From Planctomycetota bacterium (lineage in GTDB: Bacteria > Planctomycetota > UBA8108 > UBA1146): a stretch of 45,665 nt of DNA. Location: positions 1-45,665 of the forward strand of contig JBBWWC010000067.1 in the NCBI GenBank assembly GCA_050256555.1. The letters run 5' to 3'. The notes under the pieces are model-generated. The model saw nothing but the letters and a program-made list of their open reading frames with translations, had not been told where the DNA came from and ran no database searches. The position numbers were made by a program, and so were the translations under genes. Shown here one piece after another: positions 1 to 45,665 of the stretch; the stretch's first letter is position 1; every line of letters starts with the position of its first letter.

Positions 1-2286
1 TTCCACCGCAGCCATACCACCAGATCCCTCAGGGCGACCTTCGAGGAAGGTATCGATCTCTTGAGAAAATTGCGGTTTCGATTCCTTACGAAGATGTTTC
101 ATGATCTTCCTCAGCTCCTTGTCGGAGATGAAGGTGCACTGAGATCTGACCAGGTCCGATGTATCCGGTGGTAGATAAAGCATATCGCCCATGCCCAGAA
201 GTTTTTCTCCACCCACTCGATCGAGAATCGTTCGAGAATCGATTCTGCTGGCTACCCTGAAGCAGATCCGTGCCGGTAAGTTGGCCTTGATCAAACCTGT
301 AACGACATCCACAGAAGGGCGCTGGGTCGCAAGAATCACGTGAATCCCCACTGCACGAGATTTCTGCGCCAGACGGATGATGCTGGCTTCTACATCTTTA
401 GCACTGGTCATCATCAGATCGGCCAGTTCATCGATGATAATCACGAGGCAAGGCAAGCGATCCGGGGCCTGTTCAGCTTCCTCATGGCTGGTCTTCTCAG
501 CCAATCGGTCATATCGCTCCTGCAGGTCCTGGCTGTTGTACTCCTTGAGATTACGAACTCCCGCCTTCGAAAACAGCTCGTATCGCTGATCCATTTTCCG
601 GACCAGCCAATCCAAGGCAGCGGGAGCCTTCTTCATATCTGTGATCACGGGAGTCAACAGATGAGGGATTTCCTCAAAGATGGAGAGCTCTACCATTTTC
701 GGATCGACAAGAATCAATTTCAGATCATCGGGAGAGCGCGTCATCAACAAAGACGTGATGATGGCATTAATACAAACTGACTTACCCGATCCCGTGGATC
801 CTGCGATCAACAGATGAGGCATCCGGGCCAGATCCTCAACAATCGGCTCGCCGGCGGCATCTTTGCCCAGCAAAAGCGGTATCTGGATCTCGGCATCATG
901 AAAAACACGGCTCTGAAGGATGTCGCGCAGTACTACCATCTCGCGCTGCTTGTTGGGAACTTCTATTCCGACTGTCGGCTTACCTGGAATCGGCGCCACC
1001 ACCCGTACGCTCTGTGCGGAAAGAGCCATCGCCAGATCGTCAGAAAGGCTGACAATTTTGTGGACCTTGATCCCTGCAGCAAGACTTAGCTCGTATTGAG
1101 TAATCACCGGGCCCCGCTGAACATTGGTCACCTGGGCCTCGATCTTGAAAGACTTCAGGGTTTCTTCGATGTTCGTGGCCACGAGATTTAACTCTTCCCG
1201 ACCCTCCTCATGATTCACCACCGGTGGGTCATCGAGAAATGAAGTCGGTGGCGGCGAGTAAACACCATCAAAAGTGAGCTGCTCTTCTTCGAAAGAAATC
1301 AGGGCTTCTTCACGCTGTTCGGGTCCGAGCCGGATGGTGCGCTCCATCGCAGGCTCTTCGTCCTCGTCCTCTTCCTCGTCCTCTTCTTCGTCCTCTTCTT
1401 CGTCCTCTTCTTCGTCCTCTTCCTCGTCCTCTTCTTCCTCTTCTTCCTCTTCCTCGTATTCTTCGTCTTCGGCGTATTCACCGTCTTCGTATTCTTCGTC
1501 TTCTTCTTCTTCTTCCTCGTACTCGTATTCCTCGTCCTCGTCGATCTCTTCTTCGGCATCTCCAAGGAGCAGAGCCTTTTCCTGGTCTGTCACTTCTGGA
1601 TCGGAAGAACTGGTAGCCGAACGAGTCACGCTCGCAATTTTTGAACCTGCGGCCTGACTCGCACTTCCAATCGTTCCGGCCATCTTGCGGGCCATGCCCG
1701 GGGTCTTTAATCCGACTCCTGCAACCGCACTTCCCAGAAGGGCAAGACCCACTCTCAAGAACTCAGCTACGGGCATTCCAGTGGCAAACATCAAACCCAG
1801 CACCATCGCCAGCAAAGAAAAGATCGTCGTTCCGGTAACACCAAAAACGTCAAATGCTAACGATCCGAAATACATTCCGATGATGCCCCCCCGATACTCG
1901 GATCCGGGAAGCAGCGGAATATCAGTGAATCGAAACTCAAGAAAGCAGATGGAGAGGACAAAAAGACCCAGGCCAAAAAATCGCGGCCACCACGATTCAA
2001 AACGAACCTGGAAGAGGAGCAACCCACCCCAGATCGAATAAATCACCGCTAGCAGGAAACTTGAAACAGGGCCGAAAACATCAAAGTGCAAACCCGAAAT
2101 AAAGTGGCCGAAATTACCACAAGCATTCTCAACACTACGGCCATGAGCAACGAGATACTCACTATAGAGCGCGACAAAAAAGAAACAGGTCAACGCCAGC
2201 AATGCCAGCGCACCGGCTTCCCTAGCCAGGCTCTTCGATTTCAGGTTAGCTTCCTCGCGACGACGCTGAGTACGTGTAGAACTCAT
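1..2286 (-). CDS. ftsK: DNA translocase FtsK/SpoIIIE (C-terminus lies beyond the left window edge)
   Basis: Absent from the ORF track because it runs off the window. Manual minus-strand translation from ATG 2286..2284 gives N-terminal hydrophobic segments and an acidic linker. It then gives MPHLLIAGSTGSGKSVCINAIITSLLM (Walker A, ~nt 760-840), LILVDPKMVEL, LVIIIDELADLMM and LAQKSRAVGIHVILATQRPSVDVVTGLIKANLPARICFRV. The frame stays open to nt 1. Confidence 0.9.
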   Translation of the reverse strand, partial: MSSTRTQRRREEANLKSKSLAREAGALALLALTCFFFVALYSEYLVAHGRSVENACGNFGHFISGLHFDVFGPVSSFLLAVIYSIWGGLLLFQVRFESWWPRFFGLGLFVLSICFLEFRFTDIPLLPGSEYRGGIIGMYFGSLAFDVFGVTGTTIFSLLAMVLGLMFATGMPVAEFLRVGLALLGSAVAGVGLKTPGMARKMAGTIGSASQAAGSKIASVTRSATSSSDPEVTDQEKALLLGDAEEEIDEDEEYEYEEEEEEDEEYEDGEYAEDEEYEEEEEEEEEDEEEDEEEDEEEDEEEDEEEDEDEEPAMERTIRLGPEQREEALISFEEEQLTFDGVYSPPPTSFLDDPPVVNHEEGREELNLVATNIEETLKSFKIEAQVTNVQRGPVITQYELSLAAGIKVHKIVSLSDDLAMALSAQSVRVVAPIPGKPTVGIEVPNKQREMVVLRDILQSRVFHDAEIQIPLLLGKDAAGEPIVEDLARMPHLLIAGSTGSGKSVCINAIITSLLMTRSPDDLKLILVDPKMVELSIFEEIPHLLTPVITDMKKAPAALDWLVRKMDQRYELFSKAGVRNLKEYNSQDLQERYDRLAEKTSHEEAEQAPDRLPCLVIIIDELADLMMTSAKDVEASIIRLAQKSRAVGIHVILATQRPSVDVVTGLIKANLPARICFRVASRIDSRTILDRVGGEKLLGMGDMLYLPPDTSDLVRSQCTFISDKELRKIMKHLRKESKPQFSQEIDTFLEGRPEGSGGMAAVE
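1355..1555 (-). repeat. Low-complexity GAA/GAG/GAC-rich tract encoding the poly-Asp/Glu linker of FtsK
   Basis: The plus strand reads tcctcgtcctcttcttcgtcc... with 12-nt periodicity. The minus frame reads ...EEEDEEEDEEEDEEEDEEEDEDEE. Boundaries are approximate. Confidence 0.8.
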
Positions 2287-2960
2287 CACTCCCCGTTGAA
2301 GACACAGCCGCCACGGCGAGAAGCGACTCTTGTGCCAATAAACTCGACGATCTTTTCCGCCAGATCTCGCTTCGCAACATCTGGTAACGAAAGCGCAGGT
2401 TTCCCAGACTCCAACCAGGTGTAATCCCCCATGGCCACACCCAGGTTGTCCGGTGCGTTGCAAAGTACCAGATCTAGCCGTTTGTTCACGGCCTTTCGTC
2501 GGGCTTCTTCTTCTCCCTGGTCCGTCTCGAGGGCAAATCCGACCAGAACCCTGGATCCCTTCTCATCTTCCTTCTCGACACTTCTTCCGGCCAGAACATC
2601 CGGATTCCGGATCAAACGTAGCTGCCAATCTCCAGCAGTTTTCTTACGCTTCCCTTCAATCCGCTCAGCCGGTCGATAGTCACAAACCGCAGCCGTAGCT
2701 ACCAATGCGTCAACTCTTGGCCATAAATCGACGGCAATCTTGTCCAGATCACAGGCGCTGATGAAGGGATGGAGAATCACTCCCCGAGGCGGAACGTGAG
2801 AAACAGGACCAAGAGCCAGATGAACCTCCCAGCCCGCCGAAAGAGCAGCCCTGGCGACCTCGATTCCCATCGTCCCACTGGCCCCATTACTGAGAAAACG
2901 GACCGCATCGATGGATTCTCGGGACGGTCCGGCCGTCACCAGCAGGACCGGGGGATTCAA
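2286..2960 (-). CDS. coaB: Phosphopantothenate-cysteine ligase (CoaB), encoded separately from CoaC
   Basis: VLLVTAGPSRESIDAVRFLSNGASGTMG matches the CoaB signature (TAGPT.E.IDPVR.ISN.SSGKMG). The start is TTG at 2960, overlapping the coaC TGA (TTGA). The stop TGA shares one nt with the ftsK ATG. Confidence 0.85.
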   Translation of the reverse strand: MNPPVLLVTAGPSRESIDAVRFLSNGASGTMGIEVARAALSAGWEVHLALGPVSHVPPRGVILHPFISACDLDKIAVDLWPRVDALVATAAVCDYRPAERIEGKRKKTAGDWQLRLIRNPDVLAGRSVEKEDEKGSRVLVGFALETDQGEEEARRKAVNKRLDLVLCNAPDNLGVAMGDYTWLESGKPALSLPDVAKRDLAEKIVEFIGTRVASRRGGCVFNGE

Positions 2961-3532
2961 GAAAGCTCTCGCGGTGTAACAAAACGGGAGACTACATCAT
3001 CGATCTCATCGAGATCGGCAAGACGTCCGGGCCCTGTTGATCCACAAGCCAAATGGCCAACTCCAGGTCCGACAATATGACAGCCGCGATCGGTCAAGAT
3101 TTCAACGTTCTTCTGAACCGCAGGATGTTTCCACATCCGATCATTCATCGCCGGACACAAAACAGTTGGACCGTCCCAGGCGAGGGCCGTCAGGCAAACC
3201 ACATCGTCGCCAAATCCATGCGCCAGACGCGCAAGGTGGTCTGCGCTCGCAGGAGCAATGACCAAGACATCCGCATCATCTCCAGCGCCGATGTGCTCTG
3301 GACGATCATGAGTGCCGATCGGATGCCAGATTTCAGAAATGACTTCGGACCGAGTAACCGATTCAAAGGTCAACGGTTGAACAAAGCGGCAAGCGGAGGG
3401 AGTCATACGAACCCGTACCGTTGCCCCGCGCTGAATCCAGCGAGAAGCAAGGTCTACCACCTTGTAGGCAGCAATACCTCCGGTGACACCGAGGATGATT
3501 TTACGGTTTTCCCAGTTCATAACATCGTTCAT
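2957..3532 (-). CDS. coaC: Phosphopantothenoylcysteine decarboxylase flavoprotein (CoaC)
   Basis: KIILGVTGGIAAYKVVDLASRW, LVIAPASADHLARLAHGFGDD and CPAMNDRMW are typical of the CoaC/Dfp N-terminal flavoprotein domain. Confidence 0.85.
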   Translation of the reverse strand: MNDVMNWENRKIILGVTGGIAAYKVVDLASRWIQRGATVRVRMTPSACRFVQPLTFESVTRSEVISEIWHPIGTHDRPEHIGAGDDADVLVIAPASADHLARLAHGFGDDVVCLTALAWDGPTVLCPAMNDRMWKHPAVQKNVEILTDRGCHIVGPGVGHLACGSTGPGRLADLDEIDDVVSRFVTPRELS

Positions 3533-3580
3533 CGAAGATCACGGTGCGACACGTACATTGCACGTGTCGCACCGCCTTGA

Positions 3581-3940
3581 TCATTCGCTGGTAGGATTCA
3601 GGAACTGCGAAAGTTCCTTGATCCGCTCTTCCTTGACCTTCTTCAGGTCAGAACCGTACACCTCTTTCTCATCGTCGTCGGCGCTGTCACCAGAGATTTT
3701 CCTAGCATCAGAAAGGAAATTCTTTTCGGCGACATCGAGTTCTGCAAGAACAATCTTCTCCTGCAAGATCTCCTGTATAACGATGTCTTGGAGATCGTTA
3801 GATTCGATCTCCACGAGTGGACGAGCTCCACGCTTCAGCTCCACCATACGCTTCTGCATCAAAGCAGTGAGCTGGAGCTTGCCACCTGTCTTCTCCACGA
3901 GCTGGTCTTCGACTTCAACGTCCAGCACGATAGCCTCCAT
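3581..3940 (-). CDS. rpoZ: DNA-directed RNA polymerase subunit omega
   Basis: I take the internal ATG at 3940 of ORF 3581..4111, because the longer form overlaps gmk. VEDQLVEKTGGKLQLTALMQKRMVELKRGARPLVE resembles the omega core (V..A.EK.GNRF.L...AA.RAR...). The gene lies directly downstream of gmk, a conserved arrangement. Confidence 0.75.
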   Translation of the reverse strand: MEAIVLDVEVEDQLVEKTGGKLQLTALMQKRMVELKRGARPLVEIESNDLQDIVIQEILQEKIVLAELDVAEKNFLSDARKISGDSADDDEKEVYGSDLKKVKEERIKELSQFLNPTSE

Positions 3941-3983
3941 TTCTGATCCAGCAGTCCGCAAGCGCCAGATCCTCGGTTCTTCT

Positions 3984-4607
3984 TTATTTCTCTCCCCTGC
4001 GGGCCAACTCTTCCTCGATCTTCGAGGCCACCTCCTCAACGGTTTCGTCGAGGATTTCGTTGACGACGCAGTGGTCGTATTTATCCTTCTCAGCCATCTC
4101 CAAAAGCGCATTCCGCAATCGAAGATCCATCATCTCTTTGTTTTCAACACCGCGCTTCTCGATCCGTTGCCTCAGCTCCTCTGGGCCTGGCGGCTCCAGA
4201 AAAATCTGCAGGGCGTCGACTCCGTCCTGGCGCAATTTCGCTGCACCCTGGACATCGATCAGCAACAGTACCGCTCGAGCACTACCGAGCTGTTGCTCGA
4301 TACCCTCTTGCGGGCTTCCGTAAAGATTTCCGTGCACCTCTGCGTACTCCAGAAACCCTCCTCCTTCGATACGCTTTTCAAACTCTTTGCGATCGAAGAA
4401 GTGGTAATCCACTCCATCTTTCTCCCCTGGTCGAGGAGATCTCGTGGTGGCGGTGATGGCCCGAACGAATCCAGCCTTCTCTTGCAACCCTTCGCTGACC
4501 ACGGTCTTTCCCACCCCGGAAGGTCCAGAAAGTACCACTAGGATTCCGCGCGCGGTCACAGTGCCGCCCCCTTCTATTTCTCTTGCCCCTACTGGGGGAT
4601 CACTCAT
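3984..4607 (-). CDS. gmk: Guanylate kinase
   Basis: P-loop VVLSGPSGVGKTV, then YHF.....F and GNLYG motifs. The ATG overlaps the yicC stop (ATGA). Confidence 0.95.
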   Translation of the reverse strand: MSDPPVGAREIEGGGTVTARGILVVLSGPSGVGKTVVSEGLQEKAGFVRAITATTRSPRPGEKDGVDYHFFDRKEFEKRIEGGGFLEYAEVHGNLYGSPQEGIEQQLGSARAVLLLIDVQGAAKLRQDGVDALQIFLEPPGPEELRQRIEKRGVENKEMMDLRLRNALLEMAEKDKYDHCVVNEILDETVEEVASKIEEELARRGEK

Positions 4608-5485
4608 TCGATATTCTGTGTCTGCTCACGTAGGCGATCGACCTGCACTTTGATTTCGACCACCGTATGAGCAAGGTCATGCCTGGGCAATTTCGAGGCC
4701 ATGGTGTTCGCCTCTCGAAACATCTCCTGGGTCAAGAAGTCGAGACGACGTCCCACTCTTCCCCCATCGGTGATGACTTTCCGATATTCGACGAGGTGGC
4801 CGCGCAATCGAGTCAGCTCCTCGGTGATATCTGAACGCTCGGCCTGAATGCCGATCTCGCGAGCTAGATCCTGCGCATCCAGATCTGCACCTGTCGGCTC
4901 TACCCACTGACGGATCCGCTCCTGGAAACGTTCTCCCAACCATTGCATCGCCTCGGGAAGACTCGCATCCAGCACATCGAGACTTTCCTCGATGCAGGTA
5001 AGGATCCGCTGGAACTCATCACCTAATCGGGCACCTTCGTTCTCCTGCATCTGCCGGAGCTCAACAACGGCATCTGCAAGAACTCCCAACAACAAGGCCT
5101 CGGATTCTTCATCAACCTTGTGCTCGAGACCCTCTAATCCCTGGAACTGAATCACATCGGTGATCTTCAACTCCTGACCAGGAGCAATCTCATCACGCAA
5201 AGTACAAAGTCTCTCGTAGTTCTTCTTGATCGCACTGAAACCGAAATCGTCGGCACTCTCATCGGTGTCTTCCACCTGTATCGAGATGGAAAGCGAACCT
5301 CTCTCGACCTTTTCCCTCAAGTAGGCATCGATCTGCCCCTGTAACGAAGAGAAGGCTTCAGGAAGATGGCAAGAGATCTTGAGGTATCGGTGATTCACCG
5401 ACCGCAACTCCACCTTCACGCGGATTTGTCCGGTTTCCCGGGATCCAGTTCCGAAACCAGTCATGCTTCTCAGGGAATCCGTCAA
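4604..5485 (-). CDS. yicC: YicC/YloC family stress-induced endoribonuclease-like protein
   Basis: The N-terminus RSMTGFG......V.VELRSVNHRYL and a C-terminal DUF1732-like LTRL..H...YR......GRRLDFL.QEM.RE.NT..SK are present. The TTG start at 5485 overlaps the secG stop. ATG at 5464 is an alternative start. Confidence 0.9.
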   Translation of the reverse strand: MTDSLRSMTGFGTGSRETGQIRVKVELRSVNHRYLKISCHLPEAFSSLQGQIDAYLREKVERGSLSISIQVEDTDESADDFGFSAIKKNYERLCTLRDEIAPGQELKITDVIQFQGLEGLEHKVDEESEALLLGVLADAVVELRQMQENEGARLGDEFQRILTCIEESLDVLDASLPEAMQWLGERFQERIRQWVEPTGADLDAQDLAREIGIQAERSDITEELTRLRGHLVEYRKVITDGGRVGRRLDFLTQEMFREANTMASKLPRHDLAHTVVEIKVQVDRLREQTQNIE

Positions 5486-6069
5486 TTGCCGGTGCCCCCA
5501 TTTTCATCCGGAGCGGCATCGGCTGGCGCTGCATCCGCTGGCGCTGCATCGGCTGGCGCTGCATCCGCTGGCGCTGTGTCGGCTGGCGCTGTGTCGGCTG
5601 GCGCTGTGTCGGCTGGCGCTGTATCGGCTGGCGCTGTGTCGGCTGGCGCTGTATCGGCTGGCGCTGTGTTAGCTGGCACTGTATCGGCTGGATCGGCTGG
5701 CACTGTGTTAGCTGGCACTGTGTCGGTCGGGATTCCATCGTCGAGACCGATTCCAGAATCGCCAAGCGCATCGCCAACCCCATCTTCGACAGAACCGATG
5801 GAAGTCTCGATCGGATCCGCCAGCAAACGGGAATCATCTCGCCCTTCGCGAGCCAACAAGCCCACTGCGATACAGAGCACAAAAAACGCCACGGAGAGAT
5901 ACATCGTAAAACGAGCAATACCACTGGTCGTACTCGTCCCCAGCATCTGCGACTCTCCCCCCATTCCGAAGGCACCGGAGAGTCCGGCCTGTTTTGGCTC
6001 TTGAAGCAGAATCGCAAGACCCAGAAGGACCGATACGACTCCCAGAACAATCATCAAAAAGATCACCAT
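5482..6069 (-). CDS. secG: Preprotein translocase subunit SecG with a long C-terminal pentapeptide-repeat extension
   Basis: The first ~75 aa (LLGLAILLQEPKQAGLSGAFGMGG ... FTMYLSVAFFVLCIAVGLL) match the two-TM SecG fold. The gene sits immediately downstream of tpiA, a classical arrangement. The remaining ~115 aa are acidic and Pro/Ala/Thr-rich. Confidence 0.85.
   Translation of the reverse strand: MVIFLMIVLGVVSVLLGLAILLQEPKQAGLSGAFGMGGESQMLGTSTTSGIARFTMYLSVAFFVLCIAVGLLAREGRDDSRLLADPIETSIGSVEDGVGDALGDSGIGLDDGIPTDTVPANTVPADPADTVPANTAPADTAPADTAPADTAPADTAPADTAPADTAPADAAPADAAPADAAPADAAPDENGGTGN
5515..5728 (-). repeat. 15-bp in-frame tandem repeat (about 13 units) encoding (A-P-A-D-T/A)n in the SecG tail
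   Basis: The plus strand repeats ggctggcgctgtgtc / ggctggcgctgcatc head to tail. The minus frame reads TVPADTAPADTAPADTAPAD...AAPADAAPAD. Confidence 0.9.
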
Positions 6070-6105
6070 CTCTTCACCTCATCTGCAGGGCAGGAAGCTG
6101 ACGTA

Positions 6106-6915
6106 TCACGCCGTTGCAATTCCTGCGTCCAGAATCTCCAGGAAACTCGCCGCATTCAGGCTCGCTCCCCCGACCAGGGCTCCATCGACAACATCAAGAG
6201 CCAGCAAGGTTCTCGCATTGTCCGGTTTTACACTTCCACCGTAGAGGATCGGAACATCATCCGAGGCCGATCCCTTTTTTTCCCGGAGAAGATCTCGAAG
6301 ATGCTGATGCACCTCTTCCACCTGCTCCGTAGTCGCAGTACGACCGGTTCCGATGGCCCAGACGGGCTCGTAAGCGATCGCATACCGATATTCTTCACTC
6401 CATCGGGAAAGCCCCACCTCAAGCTGGCGCGTAACCACCTCAAAGGTACGACCTTCATCCCTCTCCTCGAGCGTTTCGCCGATGCAAAGTATCGGAGTAA
6501 GGCCATTTTCTGCTGCAGCCTCAAACCGATGCGCAACACCTTCGTCCGTCTCACCAAAAAGAGTTCGTCTCTCGGAATGCCCGACCAAGGCCCAACGAGC
6601 TCCGAACTGATGAGCCAGAGACGCTCCCACTTCTCCAGTAAATGCACCTGCAGGACGGTCAGAGACTTCCTGCATCCCAATCTCGATCGCAGAAGCCTGC
6701 TCCACACCGTTTCCGATGCACTCAAGGCCTTCGCTCGACACCCACCAACCGAGCCAGGGGGCCGGCGGGAAGATGACCACCTTGACCGCCGAATTCTCAT
6801 CGGCGTTAAGATTGCGAGACATCGTACCCGCAGAGATCTCTCGCCAGAGAGATTCGCCCAGATTTCGGTCGGGATTATGTTTCCAGTTCCCCGCAATGAT
6901 GGTCGGTCTGTCCAC
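6106..6915 (-). CDS. tpiA: Triosephosphate isomerase
   Basis: Contains IIAGNWKHN, ALVGHSERR and AYEPVWAIGTGRTAT. The start is GTG, with GGAGA 5 nt upstream. Confidence 0.95.
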   Translation of the reverse strand: MDRPTIIAGNWKHNPDRNLGESLWREISAGTMSRNLNADENSAVKVVIFPPAPWLGWWVSSEGLECIGNGVEQASAIEIGMQEVSDRPAGAFTGEVGASLAHQFGARWALVGHSERRTLFGETDEGVAHRFEAAAENGLTPILCIGETLEERDEGRTFEVVTRQLEVGLSRWSEEYRYAIAYEPVWAIGTGRTATTEQVEEVHQHLRDLLREKKGSASDDVPILYGGSVKPDNARTLLALDVVDGALVGGASLNAASFLEILDAGIATA

Positions 6916-6960
6916 ACTTCTCCCCGGGCCAAACCCGATCCGGTTGTCGAGAACCGTACG

Positions 6961-6989
6961 CCCTCATAAATAGGACCGGAACAAGGTCC
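6961..6989 (-). terminator. Weak hairpin plus T-rich tail downstream of the SDR gene
   Basis: The minus strand reads GGACC-uuguucc-GGUCC followed by UAUUUAU. A second 8-bp stem lies at 6993-7000/7021-7028. The stem is short, so this is tentative. Confidence 0.3.
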
Positions 6990-7062
6990 AAATTCAGGCG
7001 CAAAGAGGGAGGTTATCAGTCGCCTGAAACTTCGTCAACCTGTTACAGCAGCTGGAGTTCCG

Positions 7063-7734
7063 TCAGGATCCAGGAACTCGCAGGGGCCGCACTTCGACTT
7101 CGCTGATGTGAGTCCCTGGAGAAGCCTCCAGGATTCCCATGACAACGCGAGAGATTTCCGCAGCATCCACTCCAGAAGCCCCCTCAGATGCAATAGAGCC
7201 GGGATGAACCAGCGAAACGCGGATTCCTTCATCTCGTAATTCGTGGAATATCGAGCGGCTCCAGCCCACCAAAGCATGTTTGGCTGCAGCATAGGCGGAT
7301 CCACCCGGAAGAGGATGAGTTCCGGAAATCGACGAAATTTGAACCAAAGTGCCGCCTCCAGACTGCCTGAGATGGGGTAAAGCAGCCATCGTGGCATGGA
7401 CAGCGCTGAGTAGATTCTGCTCGATGACCGCCCGGAATTGGTCCGGTTGGAGTTCATCAAAGCGGCTCCGTAACACTTTTCCGGCATTATTGACGAGGGC
7501 ATCGAGCCCTCCCAGTTCGTCGACCAGTTGCTCGATGGCTGCTGCGGCGGCGTCCGGATCGACCAGATCTACAGCGGTACCGGCCATCGCCACACCTTGG
7601 TCCAGGGCAGCGGAGACCGCCTCCTGATTTCTGGCCAGGATCGCCACTTGCCATCCCTGTGACGTCAGATGTTGGGCGATCGATAATCCCAGACCGCGAC
7701 TTCCACCGGTAACGATGACCCTGCGATTCAACAT
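7063..7734 (-). CDS. Short-chain dehydrogenase/reductase (SDR) family oxidoreductase
   Basis: Rossmann motif VIVTGGSRGLGLSIA, NNAG, and catalytic S...YAAAK. Confidence 0.85.
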   Translation of the reverse strand: MLNRRVIVTGGSRGLGLSIAQHLTSQGWQVAILARNQEAVSAALDQGVAMAGTAVDLVDPDAAAAAIEQLVDELGGLDALVNNAGKVLRSRFDELQPDQFRAVIEQNLLSAVHATMAALPHLRQSGGGTLVQISSISGTHPLPGGSAYAAAKHALVGWSRSIFHELRDEGIRVSLVHPGSIASEGASGVDAAEISRVVMGILEASPGTHISEVEVRPLRVPGS

Positions 7735-7813
7735 CCCACCTTTCTCTCCTGCCGATGAAGCTGCTCGTAATCCGCTGGCAGGTTACACTATCAAACTTGC
7801 AGAAAGGAGTCGG

Positions 7814-8626
7814 ATGGCTTTCCCCTTTGACCTCGGCAGCCGATCCATCATCGGTGTCGTGCATCTACAACCACTCCCCGGAAGTCCGCGCTGCAGCGAC
7901 TCCCGAAAAATCATCCAACAAAAGGCTCTCGAAGATGCCGAACGACTTCTCGAAGGCGGAATCAACGGCATCATCGTCGAGAACTTCGGCGATGCGCCTT
8001 TCCATCCGGTCAAAGTCGAGCCAAACACTGTCGCCGACATGAGCATCATCGTTTCGAGCATAGTCAAGCTTGCCGACTCTATTCCGGTCGGAGTCAACGT
8101 ACTGCGAAATGATGCTACATCAGCTCTGGCAATTGCAGCCGCTACCGGGAGTTGTTTCATTCGAGTCAATGTCCACACATCGGCCATGCTGACTGATCAA
8201 GGCTGGATTGGTGGGCAAGCCCACGAAACTCTTCGCCAGCGCCAAATCATCGATGCCGGGTCCATCTCCATCGCTGCCGATGTGGGAGTCAAACATGCCG
8301 CCAGAACAAACGACTACAACGCAAGCCAGGCAGCCATCGAAACTGTCGGACGAGGTCTTGCAGATGCGGTGATCGTGACGGGGAAATCTACAGGAGACCC
8401 TCTCGACATCGTTGAATTGCAACAAGTACGACAGGCACTTCACCAGACGGGAACTACTGCAAAGCCACTACTCGCCGGAAGTGGTGTCGATGCACAAAAT
8501 GCTGCGCAAATCCTCGAAATCGCAGATGCCGCCATCGTCGGGACCTCGCTCAAGGAAAATGGAGACGTGGGAAGACCTGTCGATGTATCGCGCGTGAAAG
8601 ATCTGATCGAAAAAGCAAACGGCTAG
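7814..8626 (+). CDS. BtpA/SgcQ family TIM-barrel protein
   Basis: IIGVVHLQPLPGSPR...ALEDAERLLEGGINGIIVENFGDAPF is the BtpA family signature. I prefer ATG 7814, which has AAGGAG at 7804-7809, over the track start at 7715. Confidence 0.8.
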   Translation: MAFPFDLGSRSIIGVVHLQPLPGSPRCSDSRKIIQQKALEDAERLLEGGINGIIVENFGDAPFHPVKVEPNTVADMSIIVSSIVKLADSIPVGVNVLRNDATSALAIAAATGSCFIRVNVHTSAMLTDQGWIGGQAHETLRQRQIIDAGSISIAADVGVKHAARTNDYNASQAAIETVGRGLADAVIVTGKSTGDPLDIVELQQVRQALHQTGTTAKPLLAGSGVDAQNAAQILEIADAAIVGTSLKENGDVGRPVDVSRVKDLIEKANG

Positions 8627-8964
8627 AGCTCAGACAAATTTGTCTTCACCACTGAACCACCACCCACGATGAACAGATTTGCGACTTCTGCCACGAGGGC
8701 TTTGACACCCGCCGTTTTTTCGACGGAATCGTGTTGCTGACAGCGAACCACTATATTTTCTTTTTTCTGCTCGACGACAATCAAGAAACGTTGTGTCACT
8801 CCCAGCTCGATGACCAGCGCCAGAACCAGTAACTGGGTTTCATCGGTGCGTAGATAGGCACCGAGGAGATTTCGTACAGAGGATCCTTCGATGGCCTGAA
8901 ATGGCTCAAAACCCTTCCAGACCTTACAAAGCGCAGGACCACCAGAGATGATGGCATGAGGCAT
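8623..8964 (-). CDS. Hypothetical protein (113 aa)
   Basis: An ORF of reasonable coding appearance with no motif I recognise. Its stop overlaps the btpA-like stop in a palindromic CTAG. Confidence 0.45.
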   Translation of the reverse strand: MPHAIISGGPALCKVWKGFEPFQAIEGSSVRNLLGAYLRTDETQLLVLALVIELGVTQRFLIVVEQKKENIVVRCQQHDSVEKTAGVKALVAEVANLFIVGGGSVVKTNLSEL

Positions 8965-9058
8965 ATGTTCTCACCTTTCCGGCATGCGTTGCTGCATGTC
9001 CCGTGTCTGATTATCGTGAGGAGAAGGCCCCGAAGGCAAGCCCTAGAAATTCAACAAC

Positions 9059-9718
9059 ATGGGAGAGCGCCGGATGACACCAGCGGACACCGCCGATTCC
9101 AACACAGGCGATTCCAACACAGGCGATTCCAATACAGGCGATTCCAACCGATCGGATCCCTCTTCGTCGGTACACTCATCGCTTCCGGGAAATCCCGTCG
9201 ACCTTCAAATCGGTAGCTCTTTTCATGAGAAAGACGGTTGGTTTCATGCAGGAAACGCAACCATCGTTGGCGACGTCCGTATTGGTGCAGGATCAGGGAT
9301 CTGGTACGGGGCCACCCTCAGAGGCGATGACGCCCCCATTATTCTTGGTCAGCGGGTCAACGTTCAGGATCTCTCGGTTCTCCATGCCGATCCTGGCAAA
9401 CCCCTGATCATCGGAGATGACGTGACCATCGGGCACGGCGCCATCGTTCACTGCACCAACATAGGAGACGGTTCCCTCATCGGTATGGGCTCCGTGTTGC
9501 TCGAAGATGTAGAGGTTGGTTCCGGTTCCTTGATTGCTGCCGGAGCTGTCGTTGCGCCTGGCACCAAGATTCCACCCGGCTCATTGGTCGTCGGAGTTCC
9601 CGGGCGTATTGTCAGGGAAATCTCTGATACCGAGCGCACCTCTTTCCTCGCATCAGCAGACAAATACGCCAAAAACGCAGTTCTCTTTCGACGTAATTAC
9701 GGAGACACGCCCAGATGA
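9059..9718 (+). CDS. Gamma-carbonic-anhydrase-like / left-handed beta-helix (hexapeptide repeat) protein with a repeat-bearing N-terminal extension
   Basis: NATIVGDVRIGAGSGIWYGATLRGD...ILG.RVNVQD..VLH......L.IGDDVTIGHGAIVH...IGDGSLIGMGSVLL is typical of the YrdA/PaaY gamma-CA family. No in-frame ATG lies between the repeat and the core. Confidence 0.85.
   Translation: MGERRMTPADTADSNTGDSNTGDSNTGDSNRSDPSSSVHSSLPGNPVDLQIGSSFHEKDGWFHAGNATIVGDVRIGAGSGIWYGATLRGDDAPIILGQRVNVQDLSVLHADPGKPLIIGDDVTIGHGAIVHCTNIGDGSLIGMGSVLLEDVEVGSGSLIAAGAVVAPGTKIPPGSLVVGVPGRIVREISDTERTSFLASADKYAKNAVLFRRNYGDTPR
9095..9149 (+). repeat. 15-bp in-frame tandem repeat (3.7 units) encoding (DSNTG)n
   Basis: gattccaacacaggc x2, gattccaatacaggc, then gattccaacc, giving the protein ADSNTGDSNTGDSNTGDSN. 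Confidence 0.9.
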
Positions 9719-10443
9719 ATGTGCCGACAAATGGTTACCTCCTGATGATTGAAACGAGCCAGCGTCAGGGCTCTGTTGCACTGGGTACTCTGGATGGAAC
9801 AGTCCACGATGAAGAACACTTCAGTCCTGGACTGGTACACGGCAAAGAATTACTCCCCAGGATCAACACCATTATCGAACGAAATCAGGCCAAGGATCAG
9901 CTTGCGGTAGTCGCTGCCAGTAAGGGACCTGGATCGTTCACCGGAATTCGTATCGGCGTCTCGGCAGCCAAAGCCATCGCATGGTCCTTGAAAATTCCAG
10001 CCCTCGGAATCTCTTCACTGGAGGTACTTGCTGCCAATATTGAAGAGGAAGGGAAGTGGGGAGTTCTTCTCGATGGTAGCAGCGGTGATCTGGATCTAGC
10101 CTTCTTCGAAGTCTCCGCCGGGAAAGCCACACGCATCAGTGAAGAGCTCGCCATTCATTGCAAAGATCTCTCTTCCTTCATCGAACCAGGAATGAAATTC
10201 ATCGGTTCGGGTGCCAGGACTGCTGACTTCCCGACAGATCTGGAAACAGGACCAGAGCAATGGGACACCCCACAAGCGATCCACGGACTCAAGATCGGAA
10301 AAATCCACGTTCGTGAAATTCTCGCTGGACAGCAGCCTCCTCCCGGATGGGAACTATCTCATCAGCTCAATCCCCGATATCTCCGGGCCAGTCGAGCCGA
10401 AGAAGTGCGACTCCGTCGCATTGCAAACGAGGAAAAGAAATGA
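9715..10443 (+). CDS. tsaB: tRNA t6A37 threonylcarbamoyl-transfer protein TsaB
   Basis: LMIETSQRQGSVAL and VVAASKGPGSFTGIRIGVSAAKAIAW are present. The ATGA overlaps the upstream gene's stop. Confidence 0.85.
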   Translation: MNVPTNGYLLMIETSQRQGSVALGTLDGTVHDEEHFSPGLVHGKELLPRINTIIERNQAKDQLAVVAASKGPGSFTGIRIGVSAAKAIAWSLKIPALGISSLEVLAANIEEEGKWGVLLDGSSGDLDLAFFEVSAGKATRISEELAIHCKDLSSFIEPGMKFIGSGARTADFPTDLETGPEQWDTPQAIHGLKIGKIHVREILAGQQPPPGWELSHQLNPRYLRASRAEEVRLRRIANEEKK

Positions 10444-11576
10444 AGCCGGACAGGACCTGGGCGACCATCGATCTCGATATCGTTGCCAGCAATCTCGAGC
10501 TTCTACGCTGTCTTTTACCGGAAAAGAAAATTCTCGGGGTGGTCAAAGCCGATGCGTATGGACACGGTTCGATTCCGATTTCCAGAAGACTTGCCGATGA
10601 AAACATCGATTACCTCGGTGTCGGCACATCACGAGAAGCTCTTGATCTCAGAAAATCCAACATCGACACCCCCATTCTCGTTCTCGGAGCGTTGATCGAC
10701 TCGGAGCTGGATTTACTCATCGATCAAAACATCTCTGTCACGATTCATTCTTCAAGCCGAATCAAACTGCTCGATGAAATCGCACAAAAACGAGGACAAA
10801 CTCTGGGAGTTCATCTACTCGTCGACACAGGGATGTCACGACTAGGGGTTAGCCCGGAACAGGCATTCATTCATGGCTCCGAAATTGATCGCTGTCCGGG
10901 ACTTCGCTTTGAAGGCATCGGGACTCATCTTCCAACACCTGGATCGACCCCGATCGTCGCACGCCAGCAAGAGATCCTTCATGACATCGTCAACAACCTC
11001 GAAAATGCCGGAATCGGCCCTCTTCTTGTACATATCGATGCCAGCGAAGCGGCCCTTCGTCATCCGGACCCCACTGCGGGAATGGTCCGCCTCGGAGGAG
11101 CTCTTTACGGATTTTTTCGCCACCTTCCGGCCGGAAAAGAACTGAAAGCGGTCCTGAACCTCCATAGCCAGGTGGTTTATCTGAGAGATCACCCACCCCA
11201 TCAACCTATAGGTTACGGTGGAACCTTCGTAACTGCTCGACAATCGCGGTTAGCAACGGTACCCATTGGGTATCATGACGGATTCTCTTCGGCCCTGTCG
11301 AATCGTGGACAAGTGATCATCCGTGGGCAACGTGTTCCGGTAGTCGGTCGTGTAACAATGGATTATTGCATGGTCGATGTTACTGACGTACCGGGAACCG
11401 TAGTCGGTGATGAAGTGACTCTGATCGGGACCGATGGAGATGCGACAATAACTGCAGAAGAAATCGCTGACTGGAGCGGAACCCTTCCTTACGAGGTGAC
11501 ATGCCTTCTCGGCAGCAGGGTTGAAAGACATCATGTGGGTAAGTTCACACAAGAACTTGAAATGGAAGGGAGGTAG
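10440..11576 (+). CDS. alr: Alanine racemase
   Basis: The PLP-Lys motif VVKADAYGHG and the C-terminal VGRVTMDY..VDVT are present. I prefer ATG 10440, which overlaps the tsaB TGA, over the track start at 10347. Confidence 0.9.
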   Translation: MKPDRTWATIDLDIVASNLELLRCLLPEKKILGVVKADAYGHGSIPISRRLADENIDYLGVGTSREALDLRKSNIDTPILVLGALIDSELDLLIDQNISVTIHSSSRIKLLDEIAQKRGQTLGVHLLVDTGMSRLGVSPEQAFIHGSEIDRCPGLRFEGIGTHLPTPGSTPIVARQQEILHDIVNNLENAGIGPLLVHIDASEAALRHPDPTAGMVRLGGALYGFFRHLPAGKELKAVLNLHSQVVYLRDHPPHQPIGYGGTFVTARQSRLATVPIGYHDGFSSALSNRGQVIIRGQRVPVVGRVTMDYCMVDVTDVPGTVVGDEVTLIGTDGDATITAEEIADWSGTLPYEVTCLLGSRVERHHVGKFTQELEMEGR

Positions 11577-11579
11577 GTA

Positions 11580-14500
11580 ATGGAATCATCCAAGGACAGC
11601 AAAACTGTCACGGCTTCCTATCCTCTTCCCCCCGGGAGATTGAAATCTACGAAATCCCGACTCCGTGCCAAAATCCGCAGGATCCTTCTTTTTGTGCTGG
11701 TCATTCCAGTTCTCTTTGCCGGGGTGACGTTCTGGATCGGGTCCTGGGTTCTCAGTCCCGAGCAAATGAAATATCGCGCTACCGATCTACTGGTAAATCG
11801 TCTCGCAACGGGCTTTGCCATCGATGACGTTCAATGGACCTGGCCGGCCAGCATCGAGATCAAGGATCTGGTCATCCATCCGCCACATGAAAGTCGCTAT
11901 GCCGAATTGATACGACTTTCTCGACTCAGTCTTGATCTGGATCCATGGTCTCTCCTGCTCGGAAATCCTCATATCAAGAGAATCGAGATCGCCGGCTCGA
12001 CACTGGTTCTCGAAAGGGATCATCTCGGAGAATTAACCCTTCTGGATGTGTTACGTGATGCAGTAGCGCCGATACAGGGGCCTCAACTTCCAGAAACCCG
12101 CGAATCGAAACAAACCGCAGAGCTCTCACCCCCGGAATTGGTCATCTCTGATTTACGTGTAGAAACCTGTCCTGAGACCATCGCCCACAGTCCGGAAGGT
12201 CTTCAGGTCTCCAGCCTCAGACTGGAAGTTTCGCCTGACGATCCTCAGCTGTGGAAACTCAACGGGATCGCTTTCGATAGCTCGGTACGAAGCATTCAAA
12301 TCGAGGGAGCCGGCCGTCTTTCGATGGGTGATTTCGAACTGGCCCTCACTGTTGATCGAATCCAGCTCGATCAGAATCTCAGGGATCGGATCCCTCCGGC
12401 ATTAAAGCTGGTCTGGGATGGTTATCATCCAACCGGTATTGCCAGCCTGAAACACACACTCATTCTTCAAGATGCTCAGCCTGTAAAAAACTCGACCGAA
12501 CTCTCCATCTCCGATGGATCACTCCAGTTTCAACAACCAGACCTTCTCGTAGATCAGTTATCGGGAAAACTGGAAATCACCCCCGAAGCCATCAAATTTC
12601 GAAAGCCACTGGAGGGCAAGTTCTTCGGTGCCCGAGCACTACTGTCAGGAGAAATAGAACTAGAAGCTCTGAACCCTGGTCGCAGTGAACTTGATCTCAA
12701 AATAGATGGCTTGGTATTCGAACCAAGAATCTACGAGATACTCCCCAGCTCGATTCAGAAGATCTGGGATCAATTCTCACCATCGGGTCAATTCGGTCTC
12801 AATGTCGCCATCGGTAGCGAGCAATACCCTCCGACCATCAAAGCGATGCAGCTGCTTCTTTCTGAAGTAGATGGTAGTTATTCACGCTACCCATACCCAC
12901 TGCGCCATCTGCAAGGAGAGATCCGTTACTTCGACCAGCAAATAGAACTGGATATCACCGGGGGAATAGCTGGAGAACCCGTCAGTGCTCAGGGCACATT
13001 CGAAACAAAACCAGCGGGGGAAAGCCACCTGGTCATCGAAGGAAAATCATTACTTCTCGACGATCGGGTACGAACAGCGCTCGGTGATCAATACTCAAGT
13101 ATTTTCGATCTTTATTCACCGCGCGGTCGGTCTGATCTTCGTATCGAGATCGACCGAGAAAAAACCGGCGCAAAGATGGAAACCCGGATCATGATAGATC
13201 CCAGGGGAGCAAGCATCGCCCATCAGGCCTTCCCTTACCGCGTTCATGATCTCACCGGCAGAGTGACCATCGAAGCCAGTAACGGGAAGGTTTTGTTCCA
13301 GAATCTCACCGGCAGACACGCCCAAAGTGAACTCTCGCTTCCAGCTGGCCTGATCGAATTCAAGGGTGGGAAGATGGTCCGCCTCGAAATCCCGATTGAA
13401 AGCCCAAAACTGGTTCCTGATGAAGAACTGATTTCAGCCTTGCCAGAAGACATTGCCAACAGAATACGGTCGCTCGACATCCTTGCTGGTGGCGGATCCC
13501 TCGATACCGTTGTCGAGCTTCGAGCCGATGAAAACACTCCTTTTGACATCTACGTTCGTTCTCGCATCTCCGATCCTGTTCGCCTTCGATATCACAGACT
13601 TCCATATCCGTTGGTCTTCCATCAAGGCCAGGTAGTGTTTTCGAGTACCGAGGGACGTATTCGACTCGACGAGCTGACCACTGATCCGGCAAACTCACCT
13701 GTCGTGAACGTCTCTGGTGAAATCGGTCCAGATGACAGTTTCGTTACCGAACCCCATGCACTAAAAGATGCCTCGCTTCTGTCGATGAGCCTGACAGTTG
13801 AAGAGGGCGCGGATGGAAAAGGACTACGTCTATCGGATGAAGAGCTCGTCGAAAATCTCCCTAAAGACCTACGCAATTTCTTCCGAAAGATGCAACTCGA
13901 TGGAAATGTCACAGGTCAAATAAATGTCCTGTATCGCTATCAAAAAAGAGACTCCGATGGAGCTCCGATTGAACAAGTAAAATACGATGTGACGGGACAA
14001 CTGAAACAAGCGGGGTTTGATTTCGCTCTGCAAGCCGAAGATTTATCGGCAAACTTTGTCATTCATGGCGGAATCAAACCAGGTGAAGGGCATACTTTTT
14101 CTGGCCAGCTTTCTGATGGCGATTTCCGTTTTTCACGGTTCCGCGCAAAAGTCCCTCCGACTCGCCCTCTTAGTTTTACATACGGAGTCGATCATCCTCG
14201 TCTATCAAATCAGAATAACGACCAACGACAATTCCCTACGAAATGGCTCCTCGATAAACTTCCACAGGACCGATCCAATGTCTTCCAGGCCGAACTCGGT
14301 CCCAGTGACATCTATGGTGGCCCGCTCGATGGTTTCTTCTTTGCCGATCTGAATCAAAATGAAGGAGTTTTCGCTGGAGAAGCGAACATAGAAGAAGTCG
14401 ATCTGGCGCTCGGCGCAGAAATTTTATTCCGTAAAAAAGATGTCCGTGGTGACGCGCGCGGTTCTGTTCAGGTAGAAGGCCTGGTTGGATCTTCAGAGTC

Positions 14501-14888
14501 CGTCACCGGCAGCGGAGAATTCTCAATTCGTAACGGTAAACTGGCACAAATTCCGCTTCTCGCCGGAGCGATTATTAATCCGTTTGAGGGTCTCAATCGA
14601 AATAACAATCGCATCAAAGAGGCCGATGGCAACTTCACCATTCACGACCAGCTCTTCGATTTTCGTGGATTGGGTTCCATCAAACTAAAAAGTCCCACCG
14701 GGAAAATTCTCGGTCGAGGAACAATGGGATTTAACAAGACTCTGAATCTTGTGATGGAACCTCAAACCCTGGGTGGAGCTCCGATTCTCTCTGATATCGC
14801 AAATCGACTGCTTCGTTTCAGGATTCGTGGGACTCTCGATAATCCACAGCTCAATAGCCGAAAAGAAACCTCTCCAGGGAAGCCGTGA
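11580..14888 (+). CDS. AsmA-family large membrane-anchored (outer-membrane biogenesis type) protein
   Basis: There is a single N-terminal TM segment (ILLFVLVIPVLFAGVTFWIGSWVL) followed by the AsmA-like W.WPASIEIKDLVI. The C-terminal GSGEFSIRNGKL...ADGNFTIHDQLFDF..L.SIKLKSPTGKILGRGTMGF resembles the AsmA_2 end. The functional call is moderate. Confidence 0.6.
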   Translation: MESSKDSKTVTASYPLPPGRLKSTKSRLRAKIRRILLFVLVIPVLFAGVTFWIGSWVLSPEQMKYRATDLLVNRLATGFAIDDVQWTWPASIEIKDLVIHPPHESRYAELIRLSRLSLDLDPWSLLLGNPHIKRIEIAGSTLVLERDHLGELTLLDVLRDAVAPIQGPQLPETRESKQTAELSPPELVISDLRVETCPETIAHSPEGLQVSSLRLEVSPDDPQLWKLNGIAFDSSVRSIQIEGAGRLSMGDFELALTVDRIQLDQNLRDRIPPALKLVWDGYHPTGIASLKHTLILQDAQPVKNSTELSISDGSLQFQQPDLLVDQLSGKLEITPEAIKFRKPLEGKFFGARALLSGEIELEALNPGRSELDLKIDGLVFEPRIYEILPSSIQKIWDQFSPSGQFGLNVAIGSEQYPPTIKAMQLLLSEVDGSYSRYPYPLRHLQGEIRYFDQQIELDITGGIAGEPVSAQGTFETKPAGESHLVIEGKSLLLDDRVRTALGDQYSSIFDLYSPRGRSDLRIEIDREKTGAKMETRIMIDPRGASIAHQAFPYRVHDLTGRVTIEASNGKVLFQNLTGRHAQSELSLPAGLIEFKGGKMVRLEIPIESPKLVPDEELISALPEDIANRIRSLDILAGGGSLDTVVELRADENTPFDIYVRSRISDPVRLRYHRLPYPLVFHQGQVVFSSTEGRIRLDELTTDPANSPVVNVSGEIGPDDSFVTEPHALKDASLLSMSLTVEEGADGKGLRLSDEELVENLPKDLRNFFRKMQLDGNVTGQINVLYRYQKRDSDGAPIEQVKYDVTGQLKQAGFDFALQAEDLSANFVIHGGIKPGEGHTFSGQLSDGDFRFSRFRAKVPPTRPLSFTYGVDHPRLSNQNNDQRQFPTKWLLDKLPQDRSNVFQAELGPSDIYGGPLDGFFFADLNQNEGVFAGEANIEEVDLALGAEILFRKKDVRGDARGSVQVEGLVGSSESVTGSGEFSIRNGKLAQIPLLAGAIINPFEGLNRNNNRIKEADGNFTIHDQLFDFRGLGSIKLKSPTGKILGRGTMGFNKTLNLVMEPQTLGGAPILSDIANRLLRFRIRGTLDNPQLNSRKETSPGKP

Positions 14889-15002
14889 ATCGCCCGGCAG
14901 AACTCTCCCATCGTGCCAACAGCTCGATGATCGCCAGTCAATCCCCAAGCCACTACTGTCGTTGAACTGATCTAGGGTCCAGGATGACGTTGGAGGTATT
15001 CC

Positions 15003-16127
15003 ATGAAACCAACCGAAGCTCGAAACAACAAAAATCTACCGACCAAACATCTACTCGGACGACTGGTGCTGATTCTATGTCTTTTCATGCCAATCCTGGT
15101 CAGCTCCTTTCCAGGTTCGCCCACCATGAAAACGGGTGTCCAGATCCCTGCGGAGGTGGCCAGCGGGATCGCACATAGTGCCAATTCACTACTAAATCTG
15201 CTCGGTGAAAAATCGAAGCAAAAGATTCACCAGCCGGCATTACCTGGAGCCTCTGGAAGTGAAGCGCTTTCTCGTTGGACTTACTTTCCAGGCGAACGTC
15301 CTGGATTACGGCTCGATGAGATGACAGCGCAAGAACGAGTGCTGGCGCAAAAGCTGGTGCGAAGCTCCCTCTCGGACACAGGGCATCTAAAATGGAATGC
15401 CATCATCGCACTCGAAGACGTTTTGCGATCCATGAGTCGGGCAGCCGGGGGGGATGATCCAAGTCGAAATCCGGGCCAATATACCTTTGCCATCTTCGGC
15501 GATCCGATGGGAGAAAGCCCCTGGGGCTGGCGTGTCGAAGGACATCATATTTCGCTCAAGTTCTTACTGGATGGAGACACGATACTCTCTTCGACACCGG
15601 CGTTCCTCGGGGCCGCCCCCACTGTTCCGATGATGGGGCCCAACACAGGAACAGAGATTCTCGATGAAGAAGAAGACCTGGCGCTAGCGCTGGCCAGATC
15701 ATTGGCGCCTGCACAGCGGGAAATTGCCATCCAGCAAGGACAGCTGCCCCGAGATGTTGTGACGGGACCAGGGAATCCTGGTGCCCCTGAAAATGTAGGG
15801 ATCCGTAGAGACCAGCTCGATCCATCACAAAAGATTCTTCTCGACACACTCATCGTGACCCATCTGGGCCTGATGAAATCGGCCATCGCTACTGCAGAAA
15901 AAGCACGAATCTTCAACGCAAATCAAGACGAGATCCGATTTGCCTGGTGGGGATTACTCGACAAGGGATTACGCCACTCATATCGAATTCACGGCCCTAC
16001 CTTTGTCGTTGAACTGGTAAAGGTCGCAGCTGATCCAGGACATGTTCATATCGTCAGAAGAGATCCGCAGCGCGACCTGGATGGATCACCTCTGCTTGAT
16101 CATCTCCGTCAAGCACACGGCAAATGA
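15003..16127 (+). CDS. DUF3500 domain-containing secreted protein
   Basis: FAIFGDP....PWGWRVEGHHISLKF is the characteristic DUF3500 motif. An N-terminal hydrophobic signal is present, with a GGAGG-like RBS upstream. Confidence 0.7.
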   Translation: MKPTEARNNKNLPTKHLLGRLVLILCLFMPILVSSFPGSPTMKTGVQIPAEVASGIAHSANSLLNLLGEKSKQKIHQPALPGASGSEALSRWTYFPGERPGLRLDEMTAQERVLAQKLVRSSLSDTGHLKWNAIIALEDVLRSMSRAAGGDDPSRNPGQYTFAIFGDPMGESPWGWRVEGHHISLKFLLDGDTILSSTPAFLGAAPTVPMMGPNTGTEILDEEEDLALALARSLAPAQREIAIQQGQLPRDVVTGPGNPGAPENVGIRRDQLDPSQKILLDTLIVTHLGLMKSAIATAEKARIFNANQDEIRFAWWGLLDKGLRHSYRIHGPTFVVELVKVAADPGHVHIVRRDPQRDLDGSPLLDHLRQAHGK

Positions 16128-16193
16128 ACTCGGTCAAGATGACTCGACGGAAGATCAATTACCCCTCATCATCCAACTTCCAGGAAGGATCTA

Positions 16194-18041
16194 ATGTCAT
16201 CATCAACGAATACTAAAGCTCTTGTCGAATGCGTACCGAACATCTCTGAAGGCCGAGATCGGCAAAAGATAGACCACATCGTCGCTGCGGCTGCAGCCGT
16301 CGATTCAGTGGAAGTTCTCGACGTCGATCCAGGCGCAGACACTAACCGAACCGTCATCACACTTGTCGGACCACCAGAGCCGATTGCCGAGGCCGCATTC
16401 CGCCTGGTCGAAAAAGCTGCCGAACTGATCGACATGAGCTCGCATCAAGGCGCCCACTCTCGCCATGGGGCTACCGATGTATGCCCCTTCATTCCCGTCA
16501 GTGACATCTCGATGGAACAATGCATCGAGATCGCCAGAGGCGTGGGTAAAAGGATCGGTGAAGAATTACAAATTCCTGTCTACATGTATGACCGTGCGGC
16601 TTTGCGCGAAGATCGAACGTCCCTCGCCACGGTGAGAAAAGGCGAATACGAAGCGCTTCCAGAAAAAATGGCTGACCAGAACTGGAAACCCGATTTTGGC
16701 CCGGCGCGCTTCTTGCCAGGGCCCGGAGTTGTCACTGTCGGAGCACGAGAGTTCCTAATCGCCTACAACGTGAATCTCAATACAAGAGATAAAGCCCAGG
16801 CAAATGATCTGGCGATGGAGATTCGGGAAAAAGGTCGCGCTGTTCGAATCAATGCAACAACACCCTACTACTCAAGCGGGAAATTGTTGCGTTACCGAGA
16901 AGCCGAAGGTATCTGGCCTTCCGGCATCACCTCGGAAATATTCTCGACACGTGATGAACTTGATCAACATCTACAGGCTCACAATACTTCACTCGAAAAA
17001 GAAGCCGCCTTCTTCGGACAGGACTCCTCCGCACTCGATGGAGAAATGGTCATGAAAAGGGGGCGATTCGAACACTGTCGTGCAGTCGGATGGGTGATCC
17101 CAGAGTACGGTCGTGCGCAGATCTCCATCAATCTCACAGATTTCCATGTCACCAACATGCACGATGTTGTCGATGCCTGTTGTGAGCTGGCAAAAGACCG
17201 CGGTCTCGTCGTCACCGGATCAGAACTGGTCGGAGTCACTCCTTACAGCGCCATCCGTGAGAGCGGAGAACATTACTTGGAAAAACAGGGATCCAGCCGT
17301 GGGATCCCCGTCAGTGATATCATCGCAACCGCCGTTCAGTCACTTGGCCTTTCTGATATCACACCTTTCGATCCCGAAAGTTCGATACTCGGTATGACCT
17401 CCACTAAGGGCCCATTGACTGGTTTAGCCGTCTCTGATTTCACCGATGAAGTCTCACGCGACTCGCCCGCTCCCGGTGGCGGATCCATAGCGGCACTGGC
17501 AGGCTCTCTCGGAGCCGCTCTTTCCTCCATGGTTGCCAACCTCACCTTCGCCAAACGGAAGTACCGTAAGCGTCGGGTGGAAATGGAACCTCTAGCCATC
17601 GAAGCACAAAGATTGAAAGATGAACTGCTACGTGCCGTCGACCACGACACCAGTGCTTTCGAGGGAGTCCTCGAAGCGATGCGACTCCCACAAACCACTC
17701 CGGAACAGGAACGAACCCGAACGATTGCCATCGAGGCGGGTTATCGACATGCCACGGAGGTTCCTCTTGTTACAGCAGAGCTATGCCTGGAAGTGATGAA
17801 GTTAGCACTCCAGGCATCCGAGCGAGGACTCCCTGCAGGAATCACAGATGCTGGCACCGCCATCTGGATGGCTCGAGCGGGTCTTGAAGGAGCAATTCTC
17901 AACGTCCGCGTCAATCTCGCTGAAATTCAAGATAAACACTGGAAAACAGCTACAGAGCAACGAATTGAAGCCCTACAGAACGACTCGAACGAACTCCTAG
18001 AGCGTTGTCAGGACCAACTGGAGAAAATCCTCGGATCCTGA
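16194..18041 (+). CDS. Bifunctional glutamate formimidoyltransferase / formimidoyltetrahydrofolate cyclodeaminase (FTCD-type fusion)
   Basis: The N-terminus LVECVPNISEGRD marks the formiminotransferase domain. The C-terminal ~190 aa with SPAPGGGSIAALAGSLGAALSSMVANLT mark the cyclodeaminase domain. Confidence 0.9.
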   Translation: MSSSTNTKALVECVPNISEGRDRQKIDHIVAAAAAVDSVEVLDVDPGADTNRTVITLVGPPEPIAEAAFRLVEKAAELIDMSSHQGAHSRHGATDVCPFIPVSDISMEQCIEIARGVGKRIGEELQIPVYMYDRAALREDRTSLATVRKGEYEALPEKMADQNWKPDFGPARFLPGPGVVTVGAREFLIAYNVNLNTRDKAQANDLAMEIREKGRAVRINATTPYYSSGKLLRYREAEGIWPSGITSEIFSTRDELDQHLQAHNTSLEKEAAFFGQDSSALDGEMVMKRGRFEHCRAVGWVIPEYGRAQISINLTDFHVTNMHDVVDACCELAKDRGLVVTGSELVGVTPYSAIRESGEHYLEKQGSSRGIPVSDIIATAVQSLGLSDITPFDPESSILGMTSTKGPLTGLAVSDFTDEVSRDSPAPGGGSIAALAGSLGAALSSMVANLTFAKRKYRKRRVEMEPLAIEAQRLKDELLRAVDHDTSAFEGVLEAMRLPQTTPEQERTRTIAIEAGYRHATEVPLVTAELCLEVMKLALQASERGLPAGITDAGTAIWMARAGLEGAILNVRVNLAEIQDKHWKTATEQRIEALQNDSNELLERCQDQLEKILGS

Positions 18042-18151
18042 GCAATCTTTAGGGTAAATTCGGGGTTATGATGTCAGAGACTGGGATACGAGCCAAATTG
18101 AGTAAGAACTTAGACAGTCTCGTAAACCAGGTTTAGCCATAAAGGAGACCG

Positions 18152-18952
18152 ATGAAGCCAGCCATTATTATCTTGAGTATTTTAGTGATCAGCACTGGTG
18201 CTGTTGCTTTTAATAACCAGCAACAAGCCAAAGAGGCGATTGAAACTGCAAACAGATTAAATCAGCAGCTGATCGCAGTCAGAGAGCGTCTCGAGACTCT
18301 CGAACAGAAACCAGAACCGACCTCACCAATTTCCTGGGCTGATCCTGCAACTTCCAATGGCGAAGTCGCACCGATTCCCGAAGAAGTGGTTGCAGCCATC
18401 GCAAACCAGATTGCGAAAAACTCGAATGCCCTGGGAACCATTGCAAGCAGAGTTCTCACGACTCCTACTTCGACCTCCGATTCCAGCCAGCTCGATAATC
18501 CTGTGCAGTTCGATCAACAAGTTCGAGACACGCTGGCAGCAGTCCGAGATGAAGAGCGAGAAGAACGCAACCTGAGAAATCAGGAGAGGATGATGGAGCG
18601 CGCCCAAGAGCGTGCCAACAGAATGGCTGAAGAGTTGGGACTTAACGGTCAACAAGCAGAACAGTTCACATCTTTACTAGCAGAACATTCTGCAGAGATG
18701 GGGCAGATCTGGAGTGAATCACGAGAACTTGATCTGGACCGTGGAGAAATGAGAAGCTTCTTCGAGCAAACCCGCGAAGAGCAAAATGGCGAAATCCAAG
18801 AAATCCTGAATGCCGATCAATATACCCAGTACCTGGAACTTCCACAGGGTGGTGCCACCTGGGGCAGACGTGGTGGTGGTGGCGGCGGCAACAGTAATGG
18901 CGGCGGCAACAGTAATGGCGGCAGTGGCGGCGGCGGCCGAGGAGGCTTCTGA
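18152..18952 (+). CDS. Hypothetical secreted coiled-coil protein with LTXXQ-like motifs and a Gly/Asn/Ser-rich tail
   Basis: AAGGAG RBS and N-terminal signal/anchor IIILSILVISTGAVA. The helical E/R/Q-rich body carries LNGQQAEQF and LNADQYTQY, which are Spy/CpxP-like. The tail is GGGGGNSNGGGNSNGGSGGGGRGGF. The function is uncertain. Confidence 0.55.
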   Translation: MKPAIIILSILVISTGAVAFNNQQQAKEAIETANRLNQQLIAVRERLETLEQKPEPTSPISWADPATSNGEVAPIPEEVVAAIANQIAKNSNALGTIASRVLTTPTSTSDSSQLDNPVQFDQQVRDTLAAVRDEEREERNLRNQERMMERAQERANRMAEELGLNGQQAEQFTSLLAEHSAEMGQIWSESRELDLDRGEMRSFFEQTREEQNGEIQEILNADQYTQYLELPQGGATWGRRGGGGGGNSNGGGNSNGGSGGGGRGGF

Positions 18953-19015
18953 TCAGCCATGTCTGTCGGATAAGAGTTCTTTCATTCGAAGTCTCCACAG
19001 GGCTATGATCTTTAT

Positions 19016-19483
19016 ATGCTGAAGACAGAAAAGGACTACACCGACCCCTACGTGCGCCAGTTGAGCCTCTTTCTCGACAACCGTGTAGGTAAGCTACGTG
19101 AGATCCTCCGATACCTGACAACAGAAGACATCCTTGTTCACGCCATCACTGTCGTCGACAGTGCAGATCATGCCATCGTTCGCTTAATCGTTGATCGCGT
19201 CGGAACCGCTCATCAGGTACTCGTCGAGCACGGTGTGCCTACATCAACAAATCCGATTCTGGCTGTAGAAGTCCCTAACGAACGAGCAGGACTGAGGATG
19301 ATTTGCCGCGCGCTGATTCATGCGGAAATCAATATTCACTATGCATATCCGATGCTAACTCGCCCACATGGATTTGGTGTTTTCATTGTTCACGTTGATG
19401 AAAACAATACCGCCAGAGAGCTTCTAATAGATGACGGCTTCAAGCTCCTCGACGAAAGTGATCTTGGGCTGGCAGGTATTTAG
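19016..19483 (+). CDS. ACT domain-containing protein
   Basis: Two ACT-like beta-alpha-beta-beta-alpha-beta modules: LSLFLDNRVGKLREIL......L.HAITV and RAGLRMICRAL....INIHYAYP. Confidence 0.65.
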   Translation: MLKTEKDYTDPYVRQLSLFLDNRVGKLREILRYLTTEDILVHAITVVDSADHAIVRLIVDRVGTAHQVLVEHGVPTSTNPILAVEVPNERAGLRMICRALIHAEINIHYAYPMLTRPHGFGVFIVHVDENNTARELLIDDGFKLLDESDLGLAGI

Positions 19484-19560
19484 CTAGATCCTTTTCAATA
19501 ACTAATCGGATGATCGCATAACCTATGAAATTATGCGTCGTACAAATAGGCTCCTGAAAG

Positions 19561-19602
19561 TTAAAAAGAAACCTCTCGACCCGAGGAGACAGGTCGAGAG
19601 GT
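19561..19602 (-). terminator. Rho-independent terminator reading on the minus strand
   Basis: An 11-bp perfect stem (19571-19581 / 19592-19602, ACCUCUCGACC...GGUCGAGAGGU) is followed on the minus strand by UUCUUUUUAA. There is no U-tract in the plus orientation. Confidence 0.65.
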
Positions 19603-19900
19603 AAGTGAAGTCTAGAAAAACCCAAACTCCACAGCGTGTCCCCCGAATCTCCCACGAAGACCTTACGACCCGAAGGTCGTGGTTGGTGCGTGCGTCTCTA
19701 CCGAAGTAGATATAGAAGACATCCCCCGAGGTCTTTCTATTGAACGCTTTAGCACCAGAGAGAAACTCTTAGTAAACTCCAGCATATCCAGAAGAGAATT
19801 TTCGCCTAGCCTAGCTAAACAGCAGCAGGAACATGAAATCCGAAGTTATAACTGGATCGTTGATCACGGAGAGGATGGTGTTTCCTCAGATTCAGGTGAA
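19603..19900 (-). ncRNA. Candidate structured RNA (unclassified), either a long structured 3-prime UTR of the cytochrome gene or an independent sRNA
   Basis: No credible ORF is present. Minus-strand hairpins carry C(UUCG)G tetraloops at 19697-19710 and 19665-19680, with a weaker one at 19837-19849. There is a 9-10 bp hairpin at 19712-19740, and the motif CGGGGGA occurs twice. The region ends at its own terminator. Boundaries are approximate. Confidence 0.35.
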
Positions 19901-19947
19901 TACATCGAGGCATGAAAGTCAGTGCAACCGATAGCCAGAAAAGACAC

Positions 19948-20745
19948 CTATTCTGGCGGCTTCACACCCTCTTTTACCCCGTCGATCGCCAACTGGATGA
20001 CATAACTGACAAGTTGGTCGATCTCTTCAGGTTTAAGAACCTGAAGCGGCATTTTTGCCTGTGCGTTATCAAAAGTTGGCTGTTTCAAATAACCATGAAG
20101 CCACAGTGACATCTTTCTTAATAGATCCGATTCCTCCTCGATAACGTCAAATAGATCCTTCTTGGCCTCATAGCGATGCGGGTCTTCCTGACGCAACGTC
20201 TCCAGGTGTGCCGGGAATATCTCCATTCGACCGAGCCGACGTACCGCTACTTGAACCAGAGGTGGCTGCAAAATTGCGCCACGACCATCCACTTTGTGGC
20301 AAAGGATACAGCGTCTTTTCGCCACCAGGTGCCCGAGTGTCGCTCTACGCTGGAAAGCCGGGTCATTCAACAAAGAAAGATCCGAAACGCTCTGAGGAAG
20401 GCCCGAGGCTTCCTCAGAGGGCTTGGGGGTGGGTGCAGGAGCAGGGTCTGACTTCTCTTCTGTTTCAGGTTGATCAAAACTCGGTTCATTCGTGACAGAT
20501 ATGTCCTGCTTGACAACTGGCTCTGTTATTGGCGCAGAAGTTTTGACCGGGACCTCAATCGTCGTTGGTACAGAATTCCCAGCGCTCTTTTGAACAGACG
20601 TGGAGCTCTGCTCTGAATTGTTTGAATCAACACTACACGAGATGACCGAAACCAAGAGCAAGCCGATGAACACAGGCGATAAACTTCTAAAGAAAGACAT
20701 CGATGGGAGATCATCCACTAGCTTTATTTGATCGAACTCCTTCAT
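19948..20745 (-). CDS. Membrane-anchored/lipoprotein c-type cytochrome
   Basis: One heme-binding CXXCH motif (RRCILCHKVDG). The N-terminal signal has a lipobox-like LLLVSVISC, followed by a Pro/Ser/Thr-rich linker. ATG 20700 is an alternative start. Confidence 0.7.
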   Translation of the reverse strand: MKEFDQIKLVDDLPSMSFFRSLSPVFIGLLLVSVISCSVDSNNSEQSSTSVQKSAGNSVPTTIEVPVKTSAPITEPVVKQDISVTNEPSFDQPETEEKSDPAPAPTPKPSEEASGLPQSVSDLSLLNDPAFQRRATLGHLVAKRRCILCHKVDGRGAILQPPLVQVAVRRLGRMEIFPAHLETLRQEDPHRYEAKKDLFDVIEEESDLLRKMSLWLHGYLKQPTFDNAQAKMPLQVLKPEEIDQLVSYVIQLAIDGVKEGVKPPE

Positions 20746-20913
20746 GTACCGGATCCTCCATCTTGCCTGGCATGGTCACTGCCGCGGGTCACTTCCTCTG
20801 ACCGCTACTTCTGACCACTGAGCCTAGTAGCCTGACTGCTTGGTGCAAGCCCATCGTTACACTCTCCCCGAATCGACAACACCATGCTAGGATGCCGACA
20901 AGGAGGCATAACG

Positions 20914-21999
20914 ATGCATACCAGAGCCCAACTACTTTTTTGGGGATTCAGCTTCTTGCTGGTGTTTTTGAGCCCAATGAAGACACATGCTGGTGATCTT
21001 GATGCAAATATGAAGATCGTCGAAGAACTCGAAGAGCTCTTTGAAGTTGAGGTCAAAAAAAGCGACTCACGTTCCGCTGTAAAATTGTTTGAGCCACGGT
21101 TCGAGGCTCTGGCGAAGGATTTCGCCGGAACAGAGAGTGGACTTCGTGCTGAACTGTGGGTTCTACGAAACCACTGGTGGAAACGGGCTGCTGGAACCAT
21201 GGAAACCGCTTCCACACAACTAGCACTACGCCTCATCGATGAATATCCCGAATCAGCGCAACTGACCCGAATCGCAGAATTCCGTTATCTCTATGGCAAA
21301 GATGGTGTACTTCCTATGATGGATGCTCTCATCAAAGCGAGTCCACATGATCGGGTAGATGCATATGCACTTCACGCCAAGGCCTACAGTCTTGGTCGAA
21401 GCAAAGAAGAAACTGACATCGCCATAAAACGCCAGAGCCTCGAATTGCTGAGCCAACAATATGGAGACGTTGCCTTTCGCGATACCACATTTGGAGCCAT
21501 CGCAACGGCGATGCTGTCGCCACATCCAAAAGAAAATCTCGAAATCGGGAAAGTGGCTCCAGAAATCGAAGGCATGGATGTCGATGAAAACCCAATCAAG
21601 CTTTCAGACTATCGTGGAAAGATCGTGTTAATTGATTTCTGGGGAGACTGGTGAGGACCTTGCAGGGCGATGTACCCACACGAGCGGTCGCTCGTGGAGA
21701 AATACAATGAACATTTCGTCATCGTCGGAATCAACTCTGACCGCGGTCGTGATCGACTCAAGGAAGCGAAGGCACGCGAGAATATTTCATGGACTTCCTT
21801 TTATGATGGAGGGGGAACAGGAGGTCCAATTGCCACCCGCTGGGGTGTCACTGGCTGGCCAACCCTGTTCTTACTCGATAAAACTGGAACCATCCGGCAC
21901 CGCGGGTTACGAGGGGAAAAACTGGAAACTGCAATCCGGGAGCTCCTCAAGGAGATGGGAGTCGAGCTTCCACCGGAGCCAAGAAAAGAAGAACTCTAA
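20914..21999 (+). CDS. TlpA/ResA-like thioredoxin-fold thiol:disulfide oxidoreductase, probable selenoprotein (UGA 21652-21654 read as Sec)
   Basis: Track ORFs 20884..21654 and 21670..21999 are in the same frame. Read-through gives IVLIDFWGDW-U-GPCRAMYPHERSLVEKYNEHFVIVGINSD....W..TGWPTLFLLDKTG. The start ATG 20914 is preceded by AGGAGG (20901-20906) and followed by a signal peptide. Confidence 0.8.
21652..21699 (+). promoter_or_regulatory. In-frame UGA plus candidate bacterial SECIS hairpin
   Basis: UGA lies at 21652-21654. The hairpin CACGAGC-GGUC-GCUCGUG lies at 21679-21696, with a 7-bp stem and a G-containing apical loop, and starts about 25 nt after the UGA. Confidence 0.6.
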
Positions 22000-22709
22000 C
22001 GATTACGGGCAGTACGGTCATGGCGGACCCGACGAATCAGAGCGCGGAACATCTGAATTCCATCTCGTATTGGACGAACAGTGCTCTTCTTTGCATCGGA
22101 CCAGACAATGGGGACCTCTGCGATGACAAACCCCTGCCTGCGAGCCTCCAGAAGAATTTCGATATCGAAGGCAAATCCTTCTTCTTGTAGTTGATCAAAG
22201 ATCGGTAAGAACTTCTCTCTTTGGAATGCTTTGCAACCACACTGGGTATCTCTCACAGGAAGATCAGCGATCAGGCGAACTAATCTGCGGAACAAAGATC
22301 CCATCCATACTCGTAACGCCCCCTGGGAAACTGCGATTCTAGATCCCACAACATGGCGAGAACCACAAGCAAGATCAGCTCCCTCATCCAGAGCTGCCAG
22401 CAGAAGTAGTAACATTTCCGGAGGAGCGGAAAGATCCAGATCAAGATATGCAATCCGATCTCCACGAGCAGAAAGTACCCCACGACGAACCGCCGCCCCC
22501 TTGCCACGATGCCGATCCAGCGATTCGAACCGCAATCGTTGATCGCGTTTCATCAGCGGGCTCAGGACAGAACTGGGATCATCTGAACAACCATCCGAGA
22601 CGATGATCAATTCTCCGCTGATCTCACTTTCAAGGAACCCCAGTACCCTCTCGACCGTCTTCTCTAGCAGAGGAACCCCGTTACGGACCGGTATCACCAC
22701 CGAAAGCAC
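21996..22709 (-). CDS. Family 2 glycosyltransferase (polyprenol-phosphate sugar synthase type)
   Basis: Contains LSVVIPVRNG, IIVSDGCSDD, AYLDLDLS and GFAFDIEIL. Confidence 0.85.
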   Translation of the reverse strand: MLSVVIPVRNGVPLLEKTVERVLGFLESEISGELIIVSDGCSDDPSSVLSPLMKRDQRLRFESLDRHRGKGAAVRRGVLSARGDRIAYLDLDLSAPPEMLLLLLAALDEGADLACGSRHVVGSRIAVSQGALRVWMGSLFRRLVRLIADLPVRDTQCGCKAFQREKFLPIFDQLQEEGFAFDIEILLEARRQGFVIAEVPIVWSDAKKSTVRPIRDGIQMFRALIRRVRHDRTARNR

Positions 22710-22771
22710 AGCTCCTCCTCTCGTACATCTAGTCGCTCGAAAAAACGTCTTCGAGAATCACATTCCGGTCC

Positions 22772-24067
22772 ATGATGAGCGCACGAGCAGCCCTCACGGG
22801 CAAGCCCGTCCTTCTCGATACCCAAGAATATGCCGATTGGGGCAAAAGATGGGATTCTTATAGGGAAAGTATAGGTTTTCGAGAAAGGCATGATGGCGTG
22901 AATAAGGAATCGGGTGATCGGATTGCTCTGGTATTGGGTGGCGGTGGCGCTCGCGCTGCTTACCAAGCTGGATTTCTCCGGTACATCGGTCGCAGACTAC
23001 CTCAACTGCGATTTTCGATACTTTCCGGTACGTCGGCCGGAGCCATCAATACTGTCCATCTTGCTCGCCATCAGGGATCTCTTTACCAGGCAGCGGAAGA
23101 TCTTCGTAAATTATGGTCACAGCTGACGATGGACCAGGTATTCGCTGCCGACACCGGGTCGTTGATCAAAATCGTCACCCGATGGGGACTGCGCCTCATC
23201 AGTGGCGGAAGCTCGCTGGCACCCACAACCCGTGGCCTTGTCGACACGACCCCGTTAAGAAAATTTCTCGAGAAAGCTTCGCACTCACTGGAAAATGGAA
23301 AAATTCCAGGCATCGAGGAAAACATCTTGAGGGGACGACTTCACTCACTCGCCATCACCACTACCGATTATGGCACTGGCCGTTCCGTCACCTGGATACA
23401 TGGAAAAAATGCCAATGAATGGGAACGAACCTATCGCTCCGGGATTCAAACAAAAATACGCCTCGACCATATCATGGCTTCAAGTGCCATCCCTCTTGTC
23501 TTCCCGGCGGTAAAAATCGAGGACTCCTGGCATGGCGATGGAGGTATTCGTCAAACAACCCCACTCTCTCCCGTGATGCACATGGGAGCAGATCGTATTC
23601 TTGCCATCTCGACACGAAACTTACCCGATGACATCCAGCCTGAAAAAACCGTTTCGGGCGGCTATCCACCACCGGCGCAAGTAGCTGGCGTACTGATGAA
23701 TGCCATATTCCTGGATGCGTTGGAGTTTGATTCCAGTAACGTTCAAAGATTCAACAAACTGCTGGAAAAGTTACCGGCAGAAGAAAGAGGAAATCTTCGA
23801 CCAGTCGAACTTCTTACTGCACGCCCCAGTGAAGATCCTGGAATACTGGCCAGTGATTTCGAGGCTCGTCTTCCTGGCCCCTTCCGCTTCCTCGAACGAG
23901 GACTAGGAACCCAGGAAACAGAAAGCCATGACTTGCTCTCCTTGTTGATGTTCCAGCCCGAATACATCGAAGCATTACTATCTTTAGGTGAAAAGGACGC
24001 CCGTGATCGTGCCGATGAGGTAATCCCTTTCCTCCTCGGTGATCGAAAAGCATCCTTCATCTCTTAG
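22772..24067 (+). CDS. Patatin-like phospholipase family protein
   Basis: Oxyanion GGGGARAAYQAG, nucleophile elbow GTSAG, and catalytic Asp in HGDGGIR. Confidence 0.9.
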   Translation: MMSARAALTGKPVLLDTQEYADWGKRWDSYRESIGFRERHDGVNKESGDRIALVLGGGGARAAYQAGFLRYIGRRLPQLRFSILSGTSAGAINTVHLARHQGSLYQAAEDLRKLWSQLTMDQVFAADTGSLIKIVTRWGLRLISGGSSLAPTTRGLVDTTPLRKFLEKASHSLENGKIPGIEENILRGRLHSLAITTTDYGTGRSVTWIHGKNANEWERTYRSGIQTKIRLDHIMASSAIPLVFPAVKIEDSWHGDGGIRQTTPLSPVMHMGADRILAISTRNLPDDIQPEKTVSGGYPPPAQVAGVLMNAIFLDALEFDSSNVQRFNKLLEKLPAEERGNLRPVELLTARPSEDPGILASDFEARLPGPFRFLERGLGTQETESHDLLSLLMFQPEYIEALLSLGEKDARDRADEVIPFLLGDRKASFIS

Positions 24068-24480
24068 TCTCGAACAACTTTCCCTTTTACTTTTTGGGTA
24101 TTTTGTAGCTGCACTCGAACTGCATGACTAGCGGCATCAGGGATAATCGCATTTCGGATCACACCAGTTCCATCCTGATACCAGAGAATCGCTGCTGATT
24201 CATTTCCTGTAATTCCAACAAGATTACCGTAATGCTGCGGCAACAGTAGTTGGGTCCGTTGTTCTGAATGACCACGTGCAGGTCTCGGCTTCCCCAATCC
24301 ATCGACTCCAATGGAAATGTCGTAACTCTCTTCAATTTTTTGCGCCTCCCAGAGTCCGATCAATCCCGGATAATCAGCAGAGGCGGATGTTCCCCCACCG
24401 ATGGCCCAGCCAGCAGTAACTCCAAAAATGACGCCGCAAAACAGTCCAATCATGGAGCCTTGAACCCAAATCTTCTTCAT
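24064..24480 (-). CDS. Hypothetical membrane-anchored protein (138 aa)
   Basis: There is a single N-terminal TM segment (GSMIGLFCGVIFGVTAGWAIGG) and no recognisable domain. Its stop overlaps the patatin stop by 4 nt. Confidence 0.5.
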   Translation of the reverse strand: MKKIWVQGSMIGLFCGVIFGVTAGWAIGGGTSASADYPGLIGLWEAQKIEESYDISIGVDGLGKPRPARGHSEQRTQLLLPQHYGNLVGITGNESAAILWYQDGTGVIRNAIIPDAASHAVRVQLQNTQKVKGKVVRD

Positions 24481-24617
24481 CCGCTTTTCTCCTTAATCTC
24501 AGAATTCTTGCCGACAATCATAGTTCTCTCGTCTTGACCATTGGATCATGCACAAGATCACACGGAAAGAAATGACTCTGTTGATCAGGGTTGCCCATCG
24601 TCCTTCTCTACCTGACG

Positions 24618-25754
24618 ATGGCGCCGATACAGCTCATGATTCACGGAGGTCCGATGCTAGCTTCTCTCGCTACACTTCTTCTGCTACTTGGGAGTTTCTC
24701 CTCATCATTTGGAGACCTTTCCTCACAAACACCCGATTCAGATCCAACCACGACTGCCATTGCATTCTGGAATCTTGAAAACCTCTTCGACTATGAAGAC
24801 GATCTCGAGAATTCAGGAGATGATGAATTTTTGCCGGCCAAGGAATGGGATCAGGAACGTTATTCCCGAAAACTATCTCACCTGGCAAAAGCTATCGATT
24901 CACTCGATACGAATCTTCTAGCCGTGTGTGAGGTTGAAAATCGTCGGGTCCTCGAAGATCTGATCTCCCAACCAATCCTCAAGCTTGACGAATGGAAAAT
25001 TGCGCACATCGACTCACCGGATCATAGGGGGATCGACCTGGCCCTTCTCTATCGGAGCCCTTTTCTGTTGAAAGAACCACCGACCCTCCATCCGATCGAC
25101 ATGGGAGAAGGCAACATAGCCACTCGTGGAGTGCTAGAAGTACCCATGGAAGTTTCAGGAAACTCATTCACCGTACTCGTAAATCACTGGCCATCACGCT
25201 ATGGCGGTGCCGAAAAAAGCGCTCCGAAGCGAGCCGCTGCAGCTTTGACCGCAAGAAGCGTCATCGATCGGATTCTTACCATCGATCCTCATGCAGACAT
25301 CATTGTTATGGGAGACTTGAATGACGACCCATGGGATGAGTCAGTTCTCGGAGTACTGAAAGCCGTTCGCGAAAAGAGATCGGTCGTTCATCCATACAAT
25401 TCCACACCTAAAAAGGATCAGCCTTTTTCTCCACGCCTGTGGAATCCTTCCTGGAGTTTCGCCTCGGATTCCGATACGGGAACCTACTACTACTGGAACG
25501 ATTGGACCTGGAACTGCTTCGATCAGATTATCGTTAGCCCAGGGCTGCTCGATGAAAAAGGCCTGGTACTTCTGAACAACTCAGTGGAGATCCATCAGCC
25601 AGATTTCATGACCGACAGCGATAAAAACGCCAACAGGCCGGCCAGATTCAGAAAATTCAGGGGGAACTGGGAAGAAGGCTATAGCGATCACTTCCCTGTA
25701 AAAGCGAAGATAAAGGTCATCCGCGAGAAATCCGGTCAAATTAAGACCCCATAG
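24618..25754 (+). CDS. Secreted endonuclease/exonuclease/phosphatase (EEP) family protein
   Basis: Contains IAFWNLENLF, LLAVCEVEN, VLVNHWPSR, IVMGDLNDDP and YSDHFPV. The track start is TTG 24591; I take the first ATG at 24618. ATG 24654, giving MLASLATLLLLLGSF, is also possible. Confidence 0.85.
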   Translation: MAPIQLMIHGGPMLASLATLLLLLGSFSSSFGDLSSQTPDSDPTTTAIAFWNLENLFDYEDDLENSGDDEFLPAKEWDQERYSRKLSHLAKAIDSLDTNLLAVCEVENRRVLEDLISQPILKLDEWKIAHIDSPDHRGIDLALLYRSPFLLKEPPTLHPIDMGEGNIATRGVLEVPMEVSGNSFTVLVNHWPSRYGGAEKSAPKRAAAALTARSVIDRILTIDPHADIIVMGDLNDDPWDESVLGVLKAVREKRSVVHPYNSTPKKDQPFSPRLWNPSWSFASDSDTGTYYYWNDWTWNCFDQIIVSPGLLDEKGLVLLNNSVEIHQPDFMTDSDKNANRPARFRKFRGNWEEGYSDHFPVKAKIKVIREKSGQIKTP

Positions 25755-25890
25755 CACGTCAAAAGATGGGGGAAATCACACGCCCGCTCGGGTAGCCTCA
25801 TGTCGTTCGACGCAAATTTTAATTCAACGTCTAAACCACCCGGAGTTACTACCAAACAACTCTTGGTTTGAAAGAAAGGAAGTCAATTCA

Positions 25891-26556
25891 ATGCTTTCAC
25901 TTTTATTGACACTCGCAATGACAACCGTAGCACCAATGGCAGAGACCGTTCCCGCCACCGAAGCCTATCCTCTGGAAACCTGTGCTGTGGCCGGAAAGAA
26001 ACTCGGATCGATGGGGAAGCCCATAGATTACGTTCATGAGGGTCGCCAGGTACGTTTTTGTTGCAGAGGTTGCGTACCAAAGTTCAAGAGCAATCCAGAA
26101 CAGTACCTTGCCGCTGTTGATGCGAAAATCATCGAAACACAAAAGAAGAACTATCCCACCGATACCTGTCTTCTCTCGCAACAGAAGCTAGACAACACCG
26201 CAAAAGAAATCGTGATCAATAACCGACTCGTTCGCCTTTGCTGTGGCCGCTGCGTGAAAAAGATAAAGGCAGACCCGCAATCGATTTTCAAGAAGCTGGA
26301 CGCCGCCATCTTGAAAGCTCAAGCCAAAAGCTACCCTCTCACTACATGCGTGATTTCTGGTGAAGATCTCAACAGCATGGGCAAGCCGAAAGATGTGATC
26401 GTCGGTAACACATTGATCAAAGTTTGCTGTAAAGGATGCGTCTCCAAGGTTACTGCAGACCCAGCTAAGTTCATCGAGATGGTTCAATCGGCAAAAAAAT
26501 CTGGCGGCAATAAAGAAAAGAAAACAGCGCCAAAAAAAGCAGCCGGTAGCCAGTAG
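25891..26556 (+). CDS. Secreted protein with three tandem TRASH/YHS-like Cys-rich (putative metal-binding) modules and a Lys-rich tail
   Basis: A signal peptide is followed by three ~62-aa repeats of YP..TC-x(20-22)-CC..C..K....P. Examples are YPLETCAVAGKKLGSMGKPIDYVHEGRQVRFCCRGCVPKF and YPLTTCVISGEDLNSMGKPKDVIVGNTLIKVCCKGCVSKV. Confidence 0.7.
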   Translation: MLSLLLTLAMTTVAPMAETVPATEAYPLETCAVAGKKLGSMGKPIDYVHEGRQVRFCCRGCVPKFKSNPEQYLAAVDAKIIETQKKNYPTDTCLLSQQKLDNTAKEIVINNRLVRLCCGRCVKKIKADPQSIFKKLDAAILKAQAKSYPLTTCVISGEDLNSMGKPKDVIVGNTLIKVCCKGCVSKVTADPAKFIEMVQSAKKSGGNKEKKTAPKKAAGSQ

Positions 26557-26597
26557 GTAGCAGGCGAGAACAACTCTGGAGTAGTTAAGCTGATACT

Positions 26598-26643
26598 GGA
26601 CGGCGCCACCTCCCCTGCGGGAAGTGGCGCCGTCCTTACTTCT
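26598..26643 (+). terminator. Rho-independent terminator after the TRASH-repeat gene
   Basis: A perfect 12-bp GC-rich stem GGACGGCGCCAC (26598-26609) / GUGGCGCCGUCC (26624-26635) is followed by UUACUUCU. Confidence 0.7.
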
Positions 26644-26706
26644 AACAACAGATCACAACACAACCTTGTTTTTTACAGTACGATAAAAACAGATCAGGAG
26701 GCAAAA

Positions 26707-27060
26707 ATGCCATTCAATGAAAAGATACAGTATTCGATTGTCAACCTCGTCGAAGCTTTCGAAGAACTACAAGGGCACCTGGAAGTAAAACACTTCGGCC
26801 AGGCCCTCGATGAAAACACTGACTTCGAAAATCTACCCGAGACCGCTAAAGAAAATCTGGATTCCGATTTTCATGACGTAATGGTCAACGTCATCGAAGG
26901 CCTTGATAGCCAAAAGAAACTCGACATCCGCGATGTCGAAGCAGTTTCCGGGATTCTTCTCGATGCTATCGATGAAGTTTTCCCGCTCGAAGAAGTCTCA
27001 GATGAGGAAGTCTCAGATGAAGAAGTCTCAGATGAAGAAATCGCTGCGGAAGAAATTTGA
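26707..27060 (+). CDS. Hypothetical small acidic protein with a C-terminal (EEVSD)3 repeat
   Basis: AGGAGG lies 6 nt upstream of the ATG. The 117-aa product is strongly acidic, with no recognised domain. Confidence 0.6.
   Translation: MPFNEKIQYSIVNLVEAFEELQGHLEVKHFGQALDENTDFENLPETAKENLDSDFHDVMVNVIEGLDSQKKLDIRDVEAVSGILLDAIDEVFPLEEVSDEEVSDEEVSDEEIAAEEI
26989..27033 (+). repeat. 15-bp in-frame tandem repeat x3 encoding (EEVSD)3
   Basis: gaagaagtctcagat / gaggaagtctcagat / gaagaagtctcagat. Confidence 0.9.
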
Positions 27061-27067
27061 TTCCTCC

Positions 27068-27265
27068 TCAAGGACTCGATTCCTCGGCATCTTCTTGAAG
27101 TAGATCGATTGAAACTTTTCTAATCAGCGCGCCTAGCTTTCCTTCTGAGGAAGTTAGGCGCGTTTCCAATTTATTAATCACCTGCTGTAACTTTTCTACC
27201 TGACGCTCATTGAAGGCCAATCGCACCTCAAGATCAGTGAAATACTCTTTTCCTTCTTCGCTCAT
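27068..27265 (-). CDS. slyX: SlyX family protein
   Basis: A 65-aa coiled-coil protein. LEVRLAFNERQVEKLQQVINKLE resembles the SlyX core LE.R.AFQE..I..LN..V. Confidence 0.6.
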   Translation of the reverse strand: MSEEGKEYFTDLEVRLAFNERQVEKLQQVINKLETRLTSSEGKLGALIRKVSIDLLQEDAEESSP

Positions 27266-27335
27266 TGAAGCCTCCTACTTTGCAAAGCTAACGGAATCTA
27301 CCTGCCCTCCATCATCTCACAATTTTGCTCGAATT

Positions 27336-27371
27336 AAAAAGGGTCGGAGAAGATCTGATCTTCTCCGACCC
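27336..27371 (-). terminator. Rho-independent terminator of giant gene 1
   Basis: A 15-bp perfect inverted repeat GGGTCGGAGAAGATC-T-GATCTTCTCCGACCC (27341-27371) is followed on the minus strand by UUUUUAAUU. Confidence 0.8.
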
Positions 27372-27396
27372 ATAAAACCCTTGATCAAGGTATTCG

Positions 27397-27675
27397 TTAC
27401 GGGCAACCCCCGTAACTATCGCATCCCAATCCATCATCGGGAGTCATATCAACCCCGCACGCTGTGGGTCCTGGGGCCGAAGGAGGCGGGCCATTCTGGA
27501 ACTGATAGTTCAGAACAAAGATGATGTCGGAGATATCATGGCCTCCATCGTCATTTGAATCAGTTGCATCGGCGCAGCCAGAAGCCGGTCCTCCCAGCAT
27601 GAGTGTGTAAAGCATGTAGATCGCATCTGCGATGTCGACACTTCCATCGTCATTTGCATCGCCACGACGGAAACT
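27397..27675 (-). other. Dockerin-like double EF-hand module plus Cys-rich tail (C-terminus of giant protein 1)
   Basis: FRRGDANDDGSVDIADAIYMLYTLMLGG...DSNDDGGHDISDIIFVLNYQF...CGVDMTPDDGLGCDSYGGCP. Confidence 0.7.
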
Positions 27676-30600
27676 CGGCTCACACTCATCAGGCAATCCA
27701 TTTACATTTGCATCTGGACTGGTACCGGAAGCCATGTCGCATTCATCTGGGACACCGTTGCCATTGCAGTCTTCGCTACTACCGCTGCTCAGATCACAAA
27801 CATCGGGCGAACCGTTATCATTGCAATCTGTATCACACTCATCGGGAGTTCCATTGCCATCGCAATCCGCAGAAGACCCAGCAGCAATATCGCAGACGTC
27901 TGGAGATCCGTTACCATTACAATCCGCTTGCGGCACAACTATCGTCACCGTCTGCTCAACCGTGGTTGTGTTTCCATGATTATCCATGGCAGTCCACTGA
28001 ATCAACGTACTTCCGTGATCGAATGATCCACTGGCATTATCAGTTCCATTGAGATCATTGGACAAACTCACAACAGTGCAGTTATCAGAAGTTGTTGGCG
28101 TTGGAATATTCACCGTTGCTGTACATATGCCTTCGGGTGCGGGGATTGAAACATTTCCACTTGTTGCAATCGTCGGAGCCTCTTCATCGTCAACTGTTAC
28201 GCTAAACTGCGCAGTAGTTACGTTTCCGTTGGCATCCGATTGTGAATAATTCACCGTTGTTGTACCTACCGGGAAGAAATCTCCAGGTTGGGCACTGGCA
28301 ACGAGCTCACCGAGAGCGCAGTTATCACTCGCAGTAGGAGCATTCCAGTTCACATTTGCACCACACTCCCCAGGATCGGTCAATTGAGCGATGTCCTCAG
28401 GGACTCCCTCCAGTACCGGATCATGATTATCAATTACTGTCACGATGAACGTGTGCTGGCCAATATTGCCCTGACCATCGGCTAACGACAACGTCACAAA
28501 CGTGGTTCCAACGTTGAAGAACTGACCTGATTCATGACTGATCGTTAGATTTGTCGTTCCACAGTTGTCACTGACCTCGGCATCTGCCCATGTTGCCGTA
28601 GCTCCACAGGAATCCGGTCCCGAAACCAAAGTCATATCTTCAGGCGCTAGATCAAATTCAGGAGCCTGTGTATCACCAACCGTAACGGTGAAGGAGCTAG
28701 AAGCGGAGTTCCCAGCAGTATCTTCGACAGTGTAAGTCACTGTTGTATCTCCAACAGGGAAGAAATCACCGGAAGTGTGCGTTCTGGTAACAGCGCTATC
28801 TGGACAGTTATCAGAAGTCGAAGGCTCTGCCCAACTCATACTCGATCCACATTGATCCAGTTCGTTTCCAGCAGACATATCTTCGGGCATTCCAAATATC
28901 TGTGGCGCTTCATTGTCACTAACGGTGACTGAGAACTCGTGAGTATTTGCATTTCCATTAATATCCTGAAGAGTCATCAGGACTGCAGTTCTGCCCACCG
29001 GGAACTGCATACCAGAAGTGTAATTCGATCCCATGGAAAGAACGCCGCAATTGTCTGAGGTCGTAGGCGCATCCCAAATCGCTGTAGCAACGCACTGCCC
29101 TGGGTTCGTATCAAGCACCATGTCACCCGGGCTCGTCTCAAAGGTAGGAAGCTCGTCATCCTCGATCGTGATGACAAAGGCACTACTGGTTGAAAGCCCA
29201 TTCATGTCAGTAGCCGTGTATGTGACGGTGGTCGATCCGACCTGGAAGAAGCTAGAGGGCGGATGATTTGTAAAGAGACTCGAATTCGGGCAATTGTCAG
29301 TCGTGGTTGGAGGCGTCCAATCGATGACCGCACCACAAAAACCTCGATCGGCAGTCTGCGTCATCGAGCTTGGCATATCATGAATTTCCGGCAACTGGTC
29401 GTCAGTCACAGAAATTAAGAACTCATATGTTGTCGATTGTTGGTGAATATCAGTCAATGTCATCACGACCGTGGTATCTCCGAGCTGGAATGTGTCTCCT
29501 GATTGATGACTTGAAGTCATCGAAGGGGCTCCACAATTATCAGAAGTAACAGGCGCTTCCCAGGTCGCAACTGCACTACATTGATCGGTATCAGTGCTGA
29601 GACTTTGTGATGACGGAGCACTTTCAAACAATGGCGCTTCATCGTCGGTCACGGTGATCGTGAACGAACTCAGAACCACGTTGGTGCTGCTATCTTCTAA
29701 TGTGTAGGTCACTACCGTGTCCCCTACATCAAAGAAGTCACCAGGGGCATGCGAGCTCGACAGTATTTCACCTGGGCAATTATCAGAAGTCTGAGGTGGA
29801 TCCCATGTAACAGCAGCACCACAAACTCCCAGATCTGCTGTCTGGGTCTTTCTTCCAGGCATTTCAAGAAGTTGCGGATTCTCGATATCGTTGACCGTCA
29901 CCGAGAAGGTGTGCATCGATGAGTTTCCATGAACATCCGTCAGAGTCATCATTACTTCAGTGGTACCGGTTGAGAAGAAGTGTCCTGAAGGAAGGCTAGA
30001 ATCCAGAGAAAGAACACCGCAGTTATCACTAGTGGTTGGAGAATCCCAGCTAGCTACCGCACCACACTGTCCCCCATCGGAATCCAAGGTCATATCACCT
30101 GGAGCAGTAAGATATTCTGGATTTTGGTCATCGAGAACAGTTACAGTGAATGAAGCAGAAACACTATGGCCGTTGTCATCTGTACTCGTGTACGTGACAA
30201 CTGTATCGCCCATGGCAAACAAGCTATTGTTCGGAACATCGGGCCCAAACGAAAGAATACCGCAGTTATCTGAAGAGCTCGGTTCGGTCCAGGTCGCCGT
30301 TGCTCCACAAACATCCGCATCATTGGTGATGGTCATGGAATCGGGCATATCTGCGATAACTGGATCTTCATCATCCGTGATGGTGATCGTAAACGAAGCC
30401 GTTCCTTGGTTACCCGCATTATCTTCTGCAGAAAACACGACCTCTGTGATTCCTAACGGAAACTCAGAACCTGAAAGATGGGAAGACGTCACCAGCGGAG
30501 GCAAGCTACAGTTGTCAGATGCAGCAGGCGATATCCAGTGCATCGTCGTTGAACAGCTACCAAGATCCGTGGTTCCTGTCATGTCTTGTGGCATATTCAG

Positions 30601-32706
30601 GAATCCTGGTGGAGTAGAATCCACTGCCTGCGCATCTTCACATTCATCAGGGATTCCATTGGTATTGCAGTCGATCGAAGATCCTGCTGCCAACTGACAT
30701 TCATCGGGAACGCCGTTGCTATCGCAATCAACAGTTAAACCCTGAGAGATGTCACAGGAGTCAATTTGATCATTCCCATTACAGTCTAGTAACGGCGTGC
30801 TAACGAGTTCACAAGCGTCCGGAATACCATCTCCATCGCAATCGATATCGCCGCCAGAAATCTGACAAACATCTAATTGACCATTGCTGTCACAGTCCGG
30901 TGCGCCGGTATCCATCTCGCAATCATCGGCAAGACCATTGAGGTCACAGTCAGTTTCTAAACCATTTGCGATGTCGCAACTATCCGGAATGCTGTTCGAA
31001 TTGCAGTCGTTGGCTCCCGCAAGAAGATCACAATCATCTGGCGTGCCATTTTCATCGCAATCGGTTTCGCAATCGTCAGGAACCGAGTTGCCATTGCAAT
31101 CACCACTGCTTCCCGAAAGGATATCGCAGCTATCAGGAATTCCGTTGTTATTACAATCTGGAGTTCCTGTTGATAGATTACATGCATCCGGAATTCCATC
31201 TCCGTCGCAATCAAGAGAAGTGCCAGCGGAGAGATCGCAAGAATCTAGAATACCGTTTCCATTACAATCCGGATGGCTTCCGTTGTTAATTTCACAACGG
31301 TCGTCCTGGCCATTCCCATCACAATCGGGCATGTCTTCGTTAAAAGTCATGACTACCGCTGGGATTCCTCCAGACAGAACTCCACTCCAGTCCCCATTCG
31401 TGGCAACCTTGGAACCATGCCGATCTCCATTGAGAGTTGTCGGAGGACGTAGAGATTCTCGAAGTTCCCAACCTGCGCCATTTCGACGATACAGGTGTGC
31501 TAATCCTTGAGCAGAATCAACATTGGGTTCTCCCACGAGCAATTGATCATCGCAGAGAGCCAAAGCACTGGCATAACGATTCGTTTGAGGATGCGTACTC
31601 ATCGTCTTGGAAGCCTGCGCCCAGGTTGTCGCACTACGATCAAAGGTATAAATAGCACCAACGGTTCCTGCTCCTTGGGGGCCACCCAAAGAATCGGTGG
31701 CAGAAACAACCAGTGTTGATCCACTGGTGGCGCAATTACTGCCAAAGCCAAGATTTTGAATGCTATCGTTCGCAGCAAGACTTCCCTGGAAAATCCAGGA
31801 ACCACCCAAATCTAGGTACATGTGAACGCGACCTGATCCTGCCGCAAATCCAGGAGACCCGACAAATGCCCAGCCACCTTCGGCGAGAGCAACTGAGCTA
31901 CCTGTTTCCTCGCCACCCCCGACGGGAGTGGTTTCCGATATATGAGCAGTACGTTCCCATCCGGTCCCCGTTTGAGACCAAATTTCAGCATATCCCGTCG
32001 GCTGGATCTGATCTGGGTTATTTGGATTTTCAGGAATGAGCTGAGGTGCACCGATAATAATATCAGAGCCGAGTATTGCGACAGACGTTCCATACTCGTC
32101 ACTCGGTGACGGAGCTTGCGCAGTCAATTTTGCGACCTGCATCCAACCCAGTTCATTACGGACAAAAACATAGGCAGCACCACGAGTAACAGAGCTAAAC
32201 GGTGCTCCAACAACAGCCACATCCCCATCAATGGCAATCGAGGAACCAAAACCGTCTTCAGACTCATTGTCTGCCGGGGCAATAAAGCCATCGCCAATCC
32301 AGAGAGTCCCGTGACGTCGATAAACTTCTATCAATCTCGGCGAGCCCGGTTCAGCTGGATCATCAACTTCATCTGCACCCAAAGGCTCAAATGGATCCGC
32401 AGCAAGCAAAGTATCACCGGACATGGCAATTACACTGGAAAGGGAACCAAACAAGACACTCGGAAAAACGGGTTCGCATACATCCAGGATTCCATTGGAA
32501 TTACAGTCCGCTAACGGATTTTCAGCACTCTCACAATCATCCGGAGTTCCATTACTGTTGCAATCAGCACTGAATCCAGTTGCGATATCGCTGGAATCGG
32601 ATTGTCCATTGTTATTACAGTCGGTGATGGGATCCTCTTGAGCCAATAGCTCAGTCGGTCCGACGAAAACGGTGAAGGCCAATACAGCCCAGAAGAAAAT
32701 ACGCAT
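27397..32706 (-). CDS. Giant secreted surface protein 1: signal peptide, Cys-flanked Ca-loop repeats, FG-GAP-like propeller, 11 HYR units, dockerin-like C-terminus
   Basis: I prefer ATG 32706 (GGAGG 7 nt upstream, MRIFFWAVLAFTVFVGPTELLAQ) over the track start at 32784. Domain order was read directly from the translation; see the sub-features. Confidence 0.9.
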   Translation of the reverse strand: MRIFFWAVLAFTVFVGPTELLAQEDPITDCNNNGQSDSSDIATGFSADCNSNGTPDDCESAENPLADCNSNGILDVCEPVFPSVLFGSLSSVIAMSGDTLLAADPFEPLGADEVDDPAEPGSPRLIEVYRRHGTLWIGDGFIAPADNESEDGFGSSIAIDGDVAVVGAPFSSVTRGAAYVFVRNELGWMQVAKLTAQAPSPSDEYGTSVAILGSDIIIGAPQLIPENPNNPDQIQPTGYAEIWSQTGTGWERTAHISETTPVGGGEETGSSVALAEGGWAFVGSPGFAAGSGRVHMYLDLGGSWIFQGSLAANDSIQNLGFGSNCATSGSTLVVSATDSLGGPQGAGTVGAIYTFDRSATTWAQASKTMSTHPQTNRYASALALCDDQLLVGEPNVDSAQGLAHLYRRNGAGWELRESLRPPTTLNGDRHGSKVATNGDWSGVLSGGIPAVVMTFNEDMPDCDGNGQDDRCEINNGSHPDCNGNGILDSCDLSAGTSLDCDGDGIPDACNLSTGTPDCNNNGIPDSCDILSGSSGDCNGNSVPDDCETDCDENGTPDDCDLLAGANDCNSNSIPDSCDIANGLETDCDLNGLADDCEMDTGAPDCDSNGQLDVCQISGGDIDCDGDGIPDACELVSTPLLDCNGNDQIDSCDISQGLTVDCDSNGVPDECQLAAGSSIDCNTNGIPDECEDAQAVDSTPPGFLNMPQDMTGTTDLGSCSTTMHWISPAASDNCSLPPLVTSSHLSGSEFPLGITEVVFSAEDNAGNQGTASFTITITDDEDPVIADMPDSMTITNDADVCGATATWTEPSSSDNCGILSFGPDVPNNSLFAMGDTVVTYTSTDDNGHSVSASFTVTVLDDQNPEYLTAPGDMTLDSDGGQCGAVASWDSPTTSDNCGVLSLDSSLPSGHFFSTGTTEVMMTLTDVHGNSSMHTFSVTVNDIENPQLLEMPGRKTQTADLGVCGAAVTWDPPQTSDNCPGEILSSSHAPGDFFDVGDTVVTYTLEDSSTNVVLSSFTITVTDDEAPLFESAPSSQSLSTDTDQCSAVATWEAPVTSDNCGAPSMTSSHQSGDTFQLGDTTVVMTLTDIHQQSTTYEFLISVTDDQLPEIHDMPSSMTQTADRGFCGAVIDWTPPTTTDNCPNSSLFTNHPPSSFFQVGSTTVTYTATDMNGLSTSSAFVITIEDDELPTFETSPGDMVLDTNPGQCVATAIWDAPTTSDNCGVLSMGSNYTSGMQFPVGRTAVLMTLQDINGNANTHEFSVTVSDNEAPQIFGMPEDMSAGNELDQCGSSMSWAEPSTSDNCPDSAVTRTHTSGDFFPVGDTTVTYTVEDTAGNSASSSFTVTVGDTQAPEFDLAPEDMTLVSGPDSCGATATWADAEVSDNCGTTNLTISHESGQFFNVGTTFVTLSLADGQGNIGQHTFIVTVIDNHDPVLEGVPEDIAQLTDPGECGANVNWNAPTASDNCALGELVASAQPGDFFPVGTTTVNYSQSDANGNVTTAQFSVTVDDEEAPTIATSGNVSIPAPEGICTATVNIPTPTTSDNCTVVSLSNDLNGTDNASGSFDHGSTLIQWTAMDNHGNTTTVEQTVTIVVPQADCNGNGSPDVCDIAAGSSADCDGNGTPDECDTDCNDNGSPDVCDLSSGSSEDCNGNGVPDECDMASGTSPDANVNGLPDECEPSFRRGDANDDGSVDIADAIYMLYTLMLGGPASGCADATDSNDDGGHDISDIIFVLNYQFQNGPPPSAPGPTACGVDMTPDDGLGCDSYGGCP
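27935..30625 (-). repeat. Array of 11 HYR (hyalin repeat) Ig-like units, ~81-83 aa each
   Basis: The recurring pattern is ..C(G/S)A.(V/A).W..P..SDNC....(L/S)....SG..F..G.T.V......D..GN.....F.(V/I)TV.D...P. Boundaries are approximate. Confidence 0.85.
30640..31335 (-). repeat. 13 tandem ~20-aa Cys-flanked loop repeats, D-C-(D/N)-x-(D/N)-G-x-P-D-x-C-(D/E)
   Basis: Examples are DCDGNGQDDRCE, DCNGNGILDSCD, DCDGDGIPDACN ... DCNTNGIPDECE. There are 3 more units at ~32480-32640 and 5 more at ~27676-27935. Confidence 0.85.
31340..32470 (-). other. FG-GAP / integrin-alpha-like beta-propeller region
   Basis: The repeated pattern is FG.S(I/V)A(I/L).GD..(V/I)(V/I)GAP......G(A/R)(A/V)Y(V/I)F. Examples are DGFGSSIAIDGDVAVVGAPFSSVTRGAAYVF, YGTSVAILGSDIIIGAP and GSSVALAEGGWAFVGSPGFAAGSGRVHMY. 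Confidence 0.65.
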
Positions 32707-33135
32707 GGGATTTCCTCCCACTCCCTTTCTGATCGGAATATTCCGATCCAGGGGCATTGCCGAACGCTCGGCATTTCTTTCCACGACGAAAGAGATAACC
32801 CCAAACCCAATTCAAGAATGAAAAGTCGACAAACCTCAGAAACCTCTCAGAAGGAAAAATAGTGTCCTTCAGAGCCAGGGATCCTTGTCAACTCTCCCGG
32901 CGATAATCAATACATTTTCAAACTAACTGCTTTTATACAAGAGCATATGTATTAACAAAAGCAGAAAACCGGGCTCCACGGGAAGATAAGTAGGTTTTTA
33001 TCCATCTATTTAAGAAGTAGTTACAACATTTTGGGATAAATGGGAGAAAAGGAAGTAAATGGTAAGCGAGAAGTAACATAAGCAAACTAATCGATAACAT
33101 ACGACATAACAGAAGACTCGATGGCAAATGAAACT
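32707..33135 (-). promoter_or_regulatory. AT-rich intergenic region, presumed promoter and 5-prime UTR of giant gene 1
   Basis: This is the only long non-coding gap in the giant-gene block and is visibly A/T-rich around 32,930-33,120. A TTGACA lies on the minus strand at 32886-32891, but I found no well-spaced -10 element. No specific promoter is called. Confidence 0.3.
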
Positions 33136-33177
33136 GGGGCGTTGGATTTTGCCCGATGGACAAAGACCCAACGCCCC
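33136..33177 (-). terminator. Candidate terminator hairpin of giant gene 2
   Basis: A 10-bp perfect stem GGGGCGTTGG (33136-33145) / CCAACGCCCC (33168-33177) has a 22-nt loop and lies 14 nt after the stop. The minus-strand tail AGUUUCAUUU is only moderately U-rich. Confidence 0.45.
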
Positions 33178-33190
33178 TCAAGCCCCAAGA

Positions 33191-33465
33191 TTATGGGCAG
33201 GCGTTATAAAGAGCGCAGCCCAGTCCATCGCCATCGGTCGGGTCAACTCCACAGTTATCGAATGGAGCAGGCGGCGGATTCGTACCATTGAACTGGAAAC
33301 CAAGAATCGTAATGACATCGGACACATCGATACTACCGTCGTCATTTGAATCGGCAGCATCGTCGCAGGTAGAATCAACTCCACCGGCAAACAGGTTCAC
33401 CAGCAAGAAGACGCCATCAGCAATATTCACAATGCCATCGCCGTTACCGTCACCCCGACGGAAGT
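33191..33465 (-). other. Dockerin-like double EF-hand module plus Cys-rich tail (C-terminus of giant protein 2)
   Basis: FRRGDGNGDGIVNIADGVFLLVNLFAGG...DSNDDGSIDVSDVITILGFQF...CGVDPTDGDGLGCALYNACP. It is collinear with the giant protein 1 C-terminus. Confidence 0.7.
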
Positions 33466-36400
33466 TCACCTGGCATGCGTCCGGAATCCCATCACCATCG
33501 AAGTCAGTCGCAGTTCCACTGATGAGATCACATGAATCTGGCACACCATTACCATTGCAGTCTTCTGCGAATCCTTCTGCGATCTCACATGAATCTGGTA
33601 TGTTGTTCTGGTTGCAATCGGAAAGTGATCCATCGATCAGCTCGCAAGTATCAGGGATTGAATTCCCATCGCAATCGGCAGCGGAACCATTACTGATCTC
33701 GCAGCTGTCAGGAATACCAGTAGCATTACAATCTTGTTCGACGCCGAGCAAAATTTCACAGCTATCAATATCTCCATCAAGATCGCAGTCAGCCCAAGCT
33801 CCGGAAGCTATGTCACAAGAATCTGGTAGTCCGTTATCGTTGCAATCGGAAGCTGTACCACTAAAGACTTCACAACTATCCGGTACTCCAGTCCCATCGC
33901 AATCATCTTCAACTCCGCTGGAGAGATCACATCCATCTGGGATTCCATTGTCATTACAATCGGCAACCTGTCCGTTTCCAATTTCGCAGTTATCGAGAAT
34001 GCCATTGCCGTCGCAATCAGCAAGACCTGCGGCGATGTCGCAATCGTCGGGCAATCCATTGCTGTTACAATCAGGCTCTGCTCCACTTGCGACTTCGCAA
34101 CTATCAGGGATTCCCGTCCCATTGCAGTCCAGAGCATTGCCACTCAGTAGATCGCAGGAATCCGGAATACCATTAGTATTACAATCAGGTGTTGCTCCGC
34201 TAGAAATCTCACAACTATCCGGCGTTCCATTATTGTCGCAGTCCAGTGCTGTACCGGAGTCAAGGTCACAGACATCCAGCGTTCCATTAAAGTTACAATC
34301 GGAAGAAACGCCCGTAGCTAGATCGCAAGCGTCCAGAACCTGATTGTCGTTACAGTCCGTATCCTGGCCCGCAACAAGATCGCAACTATCAAGTATTCCA
34401 TTTGCGTTACAGTCAGATGCCGTACCGGCATCGAGATCACATACGTCGAGACTGCCATTAAGATCACAATCAAGCGAAGCGTTATTAGAGATTTGACAAC
34501 TATCTGGAACACCATCAAGATCGCAGTCGGCCTCAATTCCTGAAGCAATATCACAGATATCAGGCTGGCTATTCCCATTGCAATCAAGTGCAAGTCCGTT
34601 GGAAATTTCGCAGGAATCAGGAACGCCATTCAGATCGCAGTCATTTTCTGTGCCGCTAGAAATTTCGCAACCATCAATGATCCCATCTGAGTCGCAATCT
34701 ACTTCTGTACCACTCGAGATCTCACAACCGTCTGGCATTCCATCTTCATCGCAATCGAACGCGGATCCCTGCTCGATTTCACAGCTGTTAGGAATCCCAT
34801 CTCCGTCGCAATCGGGCTGACAATCATCAGGTATTCCATCAAGATTACAGTCTGTGCTGGTACCAGTAGAAATATCGCAAACATCGGGATTGTTATTCCC
34901 ATTGCAGTCCGGGGAATCAATCAAAACAGTTACGATTCCAGCTGAAAAGGAAACGTTTCCATTGATATCCGTCGCCGTCCAGTTGATCAAAGTGTTGCCA
35001 CGTGTGTAGTAACCCGAAGCATTTTCCGTTCCGTTGAAATCGTTGACAACGACGACATCTCCACAAGCATCTAAAGTTTCAAGTGCAGGGACATCTACGT
35101 ACGATCCACATTCTCCCACTGGCGCTGTAACCGTCACTGGTAATGGAGGAACAATATTTGGGCTTTGGTTATCTTGAACTGTCACTGTGAATGTATCCAA
35201 AACGCTATTACCACTGGTGTCTGTTGCCACGTAGGTAACGATCGTCGATCCAACATTAAAGAAGGATCCAGGAGAGTGGCTGGATTCAAAGCTAGCAAGC
35301 CCGCATCCATCAACCCCAGTGGGGTCTAGCCAGCTAACACTTGTACCGCATAAACCAGAATCTGCGGAGTAGGTGAGATCATTCGGCATGCCAACGATCA
35401 CAGGGTATTCATCATCAAGCACTGTAATCTGGAATGAAGCAGTTACTTGGTTATTGGAAGAATCCGTTGCAACAACCAAAACCGTTGTTGTTCCAACTGA
35501 ATATTCCATACCAGAGTAGAAACTCGTGACTAGTTGTGAAACTTCGCAGTTATCAGTCGCTGTAGGTAAATTCCAGTTCACTGCTGCAGCACAATGTCCA
35601 GGAGGTGCATTGACGACCTGATTCAATGGGAGCGAAGTAATCACAGGAAGTTCCGTGTCATTGACTGTGACAACAAATGCATATGTTGATGCATTACCTG
35701 ACAAATCATTTGCAAAGTATTCGACAGTGGTTTGTCCAACTGGGAAGAAATCTCCAGAAGTATGAGTTGAACTGAACGTTGGAGTGTCGCAAGCATCTTC
35801 AATGATTGGATCATCCCAGGTAACCAAAGTTCCGCACTCTGAAACTGTATTTTCCACATCGATGGTGACAGGCAATCCAACGATTGAAGGGCCTTCGACA
35901 TCTGTAACAATCACATCGAAGAGAGATTCGATCTGGTTTCCTGAAGCATCCACCGTCAGGTAAATAACTGTTGTCGTGCCAACAGGGAAGAAATGTCCGC
36001 TTTCATGACTGCGCGTAACTTCCGCAACTTCGCAATTGTCAAAGCTGGAAGGTTCATCCCAAGTTGCGGATGCGCCACATAGTCCCGGTTCAGAACCCAA
36101 CTGGATTGAAACAGGGAGACCATGCAACACAGGATCTTCATTGTCTTCAACGGTTACGGTGAAGGAAGCACTGGAGACATTGCCATGAATATCAGTAGCC
36201 GTGTAAGTAACCGTTGTGGTACCAAGATCAAAGAGGCTGCTGTTCTCGATATCTGATGTAAGATTTTCGATACCACAGTTATCCGAAGCGGAAGGCGAAG
36301 CCCAGGCGACATCAGCCCGGCAATCTCCGAAATCATTCGAAACAACCATATCAGCTGGCATATTAAAGATCTGAGGAAGTTCATGGTCGTTAACTCTGAC

Positions 36401-39400
36401 AATGAATGAAACGGTGGTTGCGATATTTGCTGTATCAGATGCACTGTATGTAACAATCGTATCCCCAACATTGAACACATCTCCAGGAACATGAGTGGAC
36501 ATCGTATTCAAGACGGAGCAATTGTCGGTGTAAGTTGGCAACTCCCAACTCACGACAGCAGTACATTCACCTGGATCAGAGTCCAGCTCAACGATTTCAG
36601 GCAATCCAATAATTTCAGGATCTTCTGAATCAATCACAGTAACAGTGAAAGTTACTTCGCTAGTATTACCACTTGAATCGGTAGCGATGTAAGTAATAGG
36701 TGTTGTCCCCACAGCAAACAAATCGCCAGAGCCGTGATCCGAATTAAGAACTTCAACTGTGCAGTTATCAGAAGCAATCGGTTCTTCCCATGAAACCAAT
36801 GCCCCGCAAACAGAAAGGTCATTCTCAACTGATATATCAAGAGGGACTGAATTCATGATTGGAATTTCTTCGTCAACAACAGTTATCGAGAACACGTGAC
36901 TCGTTGAGTTTCCATTCACATCGGTAACTGTGATGGTGACAAATGTTGTTCCAACAGGGAAACGATCGCCATTAACATGGCTGCTCTCGATGGTATCAAC
37001 GGAACAATTATCAGAAGCGACCACGTCATCCCATTCGATCATGGCATCACAATGGCCAGCTTCGCTCAATACATCCAGATTAAGGGAAGGATTGAGGATT
37101 TCCGGATTTTCGAGATCCAGTACCGTTACCTCAAACCCTGAAATCAAAGTGTTCCCGTTCACATCGATAGCAGTGTAAGTAACGGTTGTAATTCCTGGCG
37201 TCATGAAAGTACCTGAGGAAATGTCAGAAGTGAGACTTTCGACCCCACAATTATCAACAGCAAATGGTGTTTCCCATGTAACTAAGGCACCGCAAATCCC
37301 AGGATCGGTCATTATCGAGAAGCTAGAAGGGAGACCAATTATCGATGGGATCTGGATATCAACCACTGTGACCAGGAAAGACTCTTCAATTTGATTCCCG
37401 GAAGCATCCACAGCATTTAGAACAACCGTCGTATCTCCAGATGGGAAAGTATCACCACTGTGATGGCTACTGGTAAAGGAGACCAGTTCACAATTATCGA
37501 CTGCATTTGGTTCGGCCCATTCAGCGATAGTCGTGCAACTGTTATTCGCTGTGTTCACGATCACTCTGTCTGGAACATTTGAAATCACAGGAGACTCATT
37601 ATCTTCCACAGTCACAGTGAACTGTGAAGTAGTGATGAGGCCAGCTGAATCTTCAGTCGTGTAGGTTACAACAGTCATCCCCAGATCAAAAACATGTCCG
37701 TTCTGGATGTCCGATTGAAGGTTGAGAACGGTATCGTCACAATTATCAGTGGCAGTTGGTTCTACCCATTCGTGCACAGCCGAACAGGTTCCCGAAGTTA
37801 CCGGGACTATCGCATCAGCTGGCATTCCAACTATGACAGGAACCTCTTCATCTAAAACTTCAACCGTAAAGGTTGCTGTAGTCGACAGTCCTGCATTATC
37901 AATCGCTGTGTACATAACAGTCGTGGTACCAACATTGAAGAAATCTCCAGGCTGCTGAGTGCTATCAACACTTTCAATCTGGCAATTGTCGGTGACTGTT
38001 GGCGGAATCCAATCAAATGTAGAACCGCAAAGACCAACCTGTGCTGATATTGTCGTATTTTGCGGGACATCTGTAATGGTCGGAGCTTCGACATCAGTGA
38101 TCGTGACCACGAATGACTCATTGATTGGATTACCGCTAGAATCTTCGACAGAATAATTCACAACAGTACTACCCACTGCGAATAACGAACCATTCTCGAT
38201 ATCAGAACCAAGACCAATAGCCTGGCAATTATCCGAAGCCGTGGGCTCGACCCAATTCACGAACGCCCCACAAAGGCCTGATTCAGAACTTTCTTGAATA
38301 TCAGCCGGCAATCCAATGATCACAGGGAGCTCGTTATCAATCACGGTCACACTGAATGAACTTGTCGAAGTATTACCATTAACATCCATTACGTCTATTT
38401 CGACAAACGTAGTACCCAGATCAAACGCATCCCCAGGCTGATGACTGGAATTATGTTCCAGCACACTACAGTTGTCAGTACTCGACTCGGGTATCCAATC
38501 GACCACAGAAGTACAAGATCCAAGATCAGTATCTATCGTTATGTCTGCTGAAATTCCGACTATCTGCGGTGCTTCATCATCAACAACGATGATCTTGAAC
38601 TGTTGCTGGAATGTATTGCCTGAAAGATCAACAGCAATAAATTCAACATTAGTTTCACCGATCGGGAACAAGTCACCCGAATTATGCGACTGTGTAAATG
38701 ACGATATCGAGCAGTTATCAGCGACAGAAGGATTGCTCCATTCATGAACTGCCCCGCATACACCAATGTCATTTGAAATCGAAATGTCGGAAGGAAGATC
38801 AGTAATTGTTGGCAACTCATTGTCAACAACCGTGACCACGAAACTTGCGCTAGTTTCATTACCAACAGTATCGATGCCCGTGTAGATCACAGTCGAGTCG
38901 CCTACCGGGAAGAATGCTCCGGGTTGATGTGTACTGATCGAGAGGTCGACGATGCAATTGTCTGTAATCGTCGGCGGTGTCCAATCAAAGCTGGATCCAC
39001 AAAGGCCAGACTCGACGTTGATAACAACATCTGTGGGCATATCCGCAATGGTCGGAGCTTCATCTTCTGATACGAATACCAGGAACGAATCCGTATGTGA
39101 ATTTCCACTTGGATCTTCAACAGAATATGTAACCAATGTCGGACCAACGGAGAAGAAAGAACCATTAGCAATATCCGATGTAAATCCAATCGCCTCGCAA
39201 TTGTCGAACGGAGTCGGCTCTACCCATGTAATCTCAGCTCCACAAGATCCGATATCGGTTCCTATGCTGATGTCCTGAGTCATGTTTAAAAGCTGTGGCG
39301 ATTCGTTATCAACAACCGTCACATTGAAGGAAGCCGTACTGACATTTCCGCTAGGATCTGCAACTTCGATTTCAACAAGTGTTGTTCCCAGATCGAAAAC

Positions 39401-42400
39401 ATCTCCAGACACCTTCGAAGAAGTGTGGCTATCTACCCAGCAATTATCACTTGCGGTCTCTTGAATCCAATCGACAACAGCACTGCAAACTGAAGGATCT
39501 GTTGAAACATGAATGTCTTCGGGAACATTGGTAATAACCGGGAACTGGTCGTCGATGACTGTAACACTAAACGTTTCTTCGTGTGAATTTCCACTATTAT
39601 CAGTTACGACATAATGAACATCAGTAACACCCACGACGAAGTAAGTTCCTGGATTGTAATTAGAAGCGAGTATTTCTCCGGAGCAGTTATCTGAAGTGGT
39701 TGGAGGTTCCCATTCTGCTAAACTCTTGCAATCTCCAGTCTCTACCACCAGCGTTATGTCTTCCGGCATATCGTGCAAAAGCGGATTTTCCATATCAGCA
39801 ACGGTAACCGTGAACTGATCGGCATGAATATTTCCATTCACATCTTCGACTGTTGCAGTTATGAGATATTCACCTTTATCAAGATATGTGTTGTTATCCA
39901 TATCCAAAGTCACACTTGATATCCCACAATTATCTACTGCAATCGGTTCAACCCATGTAACAACTGCACCACAAATTCCATCTTCTGTCGGAACTGTGAA
40001 ATCATCCTGAAGGATGCTAAACGTTGGTATCTCGTCGTCTGTAACGGTTACAGTGAAGTTAGATTCCGTTAAGTTTCCACTCTGATCTGAAACCGAATAG
40101 GTCACTATTGTGGTTCCAACTTCAAAGAAATCTTGGGGAGAATGGGTCGAAGTCAGACCTAGCTGCTGACAATTGTCAGAGGCTGTTGGCTCTGTCCAAT
40201 CCGCTATTGCTCCGCAAAAGTTATCGAATGCAGTCAGTGTGATATCGGCAGGCGTGCCAAATATTTCAGGATCTTCTTCGTCGAGAACGATGATCGAGAA
40301 TGAAGCTGTCGATTCATTACCGTGCACGTCAGATGCCTGTAATGAAACGATGCTTGACCCAAGGGCGAAGGTGCTTCCTGGTTCGTGGCTGATGGAGAAA
40401 TCCAAGAGCTCACAGTTGTCGGCTGCCGATGGCGGCACCCAATCAACCACCGCAACGCAAGTTCCCGGATCACAGCTGACTACGATTTCTTCCTGTAATC
40501 CGCTAAACGTCGGCCCTTCGTGATCATTAACGGTCACGGTGAATTGGTCACTGACAACATTTCCTGTCAAATCTTGCGCAGTGTAGACAACAATCGTTTC
40601 CCCCAGAGGGAAAGTTTCACCAGGCTGATGGTTTGAAACCAAAGCGATCACTTCGCAATTGTCGAAAGTTTCAGGTAGATCCCAGGTATGAACTGCTCCA
40701 CAGACACCTGGGTCATTTTCTAGAACCACATCCACTGGCATCGTTAAGATCTGGGGGATTTCAAGATCAGCAACCTGAATGGTAAAGCTGCGTTCAGCTG
40801 TATGCCCTGAATTATCTGTAACGAGATATGAAACCACCGTTAACCCGACAGCAAAGAAATCACCTGGTACATGACTTGTAACAATCTCTGAGATTCCACA
40901 ATTATCAAGATAACTGGGAATGTCCCAATGATGGGTTGAACCACAGTCACCTGGTTGGGTACCAATAACCACATCAGTTAGTACACCATCGATTACAGGT
41001 GCTTCATGATCTTCTACTGTGACAAAGAAACTCTCTTCTTGTGTGTTTCCACTAGTGTCCGTGACAGAGTAGGTCACAACCTGCATGCCTACATCGAAGA
41101 ATGATCCACTTGTAATGTTCGAGCTGAGTCCATTTTCCTGACAATTATCGCTAGAAGCTGGCTCGTCCCAGAAAGCATTAGTTCCGCACAATCCAACATC
41201 AGCAATCAGCGTTATGTCAGAAGGAATGTTACTTATCTCGGGGAGCTCTGTATCGGCAACCGTGATTGTAAAGCTACTCGAAACAGTAAGCCCTGCAGTA
41301 TCAGTCACTGAGTAACTAACAATAGTATCGCCAGTGGTGAAGAAATCTCCGGGTTGATGACTTTCAGTGTGATCAGAAACTCCGCAATTATCTGACAGAT
41401 TTGGAACTGCCCAATCATGGGTCGACCCACATAAACCTGCTTGCGTATCCAGAACAACATCGGAAAGAACATCTTCAATGACTGGAGGCTCGACATCATT
41501 AACGATGACATCAAAACTTTCATGAGACAAATTCCCACTCGAATCCGTTACCGAATATGTCACGGTAGTAGTTCCAGTGGTGAAGTAACTTCCGTTCGAA
41601 ATATCTGAAACAAGTTCTGCAACTGCACAATTATCAAGAGCGCCGGGTTCATCCCAATTAGCGACAGAACCGCAGAGACCAGGCTCTGATGGTAAAACAA
41701 GATCAGCAGGAAGATCAACAATCTGAGGGTTCTCAAGATCGTTGACTGTTACGGTAAAGCTCGCTGAAACTGAAAGCCCCGTTGTATCTGTTACCAGATA
41801 ACTAACCTCAGTAACTCCAGTATTAAAGAAATCACCAGGTTGGTGGCTTTCAATGACTTCAGCTACAGCACAATTATCAAGGAAGGCGGGAACAACCCAG
41901 TCGTGAGTTGCTCCGCAAAAACCCAGCTGGTTCTCTAAAACAACATCGGAAAGTAATCCTTCGATCACCGGTGATTCGACATCATTTACCGTGACGAAGA
42001 AACTTTCTTCTGTGACATTTCCACTGGAGTCCATTGATGAATAGGTAACCGTCGTAGTACCTGTAGAAAAGAAAGAGCTATTTAAAATGTCTTGCCCAAG
42101 TTCAGCAACGGCGCAGTTATCTTCAGAAGATGGCTCTTGCCATGTTGCAACCGCCCCACACAACCCGAGCTCAGATGAAAGCACAAGATCTTGCGGAAGA
42201 TCCAAGATCACAGGGAATTCTGTGTCAAGAACGGTAACTGTGAAGCTATCAGTTGCAAGGTTTCCACTGCCATCAATCGCTGTATAAACAACTTCCGTTG
42301 TTCCGATCGGAAATTCAGTTCCGCTTTGCTGACTTGGATCGAGGCTTGATATTTCGGAACAATCACTGGCTGTTGGTTCAATCCATGTGGCGATCGCAGA

Positions 42401-45400
42401 ACAAGCGCCAGGATCATTCTCGATTTCTATGGATGCTGGCAATCCGTTGATCGCTGGGGCTTCCTCATCAAGTACTGTAATCGAGAAACTAGCACTATTC
42501 ATATTTCCGTTCGGGTCGACTGCGGTGTAGGTGACAACCGTCAGTCCAATGGAGAAATCTCCTCCATTTTGCTCATCAGAGGTGAGTTCAAATGAAACGC
42601 AATCTTCAGCATTTGGCTCAACCCATGATGCTTGCGCAGTGCAGGAGCCGTCGGGGGCTACCAGCTCAATATTTTGAGGAATACCACTGATCGTGGGTGC
42701 TTCGACATCATTAACCGTCACAGTGAAGCTAGCAGTATCCGAATTTCCATTCACGTCTTCGACAGTGTAAGTAACCACAGTGTCACCAAGCGCAAACATC
42801 GAGTTACTAGCAATATCTGAATCAATTGAAACAACTGAACAATTATCTGAATGAGTCGGCTCTAGCCATGTAACAAGTGCACCACAGGAACCAATATCAC
42901 TACCGACCGTGATGTCTGCCGGTAAATCAATAACAACAGGTTTTTCATCATCCAGAACAGTAACGGTAAAGGATGAAGAAACGATGTTTCCGGAAAGATC
43001 AGAAACCGTTATTTCAACTGTTGTCATTCCGAGATCAAAAACGTCTTGTGGATTGTGGCTCGAGGTATGTTCGAGTATCCCACAATTATCAGAGGATGTT
43101 TCAGGCACCCAATCGACGACAGCAGTACAAAAACCTGAATCAGTCATTACTTCGATATTTTCTGGGGTTCCAGAAATTATCGGATTTTCTTGATCTGAAA
43201 CCGTAACCGTGAAGCTTTCGGTTTTAATGTTTCCTGTTGGGTCCTGAGCGGTGTACGAAACCGTATTTATTCCGACGGAGAACAGATCGCCACTCTGGTA
43301 GTTTGAAATGAATGACTGAATCTGACAATTGTCCGTGGCCTCTGGCATGGTCCATTCATGAGGAACAACGCAGCCGCCAAAATCAGCAGTCAACGTAACA
43401 TCAATAGGCATGCCACTAATCACTGGTAGTTCTAGATCGACAACAGTGATTTCAAGTTCTTCTGTAGAAACAAGACCAGCACTATCAGTTGCTGTAAATG
43501 TAACTACCGTTGTGCCAACATCAAAGAATGAACCATTTTGGTGATCTGTATCAATTGAAATCAATGCGCAATTATCAGAAGCCGTTGGCTCATCCCAGGT
43601 AACTGAAACTCCACACTGTCCTGTTTCGTTTTGTAAAAGCTGGTTTTCAGGAACAGAAGTAAACTGTGGATCTTCATCATCCAGAACACGAATGATGCTA
43701 TTTACTTCGGTCTCGTTGCCGTGAATATCCGTTGCAAGATAACTTACAACCGTATCCCCAACGGGGAATTCCTGGCCAGATATGTGACTTGAAGTGATTC
43801 CAACCATTCCGCAGTTATCGGTAGCTTCGGGAGCATCCCAGCTAACCGAGGTACTGCATAAACCAGCGGAGTTAGATCTGGTAATGAGATCGGCTATGTT
43901 CGAGAAAACAGGTCCTTCTTCATCATTAACCGTTACGGTGAAACTCTCTGAATTTATGTTACCGATGGCATCTACTACGCTATAGGTAACGGTTGTCGTT
44001 CCCTCGGCAAAGAAAGAGCCACTGGGAATATTTGGACCGAGTCCAGTCGCTACGCAATTATCTGAGTAAATCGGATCAATCCATGTTGCTGGAGCACCAC
44101 AGGAACCATCTACTGTCGAAACAACGATGTCATCCGGGGTTCCGAATATCTCTGGAAGTTCCTGGTCAACAACTCTGACGGTGAAGATTTTTACGGTTTC
44201 ATTACCGTTGATATCAATTGCAACGACCTGAACTTCCGTATCACCTTCAGGGAATACAGAACTATTTGGATGCGATGTTGTTACATCAGCAACACTACAA
44301 TTATCTGTAATCTGCAGATCATCCCAGGTCACTAATGCTTCACATATCCCAGAATCCGCTGGAACAACCAGCAAATTATTAAATCCAACGAACTGTGGAT
44401 TTTCATCGTCGGTAACATTAACCGAAAAGCTTAACTCAGTTACGTTACTGCTAGGATCTGCCACTGTGTAAGTAACGATAGTGGTACCTACGTCAAAGAA
44501 GGAACCACTTGGGTGATCTGATCCCAAACCAATCGCCTGGCAATTATCTGAAGCCGTGGGCTCGTTCCAGGAGACGGATGCACCACAAACACCAGCATCA
44601 GCTGTCAGGGAAATATCCGCTGGCACGTCAGTAAGAACTGGTGGTTGGTCATCGAGTACGGTGACCGTGAAACTTGCATTGGAAACATTTCCATGTAAAT
44701 CCTCAGTAGTGATTTCAACAGTTGTCACACCGGTAACGTAAGAACTTCCAGATGCATGACTGATGTCGAAAGAGGCTATTCCACAGTTGTCTTGCGAATC
44801 AGGAGCGATCCATTCAGCAACAGCTTCGCAGCTACCCTCGGAAGCAAGCAGACTGATATCATTAGGAATTCTGATGATTTGCGGATGCTCTGTATCTATT
44901 ACGGTGATCATGAACTGATCAGATGTAGAAATCCCAGCGGAATCCATGACCGTATAAGAAACTTCGGTAACGCCAACGGAAAATGCATCACCGGGCTGAT
45001 GACTTGCGATGAAGGAAACAACATCACAGTTATCTGATGGTACTGGTGGCGTCCACTCATGAATCGCAGAACAAAGCCCTGAATCTGCACTGACGGTTCG
45101 ATCAGCAGGCATTCCGTTGATCATTGGAGCTTCATCGTCATCGACAGTCACATCGAAACTAGCGGTCGTAATTTGCCCGATACCATCGATGACAACAAAG
45201 TTCACCGTTGTAACACCTGTCGGGAAGAAAGAGCCCGGCTGATGAGAAGCATCGAAATCGATGAGATTACAATTGTCCCACGGAATCGGTTCCACCCAGT
45301 CGACATTAGCACCGCATTGACCTGGATCATTAACTACTGTCACGGAAAGAGGCATGTTTACCAGAATCGGCATTTCAGTGTCATTAACCGTCACGTCAAA

Positions 45401-45665
45401 CGTTTCTACAGACGTATTACCAGTGGTATCGATTAATGTGTAAGAAACTGAAGTCGTTCCAAGGGGAAATTCAAATCCAGATTCATGGGTTCCACTGAAA
45501 CTATCGATCGAGCAGTTATCAGAGATCTCGGGTAATGCCCAATTCACAACAGCAAAACATTGAGCAGGATCGTTACTGAGTACCATGTTATCCGGAACAC
45601 CAGTAAGAACTGGCAGCTGCGTATCGTTGACAGTGATATCGAAACTGTGATCAACACTATTTCCA
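33191..45665 (-). CDS. Giant secreted surface protein 2 (N-terminus beyond the right window edge): at least 44 HYR units, 26 Cys-flanked Ca-loop repeats, dockerin-like C-terminus
   Basis: The track begins at Met 45586, but the frame stays open to the window edge. Nt 45587-45664 translate to GNSVDHSFDITVNDTQLPVLTGVPDN, which is the end of one HYR unit and the start of the next. The true protein therefore exceeds 4157 aa. Confidence 0.9.
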   Translation of the reverse strand, partial: GNSVDHSFDITVNDTQLPVLTGVPDNMVLSNDPAQCFAVVNWALPEISDNCSIDSFSGTHESGFEFPLGTTSVSYTLIDTTGNTSVETFDVTVNDTEMPILVNMPLSVTVVNDPGQCGANVDWVEPIPWDNCNLIDFDASHQPGSFFPTGVTTVNFVVIDGIGQITTASFDVTVDDDEAPMINGMPADRTVSADSGLCSAIHEWTPPVPSDNCDVVSFIASHQPGDAFSVGVTEVSYTVMDSAGISTSDQFMITVIDTEHPQIIRIPNDISLLASEGSCEAVAEWIAPDSQDNCGIASFDISHASGSSYVTGVTTVEITTEDLHGNVSNASFTVTVLDDQPPVLTDVPADISLTADAGVCGASVSWNEPTASDNCQAIGLGSDHPSGSFFDVGTTIVTYTVADPSSNVTELSFSVNVTDDENPQFVGFNNLLVVPADSGICEALVTWDDLQITDNCSVADVTTSHPNSSVFPEGDTEVQVVAIDINGNETVKIFTVRVVDQELPEIFGTPDDIVVSTVDGSCGAPATWIDPIYSDNCVATGLGPNIPSGSFFAEGTTTVTYSVVDAIGNINSESFTVTVNDEEGPVFSNIADLITRSNSAGLCSTSVSWDAPEATDNCGMVGITSSHISGQEFPVGDTVVSYLATDIHGNETEVNSIIRVLDDEDPQFTSVPENQLLQNETGQCGVSVTWDEPTASDNCALISIDTDHQNGSFFDVGTTVVTFTATDSAGLVSTEELEITVVDLELPVISGMPIDVTLTADFGGCVVPHEWTMPEATDNCQIQSFISNYQSGDLFSVGINTVSYTAQDPTGNIKTESFTVTVSDQENPIISGTPENIEVMTDSGFCTAVVDWVPETSSDNCGILEHTSSHNPQDVFDLGMTTVEITVSDLSGNIVSSSFTVTVLDDEKPVVIDLPADITVGSDIGSCGALVTWLEPTHSDNCSVVSIDSDIASNSMFALGDTVVTYTVEDVNGNSDTASFTVTVNDVEAPTISGIPQNIELVAPDGSCTAQASWVEPNAEDCVSFELTSDEQNGGDFSIGLTVVTYTAVDPNGNMNSASFSITVLDEEAPAINGLPASIEIENDPGACSAIATWIEPTASDCSEISSLDPSQQSGTEFPIGTTEVVYTAIDGSGNLATDSFTVTVLDTEFPVILDLPQDLVLSSELGLCGAVATWQEPSSEDNCAVAELGQDILNSSFFSTGTTTVTYSSMDSSGNVTEESFFVTVNDVESPVIEGLLSDVVLENQLGFCGATHDWVVPAFLDNCAVAEVIESHQPGDFFNTGVTEVSYLVTDTTGLSVSASFTVTVNDLENPQIVDLPADLVLPSEPGLCGSVANWDEPGALDNCAVAELVSDISNGSYFTTGTTTVTYSVTDSSGNLSHESFDVIVNDVEPPVIEDVLSDVVLDTQAGLCGSTHDWAVPNLSDNCGVSDHTESHQPGDFFTTGDTIVSYSVTDTAGLTVSSSFTITVADTELPEISNIPSDITLIADVGLCGTNAFWDEPASSDNCQENGLSSNITSGSFFDVGMQVVTYSVTDTSGNTQEESFFVTVEDHEAPVIDGVLTDVVIGTQPGDCGSTHHWDIPSYLDNCGISEIVTSHVPGDFFAVGLTVVSYLVTDNSGHTAERSFTIQVADLEIPQILTMPVDVVLENDPGVCGAVHTWDLPETFDNCEVIALVSNHQPGETFPLGETIVVYTAQDLTGNVVSDQFTVTVNDHEGPTFSGLQEEIVVSCDPGTCVAVVDWVPPSAADNCELLDFSISHEPGSTFALGSSIVSLQASDVHGNESTASFSIIVLDEEDPEIFGTPADITLTAFDNFCGAIADWTEPTASDNCQQLGLTSTHSPQDFFEVGTTIVTYSVSDQSGNLTESNFTVTVTDDEIPTFSILQDDFTVPTEDGICGAVVTWVEPIAVDNCGISSVTLDMDNNTYLDKGEYLITATVEDVNGNIHADQFTVTVADMENPLLHDMPEDITLVVETGDCKSLAEWEPPTTSDNCSGEILASNYNPGTYFVVGVTDVHYVVTDNSGNSHEETFSVTVIDDQFPVITNVPEDIHVSTDPSVCSAVVDWIQETASDNCWVDSHTSSKVSGDVFDLGTTLVEIEVADPSGNVSTASFNVTVVDNESPQLLNMTQDISIGTDIGSCGAEITWVEPTPFDNCEAIGFTSDIANGSFFSVGPTLVTYSVEDPSGNSHTDSFLVFVSEDEAPTIADMPTDVVINVESGLCGSSFDWTPPTITDNCIVDLSISTHQPGAFFPVGDSTVIYTGIDTVGNETSASFVVTVVDNELPTITDLPSDISISNDIGVCGAVHEWSNPSVADNCSISSFTQSHNSGDLFPIGETNVEFIAVDLSGNTFQQQFKIIVVDDEAPQIVGISADITIDTDLGSCTSVVDWIPESSTDNCSVLEHNSSHQPGDAFDLGTTFVEIDVMDVNGNTSTSSFSVTVIDNELPVIIGLPADIQESSESGLCGAFVNWVEPTASDNCQAIGLGSDIENGSLFAVGSTVVNYSVEDSSGNPINESFVVTITDVEAPTITDVPQNTTISAQVGLCGSTFDWIPPTVTDNCQIESVDSTQQPGDFFNVGTTTVMYTAIDNAGLSTTATFTVEVLDEEVPVIVGMPADAIVPVTSGTCSAVHEWVEPTATDNCDDTVLNLQSDIQNGHVFDLGMTVVTYTTEDSAGLITTSQFTVTVEDNESPVISNVPDRVIVNTANNSCTTIAEWAEPNAVDNCELVSFTSSHHSGDTFPSGDTTVVLNAVDASGNQIEESFLVTVVDIQIPSIIGLPSSFSIMTDPGICGALVTWETPFAVDNCGVESLTSDISSGTFMTPGITTVTYTAIDVNGNTLISGFEVTVLDLENPEILNPSLNLDVLSEAGHCDAMIEWDDVVASDNCSVDTIESSHVNGDRFPVGTTFVTITVTDVNGNSTSHVFSITVVDEEIPIMNSVPLDISVENDLSVCGALVSWEEPIASDNCTVEVLNSDHGSGDLFAVGTTPITYIATDSSGNTSEVTFTVTVIDSEDPEIIGLPEIVELDSDPGECTAVVSWELPTYTDNCSVLNTMSTHVPGDVFNVGDTIVTYSASDTANIATTVSFIVRVNDHELPQIFNMPADMVVSNDFGDCRADVAWASPSASDNCGIENLTSDIENSSLFDLGTTTVTYTATDIHGNVSSASFTVTVEDNEDPVLHGLPVSIQLGSEPGLCGASATWDEPSSFDNCEVAEVTRSHESGHFFPVGTTTVIYLTVDASGNQIESLFDVIVTDVEGPSIVGLPVTIDVENTVSECGTLVTWDDPIIEDACDTPTFSSTHTSGDFFPVGQTTVEYFANDLSGNASTYAFVVTVNDTELPVITSLPLNQVVNAPPGHCAAAVNWNLPTATDNCEVSQLVTSFYSGMEYSVGTTTVLVVATDSSNNQVTASFQITVLDDEYPVIVGMPNDLTYSADSGLCGTSVSWLDPTGVDGCGLASFESSHSPGSFFNVGSTIVTYVATDTSGNSVLDTFTVTVQDNQSPNIVPPLPVTVTAPVGECGSYVDVPALETLDACGDVVVVNDFNGTENASGYYTRGNTLINWTATDINGNVSFSAGIVTVLIDSPDCNGNNNPDVCDISTGTSTDCNLDGIPDDCQPDCDGDGIPNSCEIEQGSAFDCDEDGMPDGCEISSGTEVDCDSDGIIDGCEISSGTENDCDLNGVPDSCEISNGLALDCNGNSQPDICDIASGIEADCDLDGVPDSCQISNNASLDCDLNGSLDVCDLDAGTASDCNANGILDSCDLVAGQDTDCNDNQVLDACDLATGVSSDCNFNGTLDVCDLDSGTALDCDNNGTPDSCEISSGATPDCNTNGIPDSCDLLSGNALDCNGTGIPDSCEVASGAEPDCNSNGLPDDCDIAAGLADCDGNGILDNCEIGNGQVADCNDNGIPDGCDLSSGVEDDCDGTGVPDSCEVFSGTASDCNDNGLPDSCDIASGAWADCDLDGDIDSCEILLGVEQDCNATGIPDSCEISNGSAADCDGNSIPDTCELIDGSLSDCNQNNIPDSCEIAEGFAEDCNGNGVPDSCDLISGTATDFDGDGIPDACQVNFRRGDGNGDGIVNIADGVFLLVNLFAGGVDSTCDDAADSNDDGSIDVSDVITILGFQFNGTNPPPAPFDNCGVDPTDGDGLGCALYNACP
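33470..34915 (-). repeat. 26 tandem ~20-aa (60-nt) Cys-flanked loop repeats, D-C-(D/N)-x-(D/N)-G-x-P-D-x-C-(D/E)-(I/L)-x-x-G-x-x-x
   Basis: By manual count the units run from DCNGNNNPDVCD to DFDGDGIPDACQ. The plus-strand shadow ORF 33288..34343 shows the same 60-nt periodicity. Confidence 0.85.
34930..45665 (-). repeat. Array of about 44 complete HYR (hyalin repeat) units plus one partial unit at the window edge
   Basis: I counted the (D/E)-x-P linkers by hand (FxVTVxD-xExP...). The units show the same consensus as in giant protein 1, and the last unit before the loop repeats is divergent. Confidence 0.85.

Follow-up and report, generated by a model that had tools for sequence, protein, structure and literature searches.

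The locus raises a simple question: does the TGA at 21652-21654 end one gene and separate it from a second, or is it read as an amino acid within a single gene? In the window, by which we mean the whole stretch of DNA analysed (45,665 nucleotides, the entire contig), two open reading frames, 20884..21654 and 21670..21999, lie in a common frame (offset 786 = 3 x 262) and are separated only by this TGA and five sense codons, GGA CCT TGC AGG GCG. Reading through gives ...LIDFWGDW-[TGA]-GPCRAMYPHERSLV... An earlier note, made from the sequence alone, had described this arrangement of the frames, which we confirmed, and had proposed that the stop codon falls exactly on the nucleophilic Cys of a W-C-G-P-C redox motif. 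From the evidence below we consider it highly probable that 20914-21999 is one gene, encoding a presumably exported TlpA/ResA-like thiol-disulfide oxidoreductase with a selenocysteine (Sec) nucleophile and the motif W-U-G-P-C. Judged by sequence comparison, the UGA almost certainly codes for the active-site selenocysteine. The features of the gene are as follows.

20900..20906, plus strand: Shine-Dalgarno-like AAGGAGG, read from the sequence, 7 nt 5' of ATG 20914.
20914..21999, plus strand: single coding sequence of a TlpA-like candidate selenoprotein, 361 codons with one internal TGA, the putative Sec being codon 247.
20914..20991, plus strand: probable Sec-type signal peptide, MHTRAQLLFWGFSFLLVFLSPMKTHA, predicted to be cut before GD, judged by eye.
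21001..21528, plus strand: family-specific N-terminal all-alpha helical-repeat domain, about aa 30-205, from the AlphaFold model.
21544..21921, plus strand: thioredoxin-fold (TlpA/ResA/DsbE-like) domain, aa 211-336, from Pfam and the nearest structures.
21652..21654, plus strand: in-frame UGA, putative Sec codon 247, at the nucleophilic Cys position of W-C-x-P-C, from homologue comparison.
21661..21663, plus strand: TGC (codon 250) for the resolving Cys of U-G-P-C, a residue shared by all 84 homologues (TGC in 72, TGT in 12).

ATG 20914 is the likely start, given the Shine-Dalgarno-like sequence in front of it, and the public gene calls of homologues begin at the equivalent Met. Translation from there to the stop TAA 21997-21999 yields the 361-aa joined product that the note had given. 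To the eye, its N-terminus shows a positively charged start followed by a hydrophobic stretch, with T-H-A just ahead of the presumed cut, and residues 1-28 have pLDDT values below 50 in the AlphaFold model. Structure models were available for the N-terminal fragment and for one full-length Cys homologue. The N-terminal domain was modelled as nine helices with pLDDT above 90; it has no Pfam match, and comparison with PDB folds returned nothing significant (best E = 0.04, to generic TPR-like/solenoid repeats). The thioredoxin-fold domain is matched by Pfam AhpC-TSA (PF00578; 1.9e-17, 63.8 bits against a cut-off of 26), Redoxin (PF08534; 3.3e-15, 56.6 bits against 26.6) and Thioredoxin_8 (PF13905; 7.9e-15, 55.4 bits against 27), and the matches cover aa 211-336 and run across the TGA. 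The closest solved structures are DsbE, ResA, TlpA and CcmG, whose WCxPC aligns to W-[TGA]-GPC, in agreement with the proposed position of the stop at the nucleophile. In the cis-Pro loop W-P-T, P316 and T317 are invariant in the alignment of full-length homologues.

Neither fragment makes a complete thioredoxin fold by itself: the first stops after beta-1, and the second lacks both beta-1 and the nucleophile. The note had likewise held that neither makes sense alone. This bears on the reading in which the TGA is a true stop, the helical N-terminal domain stands alone and a separate C-terminal protein starts at ATG 21670. Public records do annotate the N-terminal fragment as a protein, and ATG 21670 is conserved in 83 of 84 homologues. 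However, the Met it encodes is equally conserved within full-length Cys homologues (CRAMYPHE) and is therefore an internal residue, and no Shine-Dalgarno-like sequence was found upstream of this ATG. The codons between the TGA and ATG 21670 also speak against a stop. Codon choice varies at the G position (GGC 38, GGA 14, GGG 8, GGT 3) and the P position (CCT 44, CCC 24, CCG 10, CCA 6) as well as at the Cys codon listed above, and the amino acids G-P-C-R-A stay fixed. These five codons are therefore translated, and the segment can be translated only if the UGA is decoded. Two separate proteins divided by a genuine stop are thus, in our judgement, scarcely credible.

The TGA itself is conserved. 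In genomic DNA, TGA fills the column of codon 247 in 83 of 84 distinct homologues, and these 83 all stay in frame afterwards; the proportion is not an unbiased frequency, as the scan used the peptide pattern ...DFWGDW, a motif enriched in Sec forms. These 83 genes come from metagenome-assembled genomes, mostly of Planctomycetota but also of Gemmatimonadota and Verrucomicrobiota, and after the TGA all of them read U-[G/P]-P-C-R-A-M-Y-P-H-E-R-S-L-V. The earlier note had raised the possibility that homologues genuinely terminate here with a separate gene downstream; they do not, since all 83 continue in frame. It had also proposed aligning the joined protein to homologues, and this alignment showed Cys to be invariant at the TGA column in 11 full-length homologues aligned over their whole length. 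Cys was likewise found at this column in most of the roughly 90 Cys-type protein matches. Among the best 120 protein matches, 24, the product of the window included, are fragments of about 240 aa or longer proteins ending in ...FWG.W, and the 17 homologous fragments that were read completely share 42-88% identity with the window fragment.

The same data bear on whether an ordinary TlpA gene of the Cys type might here have acquired a nonsense mutation, have decayed to a pseudogene or have been misread in sequencing or assembly. The codon is one base away from TGC or TGT, Cys-type paralogues are common, and W, R or S stands at this column in a few homologues (P0047, P0079, P0040 and P0048), indicating that point changes do occur there. 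Nevertheless, an accident would have had to produce the same TGA in 83 distinct genes from independent assemblies, every one of which has kept an unbroken downstream frame under purifying selection. Synteny is conserved in loci L001-L015, where the syntenic orthologues keep the TGA even though identity between the proteins encoded around them has fallen to 43-92%; the TGA has therefore been retained over a long divergence. A lesion or error is effectively refuted by these observations, and we assign it a negligible probability.

If the UGA is decoded, decoding must be local: TGA is the ordinary stop of 12 of the 24 genes in the window, and hence the code has not been reassigned. Reassignment of UGA to Trp or Gly was rejected on this ground. 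The note had pointed to a 7-bp hairpin with a GGUC apical loop about 25 nt after the UGA, at the position where bacterial SECIS elements are found. We recovered this hairpin, with its start corrected to 24 nt, together with a smaller one in front of it.

21665..21677, plus strand: predicted small upstream hairpin formed by GGG (21665-21667) and CCC (21675-21677) with a 7-nt loop, found independently by RNAalifold.
21679..21696, plus strand: SECIS-type hairpin CACGAGC-GGUC-GCUCGUG, a perfect 7-bp stem with a GGUC loop, from ViennaRNA, RNAalifold and comparison.

The published bacterial SECIS model (PMC13188914) calls for a loop of 3-9 nt, a stem of 4-16 bp, a spacing of 16-37 nt and a minimum free energy of at most -7.5 kcal/mol, with G as the first or second loop nucleotide and, as a rule, G or U after it. 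The hairpin at 21679-21696 agrees with every one of these rules. Its loop has 4 nt and its stem 7 bp in the window and 6 bp in all homologues; both the G and the U of the loop are nearly invariant over the 83 sequences; and the free energy is -10.5 kcal/mol for the 18-mer hairpin alone and -7.9 for the 16-mer core. The apical loop lies 31 nt past the UGA (21655-21685), which places the element within the bacterial range, as had been claimed, and this spacing is the same in all 83 genes because their alignment is free of gaps. The hairpin is the stable element of the ViennaRNA centroid and the only perfect hairpin in the window with a stem of at least 6 bp and a GGTC loop. With a z-score of only -0.54 for the 72-nt fold, it is the comparative data, and not thermodynamics alone, that show the hairpin to exceed chance.

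These comparative data show that the hairpin is under selection at the nucleotide level, and much more strongly in UGA-containing genes. Its codons CGG, TCG and CTC are used in 80/80, 80/80 and 78/80 Sec genes, against background frequencies of 0.20, 0.22 and 0.38 across those genes. Of 80 Sec genes, 78 retain the 12-nt core, as against only 5 of the 13 Cys genes that also encode HERSLV (Fisher p = 5e-7); the core occurs 90 times in 1.3 Mb of fetched DNA, always within this redoxin family. RNAalifold recovered the hairpin unaided. Compensatory changes in the stem comprise C-G to U-A twice, which replaces Val by Met, and C-G to G-C once; this covariation was reached by 0 of 500 shuffles, and it rests on few events, most stem pairs being invariant. 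In the mini-hairpin, the middle pair changes from G-C to C-G twice and to U-G once. Rfam gave no SECIS match for the whole window at gathering score, and at E up to 10 over 21500-21900 it returned no SECIS match but two chance miRNA matches. The hairpin lies inside the coding sequence and also encodes H-E-R-S-L-V.

A hairpin of this kind could in principle be a generic stimulator, and not a SelB-binding SECIS, in a local read-through that inserts a standard amino acid such as Trp or Cys by a near-cognate or suppressor tRNA. Five Cys homologues retain the hairpin intact, so it is not strictly exclusive to UGA genes and may have a role independent of Sec. The machinery for Sec insertion was also not found in the DNA at hand: neither selA, selB, selD nor tRNA-Sec lies within the 45.7-kb contig, ARAGORN found no tRNA-Sec in the window or in any of the 80 related loci, and a tblastn search of the window and 1.2 Mb of related loci, using the E. 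coli SelA, SelB and SelD proteins as queries, yielded no more than two weak matches, both to the SelB G domain. The one selB-like match examined is translation initiation factor IF-2. Against this reading, the UGA coincides exactly with the catalytic nucleophile, a position at which no residue but Cys or Sec supports the chemistry; TGA is the most frequent genuine stop codon of the window; the hairpin agrees with the SelB-type model and has a GGUC loop as in E. coli fdhF; and thioredoxin-fold UxxC selenoproteins are well documented (PMC1088965, PMC13188914). We therefore regard insertion of a standard amino acid as very unlikely and retain selenocysteine as the preferred reading, on the assumption that the source genome is competent for Sec. 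Complete Sec machinery has been reported in Planctomycetes (PMC4807772).

In the selenocysteine reading, we infer SelB binding, the actual incorporation of selenium, export and the identity of the substrate as follows. When the ribosome arrives at UGA 21652-21654, SelB, the Sec-specific elongation factor, carrying Sec-tRNA(Sec), would bind the hairpin at 21679-21696 within the coding sequence, and Sec would be inserted in place of termination. The product would consist of a signal peptide, the helical-repeat N-terminal domain and the thioredoxin fold, and would serve as a selenol/thiol reductant of the periplasm. By analogy with TlpA, ResA and CcmG, it may act on the c-type cytochrome lipoprotein encoded by the conserved neighbouring gene or on proteins that assemble metal centres.

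A scan of the window and the related loci for in-frame TGA beside Cys, Ser or Thr motifs yielded 1808 candidates, mostly spurious, and a simpler scan of the window for other selenoprotein genes gave no second convincing case. Promoter and terminator scans added nothing.

The hairpin resembles the SECIS of E. coli fdhF, which likewise lies within its gene, 3' of the UGA, and has the same GGUC apical loop. In fdhF the G and U of the loop are the SelB contacts. The fdhF loop starts 18 nt after the UGA as opposed to 31 nt here, its stem has a bulged U and reaches back to the UGA whereas ours is a perfect 6-7 bp, and in our gene a separate 3-bp mini-hairpin lies in front of the SECIS-type hairpin.

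The protein belongs to a type of selenoprotein that is already known, and the note had rightly claimed no new mechanism (PMC1088965, PMC4807772, PMC13188914): the UxxC kind has been catalogued since 2005, and split candidates from a planctomycete were described in 2016. The "thiol-disulfide isomerase-like protein" selenoproteins (UxxC, cd02966 TlpA-like) were first predicted in the Sargasso Sea metagenome (Zhang, Fomenko & Gladyshev 2005, PMC1088965), and the same family is listed in a 2026 review (PMC13188914). By description, it resembles our gene in its TlpA-like thioredoxin fold, in having Sec where CxxC has its first Cys, in the wide occurrence of Cys homologues and in coming from marine metagenomes. 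In planctomycete P1 from Porphyra, split "thiol-disulfide isomerase-like thioredoxin" selenoprotein candidates were each annotated as two adjacent genes due to an in-frame UGA, and their closest NCBI match has Cys (Kim et al. 2016, PMC4807772, S9 Table). These candidates, again compared by description, have the phylum and the functional annotation in common with the gene at 20914-21999. For these two candidates that study reported no SECIS with bSECISearch (PMC4807772), whereas our gene contains a hairpin that is strongly conserved and agrees with the SECIS model.

TlpA (Bradyrhizobium, 1JFU), ResA (Bacillus, 1ST9/4NMU) and CcmG/DsbE (1KNG, 3GL3) are periplasmic thiol-disulfide reductases of cytochrome and copper-centre maturation. 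The predicted product is like them in its fold, the position of the W-C-x-P-C motif, the cis-Pro 'WPT' loop and the adjoining c-type cytochrome gene, and may also share their extracytoplasmic location; it differs in the putative Sec for Cys and the extra helical-repeat N-terminal domain. It is a superfamily relative and not an orthologue, as its scores fall far below the NCBIfam equivalog cut-offs (TlpA NF047696, 45.4 against 230 bits; ResA NF002854, 69.9 against 170; DsbE TIGR00385, 44.4 against 123). NCBIfam NF041054, the curated "ResA-like WAxxUGC motif-containing protein" family, is similar in being a Sec-containing ResA-like thioredoxin fold; membership was ruled out by a score of 28.5 bits against a cut-off of 300 and by the motif, which is WGDWUGPC and not WAxxUGC.

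Reading the gene as a whole corrects the annotation of this contig, and dozens of public records call the gene a truncated "hypothetical protein" or "redoxin domain-containing protein". It would mark a deep-sea-type Planctomycetota lineage as a user of selenocysteine, which matters for trace-element ecology and for estimating the size of selenoproteomes; our understanding of Sec decoding is unchanged. The near-invariant 18-nt hairpin is a simple and specific signature that could seed a family model, since the NCBIfam and Rfam models all miss both the gene and its SECIS.

One further feature of the locus is the divergent neighbour of the redoxin gene.

19948..20745, minus strand: mono-haem cytochrome c domain protein with a lipoprotein-like N-terminus, from Pfam PF00034 and a CILCH haem motif.

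We tentatively suggest, as a possibility that we hold to be rather less than even, that the genes form a coherent, widespread and unmodelled selenoprotein subfamily, defined by the helical-repeat domain, the TlpA-like fold, FWGDW-U-[GP]PCRAMYPHERSLV and an almost invariant two-hairpin SECIS, with at least 83 genes in Planctomycetota, Gemmatimonadota and Verrucomicrobiota, and possibly paired functionally with the lipoprotein c-type cytochrome. If this were true, the pairing would represent a selenium-dependent step of periplasmic cytochrome or metal-centre maturation that annotation pipelines have missed. A functional pairing of the redoxin with its neighbour may be reflected in gene order, as the cytochrome gene is adjacent and divergent in 18 related loci, three of them outside the syntenic clade.

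The ORFs called at 20884..21654 and 21670..21999 lie in one frame with TGA 21652-21654 and five sense codons between them, as the earlier note had proposed, and the sequence bears out its read-through product (...KIVLIDFWGDW-[TGA]-GPCRAMYPHERSLVEKY...), with the frame open to TAA 21997-21999. The true start is most likely ATG 20914, because AAGGAGG (20900-20906) sits 7 nt upstream and the public gene calls of homologues begin equivalently. Counted from this ATG, the product is 361 residues long, and residue 247 is the recoded one. Of the window's 24 genes, 12 stop at TGA; the recoding is therefore local, within a standard genetic code.

For domain searches, Cys was put at the TGA position of the joined protein. 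Residues 211-336, which span the TGA, are matched by Pfam AhpC-TSA, Redoxin and Thioredoxin_8, and the closest solved structures are the thiol-disulfide oxidoreductases DsbE, ResA, TlpA and CcmG, whose WCxPC aligns with W-[TGA]-GPC. No NCBIfam model matched at its cut-off: the TlpA, ResA and DsbE equivalogs scored far under threshold, and the curated family of ResA-like WAxxUGC selenoproteins gave 28.5 bits against a cut-off of 300. Residues 1-26, judged by eye, look like a signal peptide and have low confidence in the structure model, in which residues ~30-205 are confidently predicted as an all-alpha helical-repeat domain (no Pfam match and no significant PDB fold match). In the model of a full-length Cys homologue, the same helical domain leads into a complete thioredoxin fold.

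Among the best 120 protein matches, 24 (the window's own product included) end ...FWG.W, exactly at the TGA column; of the homologous fragments, 17 were read over their whole length and are 42-88% identical to the window fragment. The other matches of the 120 are mostly full-length with Cys at this column, and C247 is invariant in an alignment of 11 full-length homologues. Scanning representative genomes with two peptide patterns yielded 80 loci (genomic loci with homologues are labelled L), with 84 distinct genes in all; in their DNA the codon is TGA in 83 cases and TGC in the remaining one. This frequency is biased, since one pattern demanded the Sec-enriched motif ...DFWGDW, yet the 83 are independent instances. 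All 84 genes continue in frame with [G/P]-P-C-R-A-M-Y-P-H-E-R-S-L-V. Over the five codons from the TGA to the next ATG, the amino acids are kept while all synonymous codons are used, the hallmark of read-through translation at the TGA. The window is syntenic with loci L001-L015, and the shared order is:

DUF3500, formiminotransferase-cyclodeaminase, hypothetical, ACT, cytochrome c, gene under study, glycosyltransferase, patatin, endonuclease/phosphatase

Neighbouring proteins at these loci are 43-92% identical, so the TGA has outlasted substantial divergence, and neither a pseudogene nor an assembly error can explain it.

The hairpin described earlier at 21679-21696, with 7 bp and a GGUC loop, was confirmed as a perfect CACGAGC-GGUC-GCUCGUG and is the stable element of the predicted fold. 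At z = -0.54 the energy of the 72-nt fold is ordinary, and evidence of function must therefore come from comparison. In the homologues with TGA (Sec genes), the codons of Y-P-H-E-R-S-L are near-invariant in nucleotides:

TAC, 83/83 in Sec genes
CAC, 78/82 in Sec genes
GAG, 84/84 in Sec genes
CGG, 82/83 in Sec genes
TCG, 82/82 in Sec genes
CTC, 81/83 in Sec genes

Background use in the same genes is 0.20 for CGG, 0.22 for TCG and 0.38 for CTC, and equally conserved residues elsewhere use their codons freely (for example, Gly at -3 is GGC in 24, GGT in 22, GGG in 21 and GGA in 17). Unguided RNAalifold on the 83-sequence alignment predicted two hairpins:

21665-21667 with 21675-21677, small hairpin, GGG/CCC
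21680-21695, main hairpin, ACGAGC/GCUCGU around GGUC, with the outer C-G pair additional in 52 sequences

Pair counting gave 90% of cells paired, a share that falls to 27-46% with slid partners. Four pairs are altered on both sides, and none of 500 shuffles reached any observed measure. Compensatory changes from C-G to U-A occur in L025 and L041, at the cost of Val to Met, and L021 shows one from C-G to G-C. Likewise, a G-C pair of the small hairpin has changed to C-G (L047, both copies) and to U-G (L068), at the cost of Pro to Ala. The majority of stem pairs show no variation, and therefore the frozen synonymous sites are a stronger argument than covariation. The small hairpin (21665-21677; 3 bp, 7-nt loop), between the UGA and the main hairpin, is itself nearly invariant.

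The first three Cys homologues with HERSLV, the peptide encoded by the hairpin region, carry the identical 18 nt (L083, L084, L085), and so the hairpin might have had nothing to do with Sec. When metagenomes were scanned for Cys-type genes with HERSLV, whatever its codons, 13 distinct genes came up, and in 8 of them the stem or loop is broken by synonymous changes (CGC, AGG or CGA; TCC; TTG, CTG or CTT). The 12-nt core is thus kept in 5/13 Cys genes versus 78/80 Sec genes (Fisher p = 5e-7), which answers that doubt. The hairpin is also absent from the sole Cys paralogue found beside a Sec copy, L060:10625 (HEQEV). Selection on the hairpin at the nucleotide level thus goes together with the UGA. 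An intact core, GAGCGGTCGCTC, is carried by these Cys genes (TGC/TGT):

L083:3688
L084:1366
L085:1446
L092:1392
L095, minus strand, match 10893-10939

Most simply, these five are probably recent Sec-to-Cys conversions with a 'fossil' SECIS; alternatively, the hairpin may have arisen before the UGA. Among thiol oxidoreductases, Sec has been documented to give way to Cys and Cys to Sec (PMC1794560).

The bacterial SECIS model has an apical loop of 3-9 nt, an upper stem of 4-16 bp, a G within the first two loop positions, a UGA-to-loop distance of 16-37 nt and an MFE <= -7.5 kcal/mol (PMC13188914). With 4 nt, 7 bp, GG, 31 nt and -10.5 kcal/mol, the hairpin agrees with the model on every value, as its position had first suggested. 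The E. coli fdhF SECIS (from the K-12 genome) has the same GGUC loop, but it begins 18 nt past the UGA rather than 31 nt. Rfam models gave no match to the hairpin.

Homologues of selA, selB and selD were not found in the window or in 1.2 Mb of related loci. A tRNA search of the window found none, and none of the 8 tRNAs that ARAGORN detected in the 1.2 Mb was flagged as tRNA-Sec. The window, an entire contig, holds housekeeping and surface proteins only. From the gene itself we infer that the source organism is Sec-competent, which is supported by the complete Sec machinery reported for several Planctomycetes (PMC4807772).

The call as a selenoprotein is correct and of use for annotation, and will not surprise a specialist. 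As first suggested, the class is known: UxxC thioredoxin-fold selenoproteins have been on record since 2005, when a UxxC "thiol-disulfide isomerase-like protein" family was predicted (PMC1088965), and a 2026 review places this family under cd02966 (PMC13188914). Two split candidates from a planctomycete, annotated "thiol-disulfide isomerase-like thioredoxin", appear in Kim et al. (2016; PMC4807772), whose tool found no SECIS for them, whereas the SECIS here is near-invariant. What is added here is the breadth of the subfamily, this SECIS and the absence of a curated model.

By homology, the protein is likely an exported reductant with a selenol nucleophile. Its divergent neighbour is:

19948-20745, minus strand, mono-haem cytochrome c domain protein (CILCH motif, lipoprotein-like N-terminus)

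This gene adjoins the redoxin gene divergently in 18 loci, three of them (L016, L017, L043) outside the syntenic clade, which suggests either apocytochrome reduction, as for ResA/CcmG, or metal-centre assembly, as for TlpA; the cytochrome c domain protein may be the redox client. A small protein four genes downstream of the redoxin gene (25891-26556, plus strand; synteny kept in L001-L014) has a sub-threshold YHS/TRASH (metal-binding) match, which may hint at a connection with copper like that of TlpA.

Two tandem TGA copies occur in L036 (601, 1567), L047 (9387, 10553), L053 (9263, 10895), L055 (10583, 11941), L064 (10550, 11184) and L071 (10550, 11140). The protein match P0014, as called, has a Cys-type redoxin domain (FWGFWCPIC) and then a second helical domain ending ...FWGFW, and reads as a Cys copy followed by a truncated Sec copy in the same frame. 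In P0047, P0048, P0079 and P0040 the Sec/Cys column is occupied by Trp, Ser or Arg (FWGHW-W-GPC, FWGHW-S-GPC, FWGDW-R-GPC). The Trp and Arg codons (TGG, CGA, AGA) are one base away from TGA, and inactivation of the copies or errors in sequencing may account for these four. Asp two residues ahead of the UGA (FWGDW-U) is almost always present in Sec forms, and Cys forms have mostly His, Thr, Phe, Asn or Ser there; this association, inflated in part by search-pattern bias, could reflect tuning of the selenol active site or a codon-context effect on UGA decoding.

L008 (QNYK01000007.1) carries the label Bacillota, but its synteny with the Planctomycetota loci is complete, at 50-80% identity, and L016 (JAFMMO010000030.1) is labelled Proteobacteria; both labels are probably wrong. 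L001 and L002 (PAIH01000044.1, PAIH01000004.1) are contigs of a single assembled genome and hold 20-kb copies of the locus that are essentially identical, likely a redundant assembly or a within-bin strain duplication. Finally, two giant ORFs on the minus strand, 33191-45586 (4131 aa) and 27397-32784 (1795 aa), together make up 39% of the contig and consist mostly of HYR domain repeats, 42 copies in the longer and 10 in the shorter, which also has FG-GAP repeats. Both products are presumably adhesin-like proteins of the cell surface.
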